In this document: positions 1 to 64,000 of the stretch, one piece after another
Position numbering within the stretch: the first letter of the stretch is position 1
Layout: each line of letters begins with the position of its first letter
Assembly: GCA_963769935.1 (NCBI GenBank)
Contig: CAVYNY010000016.1
Location: 64,001 to 128,000, forward strand
From: an uncultured delta proteobacterium
GTDB taxonomy: Bacteria > Desulfobacterota > Desulfobacteria > Desulfobacterales > JAFDCJ01
Length of the DNA: 64,000 nucleotides
Reading direction: 5' to 3'
Made by a program: the position numbers and the translations under genes
The notes under the pieces: model-generated
The model's input: only the letters and a program-made list of their open reading frames with translations
Database searches by the model: none
Told to the model about the DNA's origin: nothing

Positions 1-132
1 TCCTTCGCGAACCAAAAACTGGCCGAGTTTCAAATTGCTCTTCTTTTGAAAGGGCAGCGCCTCTTCCAACTGCTTTTGCGTCAGCAGGCCGCCCTCTACT
101 AATATTTCACCTAATTTCTTTCTCGCTCTCAA
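1..132 (-). CDS. N-terminus of PilB/GspE/MshE-family pilus ATPase (MshEN domain), runs off window start
   Basis: Not in the ORF track. Manual translation from TTG at 132 gives MRARKKLGEILVEGGLLTQKQLEEALPFQKKSNLKLGQFLVREG, a tandem MshEN-type motif. Lies downstream of the secretin operon. Confidence 0.8.
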   Translation of the reverse strand, partial: MRARKKLGEILVEGGLLTQKQLEEALPFQKKSNLKLGQFLVREG

Positions 133-157
133 TTTTTATCTCTTATTCCATAGCGTT

Positions 158-1969
158 TTAGTTTTTCAGGTTCAAATAAGGATTGGCAAAATAAACAGTC
201 CCCTTATCCCACCATGACATTATCGCTGGACTGGATGCCATGCCGGCGGGGATTTTTTGCAGCTCATTGCGCGCGGTCTGTTCATCCTTGAAGGCCTTGT
301 TTAAGATTAACGCAAACCGGGTGCCGTCCGAAGGACTCCAGTACGGTATCAAACGAACGGCCGGCGAGCTGTCGGAAAGATTGCGCAGGAGGCTATAGGC
401 AGCTTCCAGTGAATCTTTTTCGTCAACTTTGACCCACCAGACGGGGGTTTCCGGTGGCTTGACCCTGACAGGGATGGCTGGCAGGGATATAATCTGGCCG
501 ACTTCAACATGGTCGGGATCTTCAATAGCGGGATTGGCCATGATGAATGATTTGAAATACCGAGAACTATACCCGCCATAGACGCACTGGATTATCCGCG
601 ACAGGGTCTCATTGCGCTGGAGGGCCAGTTGTCCCAGTATCGCCGCATAGGAGGGCTGGGAAACTGCTACGGCACGAGCCTCGGAAAACGTTTTACCCGC
701 AGGTGCCGACTCATGTGCCGGGTCCTCCATCTGTCTAGGCTTCCCCGTCTCAGGCAACTGCGCCACCGTTAACGGGTCTTGGCCGGTTGCCGGATCGCTG
801 TTATTTTCCACCGGCGTGATATTTTTCACACTTTGTCCATTGAATGAATCGGCTGCCTGAGCCGGCTCTTTTTGCTCAAGTACGGGCTCAGGGTCCGGTT
901 CGCTGCGGTTCAGGTCGGGAAAATCCGAAGCAATGATGTGGGCGCTGTAAGTCTGGGGCTTTGGTTCAGGAACCCGCCTACTGATTTCCGGATTGCGTTT
1001 TGGGGAGAATATGCTTATCAAGCTCTGAATACCGCGAGATTGCAGAGCTCGGTATCGATCCGACGGCTGTAAGATTAACAGGGTCAATGCAATCACCCCG
1101 GCCACGGCGGCCGCTGTTCGGATGCGCCTTTTTTTTTGGGCTTCTTCCGGGAACACCCTGCGGGCACAGGTGCTGACCAGGAAATATCCGACTTTGGACC
1201 GATTTTGAATGATCATCGACAAAATGCTCTGGTGACAGAGGTTGATGATTTTTCGAGGATATCCGCCGGTAAGGCGATATATGACCCACAACGCCTGATA
1301 GGTGAACAGATGCAGTTTTTGGGCAGAATTGCTGGATTTTTCCAGCCGATATTTTATCATCAGCCGCGTATCGCGGAAATTCAATGGTCTTAACTGGTGG
1401 TACAAATTGATGCGGTCGGCAAAATTGGGATATTTGCGGATGGTGCTCTCAAACTCTTTCTGGGCAAAAATGACAATTTGCAATAATTTAAATTCATTAG
1501 TCTCATAATTTAGAAATTCACGCAAAATTTCCAGGCAAAACGCCGGTATTTTTTGCCCTTCATCAATAATGAGCACGATGGTTTTGTTCTCATCCACGCC
1601 TTTGCTGAATAGATGCTGCTTAATCTGTTCCTTTGCCTGCCAGTCATGGCTTCCCGCCGGCGGTTTTTTACCGGTAAACAATTCGGTTACAGTGGCCAGG
1701 AATTCGGTAGCGTTGAGAAAATACGGATCCAGAATAAGATGGGTCTCAACCTCATCCTTCTGGGAAAAGCGGCGGATGAGCTGACGACACATGGTGGTTT
1801 TACCGGTTCCGACATCCCCGATGATCACGTTCAGTCCCCGACGAAGCAGCAAAGACAGCTCTAATTTTTGCAGGCAGTCCAGATGCTGGCGGGAATGAAA
1901 AAAAAATTCGGGATCCGGCGAATTGGAAAACGGCTCCCTGCTTAAATTAAGTATGCTGAAATAATCCAT
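158..1969 (-). CDS. ExeA/MshM-like AAA ATPase with TM segment and C-terminal LysM-like peptidoglycan-binding region
   Basis: PFSNSPDPEFFF start, Walker A GDVGTGKT, Walker B IIDEGQ, TGGYPRKIN. LysM-like ETLSRI...NPAIEDPDHVEVGQIISLP. Confidence 0.85.
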   Translation of the reverse strand: MDYFSILNLSREPFSNSPDPEFFFHSRQHLDCLQKLELSLLLRRGLNVIIGDVGTGKTTMCRQLIRRFSQKDEVETHLILDPYFLNATEFLATVTELFTGKKPPAGSHDWQAKEQIKQHLFSKGVDENKTIVLIIDEGQKIPAFCLEILREFLNYETNEFKLLQIVIFAQKEFESTIRKYPNFADRINLYHQLRPLNFRDTRLMIKYRLEKSSNSAQKLHLFTYQALWVIYRLTGGYPRKIINLCHQSILSMIIQNRSKVGYFLVSTCARRVFPEEAQKKRRIRTAAAVAGVIALTLLILQPSDRYRALQSRGIQSLISIFSPKRNPEISRRVPEPKPQTYSAHIIASDFPDLNRSEPDPEPVLEQKEPAQAADSFNGQSVKNITPVENNSDPATGQDPLTVAQLPETGKPRQMEDPAHESAPAGKTFSEARAVAVSQPSYAAILGQLALQRNETLSRIIQCVYGGYSSRYFKSFIMANPAIEDPDHVEVGQIISLPAIPVRVKPPETPVWWVKVDEKDSLEAAYSLLRNLSDSSPAVRLIPYWSPSDGTRFALILNKAFKDEQTARNELQKIPAGMASSPAIMSWWDKGTVYFANPYLNLKN

Positions 1970-2069
1970 TGATTTGGCCGACTATGAATATTCAATTATA
2001 GGAAGATAGCTAATATTGCCCGATATTTCGCGGAAACCCATAATGAAAAAAAATCAAACCTGCTAAATC

Positions 2070-3598
2070 CTAGCCGCCGGAACCTTTCGGCTTCAGGATA
2101 TGCGGCGTGATAAAAATGAGCAGTTCCTCCATTTGATCGGAGCTGCTTTTACGTTTAAACAGATACCCCAGACCCGGGACATCCTCCAGAAATGGTGTTC
2201 CCGTGTCATTGCGGCTCGACGTATCAATGCTCAAACCGCCGATGACGATGGTCTGTCCGTTATTCTGGAGGACGTTGGTCTCGGCATTTTTGGTGATAAT
2301 GGTCGGGTTGCCAAGGACGGTTCTGGAAAAATCCGGCTGGTCCTTTTTTACCTTTATGACCATTTTAAGGGTCTCGCTGTCAATTACATGCGGTGTTACA
2401 TCCAATCTGAGCACCGCTTTCTTATACTCGACCTTTACCTCGCCGTCTTCTACCGACTGATAGGGAACATCCTGACCACTCTCGATAAAAGCATTCTGGT
2501 TGTCCAGGGTGGTGATCGAAGGACTCGACAGGATGTGGAGTTTGCCCTGATCCTGCAAAGCCGAAAGCTGGGCCGATAGAATGTATTCCCCTACCTTGGC
2601 GTAGATCAGCCCCAGGGTCGTGGGATCAAACCCGCTCAGCGACGAGGCCGGCAGGTTAACCACCGATCCTGAAGTCACATCTATCGGCCCGTCGAGTGGG
2701 ATGGTCTGCGTTCCGGTTTGCTGCCCGGTAAAAATCGCCTGCTTATCGCCGCTTTTCCCGGCATAAATGCCGCCCCACTGGATACCCAGCTCACGGGCAA
2801 CATCCTTGTTGGCCTCAACAATGTAGCGCTTCGATCAGCACCTGGGGGGTGGGACGGTCCAGCCTTTCAATTACCGCCAGGATGTTGTCCATATCACTTT
2901 TAATTGCCTGAATAATCAATGCGTTGGAGTGCTCATCCACCAGGATGGATCCGATCGGTTTGCCGCTCTTGTCAACCGCGACAAATTTATTCAAGATTGT
3001 CTTTGAGTTTGGTGGGCTCCATGTATTTAACTGCCACAATCCGGGTCAACGGCGACTGGGAAAGGCTCAATTCTCTGCTGCGGGCCTTGCTTCGAATATC
3101 GGCATCCAGATCCTCGGAAGTCATAATGCGGATAATGTCGCCTTCCCAGGCGTAGGTCAGCCCATGGGTCTTCAAAATACCTAAAAACACCTGATCCCAG
3201 GGCGCCTGGTTAATATTGATATCGACTTTTCCGGTAACTTTCTCGTTGAGAATGATATTCTGATCAGCAGCCTTGGCAAGCGCGCGCAACAGCACGGACA
3301 CATCAATACTGTTCATCTTCAGGCTTATTTTGCGCGTGGGAAGCGGTTTTTCGACTTCAGGTTTAACCTTTTCCACCATCTCTTTGGGGCCTATCTCAAA
3401 GGGCGCTTCATTAGCCGGAGGAGGTTTGACCGCAGAATGCCCCTTTGATTCTTCTGCCTTAACCCGCCACTGCTCAAAAAACGGGTCTTGGACATCTTTT
3501 AGTTCATGATTCTGAGAACAGCCGTTGATCCAGGCCGCCGTCATGCAAAGACACAGCATTCCCGTAAAAAATGTAAATACACGCATAAATATAGCCAT
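2070..3598 (-). pseudogene. pilQ: PilQ-type lipoprotein secretin interrupted by two +1 frameshifts (about 2989 and 2825); true pseudogene or assembly error
   Basis: Three ORF pieces join into about 508 aa: lipobox-like WINGC, ISLKMNSIDVSVLLRALA, VDEHSNALII, LDRPTPQVLIEA(H/Y)IVEA...ELGIQWGG, secretin C-terminus PFLEDVPGLGYLFK...ELLIFITPHIL. Confidence 0.85.
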
Positions 3599-3610
3599 CG
3601 GTTATCAATC

Positions 3611-4105
3611 CTATTCGATTTCTTCCATTGGAAGGATCAAAGTTTTATTCTTATTATCGGGTGCAGCGACCACGACATGAGAAGGACTAATACTCTGCAC
3701 AACCAGTCCGGCCCGCTCCAATATGTCACCGACCTCATATTCCATCCCATTGATGATTGCCAGCCGTTTATTTCCCATTTCCAGAAATCCGGTGTATAAC
3801 ATCTTGCTGTTCAATGCCAGCGGTTGCCTTTGCGCTTCTTCATCCCGGGCCAATTTGGGTCGGATCTGAATAAAGGGGTCCTGTTTCCATTCAGCCTGGG
3901 CTTTCTGCAATATATAGGTCTGCTCTTTTGACAGGCCGGTCTTAGTTTGATCGGCAACTTTGGTAACAAACGAGTTGAGTGTTTCCAGTTCCTTATGGCC
4001 ACTTGAAACTGACACCGCGCGCGGTGCAGAAAAAAACACGGTGTATACACCATAAACTACGGCCAAGACCATAAGGCCAACAATTACTTTTTCTCTGTTA
4101 GTCAT
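3611..4105 (-). CDS. PilP/GspB-like pilus assembly protein
   Basis: N-terminal TM, WKQDPF, and LAIINGMEYEVGDIL beta-rich C-terminus. Sits between the pilO-like gene and pilQ. Confidence 0.6.
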   Translation of the reverse strand: MTNREKVIVGLMVLAVVYGVYTVFFSAPRAVSVSSGHKELETLNSFVTKVADQTKTGLSKEQTYILQKAQAEWKQDPFIQIRPKLARDEEAQRQPLALNSKMLYTGFLEMGNKRLAIINGMEYEVGDILERAGLVVQSISPSHVVVAAPDNKNKTLILPMEEIE

Positions 4106-4106
4106 G

Positions 4107-4228
4107 ATTCGAGTTGTGAGCAGCTCTTTCCGGTTTGCAGGTTACGAGTTACGTGATGCGCGTTGCGAGTCTCGGGCCAAAGTTCAGCCTTTTGGTTCCT
4201 ATCATCTGTCCTCTGTCTTCTGTCATCC
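4107..4228. repeat. Intergenic heptamer-unit repeats (TTACGAG/TTGCGAG and TCTGTCC/TCTGTCT)
   Basis: gttacgagttacgtgatgcgcgttgcgag and tctgtcctctgtcttctgtc. Related units occur at 62664 and 43328. Confidence 0.6.
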
Positions 4229-4230
4229 AT

Positions 4231-4764
4231 TCATTTCTGCGCCATCTGGATTCTCAAATTATATTCCCTGGTCCCCTCAATGGCGCGGATTTTGATTTCT
4301 TCGATTTGCTCCAGCGCAGAGATAGCCGATAGATCCAACAAAAAATCACGAAACTGCATAAAATTGCCCGTGAGGCTGATTCGCATCAGCATATTCTCGG
4401 AGTTTTTCATCAGCGCGGCGACATCGGTGCTGATATCCTTCATCTCAAGGTTGTGACGTTTCGCTATTTCCCGCAGGAGATCCGTAATCCCAGTGATACC
4501 GCCGCCTGCCGGTTTGAACTTTGGAGCCGCCGGCAGCTCGGTCGGCTGTTCTTGCTTGGCTCGCTTTAAAAGGCTTTCGAAAACCGGCCGCAATATCCGC
4601 TGTTCTTCTATCCGATCATTTACTTTTTGAATGTCTCGATCCAATTCGGCAGAAGTTTTCTGGCCGGGGATGATTATCATAAAAATAAATGCAATGAGTC
4701 CAGCACCGCATATAACGCTGTAAATAATACTCTGGGTCGGCAGGATTGATAGAATCTTTTTCAT
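4231..4764 (-). CDS. pilO: PilO-like type IV pilus assembly protein
   Basis: N-terminal TM, coiled coil, and ISLTGNFMQFRDFLLDL PilO/GspM-like motif. Operon position fits. Confidence 0.7.
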   Translation of the reverse strand: MKKILSILPTQSIIYSVICGAGLIAFIFMIIIPGQKTSAELDRDIQKVNDRIEEQRILRPVFESLLKRAKQEQPTELPAAPKFKPAGGGITGITDLLREIAKRHNLEMKDISTDVAALMKNSENMLMRISLTGNFMQFRDFLLDLSAISALEQIEEIKIRAIEGTREYNLRIQMAQK

Positions 4765-4775
4765 AAGAATACAGG

Positions 4776-6656
4776 TTATAATAGTTTCAATCGAGCGGTG
4801 AAATTCAGCACCTCCTGATCTTCGTAGCGCTCGAAGGATTTTTTACTTATCGTTGGTTTATCGAACATCGGAGAATTATTTAGCGCCATCAGATAGCTGG
4901 CCAGGGTCGATTCCAGGTTGAGCCGGTCTCCCCTGACGATGCCGCTTAAAACCAGATCCCGATTTTTCTCAGCCTTCTTCCCTTCCGGACCGTTATCCAG
5001 TTGGGCCGCTATGTCGAGCAAGCGCACATTTGCAGGCGTTAGATCCGAAATTTCACTGATAACGGCCACCCCGATGTATTTCTTGCCAATTACCAGGACC
5101 TCCTTATTTTTGGCACGGATTTCATCAACGAGTTTCAATATGAGGCCTTGGTCAACCCGCAGGGTAATAGTTTCAAGCTGATGCTGTAATTGCGCTTGCT
5201 GATATTCTTTCTCCTTAACGGTGCCGGCCTGGAAGTATGACACCCCAACGCAGATTGACATCAACAGGAGAAAGCCGGCAAAAACAGCTCGGTTGATCCT
5301 CTGGCTCCTAACCGCCTTTTGCTTGTCTTTGTAGGTATATAAAAAATTAGGGGTCAGCGTATTGCCGGCGAGAGCCATGCCCATCGCCGGTACATACGAG
5401 CTTTGCTCAGAGACGACTTCAGGGCTAGGCGTCAGGGAAATAAAATTTTCACTGTCCGCAAAAGGATTTAATATTTCCGTAGGAATGCCAAGTTCTTCAC
5501 CGATATAGTCAATGATTCGCTGATGGGGATTTACCCCGCTGGATATATAAATTTTCCCTACCCGGGCATTTTCATAGTTCAACGAAAAATGTCTCAGAGT
5601 TCTTTCCACCTGCCGCACCAGTCGCTCCAGGGCAGGCAAAATCATCTTAAATATTTTATCTTCCTTAAGCAGGCGCTGCCTTTCGTCCATGGCTGATGGT
5701 GAGCTATCATGGATGACACCGAAAAAAAGCTGGTGGGCATGATCCAGTTCAAATTTCAGTTTCTTTTTAATGGCCCGGATTCTTGCGGTATCTTTGGTAG
5801 GCGACTTGGCGATGGAAAGCTCAAACAAATTGCCTTCGATTTCGGTGCGCAGCGCCTCAATCATGGTTTTGACGCCGGCTTTGATGCCGCGGGAAAGCAT
5901 GAGATTTCCTTCAGAAAAAATATCGATACGCGACCAGTCCCGGCCGATGTATAAACTTGACACATGGATTTCGTCAGTAGCGATCCGTCCCGATCTCAGA
6001 AGGGTTTGAAAGGCAAAAGGTACGATTGATATACCCGTGAGGGGAAAACCGGCTTTGTTAAAAAGATCTCTGAGGTCTCTTATCTGCTCCTGAGGGGCAG
6101 TGTAGGCCATGATGTCGATTTTTGTTTTATTGCCGTCCTCGACTTCACCCAGCAATTCAAAGTCAAACAGATTGTCTTTCTCACTAAAAGAAGATAATTT
6201 TTGATACGACCAGTATGCAGAATTGGGGATTTGTTTTTGACTGACCTTTGGTATACGAAGCTGACGTGTTTCCACTTTGGCTGAAGAAATGGTGCACCAG
6301 ATTTCAACGTTCTTTGAATTAGCGCAAAAGTTTGCCAGGACCGGTCTTAAAAATTGGTGAAACTGGGGACTTTCCCGGGGGATATCAGAGTCAAACGGAA
6401 TCCGAGCGTATTCAAGCATTTCGAATTTTTGATCTGAAATCCGGTGAATTTTAACCATTTTTAAATCATCGTGCCCCAGGTCCACCCCGACCGAAATCGT
6501 CTTTCGAAAGGATACCGGATTATAGATAATACCTTTAAGTCGATGGCCAATAGATTTTTGTGACCTTCGGTCGGCGACCGTGTGCTCGGCTTGGCCGTCG
6601 TCACGTATCAGATCAAGAAGCCTTTGGGTTGATGATATCTCATCACGTTTTGCCAA
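4776..6656 (-). CDS. PilM-PilN fusion protein
   Basis: Actin-like PilM motifs VGVDLGHDDLKMV and YIGRDWSRIDIF, then TPNFLY, a TM helix, a coiled coil and a PilN-like SDLTPANVRLLDI...LVLSGIV. Confidence 0.8.
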   Translation of the reverse strand: MAKRDEISSTQRLLDLIRDDGQAEHTVADRRSQKSIGHRLKGIIYNPVSFRKTISVGVDLGHDDLKMVKIHRISDQKFEMLEYARIPFDSDIPRESPQFHQFLRPVLANFCANSKNVEIWCTISSAKVETRQLRIPKVSQKQIPNSAYWSYQKLSSFSEKDNLFDFELLGEVEDGNKTKIDIMAYTAPQEQIRDLRDLFNKAGFPLTGISIVPFAFQTLLRSGRIATDEIHVSSLYIGRDWSRIDIFSEGNLMLSRGIKAGVKTMIEALRTEIEGNLFELSIAKSPTKDTARIRAIKKKLKFELDHAHQLFFGVIHDSSPSAMDERQRLLKEDKIFKMILPALERLVRQVERTLRHFSLNYENARVGKIYISSGVNPHQRIIDYIGEELGIPTEILNPFADSENFISLTPSPEVVSEQSSYVPAMGMALAGNTLTPNFLYTYKDKQKAVRSQRINRAVFAGFLLLMSICVGVSYFQAGTVKEKEYQQAQLQHQLETITLRVDQGLILKLVDEIRAKNKEVLVIGKKYIGVAVISEISDLTPANVRLLDIAAQLDNGPEGKKAEKNRDLVLSGIVRGDRLNLESTLASYLMALNNSPMFDKPTISKKSFERYEDQEVLNFTARLKLL

Positions 6657-6767
6657 AACTATTCTCCGTCTACCTCAGACTTTACAAAAAATGAAATCCA
6701 GCCGGGTCTATCAAGATTTTCGGTAAAAATAGATTTAAAAATTACCTGATTTTAAATGATATTTTTA

Positions 6768-6796
6768 ATTATTTAATAAACTGCCTGAAATGTCAA
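6768..6796 (-). promoter_or_regulatory. Putative sigma-70 promoter of the pil operon
   Basis: TTGACA-17 nt-AATAAT on the minus strand, about 110 nt upstream of the pilM start. Confidence 0.5.
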
Positions 6797-6830
6797 GAAA
6801 TAACGCTTTTGATCATTGAATCATATTCAG

Positions 6831-6859
6831 TTGACAAATGAGACCGCATTTGGTATCAA
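6831..6859 (+). promoter_or_regulatory. Putative divergent sigma-70 promoter
   Basis: TTGACA-17 nt-TATCAA with a TGn extended -10. Confidence 0.35.
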
Positions 6860-7439
6860 GATTAATATAACATAATGATTTTTTTAATAATACAGTACAA
6901 AAAAAATCTTACCGCCATGATTGAGAAACAATCCGGGCAAGGGCGTAAGTGCCATTTTAAATGGAGCGCTTTGGTTTTCACGCGAACTTCTGGTCAAATG
7001 CCTATTTGAATCCAGAGGCAACAGCGATGAACCCGATTTAGTAAAATATGCCCGTTGGACAGCAAAATACCTCTACCCAGGGATCAAATTTAAATTAGGA
7101 CGTTTGACCGATTGATTTCTGCAATCAAATCAGATAAGAAGGTGTTGAAGTCGATAATATAAAGCGGTATTGAATTCTTTATTATTGTCAAATGAGATAA
7201 TAGTCGATAGGATTAAAGGGATTTGAGTGCCTTGGCCTTGTCTGCCTGTCGGAAGGGTGAATTTTAAAAACAGATCACTATTGTTTAGTTGTTAGAACCT
7301 TCAAAGGACGATAAAAGTGGCGGCAAAGCATTACTAAAAACCTCCCGAAAGGTATTGCGGACGGAAGCGGGCGGCATGGCAATCTGCTTTGATAGAAACT
7401 CAAAAATTTTGCCTTTTCCAAGAAAACAAATGATTTAAC

Positions 7440-8483
7440 ATGGAACCTACAATTATCGGCGTCAGCAAAAATATTCAGAGAATAAGAGAGCTGATCGAAC
7501 AGGTTGCCGATACCGGACTGAATACCGTTGTATATGGAGAAACCGGCGTCGGCAAGGAGTTGGTGGTCCAGAATCTTTATCAAAAATCCGATAGAGTCGG
7601 CAAACCTTTTGTCAAAGTCAACTGTGCAGCCCTGCCGGACACATTGCTGGAAAGTGAGATGTTCGGTTACGAACAAGGTGCCTTTACCGGAGCCGAGCGT
7701 CGCAAGCGAGGCAAATTCGAGCAGGCCAGCGGCGGCCTATTATTTCTGGATGAAATCGGGGATATGTCGCTTCCCTTGCAGTCAAAACTTTTACATGTGC
7801 TGCAAGGCGGCGATTTCAGTCCTCTGGGCTCTGAAAAATCCGTTAAAATGGGAGCCTGGGTAATTGCTGCCACCAACCATGAACTTGAAACAGACATGGT
7901 AAACGGTGACTTCAGAGAAGACCTGTATTATCGGTTGAGCACCATAAAGATTCATATCGAGCCTCTTCGCAGCCGTCCCGAAGACATCCCGCTTCTCATC
8001 GACCATTATGTCAAAACCTATACCGCTCAGTTTGACGGTAAACGGCTTTTGACTCCCAGCCCCAAAGCCATCGAGAAACTATCCGCCTACCATTGGCCCG
8101 GCAATGTGCGCGAGCTGCAAAATGTGTTAAAGCGTCTTATGATCCTGGGCAATGGTGAAGACAGCCTGGACGATATGCTCATCGGCCCTCCGGCCAAGCC
8201 CCGGGCAGCCGGTTTGCCGCCATCGGCCGATCAGCCGCCGTCCCCAATGGATTTTTTGGGTTTTGACATTAATAAACCGCCTGATCTTTCGTCATTATCT
8301 TTGAAAAAAATAAAGAAAAAGGCAATGGACCATGTCGAAAAGGAAGTCATTGCCTATGTCCTCGAAAAAACGGGGTGGAATCGCAGCAAGGCTACCAAGG
8401 TGTTGAACATCAGCTATAAAACCTTGCTGTACAAAATTAGAGATCTGGGAATAGAGCCACCGGAAGGTCCCGGGGGAGAATAG
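7440..8483 (+). CDS. Sigma-54-dependent transcriptional activator (AAA+ and Fis-type HTH) lacking an N-terminal regulatory domain
   Basis: GETGVGKE, ESEMFGYEQGAFTGA, LFLDEIG, FREDLYYRL, WPGNVREL, and a C-terminal HTH WNRSKATKVLNISYKTLLYKI. Confidence 0.92.
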   Translation: MEPTIIGVSKNIQRIRELIEQVADTGLNTVVYGETGVGKELVVQNLYQKSDRVGKPFVKVNCAALPDTLLESEMFGYEQGAFTGAERRKRGKFEQASGGLLFLDEIGDMSLPLQSKLLHVLQGGDFSPLGSEKSVKMGAWVIAATNHELETDMVNGDFREDLYYRLSTIKIHIEPLRSRPEDIPLLIDHYVKTYTAQFDGKRLLTPSPKAIEKLSAYHWPGNVRELQNVLKRLMILGNGEDSLDDMLIGPPAKPRAAGLPPSADQPPSPMDFLGFDINKPPDLSSLSLKKIKKKAMDHVEKEVIAYVLEKTGWNRSKATKVLNISYKTLLYKIRDLGIEPPEGPGGE

Positions 8484-8711
8484 TTTATATCGAGAGATTG
8501 TTGAAAAAATGTAACAATGGTATTGGTATATTTTTTCACAATTATAAGAGATTTATTTCACATTTTGCCAAAATTTGTCATTCCCCTGATGGGGGGAGAG
8601 TCAGTGTCAAGCGAAGCAGGCAGAGAGTAATTGCCTGTTTTTTTTCGATTTCACAATGAAGCAATCCAATAAATTTAAGTTGGCTGGGCCGGCAAAGTCA
8701 GTTTGTGATAA

Positions 8712-8727
8712 TGGCATGGAAAATGCT
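8712..8727 (+). promoter_or_regulatory. Sigma-54 (-24/-12) promoter
   Basis: TGGCATGGAAAATGCT, with GG and GC at canonical spacing, about 90 nt upstream of ATG 8817. Confidence 0.65.
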
Positions 8728-8816
8728 TTCTCATCCTGTTTACAAAGAATCGGGTAAGAGGCGGCCGGATCCGTTTCTATCGTGTTCTATCGTGATTTTT
8801 ACGTTCGGTCTTGACC

Positions 8817-9005
8817 ATGGAAAAGAATGAGAATGACATTTTGGAACGGCTGATTTCTTTGGATAATGGAGGCAGAAGATCTGGCGGGGATCGCCGCAAC
8901 TACTCTTATACCCTTCACATCCCGGAAAGAAGAAACGGCCAAGACCGCCGCAGTGGAACAGATCGTCGCCTAAATTCCCGGACCAAGGCCAACCTGCGAA
9001 GCTGA
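8817..9005 (+). CDS. Small Arg-rich protein with repeated (D/E/G)RRxGxDRR motifs
   Basis: MEKNEND...GGRRSGGDRRNYSYTLHIPERRNGQDRRSGTDRRLN. Preceded by a sigma-54 promoter. Confidence 0.75.
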   Translation: MEKNENDILERLISLDNGGRRSGGDRRNYSYTLHIPERRNGQDRRSGTDRRLNSRTKANLRS

Positions 9006-9254
9006 GTAATAGGATACCCATCCAACCTCAATAATCCGGCCTTCTAGATTACGAATTTTAAAAGCACCCTCTTTCCTTTCCCGCTATCCAATAACAGCCC
9101 AAAGTAAAAACTGCGCATTTATTGCCGTACCATCGAATTTTCTCTTGCCGTCGCAAACGCGGTGCAATATGCTCACTGGTAAAGTAAAGAATCCTGACCC
9201 AAAGGACCAGGTTTTCAATGGGGGAATAAACCATTTCCATTGCGGAGGCCTTGG

Positions 9255-11972
9255 ATGAAGAACAAACAGCCGAAGACAGACAAAAAAATAATCACGGTCC
9301 ACTTTTGGGATCAGATGGTATTGATCGGCATCGGACTCGCTCTTTTTTATACGATTTTTGATTCCGTATTATACATATTTTTATCCTATGATGTTGATTT
9401 TTTTAAGAGGCTTTTTGGACCGGATATCAGTGAAATCTGGACCCGCATTACCATTGCCTGTCTATTTCTTATCTTTGGTTCGCATGCCCAGTTTACCATC
9501 AACAAGCGCGCATTGGCCGAGGCGGCCTTGCGGGAAAGCGAAGAAAAATTTCGTACGATTATTGAAACCACTCCCGACGGGTATTTCGAGATGGACCTGA
9601 ATGGCAACTTTAGATTTTTCAATGACTCCATGTGTACGATTCTTGGCTATTCACGGCAAGAGATAACGACCATCAACCAGCAAGAATGGCTTGATGAAGC
9701 CAATTCGCAAAAGCTGAAGGATACATTCCATAAAGTACTTGAAAACCGGGAACCGGTGAAATCGGTGGGTTGGACGCTGATCAGCAAAGACGGTTCCCAG
9801 CGATATGTTGAATCATCGGTTTCATTGATTAACGATCCAAAGGGCAACCCGGAGGGATTTGGCGGCTTCATTAGAGACGTAACTCAGCGTCATCGGGCCG
9901 AATCTCTGTACCGGGCGAAAATGGCTGCGGAGGCCGCCAGTCGGACCAAAAGTGAATTTTTGGCAAGCATGAGCCATGAAATCCGCACACCGTTGAATGC
10001 CATTATCGGTCTGGTGGAACTCATGCTTAGCTCGGAGTTGCCTCCCAGTCAGCGGGAAGACCTGGATGTTGTCAAGTCCTCGGCATATTCACTGCTCTCC
10101 ATAATAAATAACATTCTTGATTTTTCGAAAATTGAGGCCGGTAAACTGGAATTTGAACAGTCCCCCTTCAGTCTCCGGCATTTTTTAGATGAATCCTTGA
10201 AAATCATGGGCATGAAATCACACGAGAAGGGGATCGAGCTGGCCTACCGCATAGCACCCGGCGTACCCGACCGCTTGCTGGGTGATCCGATACGCCTGCG
10301 TCAGGTTCTGCTCAATCTGGTCGACAATGCGATTAAATTTACGGCAAAAGGGGAAGTGGTGGTCTTGATCGCGGCCCAGTCCATTGCGGAATATGATGTG
10401 TATTTGCACATTTCCGTCGTTGATACGGGCATCGGAATTCCCAAAGATCAACAACGCAGCATCTTTGCCGCCTACAATCAGGGTGGTTCCGGAACGACTC
10501 GCCGGTACGGAGGCACCGGTCTGGGCCTGGCGGTTTCAGCACAGCTGGTAAGCTTGATGGGCGGCAGGATCAAGGTAAGAAGTCAACCCGGCCTCGGCAG
10601 CCGTTTTCGTTTCACCGCGCACTTTACGCGACAGCAAAACGGGCAATACCAACCGCAGGCACCACTTCAACCTGAAATAATCCATCCCGGACTGGCGGGT
10701 TTAAAAGTACTTATCGCCGATGATAATATTTCCAGCGGCAGGATCATAAAAGAAATTTTACAAAACAGCCGGATGATTCCCAGACTGGCCCCCGGTGCGC
10801 AGGAAACCATAGAAATTCTGTTGCAAGCGCAATCCGAGGCAACGCCGTTTGATCTAATTGTTCTGGATTCGGATATGCCCGCAACAGATGGATTTGCTTT
10901 GGCGAGCAGGATTATTGAGCAGAAAATTTCAGATGCGGGAATAATAATGATGCTGACCTTTCCGCATCTCAAACGCAAACCTGAACTTGAACATCTGGGA
11001 ATCACCGCCAGTATTGTCAAGCCCTTCGGACCTTTGGAACTGACAGACACAATCAAGCGTGCAGTGGGAATTGACAGGGTTGATTCTGAGCCTAAGGTAT
11101 ATACACCGCAACGAATAAGCCGGGTCCCCGTGCGCCCGCTGAAAGTTTTGGTGGCCGAAGACACGCCGTTTAACCAAAAATTCATCATGCGCCTGCTTGA
11201 GCGTTGGAATCATCGGGCGACTTTAGTTGAAAACGGAAGGCAGGCGCTTGAGACCTGGCAAAAGGAGTCCTTTGATCTTGTTTTAATGGATGTCCAAATG
11301 CCGGAGATGGATGGATTGACAGCCACTCAAGAAATCCGCAAGAGGGAGGCGGAAATATGCAATGGAAAAAATGCGCTGAATGCCCAGTGCGCCAAATTCA
11401 ATGAAAACGCCTCCCAGGAGCCAGCAGCTTTCAGCATCCGGAATCCGTCTTCCAGCACCGGGCAGCGGGTCCCAATCATTGCCATGACCGCCCATGCCTT
11501 GAAGGGTGATCGGGAACGATGTCTTGAAGCCGGCGTGGATGAATATATTTCCAAACCCATCGATTCGGATAAATTATTTGAAGCCATCGAAAATCTCACG
11601 AAAAAATCAATCGAAACCCAGGATGCCGCTGATAGTCTCGTAACCATCGACAAAGAAATTCTGCTAAAAGCCTTTGACGGCGACTGGAGTTTTCTTGAAG
11701 AAGTTGTGGAGGTCTTTTTAAGTGATTATCCGAGGCTAATGGATGAGCTTCGCAAGGCCGTAAAAGAAAGCGACGGCGACTTATTGATGCGGTCGGCCCA
11801 CAGTCTGAAAGGCATGTTGAAGAATTTTCAGGCCGATTCCGCCGCCGAGGCGGCGTTCGAACTTGAAATAAAGGGAAAATCGGAAGATTTTGATGGTGTG
11901 CAGGAAAATATTGAAGCTCTGCAGGATCGCATCGCCGAGGTTGATAAAGTGCTGCGAAAAATGATACAGTAG
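9255..11972 (+). CDS. Membrane hybrid sensor histidine kinase (2TM-PAS-HisKA-HATPase-REC-REC-HPt)
   Basis: [37 protein letters not shown], two receivers (LDSDMP, MDVQMP) and HPt AHSLKG. Start ATG 9255 preferred over TTG 9240. Confidence 0.92.
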
Positions 11973-12077
11973 CAGTTCGGCTGGATTGGAGTTTGGCGCG
12001 GCAAGACGCGCAAGAGCATGAAAAGAAGTAAAGATGATATAATAACAACTCACTTCCTTTAATATGGAGTCTCATCG

Positions 12078-13965
12078 ATGAGAAAAAAGATCCTTGTGGT
12101 TGATGATGATCGGGTCATGTTAAAATTTATTACCAAGTTGCTCACACGCGAAGGTCACGAGGTGCTTACGGCCGAGGACGGATTTGCCGCCTTGAATCTG
12201 CTGGCCACCTTTTCGCCCGATATAATGTTCTTTGACCTCATCATGCCCAAGATTGACGGGGGCAAGTTGATTAAGATCGTTCGCAGCATGCCGCAGCTAA
12301 AAAGTTGTTATTTGGTCATTATCTCCGCTGCCGTCGCCGAAATCGATTTCGATTTCGAGGAGACCGGCGCCGACTCTTACATTGCCAAAGGTCCGTTCAG
12401 CTCGATGGCCGAACACATCAAGGCCGCTATCGAAGTATCTGATGCACCACCGGATAAGGACGAGTCAAAACCCATTCGGGGGCTGGAAAGCGTTTATGCC
12501 CGCCAATTAACCAAGGAGCTGCTTTCACGCAATCGGCACCTTGAAACCATTTTAGAAAGCATGGCGGAGGGAATTTCTAGAAGTTTATTCGGATAAAATC
12601 GTCTATGCCAATGGTGTTGCCATTTCTGCCCTGGGTCTTCCACTGGAGAAAATATTGGCGGCCTATCCGCCCGATTTGTTCAGCCGGAGCATCGGACAAC
12701 GGCTGGATAAAATACTGCAGTCCAAGTCCGATGAACCAGCTGCCATCGGTGAAAAATTGCCGGTAGACTTAAACGGCAGGCAAATCACCCTTAAAATCCT
12801 GCCGGTAAGAGGAGAGCCGTCCACGGCCATCATCATGCTCACGGATGTGACCGAGCGCAAACAACTGGAAATGCAGCTGCAGCATATTCAGAAGATGGAG
12901 GCGATCGGAACGATTGCCGCCGGGGTGGCCCACAACTTCCGCAACACCCTTACCGAAATTCTGGTAAACAGTCAGCTGATTCAAATGAACTATGAAGACC
13001 AATCCGGCCTGCATAGTGTGGCTGATCGAATCAACACCTCCGTGAGAAGGGGAGCCAGGCTGGTTGATGGATTGCTCCAGTTTTCCCGCAAACAGATCAA
13101 AGAAGAGTTTAAATTAATCGATCTGGTTCGCGTTATCAATGAGGTTTATCAGATCATCCAAAAATCGTTCGATCAAAAAATTACCATTCAAACCGAACTG
13201 CCGAACCATCTGCCGATCATGGGGGATTCTACCAGCCTTAGCCAAGCCCTGATGAACCTCTGCACGAATGCCCGGGATGCTATGCCGGATGGCGGCAAAC
13301 TAACCTTGAGGGCCGTCCGGGAAGGCAAACGAATCCTGGTGACAATCTCCGATACCGGCCAGGGAATGGATAAGGAATCTGCCGAAAAATGCTTTGATCC
13401 GTTTTTCACGACCAAGCCGATCGGCAAAGGAACCGGTCTGGGACTTTCCACCACTTACGGGATTATCAAAAGCCACGAGGGATTAATCAGCGTCGCATCC
13501 CAGTCCAATCAAGGTACTACATTTAAAATGCATTTTCCGGCGGCAGCAGCTGAAGAACGACGCCCGGCCCATGTCAAGCCGACCATCGTCCGCGGCAACG
13601 GCCAACGGGTGCTGGTAGTGGATGATGAACCCGAGATCCTCAAAGCCATGGAAGGGTTGCTCCAATATCTGGGTTACCAGGCAGACTTTGCTTCAAGCGG
13701 TAAAGAAGGTTTGGAAAAATATCTGCAGCGCAGACCCGATGCGGTTTTGATGGATATTAACATGCCCGAAATGGACGGTGTCGCCTGCATTGAAGCATTA
13801 TTGAATCATGACCCCCACGCCAACATTTCGATAATATCCGGCTATGAGATGGAGGGCATCAACGGCTTGAGCAAACAGACCAAAGATTGCATCAAAGATT
13901 ATCTGGCGAAACCCGTAGGACTGGGCGATTTGAGTGCTTTGCTGGCCAGGATGTTGAAAAATTAG
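12078..13965 (+). pseudogene. Cytoplasmic hybrid kinase (REC-PAS-HisKA-HATPase-REC) split by a +1 frameshift at about 12575
   Basis: Removing one T from GGAATTTCTAG gives ESMAEGILEVYSDKIVYAN (PAS start), in frame with 12655..13965 (AHNFRN, NARDAM, GTGLGL, REC). About 628 aa restored. Confidence 0.82.
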
Positions 13966-14110
13966 GCGCTTAACCAAGCGATCGACAATTCATCGTCGAT
14001 GTTGACGAGTGCTCTGATTTAAACGACTTTACCATAAACTTGCTGCCCCGCTGGGGCCACTTCTACCGCACACAGTCTCGGTCGAAGCTCAGATACTAAG
14101 GCGTTTAATT

Positions 14111-14980
14111 ATGCACTATGAAGGCAACATTATCAGACCTCCCAGCGAAGCCGGCAGCATTTTGCTGCAGGTGACGGTGGGATGCTCGCGCAACAAATGC
14201 ACCTTTTGCGGAACCTACACGGGAGAGCGATTCCGCATTAAACCGGATTCGATCATCATGGAGGATATCGAGTTTGCCGCCCGCTACTGTGGTCGACAAC
14301 GGCGTGTATTTCTCTGCGATGGGGATGCCTTGATTATTCCGCAAAAAAGGCTGTTGAAAATCCTTCAGGCCATTCAGGAGCGGCTTCCGTGGGTCACCCG
14401 GGTAGGAGTGTATGCGAATGCAAAAAGTCTGAAAATGAAAACCCTTGAGGAGCTTAAGACGCTGAAAACACATGGACTGGGGATCGCCTATATGGGGCTT
14501 GAAACCGGCGATGACCTCACTTTGAAAAAAATCAACAAGGGCGCCGCCGCCAAGGATATGATCGCAATGGGCAAAAAAGCCAGAGCAGCCGGCATCAAAC
14601 TCTCGATCACGGTTCTCCTAGGGATTGCGGGCCGGGACCGCTCCCGCATCCATGCCGCAGAGACCGGCCGGGTGCTTTCAGCCATCGATCCGGAATACGT
14701 GGGCGCTTTGAGTCTCATGCTCATTCCCGGCACCCCGCTTTTTGATGATTATGAAGCCGGCGAATTCCCTCTGATAGAACCGCATGAGATGCTGGCGGAA
14801 TTAAGAATGATGATTGCCTGCACGAGCCTTTCAAGGGGGCTTTTCCACGCCAACCACGCATCCAATTATCTGCCCATCAGAGCCCGATTGCCGAGGGATA
14901 AAGAGGCCGTCTTAAAACTGATTGACGAGGCCCTGGCGGGCAAAATTCCCCTCAAACCGGAATATATGCGGGCGCTCTAA
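14111..14980 (+). CDS. Radical SAM protein
   Basis: CSRNKCTFC (CxxxCxxC) motif, YMGLETG, ANHASNY. Confidence 0.88.
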   Translation: MHYEGNIIRPPSEAGSILLQVTVGCSRNKCTFCGTYTGERFRIKPDSIIMEDIEFAARYCGRQRRVFLCDGDALIIPQKRLLKILQAIQERLPWVTRVGVYANAKSLKMKTLEELKTLKTHGLGIAYMGLETGDDLTLKKINKGAAAKDMIAMGKKARAAGIKLSITVLLGIAGRDRSRIHAAETGRVLSAIDPEYVGALSLMLIPGTPLFDDYEAGEFPLIEPHEMLAELRMMIACTSLSRGLFHANHASNYLPIRARLPRDKEAVLKLIDEALAGKIPLKPEYMRAL

Positions 14981-15063
14981 TTCTATTTTGTCCATACTTA
15001 TCTTGGCATCAAAATCCTCTTATCGCATTTGCTAATACATCAATAATAATAATGAGGTGATTT

Positions 15064-16194
15064 TTGAAATACATTTTAGGCTTTTTAATAATTGCAGCGA
15101 TGAGCGCCGGCGCCATTCTCAGTGAGGGTTCTGCAATAGCGCAACCTGCCGAATTCCCCCCCTTGATGGATCATTTACGCATCAGCGGTCCGCTGGATTT
15201 TTGCGGGGAAACCGTCGAGGTGGAAATTCAGGATGTGCGGGAACGGCTCGAAAAGGAATTGCTTCTCATGTTGTGGGATCGCCCCCAGGTCGTGCTGTGG
15301 ATTAAACGGTCCCGCCGCTATTTGCCGATCATTGAAAAAATGCTGCAGGACAACAACATGCCGCAAGACCTAAAGTATATTGCGATTATTGAAAGCGCCT
15401 TGAGGCCCCATGCCGGCTCTGGACAGGGGGCCATTGGATTCTGGCAATTTCTGGAATCCACCGGCCGCAAATACGGTCTGACCATCGATGCCGCTAAGGA
15501 TGACCGTCGCAACATATTTAAATCGACCGAGGCGGCAATCACTTATTTCAAGGAACTGTATGAACTCCTGGGGTCCTGGACGCTTTCAGCGGCAGCCTAC
15601 AATATGGGGGAACAGGGTCTGCTATCGGAAATGCTGGCTCAAAACACCGATAATTATTATCATTTGTATCTGCCCCTGGAAACCCAGCGTTATGTGCTGC
15701 GGGCCATTTCCGCCAAAATCATTCTAACCGCTCCTGAAGCCTACGGTTTTCGATTTACCCAAGCCGATCTGTATCCGCCCCTGCAATTTGATCGTATCCG
15801 GCTGGAGTGTTTTCAGGAAACACCGATTTCAATCGTCGCCCAGGCAGCAGATACCTACTTTAAAATGATCAAGGATTTAAATCCCGAAATCAGAGGACAC
15901 TATTTGGCTGCCGGCAGTCATTGGCTCCTGGTTCCCCCGGGAGCGGCAAGCGGCTTTCAGGCGCGCTTTAAGAAACTCGTCGATCAGTGGACGGCTGAAA
16001 ACCGCGAGCGAATCTATGTCGTCAGGCAAGGGGATAATCTATCCACCATCGCAGAGCGTTTCAATGTTCCCCTGCCGGCATTGATCATCTGGAATCGGCT
16101 GGAGAATAAAAAGCACATCCATCCCGGAGACCGGTTGGTGATATATTCGGTTGAAATCGAGACTCCGGAGGGGGAGCCGGAGAATGAGGAATGA
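15064..16194 (+). CDS. MltD-like lytic transglycosylase (SLT and LysM)
   Basis: Signal peptide, IAIIES, AIGFWQF, AAAYNMGE, ETQRYV, and C-terminal LysM YVVRQGDNLSTIAERF. Confidence 0.88.
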   Translation: MKYILGFLIIAAMSAGAILSEGSAIAQPAEFPPLMDHLRISGPLDFCGETVEVEIQDVRERLEKELLLMLWDRPQVVLWIKRSRRYLPIIEKMLQDNNMPQDLKYIAIIESALRPHAGSGQGAIGFWQFLESTGRKYGLTIDAAKDDRRNIFKSTEAAITYFKELYELLGSWTLSAAAYNMGEQGLLSEMLAQNTDNYYHLYLPLETQRYVLRAISAKIILTAPEAYGFRFTQADLYPPLQFDRIRLECFQETPISIVAQAADTYFKMIKDLNPEIRGHYLAAGSHWLLVPPGAASGFQARFKKLVDQWTAENRERIYVVRQGDNLSTIAERFNVPLPALIIWNRLENKKHIHPGDRLVIYSVEIETPEGEPENEE

Positions 16195-16207
16195 CGGATG
16201 TTGAATT

Positions 16208-16516
16208 CTATTGCGGTAAAACGATCTTCCGTTTTGCGGGATCGCCGTGCGGTTTGTAAAAAATTGCAGTATGCCCGATCATGCCGGCCATCCGGCTGCC
16301 TGTTTTTTTCTCGAGGGCGGCTGCAATCTCTATTTTCTGTTCCTTCTCCTTGAAGTCAATGAATTTAATCTTGATGAGTTCATGACGGTGAAAGGCTTCG
16401 CCGGCAGATTTGATCAAGGCCTCTGTCAGCCCCTTTTGTCCGACAAACACAACTGGTTTAAATGCGTGGGCCAGGCCTCTTAAGTATTTTGCCTGGGAAC
16501 TGGTAAGTGCTTTCAT
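16208..16516 (-). CDS. yhbY: YhbY/CRM-domain RNA-binding protein
   Basis: LRGLAHAFKPVVFVGQKGL, HELIKIK, IGHTAIFYK. ATG 16516 follows GGGGG. Confidence 0.88.
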   Translation of the reverse strand: MKALTSSQAKYLRGLAHAFKPVVFVGQKGLTEALIKSAGEAFHRHELIKIKFIDFKEKEQKIEIAAALEKKTGSRMAGMIGHTAIFYKPHGDPAKRKIVLPQ

Positions 16517-16733
16517 ATGGCCCCCATAAGGATAATTTTTCAATGCGCAAACTCCTATCATTTTGGCACTGTGAAATCAACATAAACAGGCTGAAGGGAG
16601 TTGAAGCTTTGAAAAATTGTTTTATAATTAAATTTCAAATATCGAACCCGGTCCGCCCAGGCCGCGTGGCTGGATACCCTTATCCGAATTGAAGCGTATT
16701 ACAGTAAAGAATCCTGTCCCAGCTTCCTGCCCC

Positions 16734-16813
16734 GCTTCCAGCCCGTAGGGCTTACAGGCCGGAGGGTAGGCCTACAGCCCGGCTTCCGGCTCGTAGAGCC
16801 TGCAGCTCGGAGA
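16734..16813. repeat. REP-like direct repeats with GTAG/CTAC palindromic core
   Basis: gcttccagcccgtagggcttacaggccggagg and gcttccggctcgtagagcctgcagctcggaga, plus a partial unit between them. Confidence 0.6.
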
Positions 16814-16901
16814 GAGGGAGGGTCAGGCTTTGACTTTACCCCGGAGAGGTGGCCGTAGCCGTCAGTTAACCGATGGAATAATGATACCAGGAGAATCAGA
16901 T

Positions 16902-17246
16902 ATGAACCTTGAAAGTTATCCTCAGGAGGCTGCAAAATTTCAGATCGAAGCCTATAAAAAGCCGAGAGACCTGCATCTTTTGAGAAAAGACCATGTGCCT
17001 TTTACAGGCTCTCCGAGAAAACACCCCTATGATTCCGATAAGGTTATATTGATTGCCGACCCGTTCAGTTCGAATAACCTTTATTATGAATTCAATAAGG
17101 ACGACATATCCTACGTGGAAGAGCTTCCCAACCTGGTAAACCTGGATGGTGAAACCATTGCGGTGGTGAGGGTTTGGGTGAAAAAATTGAGCGTGGGAAT
17201 TCGATGCACGCCTTTCATTGTTGAGGACACCCGGCTGCAGGTATAG
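16902..17246 (+). CDS. Hypothetical protein
   Basis: AGGAG RBS before ATG 16902. 114 aa with FTGSPRKHPYD and ILIADPF. No catalytic motif recognised. Confidence 0.7.
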   Translation: MNLESYPQEAAKFQIEAYKKPRDLHLLRKDHVPFTGSPRKHPYDSDKVILIADPFSSNNLYYEFNKDDISYVEELPNLVNLDGETIAVVRVWVKKLSVGIRCTPFIVEDTRLQV

Positions 17247-17261
17247 AAGGGGAATATCTTT

Positions 17262-17831
17262 TCAGGTTAAACCGGCCGCTTCGAACATCTTTTTAATTCC
17301 CGGTTTATTGGCGAACATCTCCTCGCGGGTGAGGCCGTCCAGTTCGTGGGGGAATATCAGCCACCGGTCGGTTTCGTGAACATAATAATCCGGAATAATG
17401 TCGGTCGTATTTTTTGCCGGTTTATACCAGGGAGTAGCGACGCGGATATCGCGGGGCAGATTGCGCCGCATCTTTCTTTGAAGGGTTGCGATGATGGCTT
17501 TAACGCTGCTGCCGCTGTCAAATACGTCGTCTACGATCAGCAGTTCATCTTCCCAATTCGCATTCTGGATGACATACTCCAGTCCGTGCACCCGGACATG
17601 TTTGTCTCTTTTGTCGATTCCGAAATAAGCCGATGTCCGAATGGCGATATGATCGGAGTTAACGCCTAAATAGAACAGTATCTCCTGGACCGCAATTCCC
17701 ACCGGCGTGCCGCCGCGCCAGACACCGATAATAAAGCTGGGCCGGAACCCGCTTTTGAAAATACGGAGGCCGAGCTCAAAAGAATCATTCAGCAATTCCT
17801 GGGCGGAAATGTAAATTTTTTCTTCCATCAT
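17262..17831 (-). CDS. Type I phosphoribosyltransferase (purine salvage, Gpt/Hpt-like)
   Basis: GVWRGG, PRPP-binding LLIVDDVFDSGSS, WLIFPHE. Confidence 0.88.
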   Translation of the reverse strand: MMEEKIYISAQELLNDSFELGLRIFKSGFRPSFIIGVWRGGTPVGIAVQEILFYLGVNSDHIAIRTSAYFGIDKRDKHVRVHGLEYVIQNANWEDELLIVDDVFDSGSSVKAIIATLQRKMRRNLPRDIRVATPWYKPAKNTTDIIPDYYVHETDRWLIFPHELDGLTREEMFANKPGIKKMFEAAGLT

Positions 17832-17863
17832 CGGGCAAATGACTCCGCTTTTTTCGTGAACCC

Positions 17864-18514
17864 TTAGTGGAGAGTCGGGGTGTCATCATCATTATCATAC
17901 TCATCATCATCGTCGTCGTCCCGGAACTCACCGGCCATAGCCAGGGCTTCGTAGACGGCATCTACGATTTCCTCGTCTTCGGAATCCAGCAGGGGGCTGA
18001 GGATCTCGGCGGCCTCCTGCGGGCGGATGAGGGCCGCCGACTCAATGGCGGCAAAAAGCAGGTATTTTTCAGTTTCCCCGGACGTGACAAAGGCTGCGAT
18101 GCACGGCCACGCTGCATCGATTTCCCAGTTGCCTGCCCCGCAAACGGCTTCGTAGAGAATGTCCGGATCCTCGCTTGACAGTGATTCGAGGATCTGTTTA
18201 TCGAATCCGCGGAGAAACTGCATGCAAAAAACTGCGGTCAGTTTCCAGGCGTCATTATCGCGGGTGTAGGCATCACGCACGGCATTTTGGTGCCAGTCCT
18301 GCGGCGCGCGTACCGAGGCTTCCAGGATCCGGCGCCGCACCAGCTTCGGCACAGTTTCATCCAGGTGCAGCTTGTAAAGCGTCTCCTGGATTTTATGGAA
18401 CATCGGTTCGGTAATCGGAACCTCTGCCGGATCTTCGAAATCTTCTATGAACGCATATTCCAGGGCAGGTCCCAACGAGATAGCCGCCTGACCGCGGAGA
18501 TCATCCGGTGATTT
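17864..18514 (-). pseudogene. HEAT-repeat protein, apparently 5'-truncated
   Basis: HEAT-like repeats and an acidic tail. The frame continues upstream of TTG 18475 as KSPDDLRGQAAISLG to a TAA at 18515-18517, with no ATG or RBS. Confidence 0.55.
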
Positions 18515-18676
18515 TTAAACTTCGAATCTTAGCTCGCATCGGCCGATCGACGAGTTGGACCAAAATATTTTGATTGTGTATCGCAGATTTTGCCTCAAAA
18601 AGCAATACCTGTCTTTTATCCAATAATATGAAAAGCAGGCCTATCATATTTTTCAGTTGACCGTAAGCTGCGATAG

Positions 18677-18692
18677 TGGCACAGAGAAAGCT
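18677..18692 (+). promoter_or_regulatory. Possible sigma-54 promoter for the APC permease
   Basis: TGGCACAGAGAAAGCT has GG/GC at correct spacing, but the -12 element is weak. Confidence 0.35.
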
Positions 18693-18808
18693 GCTCAGTC
18701 CGCAAATGACCAGTCCGGCGGCGGAACCTCGCTAAAAAATCTTGAAGAGTATGAAGCAACCATTTTATAGGTAATGCCAATTTGCCCAAGTCTGGAAGGA
18801 ATCCCGTA

Positions 18809-21103
18809 ATGGCAGCAGCCCCTGCAGGCGCTTCGCAAGAGACTGAAGTTACATTCGCCCGTGACCTGGGTCTTTTTGATGCCACCATGATCGGAATCGG
18901 AGCCATGATCGGCGCCGGTATTTTTGTGCTCACCGGCATTGCCGCCGGTGAAGCGGGACCCGCGGCGCTGCTGGCATTTGGCCTCAACGGGCTGGTAACC
19001 CTGCTCACGGCCCTCTCATATGCCGAACTGGCCTCGGTCTATCCGAAATCAGGCGGCGGCTATTCCTTCATCACCAAAGCATTCCCCGGTCCGGCAGGGT
19101 TTGCCTCAGGGTGGATGCTGTGGTTTTGCTACATCATTGCGTGCGCGCTGTATGCGCTTGGATTCGGCAGCTATTTCTGGGAATTTATTCAGCGCTATTT
19201 TCCCGCCATCGCCGATCTTGTCTTCAATAACGCCGGTCACAAAGCCCCGGCACTGACGATGACCGTTTTGGTGAACATCATTTTTATTCTTGTCAATATG
19301 CGGGGCACGGCCTTAACCGGCAGCGTTGAAAATATCATCACAATGGCCAAAATAATCATTCTCGGTATATTTATCGCTTATGGGCTGAAGCGAATTTTTC
19401 AAATCCCCGGCGAAGCAGCGGCAAACTTTACGCCCTTTCTGCCGAACGGTGCCGGCAGTGTGGTCATCGCCATGGGGTTGACATTCATCGCCTTTGAAGG
19501 CTATGACCTGATCGCAACCGTTGCCGAAGAGATCAAAGCGCCTGAAAAAACCATTCCGCGGGCCACGTTGATTTCTCTGAGCGTCACCGTCTTCATCTAT
19601 CTGATGATCCTGCTGGTTTGCATTGGAGCCATTCAACCCGATTCGGGCAAATCCTGGGAGTTTCTGGGTCGGTATCAGGAAACGGCCATTGCCAAGGCGG
19701 CGCAGAACTTCATGCCGCTTTTTGGTGTGGCGCTGATTATCTTCGGGGGGTTGCTTTCAACAATATCCGCTTTAAACGCAACCATCTTGGCCTCATCGCG
19801 GGTGGCCTTTTCCATGAGTCGCGACAAAATGCTGCCGGTGTCCCTGAGCACGATCCATGCCCGGCGTCGCACACCGCATATTGCCATTGCGGTCACCGGG
19901 GTGATTGTCCTCGTCATGGCATTGCTTTTCCCGATTCACGTGATCGGGTCCGCTGCCAGTGTTATGTTTTTGCTGACATTTACCCTGGTCAATCTCTCAC
20001 TCATCGCGCTGCGCCGCAAGTTCCCGGAATTGAAAGGCGGGTTTCGGGTGCCGCTATATCCGGCGACCCCGATTGTCGCCATCGCGCTCAACATGTTTCT
20101 GGCGGTCTATCAGTTCAATTTCGATCCCCGGGCCTGGTATATTGCCATGGCCTGGATCATCGTCGGTTTGTTCATTTACTTTATGTACTTTGAAAAAGTC
20201 TCGGCTGCCGATATGCCCCAGGTGCTCGAAGTCCAGCAGCCGAAAAGTCCGAACAGCTATTCGTATCGCATCCTGGTTCCACTTCATAACCCCGATCACG
20301 TGGTCCCTCTGATGAAACTGGCCATTCCCGTTGCCAAGGCCCACCAGGGCGAAATCATCGTGCTTGGCGTCACCGATGTTCCGATCAACCTTCCGCCTCA
20401 TGAAGGGATGCGATTTGTCCATCACAAAACGCCGCTTCTGAGAAAAGCGATCGAGTACGGCAACGAGCAGGGCGTCGAAACCCGCTCGGCGGTCCGCATT
20501 GCGCATCAAGTGTGGGACGGAATTCTCCATGCCGCCGAAGCGGAAAAGGCAACCCTCATCCTGATGGGCTGGAAAGGCTTCACCACCACCCGCGACCGGA
20601 TTATGGGCGAAGTCACCGATAAAGTTGTCAGGTATGCCCCCTGTGATCTTATCACGGTGAAACTGATGGGAGATCATCCGATCCGGCGCATACTGATCAC
20701 AACGGCCGGCGGTCCGCATGCGGCGCTAGCTGCCGAATATATGGGAATATACCACGACACGGAAGGATACGAGGTGACGTGCTGCTACGTGGTGGAACCC
20801 GGTTCAGGGGATGGCGATCGCGAAACAGCCCGCCAATGGATTCAGAAGACCATCCATCTCACCAATCTGGAAGGCAAGGCCGACATGCGCCTCCTGGAAG
20901 GCAAAAGAGTGGCGACAACGCTGGTCAAGGCGGCGGCGGATTACGATATGATCGCCCTGGGGGCATCCCGGGAAGGGGTCTTCTCAAATGTGCTGTTCGG
21001 TGAAATCCCGGAAAAGGTTGCCCGGTACTCCAAGTCACCGGTAATGATCGTGCAGCGCTACGAAGGTCCGGTCAAATCGCTCGTAAAAAGGATAATGGGA
21101 TAG
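18809..21103 (+). CDS. APC-family amino acid permease with two C-terminal universal stress protein domains
   Basis: GAMIGAGIF, YAELAS..PKSGGGY, FIAFEG, about 12 TM helices, then RILVPL...LILMGW and DMIALGAS USP motifs. Confidence 0.88.
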   Translation: MAAAPAGASQETEVTFARDLGLFDATMIGIGAMIGAGIFVLTGIAAGEAGPAALLAFGLNGLVTLLTALSYAELASVYPKSGGGYSFITKAFPGPAGFASGWMLWFCYIIACALYALGFGSYFWEFIQRYFPAIADLVFNNAGHKAPALTMTVLVNIIFILVNMRGTALTGSVENIITMAKIIILGIFIAYGLKRIFQIPGEAAANFTPFLPNGAGSVVIAMGLTFIAFEGYDLIATVAEEIKAPEKTIPRATLISLSVTVFIYLMILLVCIGAIQPDSGKSWEFLGRYQETAIAKAAQNFMPLFGVALIIFGGLLSTISALNATILASSRVAFSMSRDKMLPVSLSTIHARRRTPHIAIAVTGVIVLVMALLFPIHVIGSAASVMFLLTFTLVNLSLIALRRKFPELKGGFRVPLYPATPIVAIALNMFLAVYQFNFDPRAWYIAMAWIIVGLFIYFMYFEKVSAADMPQVLEVQQPKSPNSYSYRILVPLHNPDHVVPLMKLAIPVAKAHQGEIIVLGVTDVPINLPPHEGMRFVHHKTPLLRKAIEYGNEQGVETRSAVRIAHQVWDGILHAAEAEKATLILMGWKGFTTTRDRIMGEVTDKVVRYAPCDLITVKLMGDHPIRRILITTAGGPHAALAAEYMGIYHDTEGYEVTCCYVVEPGSGDGDRETARQWIQKTIHLTNLEGKADMRLLEGKRVATTLVKAAADYDMIALGASREGVFSNVLFGEIPEKVARYSKSPVMIVQRYEGPVKSLVKRIMG

Positions 21104-21202
21104 CAGTTACCCTGAAATCCGATCGATCACCGTTAGATCCGATTATCTCGTTTTGAAGTATATATTCCCAAAATGGCATGTCTCCCCCTCCCCTCAAAAG
21201 AG

Positions 21203-21230
21203 AAAGGCCCAACATTTCTATTGGACCTTT
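21203..21230 (-). terminator. Intrinsic terminator downstream of tRNA-Asn
   Basis: AAAGGTCCAA...TTGGGCCTTT hairpin followed by CTCTTTT on the minus strand. Confidence 0.55.
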
Positions 21231-21236
21231 AAAAAT

Positions 21237-21312
21237 TGGCTCCCCGGGTAGGACTCGAACCTACAACCTAGTGGTTAACAGCCACCCGCTCTGCCTATTG
21301 AGCTACCGAGGA
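21237..21312 (-). tRNA. tRNA-Asn (GUU)
   Basis: TCCTCGGTAGCTCAATAGGCAGAGCGGGTGGCT-GTT-AACCACTAGGTTGTAGGTTCGAGTCCTACCCGGGGAGCCA. 76 nt cloverleaf with encoded CCA. Confidence 0.97.
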
Positions 21313-21382
21313 TCAATTTGAACGACCTTATTTAGTTAAATAATCAATTGATGTCAAGACAAATTTGAATGTCATGCTGTTT

Positions 21383-23185
21383 TCAATTGTCCTGGCTTGT
21401 CTGAATACCCGGCCGCAGTTTCAGGTGCAGCTCCTCCAGCTGCTCCTTGGCGGTGGTGGAAGGCGCCCCGGTCAGCAGGCAGGCGGCTTTCTGGGTTTTG
21501 GGAAAGGCGATGACATCCCGAATGGAAGCTTCTCCGCACATTAGCATGACCAGCCGGTCAACTCCGAGGGCAATTCCCCCGTGGGGCGGCGCCCCGGAAT
21601 CCAGCGCCGAAAGCAGGAAACCGAATTTTTCTTCATAGGTTTCCCGGTTCATTCCCAGCGCTTTAAATACCTTTTCCTGAACCTCGCGTTGATGAATCCG
21701 GATGCTGCCGCCGCCGATTTCAAATCCGTTTAACACCAGATCATAAGCACGGGACTGCACCGCCAGGGGATCATTTTCCAGCTTGGCATAGTCTTCTTCC
21801 AATGGAGAAGTAAATGGGTGATGCAGAGCCTGGTAACGTTTTTCGGTTTCATCGTATTCAAACATGGGAAAACGGGTAACCCATAAAAATCTGAATTCTT
21901 TCTCATCAATCAGGTTGAGTTTTTGGCCCAGATGATTTCTCAGGTTCCCCAGGGATTCATTAACCACCTTGGGCCGGTCGGCTACAAAAAAGACAAGATC
22001 GCCGGGCACCATCCGGATGCGTTCGGCCAGGGCCCGTTTTTCATCGTCGGTAAAAAATTTCGCAATCGGGCTCTGCCATTCATTCTCTTTGACTTTAATC
22101 CAGGCCATGCCTTTGGCCCGATACACGGCGACAAAATCGGTCAGATCGTCGATTTCCTTGCGTGAAAAATTAATACATCCCTTGGCATTCAAGGCCTTGA
22201 CGATACCGCCTTTTTTGACGACCTCGGAAAAGACCTTAAACCCGGAGCCCGCGACAATATCCGAGACATCATTCAGCTCAAGATCAAAGCGCGTGTCGGG
22301 TTTGTCCAGGCCGAAGCGTCCCACCGCCTCCTCATATGTCAACCGCGCAACAGGGGTTGTTATGTCCAGATTCAGCACTTCTTTAAAGAGGGTGGTCATC
22401 ATCCCCTCCGTCAGGTTCATCACATCTTCTTCACCCACAAAGGACATTTCGATATCGATTTGGGTAAACTCCGGTTGGCGGTCGGCGCGAAGATCTTCAT
22501 CCCGGAAACAGCGCACTATCTGGTAATAGCGGTCGAAGCCGGCGATCATAAAAAGCTGCTTGAATAACTGGGGCGACTGCGGCAGCGCATAAAACTGACC
22601 GGGATTGACCCGGCTGGGCACCAGGTAGTCCCGGGCGCCTTCCGGGGTACTGCGTGTCAGAAACGGCGTTTCAAGATCCAGAAATCCCTGACTGTTCAAA
22701 TAACTGCGTACGGAAGTGGTGGCCCTGTGTCTGAAGATAAGATTTTTTTGCATCTGAGGGCGCCGCAAATCCAAATGGCGGAATTTGAGACGAGTCAATT
22801 CCGACACTTCGATATCGTCCTCGATTCCAAAAGCCGGGGTTATAGCCGGGTTTAATATTTTAAGCTCCGTGACCATCACCTCGATCTCGCCGGTTTTCAG
22901 GTTGGGATTGACCATGCCTTCCGGTCGCGGCTCGACGTTGCCCCGCACGGCCAGTACATATTCATTTCGAATCTCATGGGCCTTGGCATGGACGGTTTGG
23001 TCGACCTCGGGGTTGAAAACTACCTGGGTGAGGCCCTCACGATCGCGTAGATCCACAAAAATCACGCCCCCGTGGTCCCGCCGGCGCAGGACCCAGCCCA
23101 TCAAAACCACTTCCTGGCCGATATTACCGGCGCTCAGTTCGCAACAGCTATGCGTTCGCCGCATATCTCCTAATTGGTCGGACAA
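21383..23185 (-). CDS. aspS: Aspartate--tRNA(Asp/Asn) ligase
   Basis: [42 protein letters not shown]. Confidence 0.97.
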
Positions 23186-23201
23186 CTTATTATTGCTCCT
23201 T

Positions 23202-24455
23202 TCAGCGAATTATATTCTTGATGGTTTGAATTATATTATCTAAAGGCACTGAGATTTGTTCTTTATTTTCCATATTCCGCAGTATCGCCGTTCTCTCCTT
23301 CAACTCGTTGTCCCCCAGAATCATAACGTAGGAAGCGCCCAGCCGGTCGGCGCGCTTCATCTGGCTTTTAAGGCTGTTGTCGCTGAAATCCATCTCAACC
23401 CGAATACTTTCCAGGCCCAGCTTGCACATCCACTCAAATGCCCGCGTTTGACTTTTAGCGCCCAAGGCCGCCACAAAAAGGTCCGGCTTTTGGATCGGCA
23501 CCGATGCATTCAATGCGGCCAGTTCCGCCAGTCTGTCAAATCCGACGGCAAAACCGGTGGCCGGGATATCGGGCCCCCCCAGTTCTTTTACCAGATTGTC
23601 GTAGCGGCCGCCGCCGGCCACTGCGCTCTGGGCACCCAGGGAAGTTGTCTGAATCTCAAAAGCGGTGCGGGTGTAGTAATCGAGCCCGCGCACCAGCTGT
23701 CCGTCAATGACATAGGTCACATCAAGCCGGGTCAACGCTTGCCGAACCTGATCGAAATCAGTCCGGCACTCCCCACACAGGTGGTCCAGGATGGAAGGCG
23801 CACCCGTTAAAGCCTCCCGGCAGGAGGGAACCTTACAGTCCAGAACCCGCAACGGATTGCGGTCCCGCCGGCGAATACAGTCCGGACACAGCCGATCGCC
23901 GACAGTCAGCAAAAAGTCACTCAGGGCCTTTTTGAAATGCGGCCGGCATTGGGGGCAGCCCAGGGAATTGATGCGGGCTTCAACATCCTGCAGTTTCAGC
24001 CGCGTGCAAAGTGTCACCAATAAATATATCAACTGGACATCCACCAGACCGGATTGCACACCGAAAATCTCGGCATCGATCTGATAAAATTGCCGGTACC
24101 TGCCCTTCTGCGGTCGTTCGCGCCGAAACATCGGCCCAATCATGTAGAATTTTTTAACCGGATCCTGATTATATAATTTGTGCTGGATATACGCGCGGCA
24201 AATCGAGGCGGTGGCCTCAGGTCTCAGCGTCACCAACTCCCCTCCGCGGTCGGGAAAAGTATACATCTCCTTTTCGACAATATCCGTATCTTCGCCGATG
24301 CCGCGTTTAAAAAGTTCGGTGCGTTCCATGATCGGAATCCGAATCTCACTGAAGCCGAAATCTTCAAAAAGCTTTCGTGCGACCCTTTCGATCTCCTGCC
24401 AGAGTTCCACTTCACCGGGTAGGATATCCTTAAATCCTCGAATCAACTGTATCAT
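23202..24455 (-). CDS. hisS: Histidine--tRNA ligase
   Basis: [35 protein letters not shown]. Confidence 0.97.
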
Positions 24456-24546
24456 GCGAATCGTTTAAACCCCGCTGCCAAGAATATTTCAGTCTTCTTT
24501 TAGACCCTACGGCGATTTATCTAACAACGTGTTGCCAGAAACTTAA

Positions 24547-24703
24547 GGTTTCAGGTGTCAGCGGCGCCGCTGGCCTGAAAACCGGCCAGCTTGATCGATA
24601 TCCCAAACTTGTTTTAGAATGAGTCTAAAAAAATAGAAGGGGGCACAGGTGGTCAGGGATGTATTTTCTTTCTCCCGACATCCGATTCCTGAAACCTGAA
24701 ACC
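24547..24703. repeat. Inverted-repeat element, TTTCAGG/TGTCAG family
   Basis: ggtttcaggtgtcag ... cctgaaacctgaaacc. Same family at 39241, 43302, 52585 and 59351. Confidence 0.7.
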
Positions 24704-24838
24704 CATCCGTATCACGCCGACCCCCGAAGCGGGGTCTCCGCTCCGAATGGCTTGTCCAGGTTAGTTTAGCAATGCATAAGTTGGTATTATTAGCTCATTA
24801 AACAATTTAAAGTCAATATTAATATTTTCTTTTTAAAC

Positions 24839-24867
24839 TTGACACCTTAGGTGCTTTTGCTTATAAA
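24839..24867 (+). promoter_or_regulatory. Putative sigma-70 promoter of the P1 hydrolase/ABC/pan cluster
   Basis: TTGACA-17 nt-TATAAA, 33 nt upstream of ATG 24901. Confidence 0.6.
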
Positions 24868-24900
24868 AATCAATTTTATAGATCGAATGATCAGGAGCAA

Positions 24901-25908
24901 ATGTTGGCAAAGCCGGGCAAGCAAAATTCCCTAACGGATATCGAAGGGATTCTGGTTGGAAATTATACGGATCAGAAGGCGGTCAGCGGAGTGACGGTGG
25001 TCCTCTGCCCGCAAGGTGCTGTCGCCGGTGTGGATGTGAGAGGCTCTGCTCCGGGAACCAGAGAAACCGATGTGTTGGCCCCCAACAATCTGGTCGAGCA
25101 GGTTCAGGCTGTTGTTCTGGCCGGCGGCTCCGTTTTCGGGCTGTCGGCCTGCGATGGGGTGACCCGCTGGCTGGCCGAAAAAGGTTATGGTTTTCCGCTC
25201 GATCAGGGATATGTCGCGCCGATCGTACCGGCCGCCGTGCTTTACGATTTAGGTCGCGGCGCGCAATTTATTCCACCTATCAACGGGGATTGGGGCCGTT
25301 TCGCCTGTGAAGGGGCCGGCGATTTTCCGGTGGAAATGGGTTGTGTCGGTGCCGGAACCGGCGCATTGGCCGGCAGCATAAAAGGCGGACTGGGTACGGC
25401 CAGTCTTTTGTTGGACAGCGGAATCACCGTAGCGGTCGTAGTGGCCGTCAACCCGGACGGCTCGGTTGTCAATCCTGCCGACGGCCGTCCCTGGGAAATC
25501 GGCCGGGAAATCAATGGAGAATTCGGTCGGCAGGGAAAACGTGCCGTGAGGTTGCCGCCCAAACCGACGCCCGGTCCCATCCGAAATACCACAATCGGAG
25601 TCGTGGCAACGGATGCCGTTCTTACCAAGCCGCAGGCCCAAAAGGTCGCTCAGATGGCCCACGACGGTATGGCCAGGGCAATTCGCCCGGCCCACACCAT
25701 GTTTGACGGCGACACCGTATTCTGCCTGGCCACCGGCAAGCAGGAACTGCCCCCAGCACCCGGAATTTTTGCCGTGCCCAAAGCGCAAAGCCTGAATGAA
25801 ATCGGCCATGCCGCCGCCGACTGTATGTCCCGAGCAATTATCCACGCCATTTTGCATGCGCATTCTATTGCGGGCATGATCGCATTTTGCGATCTGGACG
25901 ATTTTTAG
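24901..25908 (+). CDS. P1/S58 (DmpA-like) self-processing Ntn hydrolase, Thr-nucleophile (NTT) subtype
   Basis: VDVRGSAPGTRET, LAGGSVFGL, VGAGTGA, KGGLG, RNTTIGVVATDA, AHDGMARAIRPAHTMFDGD. Confidence 0.9.
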   Translation: MLAKPGKQNSLTDIEGILVGNYTDQKAVSGVTVVLCPQGAVAGVDVRGSAPGTRETDVLAPNNLVEQVQAVVLAGGSVFGLSACDGVTRWLAEKGYGFPLDQGYVAPIVPAAVLYDLGRGAQFIPPINGDWGRFACEGAGDFPVEMGCVGAGTGALAGSIKGGLGTASLLLDSGITVAVVVAVNPDGSVVNPADGRPWEIGREINGEFGRQGKRAVRLPPKPTPGPIRNTTIGVVATDAVLTKPQAQKVAQMAHDGMARAIRPAHTMFDGDTVFCLATGKQELPPAPGIFAVPKAQSLNEIGHAAADCMSRAIIHAILHAHSIAGMIAFCDLDDF

Positions 25909-25952
25909 AGCCTTAAATTTAATATCTTTGGCTTTTATAAAAAAAATATTTT

Positions 25953-26072
25953 CACCACGAAAACACGAAATCTTGAAAGCACGAAATTTAACTTGCCTTT
26001 TTTTCGTGTTTTCGCCCGCCCCGTTAAACCTTTTTTCTCTGTTTAACCGGGGTCCTTTCGTGCTTTCGTGAT
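25953..26072. repeat. Inverted-repeat element, CACGAAA family
   Basis: cacgaaaacacgaaa...cacgaaa versus tttcgtgttttcg...tttcgtgctttcgtg. Second copy at 51626. Confidence 0.75.
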
Positions 26073-26143
26073 TAAGTTCTTTTTTGGTTCGGACTTGTCC
26101 GGATTAAGAAGAAGTTGACAAATTCAGAAAAGGAGATTGAATA

Positions 26144-27640
26144 ATGAAAAAGTTTCTATTGATTTCGATGGTACTGGCCCTCATGGTTCCAGTGCAGGGG
26201 TCTTTGGCCGCCACCCCGCAAAAAGGCGGGAATCTGGTTCTGTGTGTGGGCGACGAACCACCGGGACTGGATCCCACCGCCAGCGCCTCCGCCGCCATTG
26301 ATCGGGTGGTTTACGCCAACATTATGGAGGGTCTGGTCAAGGTCGACAGCAACGGCCGATTTGTGCCGGGTTTGGCCACCAAATGGGACGTATCGCCCGA
26401 CGGCAAGGTTTACACCTTCCACCTGCGCCAAGGCGTCACCTTCCACAACGGGGAAGCTTTCAATGCCCAGGTGGCCAAGTGGAACCTGGAACGCGGTGCG
26501 GCCGAAGGCACCAAGAACGCCCATCCGGAATTTTTCCGTGTTATTGAAACCATCGCAGCCCCCGACAACAACACGCTGAAAGTAACCCTCAAGGATGTGG
26601 ATGCCCTGTTCATCGTCCATATGGCCGAGGGGGATGCGGTCATGCTGCCGATGAAGGGCTTTGAAAACATGGCTGCCGAGCCGATCGGGACCGGGCCGTT
26701 CAAGTTCGCGAAATGGACGCGGGGCGACAGCGTGGAAATGGTCAGGTACGATAAATACTGGAACCCGGCCCTGCCCTATCTGGACAAGGTGACCTACCGA
26801 TTTATCAAGGACCCCAGCGCCCAGGTTGCGGCCTTGAAGGCCGGCGACGTCGATCTGATAGGCTGGCTCTTTGCCCCCGAACTGGCGACGGACATCGCCA
26901 GGGATAAGCGCTTCAAGGTGCTCGCCGGTGCTTCCACTTCCGAAGTTATCATGTCCACCAACAACAAGGCCAAACCTTTCGACAACAAGCTCGTACGCCA
27001 GGCCATGGCCTACGCCATCGATCGGCAGACCGTCATTGATTTGGTCATGGCCGGCTACGGCACCGTCATCGGATCGCACTGGCCGCCCATCACTCCCTAT
27101 TACAAGGATCTGACCGGCCTGTTCCCCTATAACCCGGAAAAAGCCAAAAAGCTGCTGGCCGAGGCCGGCTACCCGAACGGTTTTGAAGCGACCATCAAGC
27201 TGCCGGCCATCTATCCTTATAGCCAGCGCGCCGGCGAGGTGATCGCCGACATGCTGGGTCAAGTCGGCATCAAACTCAAGATCGAGATCGTGGAATGGGG
27301 CTACTGGCTGGATCGCATATTTAAGCAGCATGATTACCAGCTGTCCATGATCGGCCACGCGGAAGCCTGGGACATCGGCATTTATGCCAACCCGAACTAC
27401 TACTTCCAGTATGACTCCCAGGAGTTCCGCGATGCCTATGCCAAGGCGCTGAAGGCCCCCAACGAGGCGGAAAAAGCCAAGTGGTTCGGCCGCTGCCAGG
27501 AGATCGTGGCGGAAGACGCCGTCAACGGATTTCTCTTCCTGTCGCCGGCGCTTTCAGCCATGAAGGTGGAACTGATGGGCTGGTGGAAGAATTATCCCAC
27601 CATCGCCATGGATTGCACACAAGTATGGTGGCAAAAGTAA
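26144..27640 (+). CDS. Peptide/nickel-type ABC transporter substrate-binding protein (SBP family 5)
   Basis: Signal peptide, LDP, YTFHLRQGVTFHNGE, PIGTGPF, VRQAMAYAIDR. Confidence 0.92.
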   Translation: MKKFLLISMVLALMVPVQGSLAATPQKGGNLVLCVGDEPPGLDPTASASAAIDRVVYANIMEGLVKVDSNGRFVPGLATKWDVSPDGKVYTFHLRQGVTFHNGEAFNAQVAKWNLERGAAEGTKNAHPEFFRVIETIAAPDNNTLKVTLKDVDALFIVHMAEGDAVMLPMKGFENMAAEPIGTGPFKFAKWTRGDSVEMVRYDKYWNPALPYLDKVTYRFIKDPSAQVAALKAGDVDLIGWLFAPELATDIARDKRFKVLAGASTSEVIMSTNNKAKPFDNKLVRQAMAYAIDRQTVIDLVMAGYGTVIGSHWPPITPYYKDLTGLFPYNPEKAKKLLAEAGYPNGFEATIKLPAIYPYSQRAGEVIADMLGQVGIKLKIEIVEWGYWLDRIFKQHDYQLSMIGHAEAWDIGIYANPNYYFQYDSQEFRDAYAKALKAPNEAEKAKWFGRCQEIVAEDAVNGFLFLSPALSAMKVELMGWWKNYPTIAMDCTQVWWQK

Positions 27641-27685
27641 AGCCTGCTGACTTCTCAAATCGGTAAAAACCGGTATAAAAACGAA

Positions 27686-27715
27686 CGGGCAGTCCCGGTT
27701 CGCGGGGGCTGCCCG
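27686..27715 (+). terminator. GC-rich hairpin after the SBP gene (terminator or mRNA stabiliser)
   Basis: CGGGCAGTCCC...GGGGCTGCCCG. Confidence 0.55.
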
Positions 27716-27726
27716 CTTTATCTGCC

Positions 27727-28671
27727 ATGCTGCGTTATTTTACAAAAAAGCTGATCACCCTGGTTCTGCTGCTTTTTCTGGTCTCGCTCACGGTGTTCTC
27801 GGTTCTCTTTGTCCTGCCCGGCGATCCGGCCCAGATCATACTCGGGATCAACGCCACGCCCGAGTCGCTGGCCAATCTGCGCGCCGAGCTGGGCCTGGAC
27901 AAATCTTTCATGGGTCAATACGCGGACTGGATCGGAGATCTCCTGCAGGGACGGAGCCAACAGTCCATCCATTACAAGATGCCGGTGTATGCGTTGATTC
28001 TTGACAGCCTGGCCGTGACCGGCCCGATGGCCCTTCTGGCCATGGTGTTCGCCCTGGCTATTTCACTGCCTTTGGGTATCTACGCCGCCCGGCATCAAAA
28101 TCAAACCGGCGACGTAACGGTCATGGTTTGCACCCAGCTCGGCCTGGCCACACCGGAATTCTGGTTTGGAATCCTGCTGACGCTGCTGTTCTCGGTCCAG
28201 TTGGGCTGGTTCTCGGCCGGCGGCTTCCCGGGCTGGAGCAAAGATTTCTGGGGATCCCTCAAAGCGCTGCTGCTGCCGGCCTTCGCCCTGGGTGTCATCC
28301 GCGCCTCCATCCTGACTCGGCTCACCCGCTCCTCCATGCTCGAAGTGCTGCGCGAGGATTACGTCCGCACGGCGCGGGCCAAGGGCCTCAGGGAACGGAC
28401 GGTGGTTTACGTGCATGCTCTGCGCAATGCTCTGGTTCCGGTTCTGACCATTATGGGGCTCCAACTCGGGCAGCTTTTGGCCGGCGCCATCATCATCGAA
28501 AACGTCTTCTTCCTGCCTGGACTGGGAAGACTGGTGTTCAACGCCATCGGGCAGCGCGACCTGCCGGTGGTTCGGGACATCGTGCTGTTTATGGCCGCAG
28601 CCGTCGTGCTGGTGAATTTTATAGTGGATATGGCCTACGCCTGGCTGGATCCCAGAATCCGGATAGAGTAA
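27727..28671 (+). CDS. Peptide ABC transporter permease (DppB-like)
   Basis: LPGDPA, EDYVRTARAKGL, HALRNAL. Confidence 0.92.
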   Translation: MLRYFTKKLITLVLLLFLVSLTVFSVLFVLPGDPAQIILGINATPESLANLRAELGLDKSFMGQYADWIGDLLQGRSQQSIHYKMPVYALILDSLAVTGPMALLAMVFALAISLPLGIYAARHQNQTGDVTVMVCTQLGLATPEFWFGILLTLLFSVQLGWFSAGGFPGWSKDFWGSLKALLLPAFALGVIRASILTRLTRSSMLEVLREDYVRTARAKGLRERTVVYVHALRNALVPVLTIMGLQLGQLLAGAIIIENVFFLPGLGRLVFNAIGQRDLPVVRDIVLFMAAAVVLVNFIVDMAYAWLDPRIRIE

Positions 28672-28858
28672 TTGAAAATTGAAGATTGTATATTGAATAT
28701 TTGAGGCCCGCCTGCGGCGGATCAGTTTTAAAATAACCGCAGTTGAAGGCCTCCTCTATAGGAACGGGACAAAGGTTCCGGAGGGCTTGCGGCCGGATGT
28801 CATGTTTAACTTTAGGATCTGTGCCCATCCGTGTTCATCCGTGTCCGAATATATTAAA

Positions 28859-29683
28859 ATGAAGCGATTTTTTAATAATAAAAACTTTACCGTCGGGTTT
28901 GTCCTGTCGGCGATAGTGGTCGTCGCGGCTCTGATCAGTCTGCTCTGGACGCCCTATGACGCCAATAAGATGAATGCCCCGCAGCGCCTGAAAGGACCTT
29001 CCTGGCAACATCCGCTGGGCACGGACCAATACGGCCGCGACACGCTCTCCCGGGTGATGGTGGGCGCGGGCAATTCGATCATCGTCGGACTGGTGACCGT
29101 AGCCATCGGACTGAGCGCCGGGGTCCTGCTGGGATTGGCGGCCGCCTACTACGGTAAGCTGGTGGACGAATCCATCATGCGGTTTTCGGACTTGCTGTTC
29201 GGTTTTCCGGCGGTGCTCACGGCGATTCTGATAACATCCATTATGGGACCTTCGATGATCAATGCCATGCTGGCCATTGGAATTTTCTACATCCCGGTGT
29301 TTGCCCGCCTGACCCGGGCCGTATCCCTGACCATCTGGGAGCGGGAGTTTATTGCCGCCGCCCGCGCCAGCGGTATCAGCGAATGGGCCATCACCTGGCG
29401 CCATGTGCTGCCCAATATTTTATCGACCCTGATAATCCAGGGGACCATTCAGTTTGCCGTGGCGATTCTGGCCGAGGCCGGCCTCAGTTACCTGGGGCTG
29501 GGCACTCAGCCGCCGAACGCCTCCTGGGGCCGCATGCTCAACGAGGCCCAGACCTATATGTCTTTGGCGCCCTGGATGGCAATTTTTCCGGGCCTGTCCA
29601 TCGCCTGGGCCGTACTGGGATTTAATTTGCTGGGAGATGGATTGAGGGATACATTGGACCCGAGGATGGTAAAGGTGCGATAG
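28859..29683 (+). CDS. Peptide ABC transporter permease (DppC-like)
   Basis: HPLGTDQYGRD, RHVLPN, NLLGDGLRDTLDPR. ATG 28859. Confidence 0.92.
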   Translation: MKRFFNNKNFTVGFVLSAIVVVAALISLLWTPYDANKMNAPQRLKGPSWQHPLGTDQYGRDTLSRVMVGAGNSIIVGLVTVAIGLSAGVLLGLAAAYYGKLVDESIMRFSDLLFGFPAVLTAILITSIMGPSMINAMLAIGIFYIPVFARLTRAVSLTIWEREFIAAARASGISEWAITWRHVLPNILSTLIIQGTIQFAVAILAEAGLSYLGLGTQPPNASWGRMLNEAQTYMSLAPWMAIFPGLSIAWAVLGFNLLGDGLRDTLDPRMVKVR

Positions 29684-29756
29684 TGTTGTGGCCCACAATT
29701 AGCTTAAAAAAACTGGAACTGGATAGATAAACTATAATTGCGTCTTTGAATATAAA

Positions 29757-29981
29757 AAATTCCAAGTTCCAAAAAAACAAATAACAAACAATATCCAAAT
29801 TCCAAGCTCCAATGACCCAAACAGGTTTTGAATTGCAGCAATATGCTTGCTGGGGTCTGAACTCAGGCAAAATGAAGTTTATCAGAAATTATCGAATAGA
29901 CATGATTTACTGTAATCTGAAATTTGTTTCGAATTTGAGTTTTGAGATTTATTTGAAATTTGGAATTTGAGATTTGGAATT
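29757..29981. repeat. Inverted-repeat element, AAATTCC/GGAATTT family
   Basis: aaattccaagttccaaa...caaattccaag versus atttggaatttgagatttggaattt. Second copy at 34590. Confidence 0.7.
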
Positions 29982-30020
29982 TTTTTCAGATTTCGTGAAC
30001 CGGCTTAGGAGTAAGGTTAC

Positions 30021-31307
30021 ATGACAACTACTAAAGACATTATCGATAAGGTACTAAATGAAATTGATGCCGACGAGCTGATCAGATTAACCTCTGATCT
30101 AGTTAAGATTAATTCCGTCTGGGATCCTGTCGCCGGGACCAGTGAGCAGCCGGCGGCCGATTATGTTTTCAAATGGGCACAGGAGCATGGATTTGAGGCG
30201 CAGCTGGAAGAAGTTGCACCCGCTCGACCGAACGTAATTGTGCTTTGGACCGCCGGTCCCGGCAACCGTCGGCTGATGTTTGAAGGACACACCGATGTGG
30301 TCACCCCGGGGGATGTTGCGGCCTGGAAGTATGATCCTTTCGGCGCTGAGATTGTGGGTCGTAAAATGTACGGTCGCGGCACCAACGATACCAAAGGCAA
30401 CCTGGCAGCCATGCTGATTGCCATGGCGGCGCTTAAGGACTCCGGTGTGCAGCTTTCCGGAACCGTTGTCGGCGGGGTGCTGTGCGATGAAGAAGATCAA
30501 ATGCTGGGAGTCAGAAATTTCATCGATAGGGGCCATGCCGACGCGGTTACCGCCGCCGTCATCTGTGAGCCCCAGGATGGTTTGATCTGCACCTCCCAAA
30601 AAGGGTCGCTGCGGGCCCGGTTTACCATCAAGGGCCGCATGAGTCACGGTGCCATGCCCCTTTCCGGCTTGAACACCGCTCCGGCCGTCGCCCATTTGAT
30701 CAACGCTTTGCACGATCTGGAGCGCCGGGCCGTGCGGCAGCCGGGACAGGACGAGCATCTGGGGTGGCCCAGCTTCACTCCTACGGTCATCCTGGCACCG
30801 TCCGCCGGTGCGCCCCAGCTCAATGTCATGCCCGGCGAGACCCATTTACTGGTGGATATTCGGACCGTTCCCGGACAGTCCCATCCGGACATCCTGAAAG
30901 ACCTGGCAAACATGACGCTTGAAATTGAACAGCAGGTTCGCCGACATTACGTTGATTATGACAAACTGCTCCATATTGACCGCGAGCATGACCTGCATGT
31001 CACGCTGGAAATTTTAACCGACCGTCCCTGCACGCTGACGGATCGTAATGATCCGGCAGTTCTGGCAGCCGATTGGGCCACCCGGCAATTGAGTAAAAAA
31101 ACGCCGGTCTACGGCGGCGTTCCCGGCGCCACGGACGGCACCTTTCTGTGGGCTTTAAAAAATATTCCTATCGTCACCATGGGGGCCGGCGACCGTCAGG
31201 TTCCGCACCAGCTCGATGAGTGGGTCAATCTGGATCAACTCGTCGAAACCGCCAGGATATATGCGCTGACGGCGCTAAAATACCTGTGGCCGGGGGACAG
31301 CCATTGA
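30021..31307 (+). CDS. M20 family metallo-amidohydrolase (ArgE/DapE-like)
   Basis: FEGHTDVV, GRGTNDTKG, DEE, ICEP, HQLDE metal ligands. Confidence 0.9.
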   Translation: MTTTKDIIDKVLNEIDADELIRLTSDLVKINSVWDPVAGTSEQPAADYVFKWAQEHGFEAQLEEVAPARPNVIVLWTAGPGNRRLMFEGHTDVVTPGDVAAWKYDPFGAEIVGRKMYGRGTNDTKGNLAAMLIAMAALKDSGVQLSGTVVGGVLCDEEDQMLGVRNFIDRGHADAVTAAVICEPQDGLICTSQKGSLRARFTIKGRMSHGAMPLSGLNTAPAVAHLINALHDLERRAVRQPGQDEHLGWPSFTPTVILAPSAGAPQLNVMPGETHLLVDIRTVPGQSHPDILKDLANMTLEIEQQVRRHYVDYDKLLHIDREHDLHVTLEILTDRPCTLTDRNDPAVLAADWATRQLSKKTPVYGGVPGATDGTFLWALKNIPIVTMGAGDRQVPHQLDEWVNLDQLVETARIYALTALKYLWPGDSH

Positions 31308-31414
31308 ATATTTTCGATTGAATATTGAAAATTTAAGGTATTCTGTCGATTAATTAAAATAGACGGAGCGCAGCGACATCCATAAATATTCAATTTTCAA
31401 TCTTCAATTTTCAT
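31303..31414. repeat. MITE-like element, ATTGAAT/ATTCAAT family
   Basis: Shares gaatattgaaaatttaaggta and ggagc..agcgac.tcca.aaatattcaat with 54794-54928. Relatives at 28670 and 33411. Confidence 0.8.
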
Positions 31415-31425
31415 TTTTTTGATAA

Positions 31426-32433
31426 ATGGGCAGTAAACTACTAGAAATAACGGACCTGTCCGTCCATTTCCACACCCCCGAAGGTATTGCCCGGGCGGTG
31501 GACGGGGTCAGTTTCCACCTGGACACGGGTGAGACCATCGGTCTGGTGGGTGAATCAGGTTGCGGCAAGAGCGTCACTTCCCTGAGCATCCTGGGATTGA
31601 TTCCGTCGCCGCCGGGAAAGATTGAAGGCGGTAAAATCAGGTTTGCCGGCCAAAATTTACTGGATTGCAACAACGAACAGCTCCGCAAAATTCGGGGGCA
31701 AAAAATCTCGATGATATTTCAGGAGCCGATGACCTCCCTCAACCCGGTGCTGCCAATCGGCCGCCAGGTGGCGGAACCGCTGATGGTCCATCAGGGGCTT
31801 AGCCGGACCGCAGCATTTGAGAAGGCCGCCCGATGGCTGGACTACGTTAAGATACCGGCCGCCGCCAAACGGCTGAATGACTACCCGCATCAGCTATCGG
31901 GCGGCATGCGCCAGCGGGTCATGATCGCCATGGCCATGGTCTGTGGCCCGAAGCTTTTGATTGCCGATGAACCCACAACCGCTTTGGATGTCACGATCCA
32001 GGCCCAGATCCTGTCCCTGATGCTGCGCCTCAAGGAAGAACTGGAAATGTCACTGCTTTTGATCACCCACGATCTGGGAGTGGTCGCCCAGATGGCAGCC
32101 AGGGTGGTCGTCATGTATGCCGGCGAAGTTGTCGAGGAGGCCGGCGTAGCCGATATATTCGACCGGCCATTTCATCCCTACACCCAGGGACTTCTCAAAT
32201 CCATGCCCCGGATCGGGGTCCGGATGGGCGGCCGCAAACAGCGCCTGAACGAAATCCCCGGTATCGTACCGGTGCTGACGGAGCTGATTACGGGATGCCG
32301 GTTTACCGATCGCTGTCCCCATGCCTTTGAGCTGTGCCGTCAGAGCCATCCGCAGCTGGTGAAAGTTGGGGAAAAACACCAGGCGCGCTGCTGGCTGGCG
32401 GCATACCCGGAACGGAGAAAAAGCGATGCCTGA
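31426..32433 (+). CDS. Peptide ABC ATP-binding protein (DppD/OppD-like)
   Basis: [26 protein letters not shown]-terminal Cys motif. Confidence 0.93.
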
Positions 32434-33415
32434 AGCACCGTTGCTCAACGTCGTTGATCTGGTCAAACGGTTTCCCCTGGGGGGCGGGATTTTCTCAAAA
32501 CCGCGCGCCTGGGTCAAAGCGGTCGAAGGGGTTTCTTTTTCCGTCTCACGGGGTGAAAGCTTCGGCCTGGTAGGTGAGTCGGGTTGCGGCAAAACAACCC
32601 TTGGACGCCTGATTCTGAGGCTCATCGAGCCGACCGGCGGCCGGGTCGAGTTTGACGGCCGCGATATTGTTTCCTTGAACCGCTCGGAAATGAGCACCCT
32701 GCGCCAGCGAATGCAGATTATTTTCCAGGATCCCTACTCGAGCCTTGATCCACGCATGAAGGTGGTGGATATTGTCACCGAGCCGCTGCGAGCGAGCCGA
32801 AAGCTTTCCCCGCATAAACGAAAGGATGTGGCGGCCGAAATGCTGCAAAAAGTCGGTCTGCGCAGGGCGGACCTGGACAAATATCCGCACGAGTTTTCCG
32901 GCGGCCAGCGACAGCGCATCGGAATTGCGCGTTCGTTGTGTGTCCGTCCGGAATTGATCGTGGCCGATGAACCGGTAAGTGCCTTAGACGTCTCCATTCA
33001 GGCCCAGGTAATCAACCTGATGGAGGATTTGAAGGCTGAATTCAACCTTTCCTATGTTTTTATCTCCCATGACCTGAGCGTGGTCGAATATATCTGTGAC
33101 CGAATTGCGGTGATGTATCTGGGGGGTATCGTTGAGCTGGCCTCCACCAGAGACTTTAGTGTTTGCCCGCGTCACCCGTACACCGAAGCGCTCCTGAAAT
33201 CGGTTCCCTTGCCGGATCCCAATCGCAGAACCGAACCGTTTGCCATGGAAGGCGATGTCCCTAATCCGATTGATCCGCCCACGGGATGTCCGTTTCATCC
33301 AAGATGTCTGTACAAATTTGATCGGTGTCCCCGCGAGAAACCGCCCCTGATTGAAGCCGCCCCGGCTCATTTCGTAGCCTGCTGGCTGCACGGGGGCACG
33401 GGATTAGGGAATTGA
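32426..33415 (+). CDS. Peptide ABC ATP-binding protein (DppF/OppF-like)
   Basis: [27 protein letters not shown] 32426 overlaps the previous stop. Confidence 0.93.
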
Positions 33416-33567
33416 AGATTGAATATTTTCCATAGTCGATGAATATTCGATTTAAATCAAAGGCCTCCAATATTGACACCCAAAATCTTAAAGGACCTAA
33501 ATGAACAATTGAAAATACAAACGACAGGATGCCTTCAATATTCAATTGACAATTTTCAATTTTCAAT
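33411..33567. repeat. MITE-like element, ATTGAAT/ATTCAAT family
   Basis: attgaagattgaatatt ... ttcaatattcaattgacaattttcaattttcaat. Confidence 0.7.
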
Positions 33568-33601
33568 CGAATAGTTCGTCATTTCAAAGAGGAGAAAATC
33601 A

Positions 33602-34519
33602 ATGAAAGTTGCAGTCGTCGGCGCCGGTGCCATGGGCAGCCTCTTTGGTGCCCTGCTGGCTGAAGCCGGCCAGGAAGTCTGGCTCTATGATGTGTGGGTT
33701 GCACACGTCCAGGCCGTCAAACAAAATGGATTACAGATCGAACGGGAAGGCCAAACGCGCACGGTTCGCATCAACGCCACCACGGATCCGGCTGAAATCG
33801 GCCGCGCGGACCTGGTGATCATATTCGTTAAATCGACCCAGACCAAAGCCGCAGCTGAAACCGCGCGCGCGATTGCCGGCTCTGAAGGTACGGTCATGAC
33901 CCTGCAAAACGGGATGGGCAACGCCGATACCATCGCCCGCAGCATCGCGGCGGATCGCATACTGGCAGGCACCACATCCCACGGGGCCACCATGCTGGCT
34001 GCCGGCCGTATCCGGCATGCCGGTATCGGCGCCACCACCATCGGCAGCTGGGCCGACACCGATCAGGGACGGCTGCGCGCTGAGAAGCTCGCCGATTTTT
34101 TCAACAGTGCCGGCATCGAAGCGCAAGCCGTGGCCGACGTACGCAGCGTGGTCTGGAACAAGCTATTGATCAACATCGGCATTAATGCCGTCACGGCGCT
34201 GTGCGGGATCAAAAACGGCCAGTTGCTGGATCTGGCAACCACCCGGGAATTGAGTCGCGGCGCGGTTGAAGAAGCCATGGCCATCGCCCGCGCCCAGCAT
34301 ATCGGGATTAAAGACGACGCCGTGAACATTGTTTTTAAGGTGGCCGAAGCGACCGGCGCCAATCGATCGTCCATGGGACAGGATGTGGACAACAAACGCC
34401 AGACGGAAATTGCGGCCATCAACGGATTCATCGTGCGGGAGGCCCACCGGCTGGGACTGGAAGCACCGATTAATTTTGCGTTGACGGCGCTGATCGAGAC
34501 GCTGCAATCGCATTATTAG
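33602..34519 (+). CDS. panE: 2-dehydropantoate 2-reductase
   Basis: GAGAMG, VKS, LQNGMG, WNKLLIN, NRSSMGQD, TEIAAING. Confidence 0.9.
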   Translation: MKVAVVGAGAMGSLFGALLAEAGQEVWLYDVWVAHVQAVKQNGLQIEREGQTRTVRINATTDPAEIGRADLVIIFVKSTQTKAAAETARAIAGSEGTVMTLQNGMGNADTIARSIAADRILAGTTSHGATMLAAGRIRHAGIGATTIGSWADTDQGRLRAEKLADFFNSAGIEAQAVADVRSVVWNKLLINIGINAVTALCGIKNGQLLDLATTRELSRGAVEEAMAIARAQHIGIKDDAVNIVFKVAEATGANRSSMGQDVDNKRQTEIAAINGFIVREAHRLGLEAPINFALTALIETLQSHY

Positions 34520-34589
34520 CGAGGTATAGTCAAAACGGGAAAAAGGCTATCCAATGCAGAGGTGGAGTTATGGAGCAATGAAGTATTGG

Positions 34590-34744
34590 AAATTCCAAAT
34601 AACAAATACCAAATAACAAATAATTTCCAATGTCCAAAATTTCAAATTCCAAACCTTTGTGCAAATTTGAAGAAGCGAGCCGATTTGTTTTGATCATTGA
34701 AATTTCGAATTTATTTGGAATTTGGTGCTTGGAATTTGGGATTT
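34590..34744. repeat. Inverted-repeat element, AAATTCC/GGAATTT family
   Basis: aaattccaaataacaaataccaaataacaaa versus atttggaatttggtgcttggaatttgggattt. Confidence 0.72.
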
Positions 34745-34792
34745 TGTGTAGTGGATAATGTTTTTAACTCGCTAAAGTGAAGGAGAATCAAA

Positions 34793-35644
34793 ATGGGTGA
34801 TAAGAAAACAACAGTCCTCGATGTCCAGCAGGCCAAGAATGAGGGACGCAAACTTACCATGCTGACTGCTTATGATTATCCGCTGGGACTGATGGCCGCG
34901 GAATCCGGCGTCGACATCGTCCTGGTCGGCGACTCACTGGGCATGGTGGTCATGGGCCTGCAGGGAACGGTTGAGGTCACCATGGAGAATATGATCCATC
35001 ACATCAAAGCCGTCGTCCGGGGATGCAAAGGACCTCTGATCGTCGGCGACATGCCGTTTATGAGCTACAACACCTCCATCCGGGAGGCGATTATCAATGC
35101 CGGCCGTCTGATGAAGGAAGGCGGCTGTGATGTCGTCAAGCTGGAAGGCGGGGTTGATTTCGCGCTGACGATTGAAGCAATCGTCAAAGCCGGAATTCCC
35201 GTGCAGGGTCATATCGGTCTGACACCGCAGACCGCTTCCGCGTTGGGCGGCTTTAAAATGCAAGGCAAGGATGCCGCGGCTGCCAAACAGATCATCGATG
35301 ATGCCAAGGCCCTGGAAGATGCCGGCGTATTCTCGATGATCCTGGAAGCCGTGCCGGCTCCGCTCGGCAAGCTGGTCTCCGAAGCGGTCAAGGTTCCGGT
35401 CATCGGCATCGGGGCCGGACCGGATGTAGACGGCCAGGTGCTGGTGTTTCATGACGTCGTGGGCCTATTTGACCGGTTTGTGCCGAAGTTTGTCAAACAG
35501 TACACCAATGTCAGAAAGATAATCGTAGCGGCGTTAAAGGAATATAACCAGGACGTTCTTGAAGGACAATTCCCGGGACCGGAACATTCCTTTAAAATGC
35601 CGGATGAAGCCCTGGAAAAGCTGAAAAAGATGATCGAAGGATAA
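34793..35644 (+). CDS. panB: 3-methyl-2-oxobutanoate hydroxymethyltransferase
   Basis: MLTAYDY, LVGDSLGM, VKLEGG, GHIGLTPQ, IGIGAG, DGQVLV. Confidence 0.96.
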   Translation: MGDKKTTVLDVQQAKNEGRKLTMLTAYDYPLGLMAAESGVDIVLVGDSLGMVVMGLQGTVEVTMENMIHHIKAVVRGCKGPLIVGDMPFMSYNTSIREAIINAGRLMKEGGCDVVKLEGGVDFALTIEAIVKAGIPVQGHIGLTPQTASALGGFKMQGKDAAAAKQIIDDAKALEDAGVFSMILEAVPAPLGKLVSEAVKVPVIGIGAGPDVDGQVLVFHDVVGLFDRFVPKFVKQYTNVRKIIVAALKEYNQDVLEGQFPGPEHSFKMPDEALEKLKKMIEG

Positions 35645-35908
35645 AGAAGTGGAGTGGTACGGCCAGGTTCCTTTTGATCTTGACTCGCAGCCCATCACCG
35701 TGTTATGCCTCCAGCGTCGATGAAGTCAAAGCCAGGGCCGAATTAGAGAACAGATGCAAAAGCTCAAGGCTATTCGGTTTCAGATGCCAAGACCCTAAGT
35801 CCTCCCCGCTGGACCCACCCGCGGGGAGCCAGCCGCCGGATGCCCATCCAATCAGGAAAATAGTCGTCCCTGGGCCGCTCAATGTAAGGATTGCTGTAAA
35901 GGGATTCA

Positions 35909-36775
35909 ATGTCGTTCCTCGTCATTATGTCATTGCTCAATGGTCTGACACTGGCCGCACTGCTGTTCATCACGGCCAGCGGACTGACACTGTCTTTTAG
36001 CCTGATGCGGGTTGTCAACCTGAGCCACGGTGCGCTTTATATGGCGGGCGGCTTCATCGGCTTGTCCGTGATCAGCCTCACCGGAAGCTGGCTCCTGGCC
36101 TTGTTTGCGGGCGGCAGTGTCATGGCTGTCGTGGCTCTGCTGGAAGAAAAACACCTACTGCGATGGGCCCGCGGCAATGACCTGATAGAAACCCTGATCT
36201 CGCTGTCGGTGGCCATCATCATCGGTGACCTGGTTCTGGTCATCTGGGGGGGGTACCCCAAAACCATTGAAATCCCCGCGATGCTGAGCGGCATCTGGAC
36301 CATACCGGTGATCGATATGGTTTATCCCATATTTCGGATTTTTATGCTGGGATTGGCCATTGTAATCATCGTTGCCCTGTGGTTTTTCCTTAAAAAAACC
36401 AACCTTGGGATCACCATCCGGGCCGGTGTCGATAATTTCGAAATGGTGTCCGCTTTAGGAATCAATGTCCGCCGGCTGTTTACGATCGTTTTTTGTCTTT
36501 CCGGATTTTTGGCCGGTGTTGCCGGCGTCGTGGGCGGAACGTTCATGATGCTCGTGGTGGGTGAAGACTGGCGCATTCTGACTTTAACACTGATTGTGAT
36601 CATTATCGGCGGTATGGGCAGTTTGGGGGGCACCATCGTGGGTGCGCTGATAACCGGTCTGATCTACAGTTTTGCAACGGCCTATATTCCTGAATTTTCG
36701 TTGTTCATCCTGTTTTTGCCCGTGGCCATGATCCTCTCCATCAGGCCCCATGGGCTGTTTGGTAAAAAGGTCTGA
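35909..36775 (+). CDS. Branched-chain amino acid-type ABC permease (LivH-like)
   Basis: VVNLSHG, LGITIRA, IIGGMGSLGG, RPHGLFG. Confidence 0.9.
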   Translation: MSFLVIMSLLNGLTLAALLFITASGLTLSFSLMRVVNLSHGALYMAGGFIGLSVISLTGSWLLALFAGGSVMAVVALLEEKHLLRWARGNDLIETLISLSVAIIIGDLVLVIWGGYPKTIEIPAMLSGIWTIPVIDMVYPIFRIFMLGLAIVIIVALWFFLKKTNLGITIRAGVDNFEMVSALGINVRRLFTIVFCLSGFLAGVAGVVGGTFMMLVVGEDWRILTLTLIVIIIGGMGSLGGTIVGALITGLIYSFATAYIPEFSLFILFLPVAMILSIRPHGLFGKKV

Positions 36776-36779
36776 TCCG

Positions 36780-37793
36780 ATGAAATCCTCCCGGGTGCCT
36801 AAAACAGTCGTACTGCTGTCGTCCCTGGCAATATTGGTCGCTGTGCCATGGATCGCTTCGGACTATTTTGTCATGATGTGTATCCGCGTCATGTATTTCG
36901 GAATGCTGACCCTGAGCCTGTGCTTTCTGGCAGGCGAACTGGGTGTCGTTTCGTTGATGCAGGCTTCGTTTTTCGGTATATCGGGGTACTTCATCGCCAT
37001 TTTGCAGACCCGCTATCAGATCGCATTTCCAATTCCCCCCTTGGTGGGCATCGGGGTGGCGGTCTTGTTTGCCGCTGTGACAGGGCTTCTGGTGATTCGC
37101 GTTCGGGGCATATACTTTTTGATGCTCACCCTTGTGCTCGGCCAACTCGTCTGGGCGCTGGCGAGTCAATGGGCATCGGTCACCCGAGGCGACTCGGGCA
37201 TTACCGACATATTCGCTCCGATGATATTCGGGATCTCAACCGAAAAGTCAAAAGGGGCATTCTATTTCTTTGAGCTGTTTTTCTTTTGCGGAGTGATTTG
37301 CTTTCTGGCGGCATTGAAACGTTCCCCCTTCGGGTTGATGCTGCGCGGCATTCGCGAAAGTGAGAGCCGGATGGTGATGCTGGGTTACCCGGTAGCGCTT
37401 CTGCGCTACATGGCGTTTATCTTTGCCGCGTTCGTGGCCGCCATGGGGGGTGTTTTCTTTGCCTACTTTACCGGCCTGATCAATCCCCACTCGTTCTCAT
37501 TAACCACCAACGTCGAAACCCTGCTTTCGGCAATTTTGGGCGGCATTCAGACCTTGTTCGGGGCGATCCTGGGAACCGCGATTCTCAAAATTTTGGATCT
37601 GGTTTTGAGCGGTATTACCCGGCGCTATTTGCTGATTATGGGGATCTTGTTTCTGATTACGATTATGTTCGCGCCCAAGGGGGCTGCCGGGGCGTTAAAG
37701 CGCCTCTGGGATAGTGTTGCATCACGAGTTTTGGGAAGCGCGGCGCCCGGCAAGGGTGCCGCCGACGATTCGTTTCTGGAAGACACAAAATAG
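36780..37793 (+). CDS. Branched-chain amino acid-type ABC permease (LivM-like)
   Basis: GIYFLMLTL, SPFGLMLRGIRESE, ILGG. ATG 36780. Confidence 0.9.
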   Translation: MKSSRVPKTVVLLSSLAILVAVPWIASDYFVMMCIRVMYFGMLTLSLCFLAGELGVVSLMQASFFGISGYFIAILQTRYQIAFPIPPLVGIGVAVLFAAVTGLLVIRVRGIYFLMLTLVLGQLVWALASQWASVTRGDSGITDIFAPMIFGISTEKSKGAFYFFELFFFCGVICFLAALKRSPFGLMLRGIRESESRMVMLGYPVALLRYMAFIFAAFVAAMGGVFFAYFTGLINPHSFSLTTNVETLLSAILGGIQTLFGAILGTAILKILDLVLSGITRRYLLIMGILFLITIMFAPKGAAGALKRLWDSVASRVLGSAAPGKGAADDSFLEDTK

Positions 37794-37808
37794 GAAAGGA
37801 GAGAGAAG

Positions 37809-39153
37809 ATGAAAAGAAAAAATTGGATAATTGCAATCACGGTCGTTTTCTTTTTTAGCTGTGGCCTTAGCGGGCAATGCGACGGCACTGGATGAAATCC
37901 GCATCGGCACCATCGGCCCGCTCACCGGTTGGGCGACCATTTTCGGCGAAGGCGTTCTCAACGGCGCCAAATTGGCCCTTGAGGAACACAACAATGAATT
38001 CAACGGCATCCCGATCAAGGTTTTTAGCGAGGACACCAAGGCCGATGTTGAAGTGATGCGGGCCAAGCTGGATTCTCTCAAAAACCGCGACAAAGTCCAT
38101 TTGATCATCGGGCCTTCGCTGGGGCACGAAGGTATGGCGGCGGTGGATTGGGGCGCGCGCAATCCCGAGGTTCCCATGCTGATCGGCTATTCGGCCCCGG
38201 AAGACATTACCATGCGCAAGGCAACCTTCAGTGTCATCCGCCCCGGCTGGACCGGCGCCCAGGTGATTTTCAATTTCGGCCAGTACTGCGCCAAAGACCT
38301 GGGTTATAAAAAGGTCATCATCGTCGGGCAGGATTACTCTTACCCCTGGGACCAGGCCGCCGGTTTCATCAGAGGATTTTTGGAAAACGGCGGGGAAAAA
38401 GTCGAACGTATCTGGCATCCGGTGGAAGCCGTTGATTTCAGTTCGATCATGGCAAAGCTGATGGGCATGTCCAAGGAGTACGATGCGGTCTTGAACAACT
38501 CCGGCGGTGCCCAGGTAGTTGCCTTTTTCAAACAGTGGAAACAGTTCGGACTGGATAAAATGTATCCCCAGATTCTGGGGCAGGCCAACGTCCCGATCGT
38601 GTCGATGCTCTCCGAACTCGGGGATTCGGCTTTGGGAGTTTACTCTTCACTGCACTATTACGACGGCAATCCTTCAGCGGCCAACCAGAAATTCCGCGCA
38701 AACTTCAAAAAGAAATACGGCCACTACCCGGACGTAATCGCTGTCCAGGGTTACGATGCCGTCCATGTCGCCTTTAAAGCCATGCAGGCCATTGACGGGC
38801 AGGTGGATGATCCCAAGAAATTCATCACCGCCCTGCGCCAGGTGAAGATGAGTGCCGACGAATCTCCGCGCGGTCCGTTTTATTTCGATAAATACGCCAA
38901 CCCGGTGCAGAATATCTACATCAAGAAGGTGGTCAAAAAAGACGGCCAGCTGATGAACGAGGCCGTCAAGACCTATAAGAATGTTTCCCAGTTCGGCCCC
39001 TATGCTGATATTGCCGACAAGTATATGGCGGCTCCCGCCACCACCCGCGACTACCCGCCCGGAGACAAGGCCTCCTATTTCAAGGAGATCGAAAAATACT
39101 TCGGCAAGGACTATGTCGAAAAGCTGGAGAAGAACCACGGCTGGGTGGATTAA
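37809..39153 (+). CDS. Liv-type ABC substrate-binding protein, +1 frameshift in a T-tract within the signal peptide
   Basis: Likely true start ATG 37809 after a GGAGAG RBS. Deleting one T at 37851-37856 gives MKRKNWIIAITVVFFLAVALAGNATA-LDEIRIG. Body has IGPLTG and DYSYPW. Confidence 0.82.
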
Positions 39154-39240
39154 CCCTAATGCTGCCGAAACAACTTGGCAAAGTGTTTATATCTGTAGTT
39201 CTTTAGGGGCTTATTTCTCATAGCATGTTGTCAGAAAATG

Positions 39241-39304
39241 AGTTTCAGGTGTCAGTGTTCAGGTTTCAGGATCTGGCCATTCGCTTTGCTGACACCTGAA
39301 ACCT
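39241..39304. repeat. Inverted-repeat element, TTTCAGG/TGTCAG family
   Basis: gtttcaggtgtcag...ctgacacctgaaac, a perfect 14-bp inverted repeat. Confidence 0.8.
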
Positions 39305-39476
39305 AGACTTTGTGTCACGATATAACCAGCGCTCTTGCTCGCCCGAAGGGGCCACTTTTCCCGACTAAGTCTCGGGAATGGCGTAGGTTCAATCAAGTGA
39401 AGTTGGCTGGCAAAAATTCAGGTACTCGCATTTTATCGTATTTCCGAAACGTTGAGCTTTCAGAGGCTTCGATCAC

Positions 39477-40253
39477 ATGCATGCGCTGGTTTTAAAGAAC
39501 GTATCCAAATCCTTCGGCGGCATCGTTGCTGTCAGTAAGGTCGACCTCACCGTCACAATGGGGGAGAGCCGTGCGTTGATCGGGCCCAATGGGGCCGGCA
39601 AGTCGACCCTTTTTAATTTGGTCACAGGGGAAATCCCACTGGACGAGGGGCGGATCCTGCTGTTCGGCAAAGACCTTACCCGCGAACCCGTGCAGAAACG
39701 CATTGCCTCGCACCTGGGCAGGACCTATCAGATTTCCAACCTGTTCTCCCAGTTGACGGTCCAGGAGAACCTGTTTTTGGCTTCCTGGCAGACACGGTCA
39801 AGAAAAGCCTCTTTAGTCGCCGCGCTGTTTCGTTCCTGGCGCAAATTTGAGAATCAGCGCCGCCACGTCGCCGAGATTGCGCATCGGGTCGGACTGCAGG
39901 ACAAGCTCGACACAAAGGTCGATGAGCTCTCGCACGGAGAACACCGCCAGCTGGAGTTGGGTCTTACACTGGCCCATGAGCCCAGGATACTGCTGTTGGA
40001 CGAACCCATGGCGGGGCTTTCCGCAGCCGAGCGGGGATTTATGACCGAGCTGATCATGAGCCTGAAGTCAGAGATTACCGTTGTGATCATCGAGCACGAC
40101 ATCCATGTGGCCTTCAGCATTGCCGACCAGGTATCCGTGCTGCACCATGGCGCCATCATTGCAGAAGGAAGTCCGAAGCAGATCGAGAACAATCGAGAGG
40201 TTCAGCAGATCTATACCTTAAGCCGGCATTCAAAAGATTCCCATCATGTCTGA
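39477..40253 (+). CDS. ABC ATP-binding protein (LivG-like)
   Basis: [23 protein letters not shown]. Confidence 0.92.
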
Positions 40254-42381
40254 ACCCCTGTTGAACATAGAACACCTGGATGCCTACTACGGCAAAAGTC
40301 ACATCCTGCAGGGAGTAAATCTGCAAGTACACCCGGGAGAACTGATCGTGGTCGTCGGCCGCAACGGCATGGGCAAAACAACGTTGCTGAAATCGGTTAT
40401 GGGGCTGCCGCCCGTGTCAAGAACCGGAACGATCCTTTTCGATGGCCAGGAAACCATCGACCGGCCCACCCATGAGATTGCGAACTTGGGGATTGGTTAT
40501 GTACCGCAAGGGCGGATGCTGTTTCCGTCTTTGACCGTTGATGAACACTTGCGTTTTGCCTGGCGCCGGAGGGTGGACAATTCCCAGTGGTCGCCCGAAA
40601 CGGTCTACGATCTGTTCCCGGAATTGAAAAACAGAGCCGATATCTCCGGTACCCTGCTGAGCGGCGGCGAACAGCAGATGCTGGCTATCGGACGGGCACT
40701 GGTCACCAATCCGCTGCTGTTAATGATGGACGAACCTTCCGAAGGTTTGTCCGTATCGGTCATCCAGCGGGTGGAAGAGGTTTGCCGCCATCTGAGTTCC
40801 CAGGGTATGGCGATCCTGCTGATCGAGCAGAACCTGGATATGGCCCAGTCTTTGGCCCAGCGCGCCTATATTTTCGTAAACGGCCGCATCGCCCGGGACC
40901 TGTCGTCCGCTGCGCTTGCGGCGGATCGGCACCTGCTGCAACAATTGCTGAAAGTGACGGCAGGAACCGGCGACCTCGCATCGGAGCAACCCGCGGAACC
41001 GGAGGCGGTTGAGGAACCGGCGACCGAAGTTATTCCCGAAGCTGTCGTCGGGGCCACTGCACCGACGCTGTGGAGCAGCGCCGACCTTTCGGAGGCCCGG
41101 GCGCTGGAAAGCACGACACTTACCCCCCCGGTGAGTGAAACCCGTCCGGCCGCATTGCAGGTGTCAGTGGCCGACACCATCGACCGGGCCGCCTACATCG
41201 CCGGGACCTTCGACACCAAGGCCCGGGACCTGCTGTTTATTAAGTACTGCCTGGACCGCCGGCGCCTGCGAACCATTACGGTGGATCTTTCCACTTCGCG
41301 CAAACCTTCCCCGGCTGCCATCAGTCCCACCGAGGTGGCCCGACACCATCCGCAAGGAATCGGGGCCGTGTTTACCGGCGACCGCGGTTCGGCAGTGGCC
41401 GGCATGGCCGAGGCCTTCACCCGCTTTATGGCCGGGCGCCGGGACGTGGGCGGCATCATCTCGGCCGGGGGCAGCGGCGGTACCGCCCTGGTGACCCCGG
41501 CGATGCGAAGTCTGCCGGTGGGCGTACCCAAAGTGATGGTTTCCACGGTCGCTTCCGGCAATGTCCGGCAATACGTGGGCCCTTCAGACATCTGCATGAT
41601 GTATTCGGTCACCGACGTGGCCGGCATCAACCGCATCTCGGCCAGCGTGTTGTCCAACGCCGCCCACGCTCTGGCAGGCATGATCGGGTTTCGACAGGAG
41701 GCGGACCGCTCCCGGCTGCCGGCTATCGGACTGACCATGTTCGGGGTCACCACCCCTTGCGTCCAGGCGATCACCAAGGCGCTGCAAATGCGCTACGACT
41801 GCCTGGTGTTCCATGCCACCGGCACCGGGGGCCAATCCATGGAGAAACTGGTTGAATCGGGTATGCTCGAAGGCGTCATCGACGTTACCACCACCGAAGT
41901 GGCCGATTTTCTGGTAGGCGGCGTCATGAGCGCCGGTGAGGACCGCATGGGGGCCATCATCCGGAGTCAAATTCCCTATGTCGGCTCCTGCGGGGCGCTG
42001 GACATGGTCAATTTCGAAGCCCTCGACTCGGTGCCGCAGAAATTCAAAGACCGCAACCTCTATCAACACAATCCCCAGGTGACCTTGATGCGCACCACCG
42101 CGGCGGAAAATCAGGCCATTGGGCGCTTTATCGCCGCCAAGCTCAACCAGATGGAGGGGCCCGTGCGTTTTTTGCTGCCCCTAAAAGGAGTTTCGCTGAT
42201 CGATGCCCCCGGCAAACCGTTTCACGACCCGGCGGCCGACCGAATGTTGTTCGACACCCTGGAAAGCGAATTTCGGCCGGGTCCCAATCGCCGGCTGATC
42301 AAACTCGCCCTGAACATCAATGATCCGGCCTTCGCCAAGGCCCTGGTCGATCACTTTTTGGACATTATACTAATGCAGTAA
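40246..42381 (+). CDS. LivF-like ABC ATPase fused to a Tm-1-like/UPF0261 domain
   Basis: [18 protein letters not shown] and DEPSEGL, then a Pro/Glu/Thr linker, then [52 protein letters not shown]. Confidence 0.88.
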
Positions 42382-42440
42382 TAGTTATGAACTTCTCATT
42401 AACATCCGGTTTTGCCGGACATAATATTTAGGAGATTGAC

Positions 42441-43274
42441 ATGGCGCGTTTCACCCGACAACAAATTTTAGATCGACTCAACGCGAAAATTCGCAGCGGA
42501 CAGCCCATCGTCGGCGGCGGTGCCGGCACCGGACTGTCGGCCAAATGTGAGGAGGCCGGCGGCATCGACCTGATCGTTATCTACAATTCAGGCCGCTACC
42601 GCATGGCCGGCCGGGGATCGCTTGCCGGGCTTATGCCTTACGGCAACGCCAACGACATCGTGATGGAGATGGCCCGTGAAGTGCTGCCGGTCACCCGCAA
42701 CACCCCTGTGCTGGCCGGCGTCAACGGCACCGACCCCTTTTGCATCTTCGACCACTTTCTCGACCAACTCAAGGCCGTGGGGTTTGCCGGGGTGCAGAAT
42801 TTCCCTACGGTGGGACTCATCGACGGCACTTTCCGGCAGAACCTGGAGGAAACCGGGATGGGCTTCGGGCTGGAGGTGGACATGATCCGGTTGGCACACG
42901 CCAAAGACATGTTGACGACGCCCTATGTGTTCTCCGAAGACGATGCCATTGCCATGACCGAGGCCGGAGCCGATGTCATCGTCTGCCATATGGGGCTGAC
43001 CACCGGCGGCAACATCGGGGCCGACACGGCCAAGACTCTGGACGATTGTGCCGATTATATCAACGCCTGGAGCACAGCAGCGCTGAAAAAGCGCCGGGAC
43101 GTGATCATCCTGTGCCATGGAGGTCCGATCTCCATGCCCGCGGATGCCGAATACGTCCTGAAGCGCTGTCCGGAATGCAACGGATTTTACGGGGCCTCCT
43201 CGATGGAGCGGCTGCCTACCGAGAAGGCCCTCACGGCCCAAACCAAAGAATTTCTCAACATCAAGCGCAGCTAA
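42441..43274 (+). CDS. TIM-barrel 'PEP hydrolase-like' protein (homologous to the Tm-1 C-terminal domain)
   Basis: [53 protein letters not shown]. Confidence 0.88.
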
Positions 43275-43301
43275 CGGCAGCCCAAAAAACAGGTTTTAAA
43301 A

Positions 43302-43625
43302 AGGTTTCAGGTGTCAATAAAGAAAAAGACGACAGAAGTCAGAAGCCGGATGACAGAAGACAGATGGCAGAGGACCGAAAATAGAAGGTGAGAAGATAAG
43401 AAGGTGAGAGGGTGAGAGGGTGAGAGGGTGAGAAGATGGGAAGCGGGTTGAAGTTATTGGTTATTAGCCTTTAGGAGACGAAGTTAAAAAGGGAACCACC
43501 ACGGAACAGAAGAATATCTGATTTCGATGTCCTACGGTGCCTTGTGACTATGAACTATGAGCTATCTGCTACGAGCTCATCTATCTGAACCCTGAACCCA
43601 AAACATCCAGCATCAAGTATCCAGT
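43302..43625. repeat. Composite intergenic block of 7-8 nt tandem repeats
   Basis: tttcaggtgtca, gacagaa units, (AGAGGGTG/AGAAGGTG) in about 7 units at 43384-43439, ctatgaa/ctatgag, ctgaacc and cagcatc units. Confidence 0.75.
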
Positions 43626-43637
43626 AGGAGGAGTGTC

Positions 43638-45317
43638 ATGACAATATACGGGTGGGTTATTCTAGCGGTCATTATTGCGATAATCCTCATCGCGGTGGGG
43701 ATCTGGTTCATCCGGTCCTTTTATCGCCGATCGTCTAAGGAAATCGCCTTCGTTCGCACGGGACTGGGGGGGCAGAAGGTCATCATCGATGGTGCCGCCT
43801 TTGTTTTTCCGATTTTTCACGATGTCACCGAAGTCCATCTCAATACCCTGCGGCTGTCGGTGGTGCGTGATAATGAGAATGCATTGATCTCCAAGGACCG
43901 CATGCGCGCTGACGTGGCCGTGGATTTTTACATTCGTGTCCACAAAGAGGTCGACAGCGTCACCATTGCCGCCCAGACCCTCGGGCGCAAGACAGGCAAG
44001 CCCGACGAACTGCGAGAGATGATGGAGGGCAAATTCGTCGACGCACTGCGGGCCACGGCCGCCGGCATGACCTTGGAAATGCTCCACGAGAAACGCAGTC
44101 AATTCGTTCAGGCCGTGGGACAGGCCGTGGCTGAATCCCTGACCAAGAACGGGTTCGAACTTGAATCGGCCAGCCTGATCAACCTCGACCAAACCGACAT
44201 GGAGTATTTCAACCCCTCCAATGCCTTTGATGCCGAGGGCTTGACCCGGTTGACGGACGAGATCGAACAGCGCAAGAAGACACGCAACGACATCGAGCAG
44301 GACACCCTGATCCAAATCCGAACCAAGAACTTGGAAACCGAAAAGCAAGGCCTGAATATCGAACGCGAGAGCGAATACGCCCGCTTGGCCCAGGAAAAGG
44401 AGCTGGAGTTCCGCCGCGCTCAGCAGCAGGCTGAATTGGCCCGCGAGCGCGCCGAGCGCAAACGTGAGGCGCAAGTGGCCGACATCATTGCCAACGAGGA
44501 GATCGAGAAGGCCCGCATCGCTTCCGAGCGCCAGCTGAAGCAGGACCGTATCGAGCAGCAGCGGGACATCGAGGCCTTGGAGATCGAACGGCGCAAATTA
44601 ATCGAGCTGGCCGAGCACGCCCGGACGATTGCCGTGGCCGAATCCTCCGAGGCCGAAACAGCGGCACGCGCCAGGGCCGACGATGTGCGTGCGGCGGCCA
44701 TTTCGGCCGAAGAAGCCGTCTTTACTGCCCGGGAGAAGGCCCAGGCGGAGCGCAAAAAACAGGTGGAGCTGATCCTGACGGCTCTGGAGGTGGAAAAGGA
44801 CCAGCTGCGGCAAAAAACCCGCATCGCCACCGAAAAGGCGGTGGCCGCCGAGCAGGCGGACATTGCGCGTATCGAGGCCGATGCCTTTGCCGCAAATGAA
44901 GAAACCCGTTCGAAAGCCTATCGAATTCGGCACCAGGTCGAATCCGAGGGGGTCCGGCTCATGGCCGAGGCCAACAATATCGCCAGCCCCGAGGCGCGGG
45001 TCTCGGCCTTGCGCTTGCGCCTAGTGGAAAAACTCGACGCGATTATCCGCGAGAGCGTCAAGCCCATGGAGAAGATCGAAGGGATCAAGGTGGTTCACTT
45101 AGAAGGCCTGACGGCGCCGGCCGGCGGCGGATCGCCGGACGGTGAAGGCGGGCTCACCGACCGGCTCGTCAGCAGCGCCTTGCGCTACCGCGCCCAGGCT
45201 CCTCTCCTGGACTATCTGTTGGGCGAAATCGGGATCGATGCCGGCAACCCCAGCAAGCTCGCACAGGTTTTGGCTGAACTAAAGAAGGATCGCCCCGAAG
45301 GGGCTAAAGATAAGTAG
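43638..45317 (+). CDS. Flotillin-like SPFH/band-7 protein (YqiK-like)
   Basis: N-terminal TM, AFVRTGLGG, ELESASL, NAFDAEGLT, long Ala/Glu coiled coil, KPMEKIEGIKV, RAQAPL. Confidence 0.9.
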   Translation: MTIYGWVILAVIIAIILIAVGIWFIRSFYRRSSKEIAFVRTGLGGQKVIIDGAAFVFPIFHDVTEVHLNTLRLSVVRDNENALISKDRMRADVAVDFYIRVHKEVDSVTIAAQTLGRKTGKPDELREMMEGKFVDALRATAAGMTLEMLHEKRSQFVQAVGQAVAESLTKNGFELESASLINLDQTDMEYFNPSNAFDAEGLTRLTDEIEQRKKTRNDIEQDTLIQIRTKNLETEKQGLNIERESEYARLAQEKELEFRRAQQQAELARERAERKREAQVADIIANEEIEKARIASERQLKQDRIEQQRDIEALEIERRKLIELAEHARTIAVAESSEAETAARARADDVRAAAISAEEAVFTAREKAQAERKKQVELILTALEVEKDQLRQKTRIATEKAVAAEQADIARIEADAFAANEETRSKAYRIRHQVESEGVRLMAEANNIASPEARVSALRLRLVEKLDAIIRESVKPMEKIEGIKVVHLEGLTAPAGGGSPDGEGGLTDRLVSSALRYRAQAPLLDYLLGEIGIDAGNPSKLAQVLAELKKDRPEGAKDK

Positions 45318-45387
45318 AAAATCCAGACCCAGAGGATTCGGCTTTGTTTCATCCCAAAAGGGTTGTGTCTGGCGTCAGATAACTCAT

Positions 45388-45520
45388 GGGATAATGGAAT
45401 ATTGAAAATAGCGGCCCAAAAGCGGATAATGATCTAATTTTATTTTCTGATCAGTGCCATCCATATAAAAACAGATCTCATACCGCCAAACCCAACATTC
45501 CAACATTCCATTATTCCAGT
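45388..45520. repeat. Inverted octamer-unit element (TGGAATAT/CAACATTC)
   Basis: tgggataatggaatattg versus caacattccaacattccattattcca. Confidence 0.6.
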
Positions 45521-45598
45521 ACCCCAGGGCACTCAAACACGGCAAAGCCACATTTTTCTAACCTGGCTCATAGAACCGGGTTTTAGAGGAGGATATAG

Positions 45599-46039
45599 AT
45601 GGTCAAGGTTTATCGGTCCACGGTCCTGAATGCTCCGGCCGATCGAGTGTGGCGGGACCTGCGCGATTTCAACGGGCTTGCCAACTGGCACCCATCTATC
45701 GTAATGAGCCGCATCGAAAACGACCACCCGGCCGACAAGGTCGGGTGCGTCAGAAATTTCCAGCTCAAGGACGGCGCCCGCATCCGGGAAAAACTGCTGT
45801 CACTGTCGGATTACGACTACGCCTGCACCTACACCATACTGGACAGCCCCATGGATGTGAAGGATTACATTGCCACTTTGCGGCTGTTGCCCGTCACCGA
45901 GGGCAATCGCTGCTTCATTGAGTGGTCGGCGGAATTCGAATGCCCGCCGGAAAAGGTTGCTGAGCTGGCCGAAACCGTCGGCGACGGGGTGATTCAGACC
46001 GGGCTCGACGCATTGAAGAAACGCTACGGACAACGATGA
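45599..46039 (+). CDS. SRPBCC/START-fold (MxaD/polyketide cyclase-like) protein
   Basis: VW..LRDFNGLANWHP, VGCVRNF, IREKLL, FIEWSAEF. Confidence 0.88.
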   Translation: MVKVYRSTVLNAPADRVWRDLRDFNGLANWHPSIVMSRIENDHPADKVGCVRNFQLKDGARIREKLLSLSDYDYACTYTILDSPMDVKDYIATLRLLPVTEGNRCFIEWSAEFECPPEKVAELAETVGDGVIQTGLDALKKRYGQR

Positions 46040-47520
46040 AGATTACCGTCATTCGATCGGCCGTCATTGACGTACCCATCGACCAGCTGTGGGCTGTGCT
46101 GCGCGATTTCAGCAGTCATGACCGGTGGCATCCGGCCGTGGCCCGCAGCCGGATGGAAAACGATGTCGACGGTGACGTGGTCGGCGGGGTGCGACGATTC
46201 AGCCTCAGCGACGGCGCCGAGCTGCGTGAGCAGCTGCTGCGCCACAGCGACCGCGAGTGCACCTTTACTTACAGCATCCTTGACTCGTCCCTGCCTCTAT
46301 TTGACTACGTCGCCACGGTTCGCCTCAAGCCGGTGACCGACGGCAACCGGACCTTCTGGGACTGGCGCTCGCAGTTTCGCGCCCCGGACGATCGCGCCGC
46401 AGAACTGGAAAACCTGGTCGGCCGACAGATTTTCGAGGCCGGATTCACGGGGCTGCATAAGTTTCTGGCCCAGTCGGCGGCGCTCCCCCGAACGCCGGCC
46501 CCTACAGAACCGACTCAGGTGGCCGCGGTCAGCGACCTCCTGCCTTCCAAAGCGGTGGAGGTGGCGGCTTTCGGAGGCCCCGGGGTCATGTTCCTGCGCG
46601 ATGGGACCGTCCCTGCGCCGGGCCCCCGGCAGGTGCGCCTTCGCCAGACCGCGATTGCCGTCAACTTCCTCGATCTCCAGCAGCGCCGGGGAATCGCCGC
46701 GGGCTATGATCTGCCGGGAACGCCGGGGATGGAGGGCGTGGGGTTGATCATCGACGTGGGGCGGCAGGTCCATGGTTTGTTCCCGGGTGACCGCGTCGCC
46801 TACCTGAGCCGGACGCCCGGCGCCTATGTCGACATGCGCTGCATCGATGCCGACGCCTGCATCCCCCTGCCCGACGGCGTATCCGATATGGACGCTTCAA
46901 CATTGCTCAAAGGCGTCACGGCTGCGTTAGTGCTTAGCCGGGTTTTCAGGGCCGCCCCGGGGGCAGCCATCCTGATCCAGGCGGTTGCCGGCGGCGTGGG
47001 CCACCTGCTCAGCCAATGGGCCAAATCCATGGATCTCACTGTCATCGGCACGGTATCTACTGCCGAGAAGGCCAAGTTCAGCCGAGACTGCGGCTGCGAC
47101 TACCCCATTGTGGTCGCAGACGATACCCCCTTAGCGGCCGAAGTGATGCGCATCACCCATGGGCGCGGCGTCGACTACTGGGTTCACAGCAGCGGCGCCC
47201 AGGGACTCGATACCGCCGTCGCCTGCCTGTCTCTCTGCGGACACTGCGCCGTCATCGGCGACCGCGACGGAAAGTCCATCCCCCTGGACGTAACCGTGTT
47301 GAAGCAGCGGTCTCTGACCGTGTCGGCCCCGGTAGGCTTTGACTATTTTGACGATCGGCCCTACCTGCAGCGCCTCGCCCATCAACTGTTCGCCAAGATT
47401 CAAAGCCGCATGATTATCCCCGTCATCGAAGCGTTTCCCCTAAGCCGGGCGGCTGAAGCCCATAATCGAATCGAATCCCGTCAGAACAAGGGTGCCGTCG
47501 TTCTGACCCCGGAAGGGTGA
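46036..47520 (+). CDS. SRPBCC domain fused to a quinone oxidoreductase-like MDR domain
   Basis: N-terminal LW..LRDFSSHDRWHP. C-terminal VNFLD, PGMEGVG, GDRVAY, AVAGGVG, AAEAH..IESR..GAVVL. Confidence 0.85.
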   Translation: MKITVIRSAVIDVPIDQLWAVLRDFSSHDRWHPAVARSRMENDVDGDVVGGVRRFSLSDGAELREQLLRHSDRECTFTYSILDSSLPLFDYVATVRLKPVTDGNRTFWDWRSQFRAPDDRAAELENLVGRQIFEAGFTGLHKFLAQSAALPRTPAPTEPTQVAAVSDLLPSKAVEVAAFGGPGVMFLRDGTVPAPGPRQVRLRQTAIAVNFLDLQQRRGIAAGYDLPGTPGMEGVGLIIDVGRQVHGLFPGDRVAYLSRTPGAYVDMRCIDADACIPLPDGVSDMDASTLLKGVTAALVLSRVFRAAPGAAILIQAVAGGVGHLLSQWAKSMDLTVIGTVSTAEKAKFSRDCGCDYPIVVADDTPLAAEVMRITHGRGVDYWVHSSGAQGLDTAVACLSLCGHCAVIGDRDGKSIPLDVTVLKQRSLTVSAPVGFDYFDDRPYLQRLAHQLFAKIQSRMIIPVIEAFPLSRAAEAHNRIESRQNKGAVVLTPEG

Positions 47521-47628
47521 ACCCCGGAAATTTTCCATTTAAAGTGCTCTTCCAGTTTTAATATTTGCGTCAGTCTAATGCTTGGCAGCTGTTGACTTGT
47601 CCAGATATTGCTATGATGAAAGCAGGAA

Positions 47629-50625
47629 CTAGATCCGATAAAGTTTCAGCGGGCTGTCGGCCAATTTTTGATTGGCAGCGTCCAACTTATCTTCACCGGA
47701 TATCACCGCCACCGCCCTGTCTGTCTCCTGCCAATCGAAGTATTTCTCGGCGGCCTGCATCACCTTTTTGCGGGTCAGTGACAAAAGCGCACTTTTGAAC
47801 CGCAGGCGCATCTCGTCGGACAAAGAGATAATTTTCCGGTAAAACGCTTTGCGGGCCGCCGGTCCCGGGGGATCGGGTTTGTCAATTTCAGAGCAAACCT
47901 GCAATACCGCCTCATCGACATCTTCAGCGTCGAACTTGCCCGCCCGAATAAATGCAGCGGCATTGTCAAAGGCATTTAAGGTGGCTACGATGTGGGGGTC
48001 CCGGTAAGAAGCAAAACTGAACAGACCGTCTTCCGGGCTGTATAAAGCGAAACCGCCGTAAGCCCCGCCCTTTTCCCGAATCTCACGGTGCAGATACATG
48101 GAACGCAGAATCTTGCTGATCACGGATAAGGCCGCACTGTCCGCATGTTCCATGCGAACGGTTTCAAAGGCCAGCGCGACGAATGAAACGGCCGAAGAAG
48201 TGCTCCATCCCTCGCGAACCATTTCACTTTCCAGGCTGATGTTCGGCGCAATGAAGCCATCGCCGCTTCCCTCACCGAAACCGCTAAAAACCGAAGTCAA
48301 ATTTTCAACGGCATTCGTCATCGCAGCATCTTCTCCAATTAAGGCCATTTTGAAATTATTTTGGGTGAGCAGCGATTTTCCGATGGCCGCCAGGTCCTTG
48401 GAAATGGCCCCGAGCTTTTGCTGGTCAAGTTCATCGGAAAGCTGCTTGATGGTCTGCAGGTGATGCACCCCACTCCAGATTTCGCCCAGCGCCCGGGTGG
48501 CGGAAAATCGCCGTGAAGCCAGGGAAATCGCCAGTCGATGGCCGTTATGAATGACCATGGATTCCAAGCCGGCCCGATACTCGAGCAGCAGGTTTTTCAG
48601 GCGTATGGTATCGGAAAAATCACACTGGTGCAGCAATTCCCGGATGATATCAAACATCCGGTCCTGATTCCTGAGCAGGCATTTGCCGTTAAAAGAGATA
48701 AAGGGGACGCACTCCCCGGCCGGATCAAAGCGGGTGCGGGAGTGGGTCGACAAACCGATGCCCCCTGTATGGGCATCAATGAGCTGTGCCAGTTCGGCGT
48801 AGTTGCGGCTCCGGGTGCCTATTCTGGAAAAAGCATAACAGAAAAAGGGGGCCAACGGCACCAGGGCCGCGGGCAGTGAACCGGTTCCGGCTGCCGCGGC
48901 AAAGTACACAATACCGGAGGTAGCCTGGTTGTACATGACGGCGTGCAGGCCGTCCTCTGAGCCGCTCGCTTCGATAATGGGAACCGACGGTGGAATATCT
49001 TCCCGCTGCAGCGTGGGAAGGCTGGAAACGTCCTCTTCGGATTCCTGCAGCCGCTGCAACGCTTCCGCGTCCTGTTGAATCAGCTCGATATCGGTCGGCG
49101 ACAGATTCTTTCTGAGGCGGTCAAGCTCGACGTCCTGACGTCTGGCTTCCCGTTCCTCCATCTGTTGATCCGGTGCCAGCGTCAAAAGAATCCGGTGCGG
49201 GTTGTCCAGAAAGTATTTTTTGATTTGGCTTTCAAAAAAAGGGCCCTTGGCCAGCTCGCTTTGCAGTCTGACCAGATCGGCATCAAAATTTAAAATCTTG
49301 AGCGGGTCGCCGCCGTGGAACCAGCTGCCGGAAAATGTCAGCAGCAATTTGATGCCATAAGGGTAAGGCGTGTTGGTGATCTCCTTGCGATGAAACTCAA
49401 TCTGATGTATTGCGGATTCAATCAGCTTTTTTTCAATACCGCCGGCGGCAAGCCGGTTCAGTACGTCCAGAATGATCTCTTCGATCTTGCCGGCGGATGA
49501 CTGCGCGACATCTTTCAAACCGCTGACAAACAGCGAGTCGCGGTTATCGGCTTCAAAACCGGCGCCGTCGCACAGAGCGCTGCCAAGTCCGGCGTCGATC
49601 AGTGCTTTGCGCAGGGGAGAGGCGGAATTGCCGAGCAGGATCTGTTCCAGCAAGGTCAGGGTCAGGATCTCAAACGGTTCCTTGATGTCGGCCGTCAACC
49701 AGGCCAGGCAAACCTGACATTTTTTGCTGGCGTCCTCTTTTTTACTGAACGGATACGGGAAGGTCACCGAGCGCGGATGGTTCCAGCGCGGCTGGGATTC
49801 AACGACTGTTCCGGGCTCAATTCGCTTGAAATTCTTCAGGACCGCAGCGTCAATAAAAGCCAGATGATCTTTAAGGGGCAGGTTGCCGTAGGTATAGAAA
49901 AATGCATTGCTGGGATGGTAATGCTTTCGGTGAAATTCTTTAAGCTGTTCATAGGTTAACGCCGGAATTTCAGCCGGCTCCCCGCCGGAATTAAACCGAT
50001 AGGTGGTCGCGGGGTACAAGGCTTTGAGAATGGAACGTGCCATCACCTGATCCGGCGAAGACATGGCGCCTTTCATTTCATTGTAAACCACGCCTTTGTA
50101 AGTCAATTGAAACGTGTCCGCACCCCGACCCTGCTGGTTTTCTGCAAGCTCCAGGCGGTGCCCCTCCTGTTTAAAGCTGAGCCTTTCAAGTTTGGGGAAA
50201 AATGCAGCATCCAGATAAACATCCATCAGATTGTAGAAATCCTTTCCATTCTGGGTCGAGAAAGGATACATGGTCCAATCCGATGCGGTAAAGGCATTCA
50301 TAAAGGTGCTCAGGCTTCTTTTAAGCATTGAAAAAAACGGATCACGCACCGGATACTTTCGCGAACCGCACAAAACCGTATGTTCAAGGATGTGGGCCAC
50401 GCCGGTGGAATCCTGTGGAACAGTCTTGAAAGCGACGCTGAAGGTGTTTTCTATGTCGCTGTTGCTGATGTGCACATGTTTCGCTCCGGTTCCCGAATGC
50501 TCCAATTCGTAAAAAGTTGAAGTTATCTCCTTCAACGGCTCAATGCGTTCAATGCGATAACCACAGATACAATCACCCTGCTTAAGATCCGGATTAATAG
50601 TGTCCGCTATAGTTTCCATAGTCAC
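47629..50625 (-). CDS. M16C metallopeptidase (presequence protease/insulinase family)
   Basis: HILEH inverted zinc motif, FMNAFT, GVVYNEMKG, IREKGGAYGG, SYRDP. Confidence 0.93.
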   Translation of the reverse strand: MTMETIADTINPDLKQGDCICGYRIERIEPLKEITSTFYELEHSGTGAKHVHISNSDIENTFSVAFKTVPQDSTGVAHILEHTVLCGSRKYPVRDPFFSMLKRSLSTFMNAFTASDWTMYPFSTQNGKDFYNLMDVYLDAAFFPKLERLSFKQEGHRLELAENQQGRGADTFQLTYKGVVYNEMKGAMSSPDQVMARSILKALYPATTYRFNSGGEPAEIPALTYEQLKEFHRKHYHPSNAFFYTYGNLPLKDHLAFIDAAVLKNFKRIEPGTVVESQPRWNHPRSVTFPYPFSKKEDASKKCQVCLAWLTADIKEPFEILTLTLLEQILLGNSASPLRKALIDAGLGSALCDGAGFEADNRDSLFVSGLKDVAQSSAGKIEEIILDVLNRLAAGGIEKKLIESAIHQIEFHRKEITNTPYPYGIKLLLTFSGSWFHGGDPLKILNFDADLVRLQSELAKGPFFESQIKKYFLDNPHRILLTLAPDQQMEEREARRQDVELDRLRKNLSPTDIELIQQDAEALQRLQESEEDVSSLPTLQREDIPPSVPIIEASGSEDGLHAVMYNQATSGIVYFAAAAGTGSLPAALVPLAPFFCYAFSRIGTRSRNYAELAQLIDAHTGGIGLSTHSRTRFDPAGECVPFISFNGKCLLRNQDRMFDIIRELLHQCDFSDTIRLKNLLLEYRAGLESMVIHNGHRLAISLASRRFSATRALGEIWSGVHHLQTIKQLSDELDQQKLGAISKDLAAIGKSLLTQNNFKMALIGEDAAMTNAVENLTSVFSGFGEGSGDGFIAPNISLESEMVREGWSTSSAVSFVALAFETVRMEHADSAALSVISKILRSMYLHREIREKGGAYGGFALYSPEDGLFSFASYRDPHIVATLNAFDNAAAFIRAGKFDAEDVDEAVLQVCSEIDKPDPPGPAARKAFYRKIISLSDEMRLRFKSALLSLTRKKVMQAAEKYFDWQETDRAVAVISGEDKLDAANQKLADSPLKLYRI

Positions 50626-50699
50626 CCCGTTTTTTCTTGAATTTGTTTTGTGTATTTTGTGGCAGAGGATCTAATTATTTGCTGAAAAACCCACTCAGA

Positions 50700-50904
50700 G
50701 AAATGCCTAAAGTTAGAAAATGCCTAAAATGCCTAAAATTGATGAATTCTGGCGATTATATTATCGAAGAAACCCAGAACGCGCTATCAACTATTTTCTT
50801 AATTTCCGCCATTCCATAAGCCAAACAGCGTCCTTTCATAAAAAGTTGAAATGCAGTGACACCGCCATTTTAGGCATTTTAGGCATTTTGCAATTTTAGG
50901 CATT
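50700..50904. repeat. Inverted-repeat element, AAATGCCTA family
   Basis: aaatgcctaaa three times versus tttaggcattt three times. Confidence 0.75.
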
Positions 50905-50920
50905 CATCAGGGCGTCCGTG

Positions 50921-51289
50921 CTAGACTGCGATATAAATCCCTCTGCTTTTGCGTTTTATTTTACCGGTTTTGTTTAAACGAAAAATGATGTTGCGAATTT
51001 TTTTCTCGTCAAAACCGGTTTTGGCCTGAATTTGAGCAAATCCGATGCCTTCTTTGGAATTTCTAATGGTATCGAGCACGATATCCACGGCCATCAACGA
51101 CGCTTTTCTGCGGCCGATCGGAGCTTTGGCACTGTAAGAGTCCATGGATAGATTATTAATCATAGATTCAAGCCGGTCCAGTTTGGCCATCAGGTGGTCA
51201 ACATCTTTTTTGGTGGGGATGTTATAATTATGCATAAAAAATTTGACCATGGCATCAAAACTGATTGGCCTCCCCTTCCTTCTGGGCAT
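50921..51289 (-). CDS. Small basic protein with phasin-like coiled coil and C-terminal winged-helix domain
   Basis: AGGAGG RBS before ATG 51289. NIPTKKDVDHLMAKLDRLE, then IQAKTGFDEKKIRNIIFRLNKTGKIKRKSRGIY. Confidence 0.75.
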   Translation of the reverse strand: MPRRKGRPISFDAMVKFFMHNYNIPTKKDVDHLMAKLDRLESMINNLSMDSYSAKAPIGRRKASLMAVDIVLDTIRNSKEGIGFAQIQAKTGFDEKKIRNIIFRLNKTGKIKRKSRGIYIAV

Positions 51290-51308
51290 GGGAACCTCCT
51301 TTGTCAAA

Positions 51309-51390
51309 ATCAGCGACCACCGGCGGAGCTGTGGATATGATGAAGCACCCTGGAAGGGGCCGACGATTTGCTCCGCCGGTGGTCGCTGAT
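51309..51390. promoter_or_regulatory. Perfect 21-bp inverted repeat directly upstream of an RBS
   Basis: atcagcgaccaccggcggagc (51309-51329) and gctccgccggtggtcgctgat (51370-51390). Confidence 0.6.
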
Positions 51391-51625
51391 ATATATCAAT
51401 AATTAGAGAATTTTAAATTCATATCCCTACCTTGTGCCTTCGTGTCTTAGTGGCTGGATTTTTACCCACTGTCTAACCCAAAGAAATTACGATAAAATTA
51501 AGGAATATTCATCGAAAAGTCAAGTAATAGCGTTTGTCATAAATATGTTCAGATGTTGGGATTGAAAATATTTTGATTAATTGATACCTAATCCGGATGA
51601 ACCGGAACCAAAAAGCCGACATTAA

Positions 51626-51691
51626 TCACGAAAGGACGAAAACACGGAAAAAATTAAATTTCGTGCTTTCGTGCTTTCGCGTTTTCGTGAT
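51626..51691. repeat. Inverted-repeat element, CACGAAA family
   Basis: atcacgaaaggacgaaaacacgg versus tttcgtgctttcgtgctttcgcgttttcgtgat. Confidence 0.75.
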
Positions 51692-51729
51692 GAAAACATT
51701 TTTTTATAAAATGGCAAGAGATCTCTATA

Positions 51730-52584
51730 ATGACATCACCCCGAACATTGCTTAAAGCCTGGAACCTCAAACCCAAAAAGTATTTGGGACAGTCTTTTCT
51801 TACTGACCCGTCGATTGCCCGCACGATTATCGCCAGGGCCGACTTATCATCCCAAGATGTGGTTTTGGAGATCGGTGCCGGTTTGGGTGCTTTAACCATC
51901 CCCCTGGCACGGACCGTTAAAAAAGTATATGCCGTAGAAAAAGATAACCAGCTGATTGATTTGCTCAAAACGGAATTGCTGGCCAATCAAATTTCAAATT
52001 GTGAAATCATCTCAGGCAATATTCTTCAGATGGATTTGCGCCAATTTGCAGAATCCGGCGGGCGCAAAATTACGGTGATCGGCAACCTGCCCTACAATAT
52101 TTCTTCCCAGGTAATTATCAAACTGATTCACTCACGCCACGAATTTGAACGCGCGATTTTCATGTTTCAAAAAGAACTGGCCCAACGCATCGCAGCCCGT
52201 CCGGGCGGGAAACAATACGGCCGCATAACGGCCGTGCTGCGATACTGTGCTGATATTCGAACCCTTTTATATGTCAGCACTTCCGCCTTTTATCCGACGC
52301 CGAAAGTGGACTCGGCCGTTATTGAAATCAAATTTAAACCCACAACAGGATACGGCTCCCATGACGAAGCCATGCTGTTTGCCGTCATCAAAGCGGCATT
52401 CGGCAACAGACGCAAAACCTTAAAAAACGCGCTTGCGGCCAGCGGGCTTCAAATCGATTCCCAAATCGCCCTGCAAGCCTTGTCGTCTGCAGGGATCGAC
52501 CCTTCCCGCCGGGCGGAGACTCTGGAACCGTCTGAATTTATATCGCTGGAAATCGGCCTGAGAAAGGCCATGGATAAAGGATAA
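51730..52584 (+). CDS. rsmA: 16S rRNA (adenine-N6)-dimethyltransferase
   Basis: KKYLGQSFL, EIGAGLGALT, GNLPYNISS, MFQKE, PKVDS, RRKTL. Confidence 0.95.
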   Translation: MTSPRTLLKAWNLKPKKYLGQSFLTDPSIARTIIARADLSSQDVVLEIGAGLGALTIPLARTVKKVYAVEKDNQLIDLLKTELLANQISNCEIISGNILQMDLRQFAESGGRKITVIGNLPYNISSQVIIKLIHSRHEFERAIFMFQKELAQRIAARPGGKQYGRITAVLRYCADIRTLLYVSTSAFYPTPKVDSAVIEIKFKPTTGYGSHDEAMLFAVIKAAFGNRRKTLKNALAASGLQIDSQIALQALSSAGIDPSRRAETLEPSEFISLEIGLRKAMDKG

Positions 52585-52810
52585 AGGTGTCAGGTGTCAG
52601 CGCGCAGGCCTCAGAGCGTCCGGTTAGATCAAAGAAGAAAATTTTATGCTGCCTGTCGACGGATTCAAGATATTGTGGGAGCGGTTTTTAACCGCGATAA
52701 ACTCGGTAGGGCTGCCATAGAAAATCGTGGTTGAAAACCACTCCTACCCGGCATAAACTGCTACCGAAAAAATCATCGGTCGCCTGATTTTTCGCTGACA
52801 CCTGAAACCT
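52585..52810. repeat. TTTCAGG/TGTCAG-family element with nested REP doublet
   Basis: aggtgtcaggtgtcagcg...cgctgacacctgaaacct encloses tgtgggagcggtttttaaccgcgat / atcgtggttgaaaaccactcctac (52674-52747). Confidence 0.72.
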
Positions 52811-52959
52811 AAACTCTAAAGGCTGAATCCGGAATCTTGAACCCAGAACCTTGAACCCAGAACCTCTGGACCCGATTTAATGCTTGACCGTCATGTGTAG
52901 TGGTATTAATATTAAACCATCGCGAACTTCTGAAATATCCAACTTTAAAGGAGAATAAA

Positions 52960-53256
52960 ATGGCAGTAAAAATCCTGATTAAGCGTAAAGTCCCCCATGA
53001 AAAGGCCCGCGAAATGATTCCGCTTTTCCGGCAAATGCGGGCCTCCGCCGCAACCCAGTCAGGCTATATCACCGGGGAGACCCTGAGAAGTCTGGATAAT
53101 CCGGAAGAATTCCTGGTCATCAGCACCTGGCAGTCATCTGAGGACTGGAATAAATGGATGCAAAGCGAGGAGCGCAATAAGGTTCAGCGTAAAATCGATG
53201 GATTGCTGGGGGGCGAGACCCGCTACGAAATATACCATTACGGATTTTCAGAGTAG
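52960..53256 (+). CDS. Antibiotic biosynthesis monooxygenase (ABM)-like protein
   Basis: AAGGAG RBS. QSGYITGETL, FLVISTWQSSEDW. Confidence 0.8.
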   Translation: MAVKILIKRKVPHEKAREMIPLFRQMRASAATQSGYITGETLRSLDNPEEFLVISTWQSSEDWNKWMQSEERNKVQRKIDGLLGGETRYEIYHYGFSE

Positions 53257-53400
53257 CAATCCGCAGCATCGCAAGAAATCAGCATTCGCTCCTTGAAGCG
53301 TTGGTGTTGGTACTGCCGTACAGGGCCAAATATACAGAACGCTGCGATGCATGCGCGATTATTCCCGCCGTTCTGAATAACGTTGTGAAAATTCTATATC

Positions 53401-53468
53401 GTAGGGTGGGCATTGCCCACCAAAGATAGCCTGTCTTGCTTGTTAACGGTGGGCAATGCCCACCCTAC
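53401..53468. repeat. GTAG-type REP doublet (REPIN)
   Basis: gtagggtgggcattgcccacc and its exact inverse ggtgggcaatgcccaccctac, between convergent genes. Confidence 0.88.
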
Positions 53469-53510
53469 ATCTAAAAATTACTACATCACGAAAAAACAAA
53501 TCGTCGACGC

Positions 53511-54776
53511 TTACAAAAGCTTAGCGACCGACACCGTTCGATCGCCAAGCATGTTGACGTAACTTCCCATTTCATTATCGTACCAGCCATATATGACCGC
53601 CTGGGTTACCGGTATCCTGACAACCGTACCGCCCGAATCAGATTGCAGATTTGTCTGCAGACCCGGAATATTCGCGAGATCGATGGTTGCTTCTGCGGTT
53701 CGGCTGTGGGTTTCGGCGCCTTCAATGGTCGCGGCTACCCGCGGGAGGCCGATGATATCTCCGGAAACATTCTGTTTCTCGGTATAGTACAGATAGCCGT
53801 CCGGGCTGTCGGCGGAAGCCTGCCGGTAGATATCGTTGATCATTTCCCGGCGGACATATTCCCCTCCCGGTTCTTCCTGCAAATTGATCACCAGAATAAT
53901 CAGCGATCCGGTGCTGGTGGGAATTCTCACCGATTCGGCGATAAAGGCAATTTCTTCCATTTCAGGAATGACCAACCGGAGCGCTCTGGCCGCTCCGGTG
54001 GTCGTGAGAATGATATTGTTCATAATACTTCGGTTCTTGCGCAAATCGGTATTGCCGGACTTGGGCAGCCGGTCCAGAACTTGCTGGGAACCGGTAGCGG
54101 CATGCACGGTTGCCATCGATGCGGACATTATTTTTTTGGGGCCAAAGGAATCAATCAGGGGTTTCATCATATGCGCCAGACAGGTGGTGGTACATGAGGC
54201 ATTGGATATGATTTTATGGCGTCTGGGATCATAGTCATTGGTATTGATGCCCATCACGGTGGTGACGGCATCCTCCGGGGTGGAAGCCCTTTGGTCCTTG
54301 GTTTTAAAGGGAGCGGAAATAATCACCTTATCCGCCCCGCAGGCCAGATGACCTCTGATGGTTCCCCGCGGGTTGTCCAATCCCAGGTTCGGATCCAGAA
54401 ATTGACCGGTCGTATCAACCACCAGCCGCACATTCTGTTGATCCCAGCCGATATCGGCCGGGTCCCGCTGACTTCTTAAGAAACGGACTTTGATACCGTC
54501 AATGACCATCGATCCGGCGGCTTCATTCAGATCACCGATAACCGGCCGCCCCTTGTGACCGTAAAGATATGCATGGAGCCAGCCATAAGTGGAATCCCTT
54601 TCAACATAGTGCACGATATCCTCAAGCGATGTCCCGACCAGGCGCCCGACGTTGACGACGATCTCCTTAAAGTACTTACGCGCCACATGGTGCCACACGG
54701 TCAACTTCCCGATTCGGCCAAACCCGTTTACGCCCAGTTTTAATCCAAAGCTACCGGCATTTGTCATGTCCATCAT
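53511..54776 (-). CDS. Glyceraldehyde-3-phosphate dehydrogenase family protein (divergent, with insertions)
   Basis: GVNGFGRIG, SNASCTTTCLA, TTTGAA, WYDNE. Confidence 0.88.
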   Translation of the reverse strand: MMDMTNAGSFGLKLGVNGFGRIGKLTVWHHVARKYFKEIVVNVGRLVGTSLEDIVHYVERDSTYGWLHAYLYGHKGRPVIGDLNEAAGSMVIDGIKVRFLRSQRDPADIGWDQQNVRLVVDTTGQFLDPNLGLDNPRGTIRGHLACGADKVIISAPFKTKDQRASTPEDAVTTVMGINTNDYDPRRHKIISNASCTTTCLAHMMKPLIDSFGPKKIMSASMATVHAATGSQQVLDRLPKSGNTDLRKNRSIMNNIILTTTGAARALRLVIPEMEEIAFIAESVRIPTSTGSLIILVINLQEEPGGEYVRREMINDIYRQASADSPDGYLYYTEKQNVSGDIIGLPRVAATIEGAETHSRTAEATIDLANIPGLQTNLQSDSGGTVVRIPVTQAVIYGWYDNEMGSYVNMLGDRTVSVAKLL

Positions 54777-54793
54777 CCTTCCTGTCTCTAATG

Positions 54794-54928
54794 ATTGAAT
54801 ATATTAGATTGAATATTGAAAATTTAAGGTACGCCTCCGGCGAATCTATTATCCTAACATCAATAGTAAAAATGGCGGAGCAGAGCGACCTCCACAAATA
54901 TTCAATATTCAGTATTCAATTTTAAATT
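54794..54928. repeat. MITE-like element, ATTGAAT/ATTCAAT family
   Basis: Near-copy of 31303-31414. Confidence 0.8.
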
Positions 54929-54940
54929 CCCACTACCCTT

Positions 54941-57900
54941 CTACGTTTCCTTCACCTTAACCAATCCCTTAAAGACAGATCCTTCCTGGCCGTCAATGCT
55001 GATATGATCACCGGATTTTACAAATGTCTGGTTAAAGAAACAACTTTTTTGCCGCTCATCACAAAGCAGATCACCGCACCCCACAACACAAGTTTTGCCA
55101 AGCCGGTGGGCAACCACGGCCGCATGCGATGTCAACCCGCCCCTGGCTGTCAGCAAGCCGTCCGCAGCGTGAATTTCTCGAATATCGTCGGGCACAGTAT
55201 CGGCTCTGGCAAGAATTAAGTTGGTTTGCGGTTCATTGATACGCCATTCTTCAATCTCTTTAAGATTGAACACCAGCCGTCCGCCCATTGCGCCGCCGCT
55301 CACACCGATCCCATGCCCCAGGTAAACGGCTTCATTTTTCTCGTTGAAGTCAAAGGTCAGTGCTTTTTTACGCTCACGGATGGCCAGGTCACGGGTTTGG
55401 AGCAGGTATAAATCTTTAACCGACGGGCTTTCAAAGGTAAATTCCATTTCCTGGGGACTCCATTTTTTCTCGTCGATCAGATCATGCGACCAATTCTTTA
55501 AAGCAGTATAAATTTGCGGAAAATGGGTTTCCAGGGTGATATCTGTGTCCCGCATTTCGATTTCCTGCTGAAATATCGAAATAGGATTTGTTCTGACCAA
55601 CCCGGAGACAACATCCTCGCCCTGGTTGCCGATGGTAAAGTCGCCCCACAATTTTAAGGTGTCGCCGGACCATCGGGGGTTGTGGGTAAAAATAACACCG
55701 GAGCCTGATTTCTCGGATATGTTGCCGTAAACCATTGCCTGAACGGTAACCGCCGTGCCCCAATCGTCTGAAATCCCCATAATTTGACGGTAAGCTCCGG
55801 CCCTGGCGGATTCCCATGAGTCCAAAACGCTTTTGATTGCCATGTAGAGCTGGTCAAACGGCGTTTCCAGGACTACAACCCCCGAATCCTGAATCAAGGC
55901 TTTATAGATCAGAGCCACCTGCTTCATTTGCTCGCCGGTGAATTCTCTTTTGTAGGGAACTCCCTGCTTGATTTTCTGTTCATTGATGATCGCGTCGAAC
56001 TCATCGCGCTTGAGTCCGAAAGCCATTCCGTAGCATTGCAGAAACCGGCGGTAATTGTCCCAGGCAAACCAGGCGTTTCCGGTTTTGGCGGCAACTCCCG
56101 CCGCAATCTCCTCGTTGTTGCCCACATCCAGCAAAGTATCCATCATGCCGGGCTGGGAAATCGAAGCGCCGCTGCGTACGGATAGCAGCAGCGGGTTCTT
56201 TGGATCGGCGAAGGTTTTGCCGCTTATTTTTTCCAGTTTAGCTATGTTGCGGGCTACCTGTTCCTTGAAATTTTCAGTCGCCGGCGGATAGCTGTCGATG
56301 ACCCGGCGGCAGCGAAATACTTCGGTGGTGATGATAAATCCAGGCGGCACGGGAAAACCGAAATTCTTCAGTTTGACCAGGTTGAGCCCCTTGTTGCCCA
56401 GGTGAATGATGCCCGTCACACGACTTCTAGCGGAGTGGATCGGGGTCATGGCACTTTGAGGATCATAAAGCAGCAGCTGATGCAGAAGATCTTTGGGCAA
56501 CTTATAGGATTGCTGGAAAAGCGTCGTCAGAATCCTGCTCAGGAATAAATCCAGCTGTTGCAATCCCAGAGACAGTGCAATCTGCTCCCGGAAAAACATT
56601 TCGGACACCCGGTGTTCAAGTTTATCACCGTCTTCCAGCTGTTCCCTGGGAAGAAATTTCGGCAGGATCTGATCGGTGGAAATCTGCGACAGGATGCGGT
56701 TGAGGTTCTGGCCGTGAATATTGTGAAAATGGTCGTGGATAATGTTTCTGACCGCCTGGGCGAAACCTTTAAATATATCCAGGTACTGGGTCTGAGTGAA
56801 CCCTTTGACTTCCAGCGAATGGGCCAAAAATTCCAGCTGGCGCTCAATTTCTACCGATAATATCCCGTCCAGTTTCAATGCTTTGTCAAACAGCCTTAAA
56901 AGGCTGTATATCTGGTAAAAGGTGGCTTTGGTAATCAAGCTCAGATCGATATCTCGAATAAGTTCTTCGAGCAGCACATTCACCAGGGCCTCCAATCGAA
57001 AGGTGAGTCCCAGACAATCAAATTTCATCTCGTGATAACTGCCGTACATGGAAGGAATGTCAATGGTGATATGTCTTTTTTTATAAATATTCTCTTTGAT
57101 TTCAAATGATTGTTCGGAGGTAATAATATCTTTGAGTTTTTCGAGATAATCCAACAGCATAAAGAGCCTTATTTTTATATCGGGCTCGGCCAGCGCCTTT
57201 TCCACCCGCTGCAAATCCGGCAGGGCTTCGGTGCGCAGCTGGGAGATATACCCTGCCAGTTCATGGTAATCAAAGCGGTATTTTTGATGGAGCAATTTAT
57301 AAAGGGTCATGGATAAGACGGCGCGTTCCCGATCAACGTCGGGGACATCGGGAATCTCGGCCAACAGGCTGCCTATTTTCTTTCCGGAAAGCGTCAGTAG
57401 ATCATGAGGAATTTCGATGCCCTTCTCTGCCAGATAAGAGTATATCTTATGGACACCGTCGATAAATGGTCCGGTGGTGTCGATTTCATCATAGATCGAA
57501 GGCGGCAGGTAAGGTACCAGAAAAGTTTTATCGCGCGTCTGCCAGAAGCGCAGGGTTGCCTCCATAAACGGCACAATCCGATTGCTGCTCTCAACGTGGC
57601 TTTGTTTGCGTAAAAAATGAATGAGTCTATCCCGGCGATGCGAGATTTCATCGATCCGCGTCGAGGTGTCCCTTAATTTTCCTTCAGCCCCGATATCATT
57701 AAAAAAAACCGGAAGCAGCCTGGTGAGCTGTTTGGCAAGATTAAATACCGGTCTGATGTTGCTGTTTAAAAATCGGGTGATGTCACGCGGCAAAAGATCT
57801 ATATCTCTGATAAAGACGCCGCAGATCGAAAGATGGATAATCAGTCCGGATAGCAAACGGGTTGACCATTTCGGATTGACCTCGATCAGCTCCAGCCAGG

Positions 57901-59131
57901 TTCTGATATTCTGGATATGGGCGCCGTTGACCCTCGTTTGCCATTCATTATCCACGCCCTGGAGCATGGGTGCCTGGAAACCCAGATCGATAACACCGTT
58001 GATAAAAAAATTAACCAGATCGATTTCATCGGTGTTGTAGACACCTCTGCCCATGTTCAGCACGCAATTTAAGGCTGTCGCCGGATACATGCGGGTCTGT
58101 TCTTTTAAAATGGTAAAGGTTTTGCGGATCAGATTCTCGATAATTCGATAATTATCATTCTCGATGATCCAGGTCAGGGTCTGGTTAATCTCTCGCAGGG
58201 TTTCCTCGTGGATCAGGGATAAGCCCCTGAGATTCATGATTCGGAAAAGGAAAATTAATTTGAGGTGGTGAGCACGGCCTTTTTTATCAAATTTTTGCAA
58301 CAGCTGCCGCGGAATTCGGCGGTAGGTTTCTAAAATCTGTCCGAAACCGGGAAGCTCCAGCAACCGTGTCAACACCTCGCGGGATTCGATCGCCTGATCC
58401 TGTATCGTCGATTTAAGCTGACCCTGCCATTCATGGAGCTGGTGATGGGATATGGGGTTAAAAAATTCAGTCAATGGGTTTCCATCCAAGACTACATCCG
58501 CTTCCTTTTCAAACCAGGTCTGAGGATCTTCCACATCCAGCCAGTAACTGTAAGTATGGCCATAATATTTTATCAGCAAAAGATTAAGGGATCGGTAATT
58601 GGTGCCGGACTGGGCCGAACTTTCCAGATAAGCTCGCGCCAACCGGTTAATCCCATAGTAGCTTCTTACGAACATAGCGAAGAGGTCATCCGGTAAACTG
58701 CGAATTCGTACATGAGCGGCATCGATGACCGGTTGAAAATCCTCAAATCTCGGGCCGGAGTCGTTAATTGATTTTTGAATAAACAACAAAATGTTGTCGA
58801 CCGAATCTCTTTTGACATCTTCTTCTCTGCAATCCTCTAAAGCGTTGATCAAAATATCGATGAGCAGCCGGGCCGCCTCAGGTCCTCCGGGGTGATTCTT
58901 GAGCAGATGAAAATATTCCAGCGCATATTTGCGAGCTTCCGTAACGATAAACCGCCAATTGCGGTAGGGATGCGACAGCTCTTTCAGAAAGGTATTCAAA
59001 CCTTCCAACAAGCCGTAATATTTCGACATTACCTCCTGCAAGACGACGTATTTGGCATCTATCGTGACGTCAACATGGTAATCGGCCAGGTTAATCTCAA
59101 GGGCTTTGGATTTTACTTTCAAAGGTGACAA
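54941..59131 (-). CDS. PPDK-like protein: about 900-aa unknown N-terminal region, nucleotide-binding domain and phospho-His domain; no pyruvate-binding barrel
   Basis: GNKGLNL, VRSGAS..PGMMDT, VQAMVYGN, QGEDVVSG, LLQTR, GGLTSHAAVVA. The protein ends about 50 aa later. Start may be TTG 59122. Confidence 0.85.
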   Translation of the reverse strand: MSPLKVKSKALEINLADYHVDVTIDAKYVVLQEVMSKYYGLLEGLNTFLKELSHPYRNWRFIVTEARKYALEYFHLLKNHPGGPEAARLLIDILINALEDCREEDVKRDSVDNILLFIQKSINDSGPRFEDFQPVIDAAHVRIRSLPDDLFAMFVRSYYGINRLARAYLESSAQSGTNYRSLNLLLIKYYGHTYSYWLDVEDPQTWFEKEADVVLDGNPLTEFFNPISHHQLHEWQGQLKSTIQDQAIESREVLTRLLELPGFGQILETYRRIPRQLLQKFDKKGRAHHLKLIFLFRIMNLRGLSLIHEETLREINQTLTWIIENDNYRIIENLIRKTFTILKEQTRMYPATALNCVLNMGRGVYNTDEIDLVNFFINGVIDLGFQAPMLQGVDNEWQTRVNGAHIQNIRTWLELIEVNPKWSTRLLSGLIIHLSICGVFIRDIDLLPRDITRFLNSNIRPVFNLAKQLTRLLPVFFNDIGAEGKLRDTSTRIDEISHRRDRLIHFLRKQSHVESSNRIVPFMEATLRFWQTRDKTFLVPYLPPSIYDEIDTTGPFIDGVHKIYSYLAEKGIEIPHDLLTLSGKKIGSLLAEIPDVPDVDRERAVLSMTLYKLLHQKYRFDYHELAGYISQLRTEALPDLQRVEKALAEPDIKIRLFMLLDYLEKLKDIITSEQSFEIKENIYKKRHITIDIPSMYGSYHEMKFDCLGLTFRLEALVNVLLEELIRDIDLSLITKATFYQIYSLLRLFDKALKLDGILSVEIERQLEFLAHSLEVKGFTQTQYLDIFKGFAQAVRNIIHDHFHNIHGQNLNRILSQISTDQILPKFLPREQLEDGDKLEHRVSEMFFREQIALSLGLQQLDLFLSRILTTLFQQSYKLPKDLLHQLLLYDPQSAMTPIHSARSRVTGIIHLGNKGLNLVKLKNFGFPVPPGFIITTEVFRCRRVIDSYPPATENFKEQVARNIAKLEKISGKTFADPKNPLLLSVRSGASISQPGMMDTLLDVGNNEEIAAGVAAKTGNAWFAWDNYRRFLQCYGMAFGLKRDEFDAIINEQKIKQGVPYKREFTGEQMKQVALIYKALIQDSGVVVLETPFDQLYMAIKSVLDSWESARAGAYRQIMGISDDWGTAVTVQAMVYGNISEKSGSGVIFTHNPRWSGDTLKLWGDFTIGNQGEDVVSGLVRTNPISIFQQEIEMRDTDITLETHFPQIYTALKNWSHDLIDEKKWSPQEMEFTFESPSVKDLYLLQTRDLAIRERKKALTFDFNEKNEAVYLGHGIGVSGGAMGGRLVFNLKEIEEWRINEPQTNLILARADTVPDDIREIHAADGLLTARGGLTSHAAVVAHRLGKTCVVGCGDLLCDERQKSCFFNQTFVKSGDHISIDGQEGSVFKGLVKVKET

Positions 59132-59389
59132 CCTCCGGAATCGAATATCATGGTCGGCTCATCCCAGATAGGGGTTAAAATGAAGCGATTCAAGTACTCC
59201 CATATTCATCAGCAAAATGCGGACTGTCAAGAAAATATCAGAGCCGGAGGTGAATTTCAAGGAAAGGATTGGGGGAGGGTATATCGGGGTAAACGCGATA
59301 AATATAAGCATCAGCGCATTGCCTAAACTATCAACTTTTTACCTATAGAAAGGTTTCAGGTGTCACCATCACTCCAACACCCCATCGCC

Positions 59390-60004
59390 CTATCTCGCCA
59401 ACCCAATCAGCCGATACACCACCATACCCGCCAGCCAGGCTACATCTTCGGGCGAGAGGATCCGGCCGATGTTTTTGTCAAAAAGGATGTTGGCTTCCGC
59501 CGGGAATTCATCGTCGCCGCTCCAGATAATCAGCTGCAGGGAAACGGCCGGCAGGACCCTGATTTCAAAACCGGCATCACCGGTGTCAATTTTCGCAGCG
59601 TTCAGCTGCCGGGTGGACCTGGAAAATCCGGCAATATCCCCGCCGAAAACCTTTTTTAAGGGCTCAACCGCCCGTTTAACAAATGCACCGAAATAAAAAC
59701 CGGCGCCGGGAATTTCCCGGTACGATATCCACTGGCGGGCCGGTGACGGCATCTTTCCGGCCAGCATGTAATGCAAAATCAGAACCTGCTCCTGGAGCGG
59801 GACCCCCTGATCGTTTGCTGCCGCATCTTCAAACTCGAATTGCGGGTAGACCACCCGATAAACACGGTCGAGAAAAGGGATGCGAAATGAACTTTGACCG
59901 AAAGATTCGAAGCCGGTTTGCTTTAAAATGATTTCAAAAGGTACGCGGGACAGCTCTTCGATGGCTAATTTTCTGGCGTTGATGTAGTCGTCAATGCGGG
60001 GCAT
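59390..60004 (-). CDS. DUF3786-like protein
   Basis: LILHY, WISYREIPG, LPAVSL..WSGDDEFPAEANILFD, EDVA. ATG 60004. Confidence 0.75.
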   Translation of the reverse strand: MPRIDDYINARKLAIEELSRVPFEIILKQTGFESFGQSSFRIPFLDRVYRVVYPQFEFEDAAANDQGVPLQEQVLILHYMLAGKMPSPARQWISYREIPGAGFYFGAFVKRAVEPLKKVFGGDIAGFSRSTRQLNAAKIDTGDAGFEIRVLPAVSLQLIIWSGDDEFPAEANILFDKNIGRILSPEDVAWLAGMVVYRLIGLAR

Positions 60005-60031
60005 GATAATTGTCCGTGTTACGGGATACAT

Positions 60032-60373
60032 GGTACGGGGTGCGGGTTGCGCGGTGCGCGTCTCGGGTTACGCAGTGCGAGTTTCGCGGTTCGAATGCCG
60101 GGTACCGCGACGCAGATCGCGACCTTCTGTCTAGAGGAGCTTGCGCCCGGCGGGAGTGAAACATCATAGTTTTTAAATCTATGCCTTACAGTGCAATTTT
60201 ATGTATTACGATGTCAATGGATTGGAAAGCCCTGCTCCAGAGGAGAAGGGCTTTTTCAAAGCAGCAAAGGTTCCGCAGGGGTAATTACCTTAACAGGCTT
60301 CTATGCAGGACAATCACCTAAACCCGCAACTCGTTGCCCGTACCTCGCAATCAGCACCGCGCAACCCGCAACG
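60032..60373. repeat. Inverted heptamer arms (GGTTGCG/CGCAACC family)
   Basis: gggtgcgggttgcgcggtgcg (60038-60085) versus cccgcaactcg...cgcaacccgcaacgcg (60323-60375). Also at 62664-62751. Confidence 0.65.
60226..60256. terminator. Hairpin terminator downstream of acsE
   Basis: AAAGCCCT..CTCC AGA GGAG..AGGGCTTTTT. Confidence 0.55.
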
Positions 60374-60376
60374 CGT

Positions 60377-61267
60377 TTAAAGCTCAAGCCATGAATCCGA
60401 GTACAGTGTCCGGCCGAGGATGACGTCAACGGTTTTGACATAATCCTGCAACTCTTTGGAAAGTGATTCCAGCGGAGGTGCATTGCCGTCCATAGCCTGA
60501 TAAATCAGATCCACAATATCCTGGCGCTTTCCCTTGGCAATCGCAATCAGTTGATCATCCAGCGGATCGGCAATGACCGAGTGCATCCCGTTTCTCTGGA
60601 GCATCACCATGTAAGTCTGGTTGAGTATCGGACGCAGGTGATCCGGCGGTCCGTTGGAGATGTTGGAAAGCCCGCAGGTGCTCTTGGCTCCCGGCGATAT
60701 TTCCGGCAGCATCTCCATAAACGCCATCAGGCTAATGGCCTGAGGTTGTTGGATGTTCACCGGTGTGACGATGCCGTCCACCCAGATTTTTTCATTGGGT
60801 ATGCCGGCTTCATTGGCAAAATACAGCAGCTCAACACACAACGCAGCCCGTTCGTTCTCATCGCGCGGCAAACCTTCCGGTCCCCACATCAGGGCAATAA
60901 AATCGGCGTTGTGCTCCACCGCAAGCGGAACCATGGCCTCATAGCGCTCGGGGCGCACCATGATGGAATTGATCAGCGGGGGTTGCGGTGTGTCCTTGTA
61001 AACTTTAAGGGCTGCCGCAATCGCAGTGATATTTGATGTATCCAATGCCAGCGGGACGTCGTCGACCACCTCCTGGACCGTTTGAACCACCCAGGGCATG
61101 AGTTCATGTCCATCCTTTTTGGCCGGTCCGAGATTGATGTCGATATAGTCCATGCCTTTCTCCCGCTGAAAAAGGGCTTCCTGCTGGATCGGCTTGGGAT
61201 CGCGCGCCTTGAAGGCGCCGCCGATCTTTTTGGATATTACGTTTAAACTTTCACCTATTAGTAGCAT
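60377..61267 (-). CDS. acsE: Methyltetrahydrofolate:corrinoid Fe-S protein methyltransferase (pterin-binding TIM barrel)
   Basis: LIGESLN, YIDIN, LALDT, LINS, GLSNISNG. Downstream of acsC. Confidence 0.85.
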   Translation of the reverse strand: MLLIGESLNVISKKIGGAFKARDPKPIQQEALFQREKGMDYIDINLGPAKKDGHELMPWVVQTVQEVVDDVPLALDTSNITAIAAALKVYKDTPQPPLINSIMVRPERYEAMVPLAVEHNADFIALMWGPEGLPRDENERAALCVELLYFANEAGIPNEKIWVDGIVTPVNIQQPQAISLMAFMEMLPEISPGAKSTCGLSNISNGPPDHLRPILNQTYMVMLQRNGMHSVIADPLDDQLIAIAKGKRQDIVDLIYQAMDGNAPPLESLSKELQDYVKTVDVILGRTLYSDSWLEL

Positions 61268-61301
61268 GCAACCACCTCCCTGTTAAAATTTTGAAAAAAT
61301 T

Positions 61302-62642
61302 TTATCTTGCTTTTAAAAACCCGGGAATATGGGCAGCTTCCCTGGGACCCACGGTAATCGTCCAGCCGGGCAATTCCTCCTCCACATCACCGGCGATGGC
61401 GGCTGCATATCCGGGAATGATCAATTGCTGATGTTTGACCTTGTCGGCAATGCCGCTTTTTTTCACAAATGCGCCGACATCATCGCCGGCGAATTTGCCG
61501 GCCGCCCAGGCAGTCATGACGGAAAGCCCCTCGGAGTCCTTGATCAACAGCCAGGAAGGAACCCGGCTGCCTTCGATTTCGCCGGAAACGATAAAATAGG
61601 TCAGGGCAAAGTTGGTGGTTACCAAAACCGGAGAATTTTCATCCGGATTGTTGATTTCATAGATTCCTTCGGTGACCGTCATGGGTCGCTGCGGATCGGT
61701 GTAGATGTTCAAACGTTCCAGCAAAAGGGGGAACAAACTTTCACCGGCAAAATCCGATAGCGCCACGATGCCGCCGTATTTGGCAATAAATGTTCCGGCA
61801 ATCAAGGTTTCCATGTCCAGGTTGGCTGCCATTTCACACGGGAAGGTGATGGTCGGAAATCCCAGGGCCCGGTTTCCGTCCTTGAGGGCGGCCCGCCTTA
61901 TGGCGACCATATCCTGGTGGGCTTGCTTGATTTCCCTGGAACCCGGGTCGATCACCAGATCCTTGAGCCCGGCAGCGGTGAGCTTTTCCGTCAACGGAAT
62001 AAGACCGGCAACGGAGTCCGCTTTAACGGCCAGCGGCAGGTTGTTTTCCTTGGCCAGCGCGCCGTATTCATCAACATTGGCCTCGGTTGCCGCATACATC
62101 AGCGGTTTTTTAAAGCCGCAGGCGGCGATGCCGGCTTTCATAACGGCGGCATTGTCGGTCATCAATACCAGATTGAACTCGGAGGTCTCGGCGATCTTCT
62201 TGGCGGCTTTGGCAAATGCGTCACTGTTTCCGCCGGCATCCTTCAGCGCGATCAACTCGGGTCTGAGATTCAGCCCGACTCTCTCGTACTGAAAAGCGTT
62301 CCAGAGCTTGAGTTTGGTTTCAAGATTCGCTTCGGTGATGTCGGATCCGACGACACCGGCCAGCAGCGTTTTATTATAAAAGGTTTTTTCGTGCCGGTAC
62401 TGGACGGTTTCCCCACCGGTGGTGGCGGCCCTGACACCTTTGCCGATGACTACCGGACGAATCGGCGGCGCCGCAGCTTCGGACAGTTTCTCGCGGGCCT
62501 CATCGGAAACATAAGGGCAGCTGTCCAGTTCCGCCTTTCCGGAGGCAAGGTTCATGGCAAAAGCAAGGCAGGTAGGAACGCCGCATTCTTTGCAGTTGGT
62601 CTTCGGCAGGAGTTTGAAAATCTGAATTCCGGTTAATGCCAT
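61302..62642 (-). CDS. acsC: Corrinoid iron-sulfur protein large (gamma) subunit
   Basis: LPKTNCKECGVPTCLAFA...CP, IYTDPQRP, VTTNFALTY, VGPREA. Confidence 0.95.
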   Translation of the reverse strand: MALTGIQIFKLLPKTNCKECGVPTCLAFAMNLASGKAELDSCPYVSDEAREKLSEAAAPPIRPVVIGKGVRAATTGGETVQYRHEKTFYNKTLLAGVVGSDITEANLETKLKLWNAFQYERVGLNLRPELIALKDAGGNSDAFAKAAKKIAETSEFNLVLMTDNAAVMKAGIAACGFKKPLMYAATEANVDEYGALAKENNLPLAVKADSVAGLIPLTEKLTAAGLKDLVIDPGSREIKQAHQDMVAIRRAALKDGNRALGFPTITFPCEMAANLDMETLIAGTFIAKYGGIVALSDFAGESLFPLLLERLNIYTDPQRPMTVTEGIYEINNPDENSPVLVTTNFALTYFIVSGEIEGSRVPSWLLIKDSEGLSVMTAWAAGKFAGDDVGAFVKKSGIADKVKHQQLIIPGYAAAIAGDVEEELPGWTITVGPREAAHIPGFLKAR

Positions 62643-62755
62643 TTTTATCTCCTTAATATCGTGTTACGAGTTTCGAGGTTCGGGTTGCGCGTCGTCGCCG
62701 GAAAGTCCACTATGGATGGACCCGTAAGGCGCAACGCGCAACTCGCAACCCCTTT

Positions 62756-64000
62756 TTAGCCTCCGATAATCGAGTCCATATCCAATGCCGGATGCTTTTT
62801 CTCCTGGAGGAAAGGCAGAATTTCCTCCTCGGTGACACCCACGGTTTCATCAGCAATCCGATCAATCAGATCCGGAATCCCGAGCTCTGCGCCCCGTTTG
62901 AGGAGCCGCTCTTTGATTTCTTCTTTGAGGCTCTTGGGCATCCAGACCATCCGGGCCAGCCCGCCGTCACCGACAATGAACTTGCGCTGGGTGATGTTGA
63001 ACTTGGAATGGCCCACAAAACCCGGCGAAGAAGCGCCGCCGCCCATGACACCGGCCAGGGTGGTAAACTTCATGCCGCAGGGGGTCTCGCCGGCGTAATC
63101 CCGGTTGACCGTCATCACCCCGTTGCAGGAGGGCAGCATGGCGGCGATACACTCGCAGCAACCGCAGGTGGTCATGGGATCGATCACCATGGAATAGAAA
63201 TTATAGTGGCTGACCGCTCCGCGGGATGCCTTGTAAACAAATTCGTTGACCCCTTTCCACTGACCCAGCACCGGATCCAGGCATTCGCCTTTTTCAATCG
63301 GCTGGTTGGGTCCGGTGGGGTTGATTTCAAATGAAGCCTTGCAGTCCATCCAGTTGTAGGCGCCGCACAATCCGGTACGCTCCGGGCTGACGGTGCACAC
63401 GTGGTTGGGGGCAAAGGATTGGCACAGGGTGCAGGAGTAGTAGGTTTCCACATCCTCATCCGTCATCTTTTCGACCCGCTCATCACGCATCTTGTACTCG
63501 CCCCGAGCCCGCTTGGTGAGCTCATCGACGTCTTTCTTTTCGGTGTAAAGCGTCACCTGGACCTTATCGACGATCTTTTGAAAATCCTGATGGAATTTCG
63601 CGTGCAGCACCACGCCGATGTCTTTGAGGGTGAAGCCTTTTTCGATGGCGGCCTTGCTGATCCGGACCCAGGAGATATCCCGCTGTCCGATGTGCATGAT
63701 GCCCTGGATGTAGTTGATGAGGTGATGGATCTGGCGCTCGATGATGGGCTCAAAATCCGTCTGGAACTCCCGGCCGGCGATCTGGACGTAGATGCCCAGC
63801 GGAAACGTTCCGCCCTCTTTGACTTTCCCAATATCGGGACCGACGATGTTGACCTTGCCGTCTTCGATCTCACTCATCTCGGCCATCTTGACCAGCTCGG
63901 TGCACTGGGTCTTGCCGCCGCCCGTCTGAGCGTAGAGATCGGCGCCCCGGACCCGCTCGCCTTCGTAGGCCGGGCCGAATGAACAGGGGATCTCGATTTC
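62756..64000 (-). CDS. acsB: Acetyl-CoA synthase (CODH/ACS), C-terminal part; starts beyond the window
   Basis: Frame open to 64000 (FGPAYEGER). A-cluster ligands CTLCQSFAPNHVC, LCGA, TTCGCCEC. Confidence 0.95.
   Translation of the reverse strand, partial: EIEIPCSFGPAYEGERVRGADLYAQTGGGKTQCTELVKMAEMSEIEDGKVNIVGPDIGKVKEGGTFPLGIYVQIAGREFQTDFEPIIERQIHHLINYIQGIMHIGQRDISWVRISKAAIEKGFTLKDIGVVLHAKFHQDFQKIVDKVQVTLYTEKKDVDELTKRARGEYKMRDERVEKMTDEDVETYYSCTLCQSFAPNHVCTVSPERTGLCGAYNWMDCKASFEINPTGPNQPIEKGECLDPVLGQWKGVNEFVYKASRGAVSHYNFYSMVIDPMTTCGCCECIAAMLPSCNGVMTVNRDYAGETPCGMKFTTLAGVMGGGASSPGFVGHSKFNITQRKFIVGDGGLARMVWMPKSLKEEIKERLLKRGAELGIPDLIDRIADETVGVTEEEILPFLQEKKHPALDMDSIIGG

Follow-up and report, generated by a model that had tools for sequence, protein, structure and literature searches.

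A conserved Desulfobacterales gene row as a candidate pathway for pantetheine import, CoA salvage and breakdown through reversed PanE and PanB

The window analysed here is a 64,000-nucleotide stretch of DNA from an uncultured bacterium of the order Desulfobacterales. As a previous sequence-only reading had claimed, nine co-directional open reading frames occupy positions 24901..35644 of its + strand, encoding a ThnT-like S58 hydrolase, a family-5 ABC importer, an M20 amidase, PanE and PanB, and we could confirm that the M20 gene is embedded with the permease genes on one side and the ATPase genes on the other. The good sigma-70 promoter that had been reported was also evident upstream of the row (24839..24867, + strand), where TTGACA (24839-24844) and TATAAA (24862-24867) are separated by 17 nt and together match the consensus at 11/12 positions; a stock promoter scanner demands T at the last position and consequently missed the TATAAA site. 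An AGGAG ribosome site follows on the same strand (24893-24897). Among relatives, a promoter match of at least 10/12 was found upstream of the S58 gene in 10/47 cases, and upstream of the genes for the substrate-binding protein (SBP), M20, PanE and PanB in 3/48, 2/76, 0/35 and 2/42 cases, respectively. The Rfam pan motif gave no match between positions 24300-36000 or in seven loci. The spacers of the row are mostly long in this genome (86-337 nt), and all except that between the SBP gene and permB contain dispersed repeats with 21-139 matches elsewhere in the genome; an 11-bp GC-rich hairpin 3' of the SBP gene (27686..27715, + strand) is terminator-like or mRNA-stabilising. Given these long, repeat-bearing spacers, the putative co-transcription of the row is argued from gene order and from the tight junctions seen in relatives.

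The first gene (24901..25908, + strand) encodes an S58/P1 Ntn hydrolase (PF03576) in which no signal peptide was found. Its NTT motif lies at residues 229-231, with Thr230 aligned to the nucleophile position of ThnT; T230 and T231 are invariant in 14/14 aligned rows, and NTT is present in 63/69 distinct S58 rows of at least 60% identity. A PDB search returned ThnT of thienamycin biosynthesis (PDB 3TM1, 3S3U, 4IHE), a member of the same S58/DOM-fold Ntn class, as the closest solved relative (E 6.5e-75), matching almost the whole length of the protein. By match score the S58 protein is nearer to ThnT than to NylC or DmpA/BapA (256 bits against at most 177), the DmpA/BapA aminopeptidases reaching E values of 1e-9 to 1e-5. 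The two proteins share ~48% identity, and whereas ThnT belongs to an antibiotic cluster, its relative here belongs to a transport and metabolic row. The protein is of ThnT type by fold, NTT motif and Thr nucleophile, and pantetheine hydrolysis is its predicted reaction. In line with this prediction, a review describes ThnT as an enzyme that cuts the pantetheinyl group down to cysteamine (PMC6097109); the same review restricts ThnT to carbapenem-bound pantetheinyl groups, which argues against it, as does the finding that nylon hydrolases are the next matches after ThnT. ThnT is named as the only known microbial pantetheine hydrolase in the relevant passage of a further source (PMC13602198). An apparent S58-SBP fusion in one relative (G056) arose artefactually from a stretch of N.

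The importer comprises a family-5 SBP (26144..27640; PF00496) with a hydrophobic N-terminus or signal peptide and, assigned by profile matches, a DppB-like permease (27727..28671), a DppC-like permease (28859..29683), a DppD-like ATPase (31426..32433) and a DppF-like ATPase (32426..33415) whose gene overlaps that of the DppD-like one, all on the + strand. The SBP falls under every named NCBIfam cut-off, including those of the Dpp, Opp, Gsi and Nik equivalogs, and a residue-level comparison with DppA gave only a weak signal. Opines, glutathione or dipeptides are the ligands of its relatives in the PDB. When SBPs encoded beside M20 or S58 genes in Thermus and in the Roseobacter group were compared with this genome, their best match was the SBP of the row (44-46%). 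Its predicted ligand is pantetheine/pantethine or pantothenate; known transporters are stated to cover only 12% of pantetheine auxotrophs (PMC6593275).

The embedded gene (30021..31307, + strand) encodes an ArgE/DapE-family M20 metallo-amidase that passes only the broad subfamily model TIGR01910, and that barely, and reaches neither the DapE nor the ArgE equivalog cut-off; databases label it desuccinylase or deacylase. Its metal ligands are intact, with H90, D123, E157, E158, E183 and H396 invariant in 13/13 rows. We regard it as a candidate for the cleavage of pantothenate to pantoate and beta-alanine, which is the pantothenase step of pantothenate degradation in Pseudomonas fluorescens. In that classical route pantoate is oxidised at C4 to dimethylmalate, whereas the route proposed here would oxidise it at C2 by PanE, followed by a retro-aldol reaction of PanB. 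Airas is reported to have found an acyl-enzyme for pantothenase, which would suit S58 rather than M20. In the pertinent part of one source, pantothenase (EC 3.5.1.22) has no protein assigned in print and no reference sequence (PMC10393543).

The row ends with genes for a PanE/ApbA ketopantoate reductase (33602..34519, + strand; TIGR00745 above cut-off) and the ketopantoate hydroxymethyltransferase PanB (34793..35644, + strand; TIGR00222 above cut-off), the latter forming a distinct clade with 100/100 support. For PanE we predict pantoate oxidation, and for PanB the conversion of ketopantoate to 2-ketoisovalerate and methylene-THF. Strand 2 of PanE ends in Asp30, as placed by PDB alignments, an acidic residue at this position being associated with NAD use; Asp30 occurs in 43/46 distinct PanE rows of at least 55% identity. 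It is also found in the PanE of the ilvD-TRAP operon of genome G039, and was rejected as proof of an oxidative PanE because that operon looks biosynthetic. That operon (ilvD-TRAP-panE-panB) carries PanE and PanB of the cluster clade in a panC-positive genome with no close S58, and G025, G039 and G056 yielded no PanB other than the cluster type, again in a panC-positive background; both observations speak against a catabolic role. PanE and PanG are mutually exclusive (PanG in 0/17 genomes with cluster-type PanE and in 16/21 carriers without it), which is compatible with either reaction direction. The genome has two further panB and three full-length panE genes, in unrelated neighbourhoods and none with panC.

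We found the linkage to be conserved across Desulfobacterales, with the full nine-gene order in 16/80 M20-orthologue loci, 33 of the loci having long enough flanks. The core of S58, M20, PanE and PanB outlives loss of the importer (L128, L156, L157, L189) and has on two occasions (L137, L155) acquired an SBP that is of the same family and of Roseobacter type. Carriers without CoaBC often have a dedicated kinase/importer module, and at one locus (L135) a type II kinase module adjoins M20-panE-panB. The Wood-Ljungdahl genes, previously noted as encoded nearby, do not belong to the unit: they lie ~25 kb off on the opposite strand and reflect backbone synteny only. Part of the linkage may itself be the history of an ancestral slot. 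The row fills the hisS-PreP slot, from hisS to the M16 peptidase gene, where panC-positive relatives have TRAP-panB-panG, and this counts against the catabolic reading. The canonical pantoate locus of the order (TRAP-panB-panG or ilvD-TRAP-panE-panB, with panC and PanP elsewhere) shares both the PanB and the ketopantoate reductase reactions with the row; the row differs in its separate-clade PanB, in PanE replacing panG and in the additional S58-ABC-M20 genes, with panC and PanP lost. Within its cluster, G006 has a TRAP importer of pantoate type whose best PDB match is 4XEQ, presumably a pantoate-bound structure. It was rejected as evidence of direction, being a relic of the ancestral locus. 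Pantoate is listed among TRAP ligands in a review (PMC5812351).

Neither panC nor panD, whose absence had been noted for the row, was found anywhere in the genome, which is 96.7% complete and also lacks coaX, coaA and coaBC. Of the canonical de novo pathway it has PanB and a ketopantoate reductase and lacks PanC and CoaBC; an archaeal phosphopantothenate synthetase (PPS) was not found in it, and an archaeal-type bypass was rejected on this ground. Since contiguous sequence spans the ancestral positions of coaX and coaBC with neither gene present, and 17/22 genus relatives share the loss, we conclude that both are truly lost and that an assembly gap is ruled out. With coaX, coaA and coaBC absent, pantoate has no known biosynthetic outlet in this genome. 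The genome carries a type II pantothenate kinase-like gene (PF03630, Fumble, above cut-off; NF009842 at E 8e-47, under cut-off) together with coaD and coaE, exactly the set of the pantetheine shunt Apn (PanK, CoaD and CoaE without CoaBC; PMC6593275), and the kinase is predicted to phosphorylate pantetheine. In the relevant parts of that source, the Apn genotype is unable to make CoA from pantothenate, and the variant table holds no genotype that keeps PanB and PanE without PanC, as this genome does.

Counted over genomes that are mostly incomplete assemblies and relatives that are not independent, panC occurs in 0/22 genus genomes, in 3/7 other-family genomes with a close S58, in 5/50 further M20-carrying genomes (absent from 45/50) and in 31/31 genomes of the order without a close S58. 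The aspartate decarboxylase PanP was present in 17/27 panC-positive genomes without the cluster, against no identified case in 53 cluster-type genomes. The missing panD is uninformative, the gene being absent order-wide: it occurs in 3/80 order genomes, just two of them panC-positive, and the order mostly uses PanP. The previous suggestion that imported beta-alanyl peptides replace PanD fails on this rarity and on the absence of panC as well. CoaBC is kept in 34/50 carriers, where pantothenate is needed, and a gene resembling those of aromatic-amino-acid decarboxylases, which may encode a DVU0867-type aspartate decarboxylase, is common in carriers and reduced to an 80-residue remnant in this genome; both findings weigh against pantothenate breakdown. 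B. subtilis CoaX is described as unable to phosphorylate pantetheine (PMC11487621), so that carriers with only CoaX need a hydrolase to use pantetheine.

On this evidence we consider it probable that the row serves pantetheine import both for CoA salvage and for catabolism via reversed PanE and PanB, a reading in which gene content, order, losses and selection are observed and in which all substrates, and the direction of PanE and PanB, are predicted. The ABC importer would bring in pantetheine, which in CoaBC-less lineages, including this one, would pass to the type II kinase, and which in other lineages would be cut by S58 to pantothenate for CoaX and CoaBC. Surplus pantetheine would be broken down by S58 to pantothenate and by M20 to pantoate and beta-alanine, after which PanE would oxidise pantoate to ketopantoate and PanB would split ketopantoate into 2-ketoisovalerate and methylene-THF; an aminotransferase/MMSDH pair encoded at another place in the genome would act on the beta-alanine, and a 2-oxoacid:ferredoxin oxidoreductase on the 2-ketoisovalerate. 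The sequence-only reading had proposed the import, the two hydrolyses and the reversed PanE and PanB, which gain from the conserved linkage and from the loss of coaX, coaA and coaBC and stay at the level of prediction; it had missed the salvage role, suggested by the loss of panC in most carriers and by a type II kinase that could use pantetheine directly. Both terminal genes are under purifying selection (dN/dS 0.11-0.26 for panE and 0.05-0.10 for panB). This holds in four coaBC-less pairs (panB 0.05-0.08, panE 0.15-0.22, hisS 0.09-0.23), which favours a continuing function in breakdown, and in 3/4 of these pairs no other gene of the row is as conserved as panB; the estimates are rough (pS 0.41-0.73) and average in time preceding coaBC loss.

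Gene neighbourhoods elsewhere also favour catabolism. Thermus has the order PucR-MMSDH-aminotransferase-SDR-M20-SBP-permeases, in which the same SBP and M20 families accompany genes of beta-alanine catabolism, the M20 relatives (39-40%) lying beside MMSDH and, in one strain, also beside a class III aminotransferase. Nonomuraea has ABC-M20-S58-aldehyde dehydrogenase, and Qingshengfaniella M20-ABC-ALDH-SDR-P1 with a more distant M20 (27%). At L173, MMSDH and a class III aminotransferase follow panB, and this genome holds orthologues of that pair (63% and 70%); at L268 a 2-oxoacid:ferredoxin oxidoreductase faces panB.

An unlikely alternative is that an S58-ABC-M20 salvage cassette was inserted into an ancestral pantoate operon and supplies CoA synthesis with pantetheine or pantothenate, PanE and PanB taking no part in breakdown and being kept for another job, such as pantoate export or branched keto acid reduction. 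The slot is indeed an ancestral pan locus, one panC-positive genome (L164/G092) has a cluster in decay, S58-ABC-M20 occurs without adjoining panE/panB at L123, L126, L181 and L184, and a regulator is absent from the conserved core, the last two points counting against catabolism. However, such a cassette leaves M20 without a role, pantothenate cleavage being opposed to salvage; nor does it fit the four loci that kept S58, M20, panE and panB together after importer loss, the strong conservation of panB in coaBC-less pairs, or the retention in this genome of a TRAP importer of the panB-flanking type (84-91%).

We judge slightly less likely still a non-canonical biosynthesis in which PanB and PanE supply pantoate and the place of PanC, and of CoaBC where lost, is taken by M20 and/or S58 through ATP-independent condensation or acyl transfer with imported beta-alanyl compounds. 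The near-perfect anti-correlation of the cluster with panC, the retention of PanE or PanG in most carriers, the possible alternative aspartate decarboxylase in many of them, the ilvD gene kept within the cluster of L130 and the near-consensus, housekeeping-like promoter all suit it, the last two again at the expense of catabolism. Against it, the recurrent neighbours at 80 loci include no ATP-dependent ligase, unactivated amide formation is uphill, M20 metallo-hydrolases form no acyl-enzyme, the route would take two uphill steps and cysteamine in CoaBC-less carriers, PanP was lost along with panC, and the kinase/importer module of CoaBC-less carriers points to reliance on outside precursors. 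Finally, an ordinary peptide or beta-alanyl-peptide unit (Dpp-like importer, aminopeptidase and deacylase) lying by chance upstream of panE-panB would suit the SBP family with its PDB relatives and the database labels of M20, and is very improbable given the ThnT-like S58, far from DmpA/BapA, the SBP under all Dpp/Opp/Gsi cut-offs, the order-wide absence of panD and the co-loss of panC that it leaves unexplained.

Among titles and abstract openings in the literature we found no description of reversed PanE/PanB catabolism or of such a gene row, and a term search of the main text on symbiotic relatives returned no mention of pantothenate (PMC13548325). We lean towards the wider view that a widespread lineage of sulfate reducers has dropped CoA synthesis from scratch and reversed its pantoate enzymes as a dedicated anaerobic pathway of pantetheine and vitamin B5 breakdown. 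The row offers testable candidates for the orphan pantothenase, for a bacterial pantetheinase of primary metabolism and for a pantetheine importer. If PanE and PanB run backwards, the presence of panB and panE in a genome is no sign of vitamin B5 production, and the place of these sulfate reducers in anoxic communities would be that of CoA-fragment consumers; if instead the row is biosynthetic, pantothenate would be made there without PanC, an even more surprising outcome.

All nine open reading frames that the sequence-only reading had placed in one direction at window positions 24901 to 35644 were confirmed on the + strand, and their profile assignments agree with the families it named: an S58 Ntn hydrolase, a family-5 ABC substrate-binding protein (SBP), two permeases, an M20 metallo-amidase, two ATPases, panE and panB. 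The closest solved relative of the S58 protein is ThnT (E 6.5e-75), and its Thr230 aligns with the ThnT position changed to Cys or Ala in the uncleaved ThnT structures; the metal ligands of the M20 protein are intact in 13 of 13 aligned rows. The promoter described as good was found as TTGACA-17-TATAAA at 24839-24867, and comparable sites are enriched 5' of the S58 gene in relatives. The spacers are long in this genome and mostly made of dispersed repeats; in relatives, short junctions are possible at most positions (the M20-ATPase gap, for instance, is at most 30 nt in 38 of 63), and, as judged from sequence, co-transcription of the nine genes is likely. Between 24456 and 34792, the dispersed repeats present in most spacers are AT-rich and have 21-139 BLAST matches elsewhere in the genome. 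Downstream, at 35909-43274, a Liv-type ABC importer is encoded in which the second ATPase forms a fusion with a UPF0261 (Tm-1-like) domain, and a PEP-hydrolase-like TIM barrel comes next; this unit was not seen 3' of panB in the relatives examined.

The nine-gene row is a real, conserved feature with a predicted function. Conservation of the linkage, for which a gene-neighbourhood check had been proposed, was borne out: in relatives whose contigs permit judgement, the gene order recurs with hisS-aspS on one side and an M16 peptidase gene on the other. A close S58 (at least 64%) is present in 19/22 genus genomes and in 7/38 genomes from other families of the order. Among 80 comparison loci chosen by M20 similarity (63-81%; mostly Desulfobacterales), S58 occurs in 47 and SBP in 41 of the 51 with sufficient upstream DNA, panB in 33 and panE in 22 of the 46 with sufficient downstream DNA, and the full nine-gene set in 16 of the 80, both flanks being available in 33. 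Partial versions also occur: S58-M20-panE-panB is retained with the importer absent (L128, L156, L157, L189) or with the SBP family represented by its Roseobacter-type version (L137, L155), and S58-ABC-M20 is retained with panE and panB absent (L123, L126, L181, L184). At one further locus (L164, in the panC-positive genome G092) the row is decaying, with SBP truncated, a permease missing and panB broken.

The absence of panC and panD, first remarked for the row, extends to the whole genome (96.68% complete, 5.42% contamination), in which a search also found no archaeal phosphopantothenate synthetase, coaX, type I coaA or coaBC; coaD and coaE are present. Since the genes flanking coaX and coaBC in genome G049 are adjacent to each other here, the absence of these two is a real loss. 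A type II pantothenate kinase-like gene lies ~47 kb beyond the window, in a row (L107:5914-15290; G000:C16:173913-183290) of HAD hydrolase, kinase, MBL phosphodiesterase, family-5 ABC importer and metallophosphoesterase that 9 other genomes carry in full or almost in full and whose slot is occupied by coaX-coaBC in G004 and G009. This kinase row may serve to take up and trim CoA, dephospho-CoA or phosphopantetheine. The CoA gene set is the same as that of the published pantetheine-shunt variant, in which CoA synthesis from pantothenate is not possible (PMC6593275).

Across genomes, panC is found in 0/22 of the genus, in 5/50 further M20 carriers examined from the 80 loci and, in other families, in 3/7 genomes with a close S58 whereas it is present in 31/31 without one; because related genomes are not independent samples and the majority are incomplete, these and the following counts carry no p-value. 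The same five of 22 genus genomes have both coaX and coaBC, coaBC is above cut-off in 34/50 M20 carriers, and type II kinase is present in 15/17 genus genomes searched. For five genomes (G052, G065, G071, G085, G087) no panC, coaBC or type II kinase match was found, possibly reflecting incomplete assembly. panD occurs in 3/80 genomes. Orthologues of PanP, an aspartate decarboxylase used instead of PanD, were confirmed in 17/27 panC-positive genomes lacking the row, and the PF00282 matches retrieved, which include part of the weaker ones, yielded none for the 53 cluster-type genomes; putative decarboxylases of this broad family are common among carriers. In D. vulgaris, aspartate decarboxylation relies on an atypical PF00282 decarboxylase (PMC10102598). 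Many relatives have an intact aromatic-amino-acid-decarboxylase-like gene, of which the present genome holds an 80-residue remnant (L337; G000:C28:10966-11205).

The most economical reading we infer is that pantetheine would be imported by the ABC importer of the row, a portion would be used for CoA, and the remainder would be broken down via S58, M20, PanE and PanB. There are hints that the importer carries pantetheine rather than pantothenate, since three genomes (G006, G012, G020) have the type II kinase, lack coaBC and have no second importer at its usual slot, a statement covering that slot only. The main argument for import with partial breakdown is that, in genomes lacking both CoaBC and PanC, no known pathway takes pantoate to CoA, yet PanE and PanB are kept there along with two amide hydrolases that match the two amide bonds of pantetheine. 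That the row feeds CoA synthesis with no breakdown is unlikely, if the best-surviving of the rivals. PanC-independent synthesis of pantothenate, which ranks next and is likewise improbable, may operate in carriers that retain coaBC. Ordinary peptide use is very doubtful. By analogy with ThnT alone, S58 and M20 may be assigned to particular bonds. CoA-fragment salvage and vitamin B5 degradation are known kinds of process; the proposed breakdown route appears new, and literature searches found no published description of it.

In a PanB tree of 57 rows, all 26 cluster-labelled PanBs fall in a single clade (support 100/100) that also holds 11 PanBs of other carriers plus two whose genomes (G025, G093) have panC. 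Rough dN/dS values against six relatives, including four pairs without coaBC, are 0.05-0.10 for panB and 0.11-0.26 for panE. PanE and PanG, an alternative ketopantoate reductase, are mutually exclusive among the genomes compared; the panC-positive G046 and G037 have TRAP-panB-panG in the slot adjoining hisS, and G039 has a cluster-type ilvD-TRAP-panE-panB alongside panC. It is likely that an ancestral pantoate operon was joined by a transport-and-hydrolase cassette, with later loss of panC and, in some lines, of coaX/coaBC. A stand-alone TRAP importer (L277:8253-11018; G000:C11:151252-154017), 84-91% identical to one flanking panE/panB in relatives, is retained in the present genome despite panC loss. 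Cluster-type panB has been relocated beside an IclR regulator in G077, G099 and G093 (L261, L262, L263), in the last also adjoining panG and a TRAP binding protein. Two panB paralogues lie elsewhere in the present genome: the second copy (L014:9842-13241; G000:C20) is followed by a 315-aa protein, assigned to a family by neither Pfam nor NCBIfam, and by a class I/II aminotransferase, and a third, divergent copy (L015:1930-10587; G000:C35) has as neighbours an IclR regulator, an aldo-keto reductase and a sugar-type ABC importer.

On Thermus plasmids, M20 (39-40%) and SBP (43-44%), whose top matches in the present genome are those of the window, are grouped with MMSDH and SDR, and in T. thermophilus JL-18 the group further includes a PucR regulator and a class III aminotransferase. 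Nonomuraea has an ABC-M20-S58-ALDH arrangement, Roseobacter ponti and Qingshengfaniella combine the SBP family with a more distant M20, SDR and P1/S58, and in Deinococcus M20 adjoins pyrimidine-degradation genes; SBP relatives in Thioclava and Paracoccus are without M20/SDR/S58 partners, the Paracoccus one having two amidases. By analogy, these settings point to beta-alanine being freed from an amide and used, and to SDR/ALDH in aerobes taking the place of the PanE/PanB of sulfate reducers. In the present genome, a likely beta-alanine sink is the group of an MMSDH-like dehydrogenase, a class III aminotransferase and an AsnC regulator (L200:7939-12301; G000:C20:47938-52300), which lies close to a nitrilase-family hydrolase and a permease of the uracil/allantoin type. 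A second S58 (DmpA-like) lies within another family-5 ABC cluster (L019:826-13946; G000:C18), which also carries two M20s, an amidase, a nitrilase-family gene and a GntR regulator.

Follow-up and report, generated by a model that had tools for sequence, protein, structure and literature searches.

MarK (Saro_1862, PDB 9MPY), the multiple aromatic kinase of Novosphingobium aromaticivorans, is a two-subdomain UPF0261 protein which phosphorylates phenols in an ATP-dependent manner and releases ADP. The residues named for it are D14, T15 and K16 of the ATP site and G195, H219 and H304 of the phenol site (PMC12624787), and its genetic partners are acvCDEF. In plants UPF0261 and a TIM barrel are fused in one protein; for tomato Tm-1 (PDB 3WRV-3WRY) the only demonstrated role is the binding of a viral replication protein (PMC5028733). 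The TIM barrel has a solved relative of its own in Mll9387 (PDB 2P10), a putative phosphonopyruvate hydrolase. Finally, the ABC permease IsdF of Staphylococcus aureus provides a precedent for dependence on a flotillin, since it needs FloA, a general scaffold (PMC10147376).

How does the present locus compare with these systems? It lies in a window of 64,000 nucleotides (positions 64,001 to 128,000 of contig CAVYNY010000016.1, assembly GCA_963769935.1) from an uncultured member of the Desulfobacterales. Here the UPF0261 domain is fused to the LivF-type ATPase of an ABC importer, unlike in MarK and Tm-1, and the TIM barrel adjoins it as a separate gene. Nine ORFs, all on the plus strand, form the cassette between two host genes, and the ORF list together with a Pfam/NCBIfam profile search bore out the gene order and the single strand first described in the earlier note. 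The features are listed below in window positions.

34793..35644, plus strand, panB (TIGR00222 above cut-off), host gene forming the left flank of the insertion site, outside the cassette
35645..35908, no strand assigned, leader upstream of livH (blastn 74-78% to the leaders of other Desulfobacterota copies, loci L005, L012 and L014)
35909..36775, plus strand, LivH-type permease (PF02653), front half, low-GC lineage type
about 36780..37793, plus strand, LivM-type permease (PF02653), front half, start taken as the ATG after the livH stop
37809..39153, plus strand, LivK-type solute-binding protein (PF13458), nearest PDB entry 4EY3, E 2e-46
39477..40253, plus strand, LivG-type ABC ATPase (PF00005), front half
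40246..42381, plus strand, livF::UPF0261 fusion gene, 711 aa in one frame
40246..40959, plus strand, LivF-type ATPase domain of the fusion, with intact Walker A, signature and Walker B
40960..41166, plus strand, Ala/Pro/Glu-rich linker of the fusion, recognized from its sequence, likely junction of two lineages
41167..42381, plus strand, UPF0261 (Tm-1/MarK-type) domain, likely a kinase (PF06792 and PF23189)
42441..43274, plus strand, PF09370 TIM-barrel protein (Pfam and 2P10 match), likely an enzyme on a phosphorylated substrate
43638..45317, plus strand, flotillin (PF01145, SPFH, and PF15975, Flot), likely a dedicated scaffold
45599..46039, plus strand, SRPBCC protein (PF10604)
46036..47520, plus strand, SRPBCC::zinc-type oxidoreductase of the NADPH quinone/enone-reductase type (Pfam and NCBIfam profiles)
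47629..50625, minus strand, preP (M16C peptidase, Pfam), host gene forming the right flank of the insertion site

The importer is a five-part HAAT (Liv-type) set consisting of a binding protein, two permeases and two ATPases with Walker A, Walker B and signature motifs. This build and the intact ATPase motifs are common to the Liv and Urt importers, but the cassette's LivF bears an extra enzyme-type domain of 400 aa, and no subunit reached the NCBIfam equivalog cut-offs for LivKHMGF or UrtABCDE. Within the fusion protein, PF00005 covers residues 21-165, PF06792 residues 316-484 and PF23189 residues 492-707. The best NCBIfam profile for the last gene (46036..47520) was NADPH:quinone reductase, with a score below its cut-off.

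The right half had also been thought richer in GC, and it is: over 41001-47520 GC amounts to 59.5%, the 98.6th percentile of the genome's 6.5-kb windows (median 51.3%). With 53.8%, the left half does not exceed the left flank (54.0%). GC3 stood at the 99.8th percentile. The repeats in the spacers recur genome-wide. Searches of the leader (35645..35908) for a regulator gene or a protein remnant, including that of a small TIM-like or sigma54 gene, gave nothing. The promoter scan returned 12 promoter-like sites against 6.6 +/- 2.1 in shuffled sequences, none of them on the plus strand before livH; terminator predictions were at chance level, and no sigma54 consensus was found in ten leaders.

The fused UPF0261 domain and its partners

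The livF::UPF0261 fusion is genuine and not an artefact, because Walker A and GTxDTK occur in a single frame in 68 of the 79 related loci. Of the remaining 11, six are cut by the edge of their contig and start within the gene, apparent frameshifts break the frame in four, and the Walker A of one is a variant. The UPF0261 part reached 203 bits with PF06792 and 311 bits with PF23189, compared with Pfam gathering cut-offs of 27, and is much nearer to Tm-1, its nearest solved relative (E 1e-96), than to MarK 9MPY (E 3e-57). The earlier note named no activity for UPF0261; the measured activity of MarK corrects this and allows a mechanism to be named. Two facts count against a kinase reading: the two sites of MarK lie 25 A apart, and Tm-1 binds ATP but is not known to catalyse a reaction (PMC12624787).

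In the window and in all 69 fusion-type rows, the domain keeps D14-T15-K16 of the MarK ATP site and G195, H219 and H304 of the phenol site. However, H348, which contacts the ketone in MarK, is replaced by I in the window and by I, L, V or Y across 69/69 rows; the hydrophobic F283 and I285 have become M and N in the window and in every row, and T196 is V in the window domain. The pocket residues (D, T, K, G, H, M, N, H) are constant in the 69 rows, and the G-V, H, M, N and H of the window domain are those of Tm-1. The M and N are common to the window domain, Tm-1 and L119, and they occur in 10/12 standalone rows, whether partnered by a TIM barrel or not (six plasmid rows of identical class, three rows from congeners in which W replaces H304, and one divergent row). 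UPF0261 copies without a TIM barrel (L113 and the second copy of L012) do not have them. Judged by its residues, the pocket of the window domain is of the Tm-1 type and not of the MarK type.

This bears directly on the idea of a MarK-like aromatic pathway, in which a phenolic aldehyde, ketone or acid of the lignin type would be imported and phosphorylated at its phenol oxygen, and the SRPBCC proteins and quinone reductase would handle hydrophobic intermediates. The conserved G195, H219 and stacking H304 agree with it, as do a PcaD-like hydrolase gene upstream of the operon in Proteobacteria and the closest relatives of LivK with solved structures (4EY3/4EYG/4EYK, 4EVS, 4F06 and 4EVQ), which we take to be aromatic-acid-binding proteins. 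The exchanges of H348, F283 and I285 in all rows and the closeness to Tm-1 argue against it. Moreover, the acvCDEF/hpeCBAD carboxylase and phosphatase genes are absent from the window and from the families found in at least three of the 79 loci, the partners here being a PF09370 barrel, a flotillin and SRPBCC proteins. In other loci this pocket occurs next to ABC importers of the sugar type, dehydrogenases of the Gfo/Idh/MocA family, cupins and ROK, SorC or GntR regulators. For these reasons the aromatic or hydrophobic substrate suggested earlier is not favoured, and we regard such a pathway as rather unlikely.

The TIM-barrel protein scored 443 bits with PF09370. Its alignment-based model (pLDDT 84) was used and the single-sequence fold (pLDDT 38) was discarded. 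The model superposed on 2P10 with Z 38.4 and rmsd 2.3 over 266 aligned residues, consistent with a family and fold shared with Mll9387 (E 1e-124), for which our searches returned no assigned reaction. The nearest fold after 2P10 was 4ML9 (Z 20.2), titled as a barrel with a conserved phosphate site. Resemblance to phosphonopyruvate hydrolase was seen at Z 17.7 and rmsd 3.8 over 232 aligned residues, and to methylisocitrate lyase at a TM of about 0.6; matches to members of the PEP mutase/isocitrate lyase superfamily reached Z 16-18, with similar scores for 4ML9, IGPS, TIM and NanE. Enzymes of this superfamily bind Mg2+ through acidic residues that follow strands 3 and 4. In the cassette's barrel N95, Q119 and N120 are invariant at the ends of these strands and may, together with two histidines, take the place of the acidic ligands. 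H183, H226, GG227-228, ASS252-254 and R257 are invariant in 59/59 rows. At beta7/beta8 the GG/ASS motif points to a phosphate site, and the barrel is likely an enzyme acting on a phosphorylated substrate.

Could these proteins instead form a module for sensing and control, with little or no turnover? UPF0261 would then be an ATP- and ligand-binding regulatory domain of the transporter, with the TIM barrel to sense its ligand, and the flotillin would form a signalling platform with the SRPBCC proteins. C-terminal regulatory domains are common on ABC ATPases, and PF09370 forms the N-terminal domain of sigma54 activators (L003, L004 and L119). However, the copies in sigma54 sensors lose both histidines while stand-alone barrels keep them, all named catalytic-site residues of UPF0261 are invariant in the 69 fusion-type rows, and the Tm-1-type pair is mostly unfused to a transporter. 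A purely regulatory role thus appears quite improbable.

The flotillin has an N-terminal membrane anchor; PF01145 and PF15975 were above cut-off, and the FloT equivalog cut-off was missed. Unlike the general scaffold FloA (PMC10147376), the cassette-type flotillin lies inside the transporter operon, and from this gene order we regard it as a likely membrane scaffold for the cassette. In the SRPBCC protein (45599..46039), R52, E64 and Y90 are invariant and Y78 nearly so in a 12-row alignment, and its profile matches include lachrymatory-factor synthase (E 2e-8) and hydroxynitrile lyase (E 1e-7). The former enzyme has an Arg-Glu dyad and two Tyr, namely R71, E88, Y102 and Y114 (10.1101/142687), and the E-Y-Y spacing of both proteins agrees, the comparison being one of spacing.

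Distribution, acquisition and probable mixed ancestry

Loci of Desulfobacterota, Proteobacteria and Rokubacteria share the nine-gene order. The fusion is followed downstream by the TIM barrel in 69 of 72 loci and by the flotillin in 66/66 loci long enough; a SRPBCC gene is present in 60/60 and the complete SRPBCC::reductase fusion in 46/51. The genes therefore co-occur widely, contrary to what the earlier note had named as a ground for refuting it. Non-Desulfobacterota loci frequently carry upstream genes for an amidohydrolase (36/38), an alpha/beta hydrolase (34/37) and an FAA hydrolase (26/36), none of which occurs at the present site, in agreement with the suggestion that these genes are part of a larger donor cluster. 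The genome has no close copies of these hydrolases (best 27-45%) and no TIM-type activator was found in it, so this copy of the cassette may lack some of its parts. A panB paralogue stands after the operon in 2/79 loci (L053 and L069) and close to the pair in L096; panB was considered as a pathway member and rejected, panB-preP being the host neighbourhood.

An empty panB-preP site (both genes within 5 kb, no cassette between) was detected in 9/22 congeners, and the cassette itself in 4/22. Run X2 contains joins corresponding to the empty site. We found no transposase or integrase ORF between panB and preP, no flanking direct or target-site repeat and no IS. The empty sites, the nesting among Proteobacteria and the extreme GC3 support the horizontal acquisition that had been proposed.

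In the assembly, the livK signal peptide (ATG 37809) and body lie in different frames, with one extra base near 37863. This base is absent from 5/5 aligned relatives and from contigs in runs X1 and X2 that are nearly identical to the window's, and a 447-aa protein exists (P0002, 99% identical over the mature part), so the frameshift is likely an assembly error. The cassette could also be seen as a stranded fragment, functional in its donors and here of little activity, with a broken binding protein and neither regulator nor upstream hydrolases. The missing genes at the site, the frameshift, the empty-site joins of run X2 and the presence in 4/22 congeners would accord with this. However, in addition to the contigs and P0002, the same hydrolase-less nine-gene form occurs in ten or more further Desulfobacterota loci (70-96% identity), there are about 95 clusters of full-length LivK at 80% or more, and pieces of the cassette are present in two RNA libraries, as sequence presence and not as proof of transcription, at depths that cannot rank genes. 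We consider a stranded fragment very unlikely.

The Desulfobacterota cassette is likely a chimera of two lineages, an arrangement newly recognized here. The genes livH-M-K-G and the LivF domain would come from a low-GC lineage, whose transporter adjoins an unfused Tm-1 pair, and everything from UPF0261 onward would come from Proteobacteria, joined in the linker. LivH is 59% to L119 versus 42-46% to proteobacterial operon copies, LivM 51% versus 30-33%, and LivK 58-59% to L119/L120 versus 27-31%. LivG groups with L119/L120 (FastTree 0.98) and the LivF domain with their unfused LivF (FastTree 0.995; SH-aLRT 99), all trees being quick searches and the low-GC lineage being known from three contigs, two of them near-identical. 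In AU tests, with groups chosen after inspection of the FastTree trees, LivK with proteobacterial copies (p-AU 7e-9), UPF0261 with L119 (p-AU 9e-5) and the TIM barrel with L119 (p-AU 0.010) were rejected, and the single-origin tree of the LivF domain was not (p 0.086). Plasmid relatives of LivK (29-35%) served as outgroups; the four inspected of 11 lie in unrelated loci. Across the linker GC3 rises from 0.62-0.71 to 0.73-0.82, and UPF0261 exceeds the LivF domain in GC3 in 11/11 Desulfobacterota loci and is below it in 12/12 others. The junction thus probably lies inside the fusion gene, at the linker, and consequently the fusion was likely either retained or formed anew when the transporter was exchanged.

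Proposed function

With somewhat more belief than doubt, we read the locus as an acquired uptake-and-first-steps cassette of chimeric origin, in which the importer-fused UPF0261 domain would phosphorylate the cargo and the TIM barrel would convert the phospho-product. The Liv-type importer would hand a small polar compound with a hydroxy or enol group to the fused domain for phosphorylation at the membrane, upstream of the barrel. The SRPBCC domains would serve as tautomerase/isomerase-type helpers, in a slot which a cupin occupies in rhizobia; the reductase would provide an NADPH step, where elsewhere a Gfo/Idh/MocA enzyme stands; and the flotillin's part would be to gather the transporters into clusters.

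The cargo is likely sugar-derived (for example an oxidised sugar, a sugar acid or a ring of the reductone type) and not a lignin-type phenyl ketone, and is probably also bound by Tm-1-type pairs that stand alone and by the Tm-1-like proteins of plants. The neighbours of the pair are catabolic, with hydrolases, sugar ABC, cupin and Gfo/Idh/MocA genes, and further include DeoR/LsrR-type and ROK regulators and RuBisCO-like proteins. The cupin adjoining L120's transporter shares 44% identity with the cupin after the R. leguminosarum TIM gene. Against a sugar-type cargo stand the nearness of LivK to 4EY3-type proteins and the upstream PcaD-like and FAA hydrolases, which fit ring catabolism. Sugars are seldom carried by Liv-type importers. 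In S. meliloti, insertion in SMa1334, which we infer from size and order to be the UPF0261 gene, reportedly caused no nodulation defect, and neither nodules nor rich medium showed a GUS signal (PMC3462710); this phenotype fits an inducible catabolic operon.

A bolder version, which we offer tentatively and with more doubt than confidence, has the ABC importer act like a group translocator. A kinase on its own ATPase would phosphorylate the cargo as it enters, kinase dimers and the dedicated flotillin would cluster the pumps, the link would be important enough to have outlived the exchange of the entire transporter, and the cargo would be the native substrate of the Tm-1 pair, an enzyme pair common to plants, archaea and bacteria. 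Three unrelated or distant importer types (two Liv lineages and a sugar-type ABC) share one pocket, so a ligand common to them would identify the substrate, and binding proteins are easy to screen. If the group-translocator reading is true, a LivK ligand screen would name a new conserved pathway. An ABC-ATPase-fused kinase beside a dedicated flotillin would be a clean model of how uptake, the first metabolic step and the organisation of the membrane are coupled. The one measured activity of UPF0261 is that of MarK, and plants carry the pair as Tm-1-like proteins; the cassette gives a testable route to the role of the plant Tm-1 enzyme pair.

The cassette and its relatives

The nine genes at 35909..47520, between panB and preP, were all found on the plus strand in the order that the earlier note had claimed: livH, livM, livK, livG, a livF::UPF0261 fusion, a TIM barrel gene (PF09370), flotillin, SRPBCC, and SRPBCC::reductase. 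By its Pfam domains, the fusion protein of 711 aa joins an ABC ATPase domain through a linker to both UPF0261 subdomains. One surplus base puts the livK start at 37809 out of the reading frame of the livK body. This extra base is absent in all five aligned relatives, in contigs of the sequencing runs X1 and X2, and in the intact LivK protein P0002, so the frameshift is likely an assembly error.

The right half of the cassette is GC-rich, as had been noticed by eye: 59.5%, the 98.6th percentile of the genome's 6.5-kb windows, with a GC3 of 0.743 (99.8th percentile of five-gene runs in the genome). GC of the left half is no higher than that of the left flank, and GC3 of its four genes is 0.675 (93rd percentile). 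Two flank genes also reach GC3 values of 0.72-0.75, so composition alone is no proof of transfer. Three long intra-operon spacers (39154-39476, 43275-43637, and 45318-45598) contain genome-wide repeats, with 6, 26, and 50 BLAST hits; at 43383-43443, inside a spacer, lies an 8-base tandem run. The first spacer is mostly missing from contigs of runs X2 and X7.

When GTDB genomes were scanned with the fusion, 491 stretches encoded a relative, and the best 80 of these gave 79 loci, a set biased toward close, full-length relatives. Both fusion domains share one frame in 68 of the 79 loci. In loci long enough, the fusion is followed 3′ by the TIM barrel (69/72), flotillin (66/66), SRPBCC (60/60), and SRPBCC::reductase (46/51); locus L013, which has no full domain, was left out of these counts. 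Judging by record titles, the carriers are Desulfobacterota, Alpha-, Beta-, and Gammaproteobacteria, and Rokubacteria/Methylomirabilota. In L025, L040, and L061 the fusion and flotillin are kept with no TIM gene behind the fusion. In the Rokubacteria loci L037, L039, and L059 the two SRPBCC genes are separated by a further 3-4 kb of genes, among them an alpha-amylase-like one on the opposite strand.

The genes upstream (5′) of livH in loci L015-L079 include an amidohydrolase (36/38), an alpha/beta hydrolase (34/37), an FAA-family hydrolase (26/36), and a GntR regulator (10/35). Loci L001-L014 are without these genes, and in two of these 14 their place is taken by a TIM-bearing sigma54 activator. 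The upstream hydrolases, GntR, and the sigma54-TIM activator are all absent from the window, whose genome has a single PF09370 gene and only distant relatives of the hydrolases.

The cassette belongs both to UPF0261 and to the HAAT importers. No account of this operon or of the LivF::UPF0261 fusion was found in the literature searched, to which subscription journals and supplements may add. The plant fusion is treated in PMC5028733, where ABC is absent from the part of the text available. Our verdict is that the cassette is real, conserved, mobile, and uncharacterised.

Insertion site and probable mosaic origin

Among 22 congeners, nine carry panB and preP less than 5 kb apart with the cassette absent from the gap (about 0.1 to 4.9 kb); in the remaining 13 the two genes are on separate contigs or unmatched. 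In two of these nine the cassette sits elsewhere in the genome. Window-type copies were detected in 4 of 22 congeners and in none of 18 further families from the order, counts that are limited by incomplete bins and by some congener contigs being the same records as loci of the 79-locus set. Some X2 contigs connect the panB end with the preP side (35636 with 47601, and 35643 with 47429), and others span panB to livH. No mobility gene and no target repeat were found around the cassette. PanB-family genes of the window's genome number three, on contigs C16, C20, and C35 (100%, 46%, and 42% to the window's).

UPF0261 is present in 86 genomes of an even sample of 400 from the phylum; among the 150 matches listed the window's is the sole close, fusion-length copy, and 35 further matches are weaker. 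In a quick tree, the ten Desulfobacterota rows make up one clade (100) within a 51-row, mostly Pseudomonadota set (96).

When the Desulfobacterota are compared with the other groups, identity is 27-31% for LivK, 30-33% for LivM, 42-46% for LivH, and 43-46% for LivG, versus 71-77% for the TIM barrel. Among the non-Desulfobacterota groups these Liv subunits share 60-79% identity. A protein search brought up a second group of LivK relatives, with 56-67% identity, and three contigs were located for one of them. L119 (44.6% GC) encodes a sigma54-TIM activator, standalone UPF0261, TIM, and livK, H, M, G, and F, unfused and without flotillin. The near-identical L120 and L121 (41% GC) encode a ROK regulator, livK, a Gfo/Idh/MocA enzyme, a cupin, and livH, M, G, and F.

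The window's LivK, LivH, LivG, and LivF domain cluster with L119/L120 (FastTree 0.98-1.0). Constraining LivK to the proteobacterial copies was rejected (p-AU 7e-9), the same constraint on the short LivF domain was not (p 0.086), and constraining UPF0261 and TIM to L119 was rejected (p-AU 9e-5 and 0.010), with the groups chosen in the light of the FastTree trees and every tree being a quick search. UPF0261 has a higher GC3 than the LivF domain in 11/11 Desulfobacterota loci and a lower one in 12/12 other loci with both values, kin in these counts not being independent. The simplest reading of these sequences is that the Desulfobacterota form arose by recombination within the linker of the fusion gene.

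Congener G013 (C36:299500-314000; loci L107 and L103) has a separate, proteobacterial-type copy with an altered order of fusion, SRPBCC, and flotillin, a DeoR/LsrR-type regulator at its head, three divergent TIM paralogues, and a RuBisCO-like gene. This copy is likely a second, independent acquisition in the genus.

The UPF0261 pocket and its partners

The UPF0261 protein MarK phosphorylates phenols using ATP, with ADP produced; its ATP site lies at D14-T15-K16 and its phenol site at G195, H219, H304, H348, T196, F283, and I285 (PMC12624787). Compared with these residues, the window retains D, T, K, G195, H219, and H304 but has V, M, N, and I in place of T196, F283, I285, and H348. Tomato Tm-1 has V, M, N, and L at the same four positions. 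Since MarK's H348/F283/I285 contacts are missing and its linked acvCDEF/hpeCBAD genes occur neither in the window nor among the families that recur in at least three of the 79 loci, the cassette domain was not filed as MarK.

The residues D, T, K, G, H, M, N, and H are kept in 69/69 fusion-type rows. The same pocket occurs in the standalone UPF0261 of L119 and in six plasmid-borne standalone copies adjoining a TIM gene (Rhizobium, Sinorhizobium, Azospirillum, Ewingella, Halalkalicoccus), whereas copies that are more distant or have no TIM neighbour are changed at the M/N positions. Thus the M/N-type pocket accompanies the TIM partner. A congener clade of standalone UPF0261 (L098, L105, L106) has W for the stacking H304 and N at 196 with a normal TIM beside it, and two of the three also have a 2-phosphosulfolactate phosphatase-like gene. 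On a Bradyrhizobium plasmid (L096), genes for an FAD oxidoreductase and pyruvate kinase come after a divergent pair with H219 changed to P, a hint that PEP may be a product of this variant.

The TIM barrel matches 2P10; the next structural matches are 4ML9 (Z 20.2, rmsd 3.4, 234 aligned) and phosphonopyruvate hydrolase (Z 17.7, rmsd 3.8, 232 aligned). Its H183, H226, G227-G228, A252-S253-S254, E256, and R257 are invariant in 59/59 operon rows, and both histidines are lost in the sigma54-sensor copies. From this we infer an enzyme acting on a phosphorylated substrate. The SRPBCC domains retain R52, E64, Y78, and Y90 in alignment, likened by a profile match (E 2e-8) rather than by direct residue alignment to R71, E88, Y102, and Y114 of lachrymatory-factor synthase, as numbered in 10.1101/142687. 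For a flotillin-dependent ABC importer there is a precedent in PMC10147376.

Cargo and proposed working

In rhizobia, sugar ABC, Gfo/Idh/MocA, and cupin genes adjoin the UPF0261-TIM pair, and the cupin of L120 is 44% identical to the one that adjoins the pair in R. leguminosarum. In genomes G008 and G013, RuBisCO-like genes are found close to the copies. The window's genome has a second UPF0261 (G000:C13:483850-495500; L113:1850-13510) with no TIM partner and a different pocket, in a locus with an XRE-cupin regulator, two zinc dehydrogenases, sugar ABC, cupin, a metallo-beta-lactamase fold, class II aldolase, and a RuBisCO-like protein. This UPF0261 may substitute for the usual four-carbon sugar-acid kinase. 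A broken third copy lies on the opposite strand of the same contig at 495861-496763.

These neighbours, together with the DeoR/LsrR-type regulator of the G013 copy, support a polar, sugar-derived or enolic cargo. An aromatic cargo would agree with the kept stacking histidine, with a PcaD-like hydrolase, and with a binding protein of the 4EY3 type, whose ligands we take to be aromatic. Weighing both, we clearly favour the polar cargo and regard the aromatic one as a substantially less probable alternative.

With slightly more confidence than doubt, we propose that the cassette works as an importer whose built-in kinase would feed the TIM-barrel enzyme. The probable mosaic origin of the Desulfobacterota cassette is a new point of this analysis, and the cassette puts the substrate of the Tm-1 pair within reach of testing.
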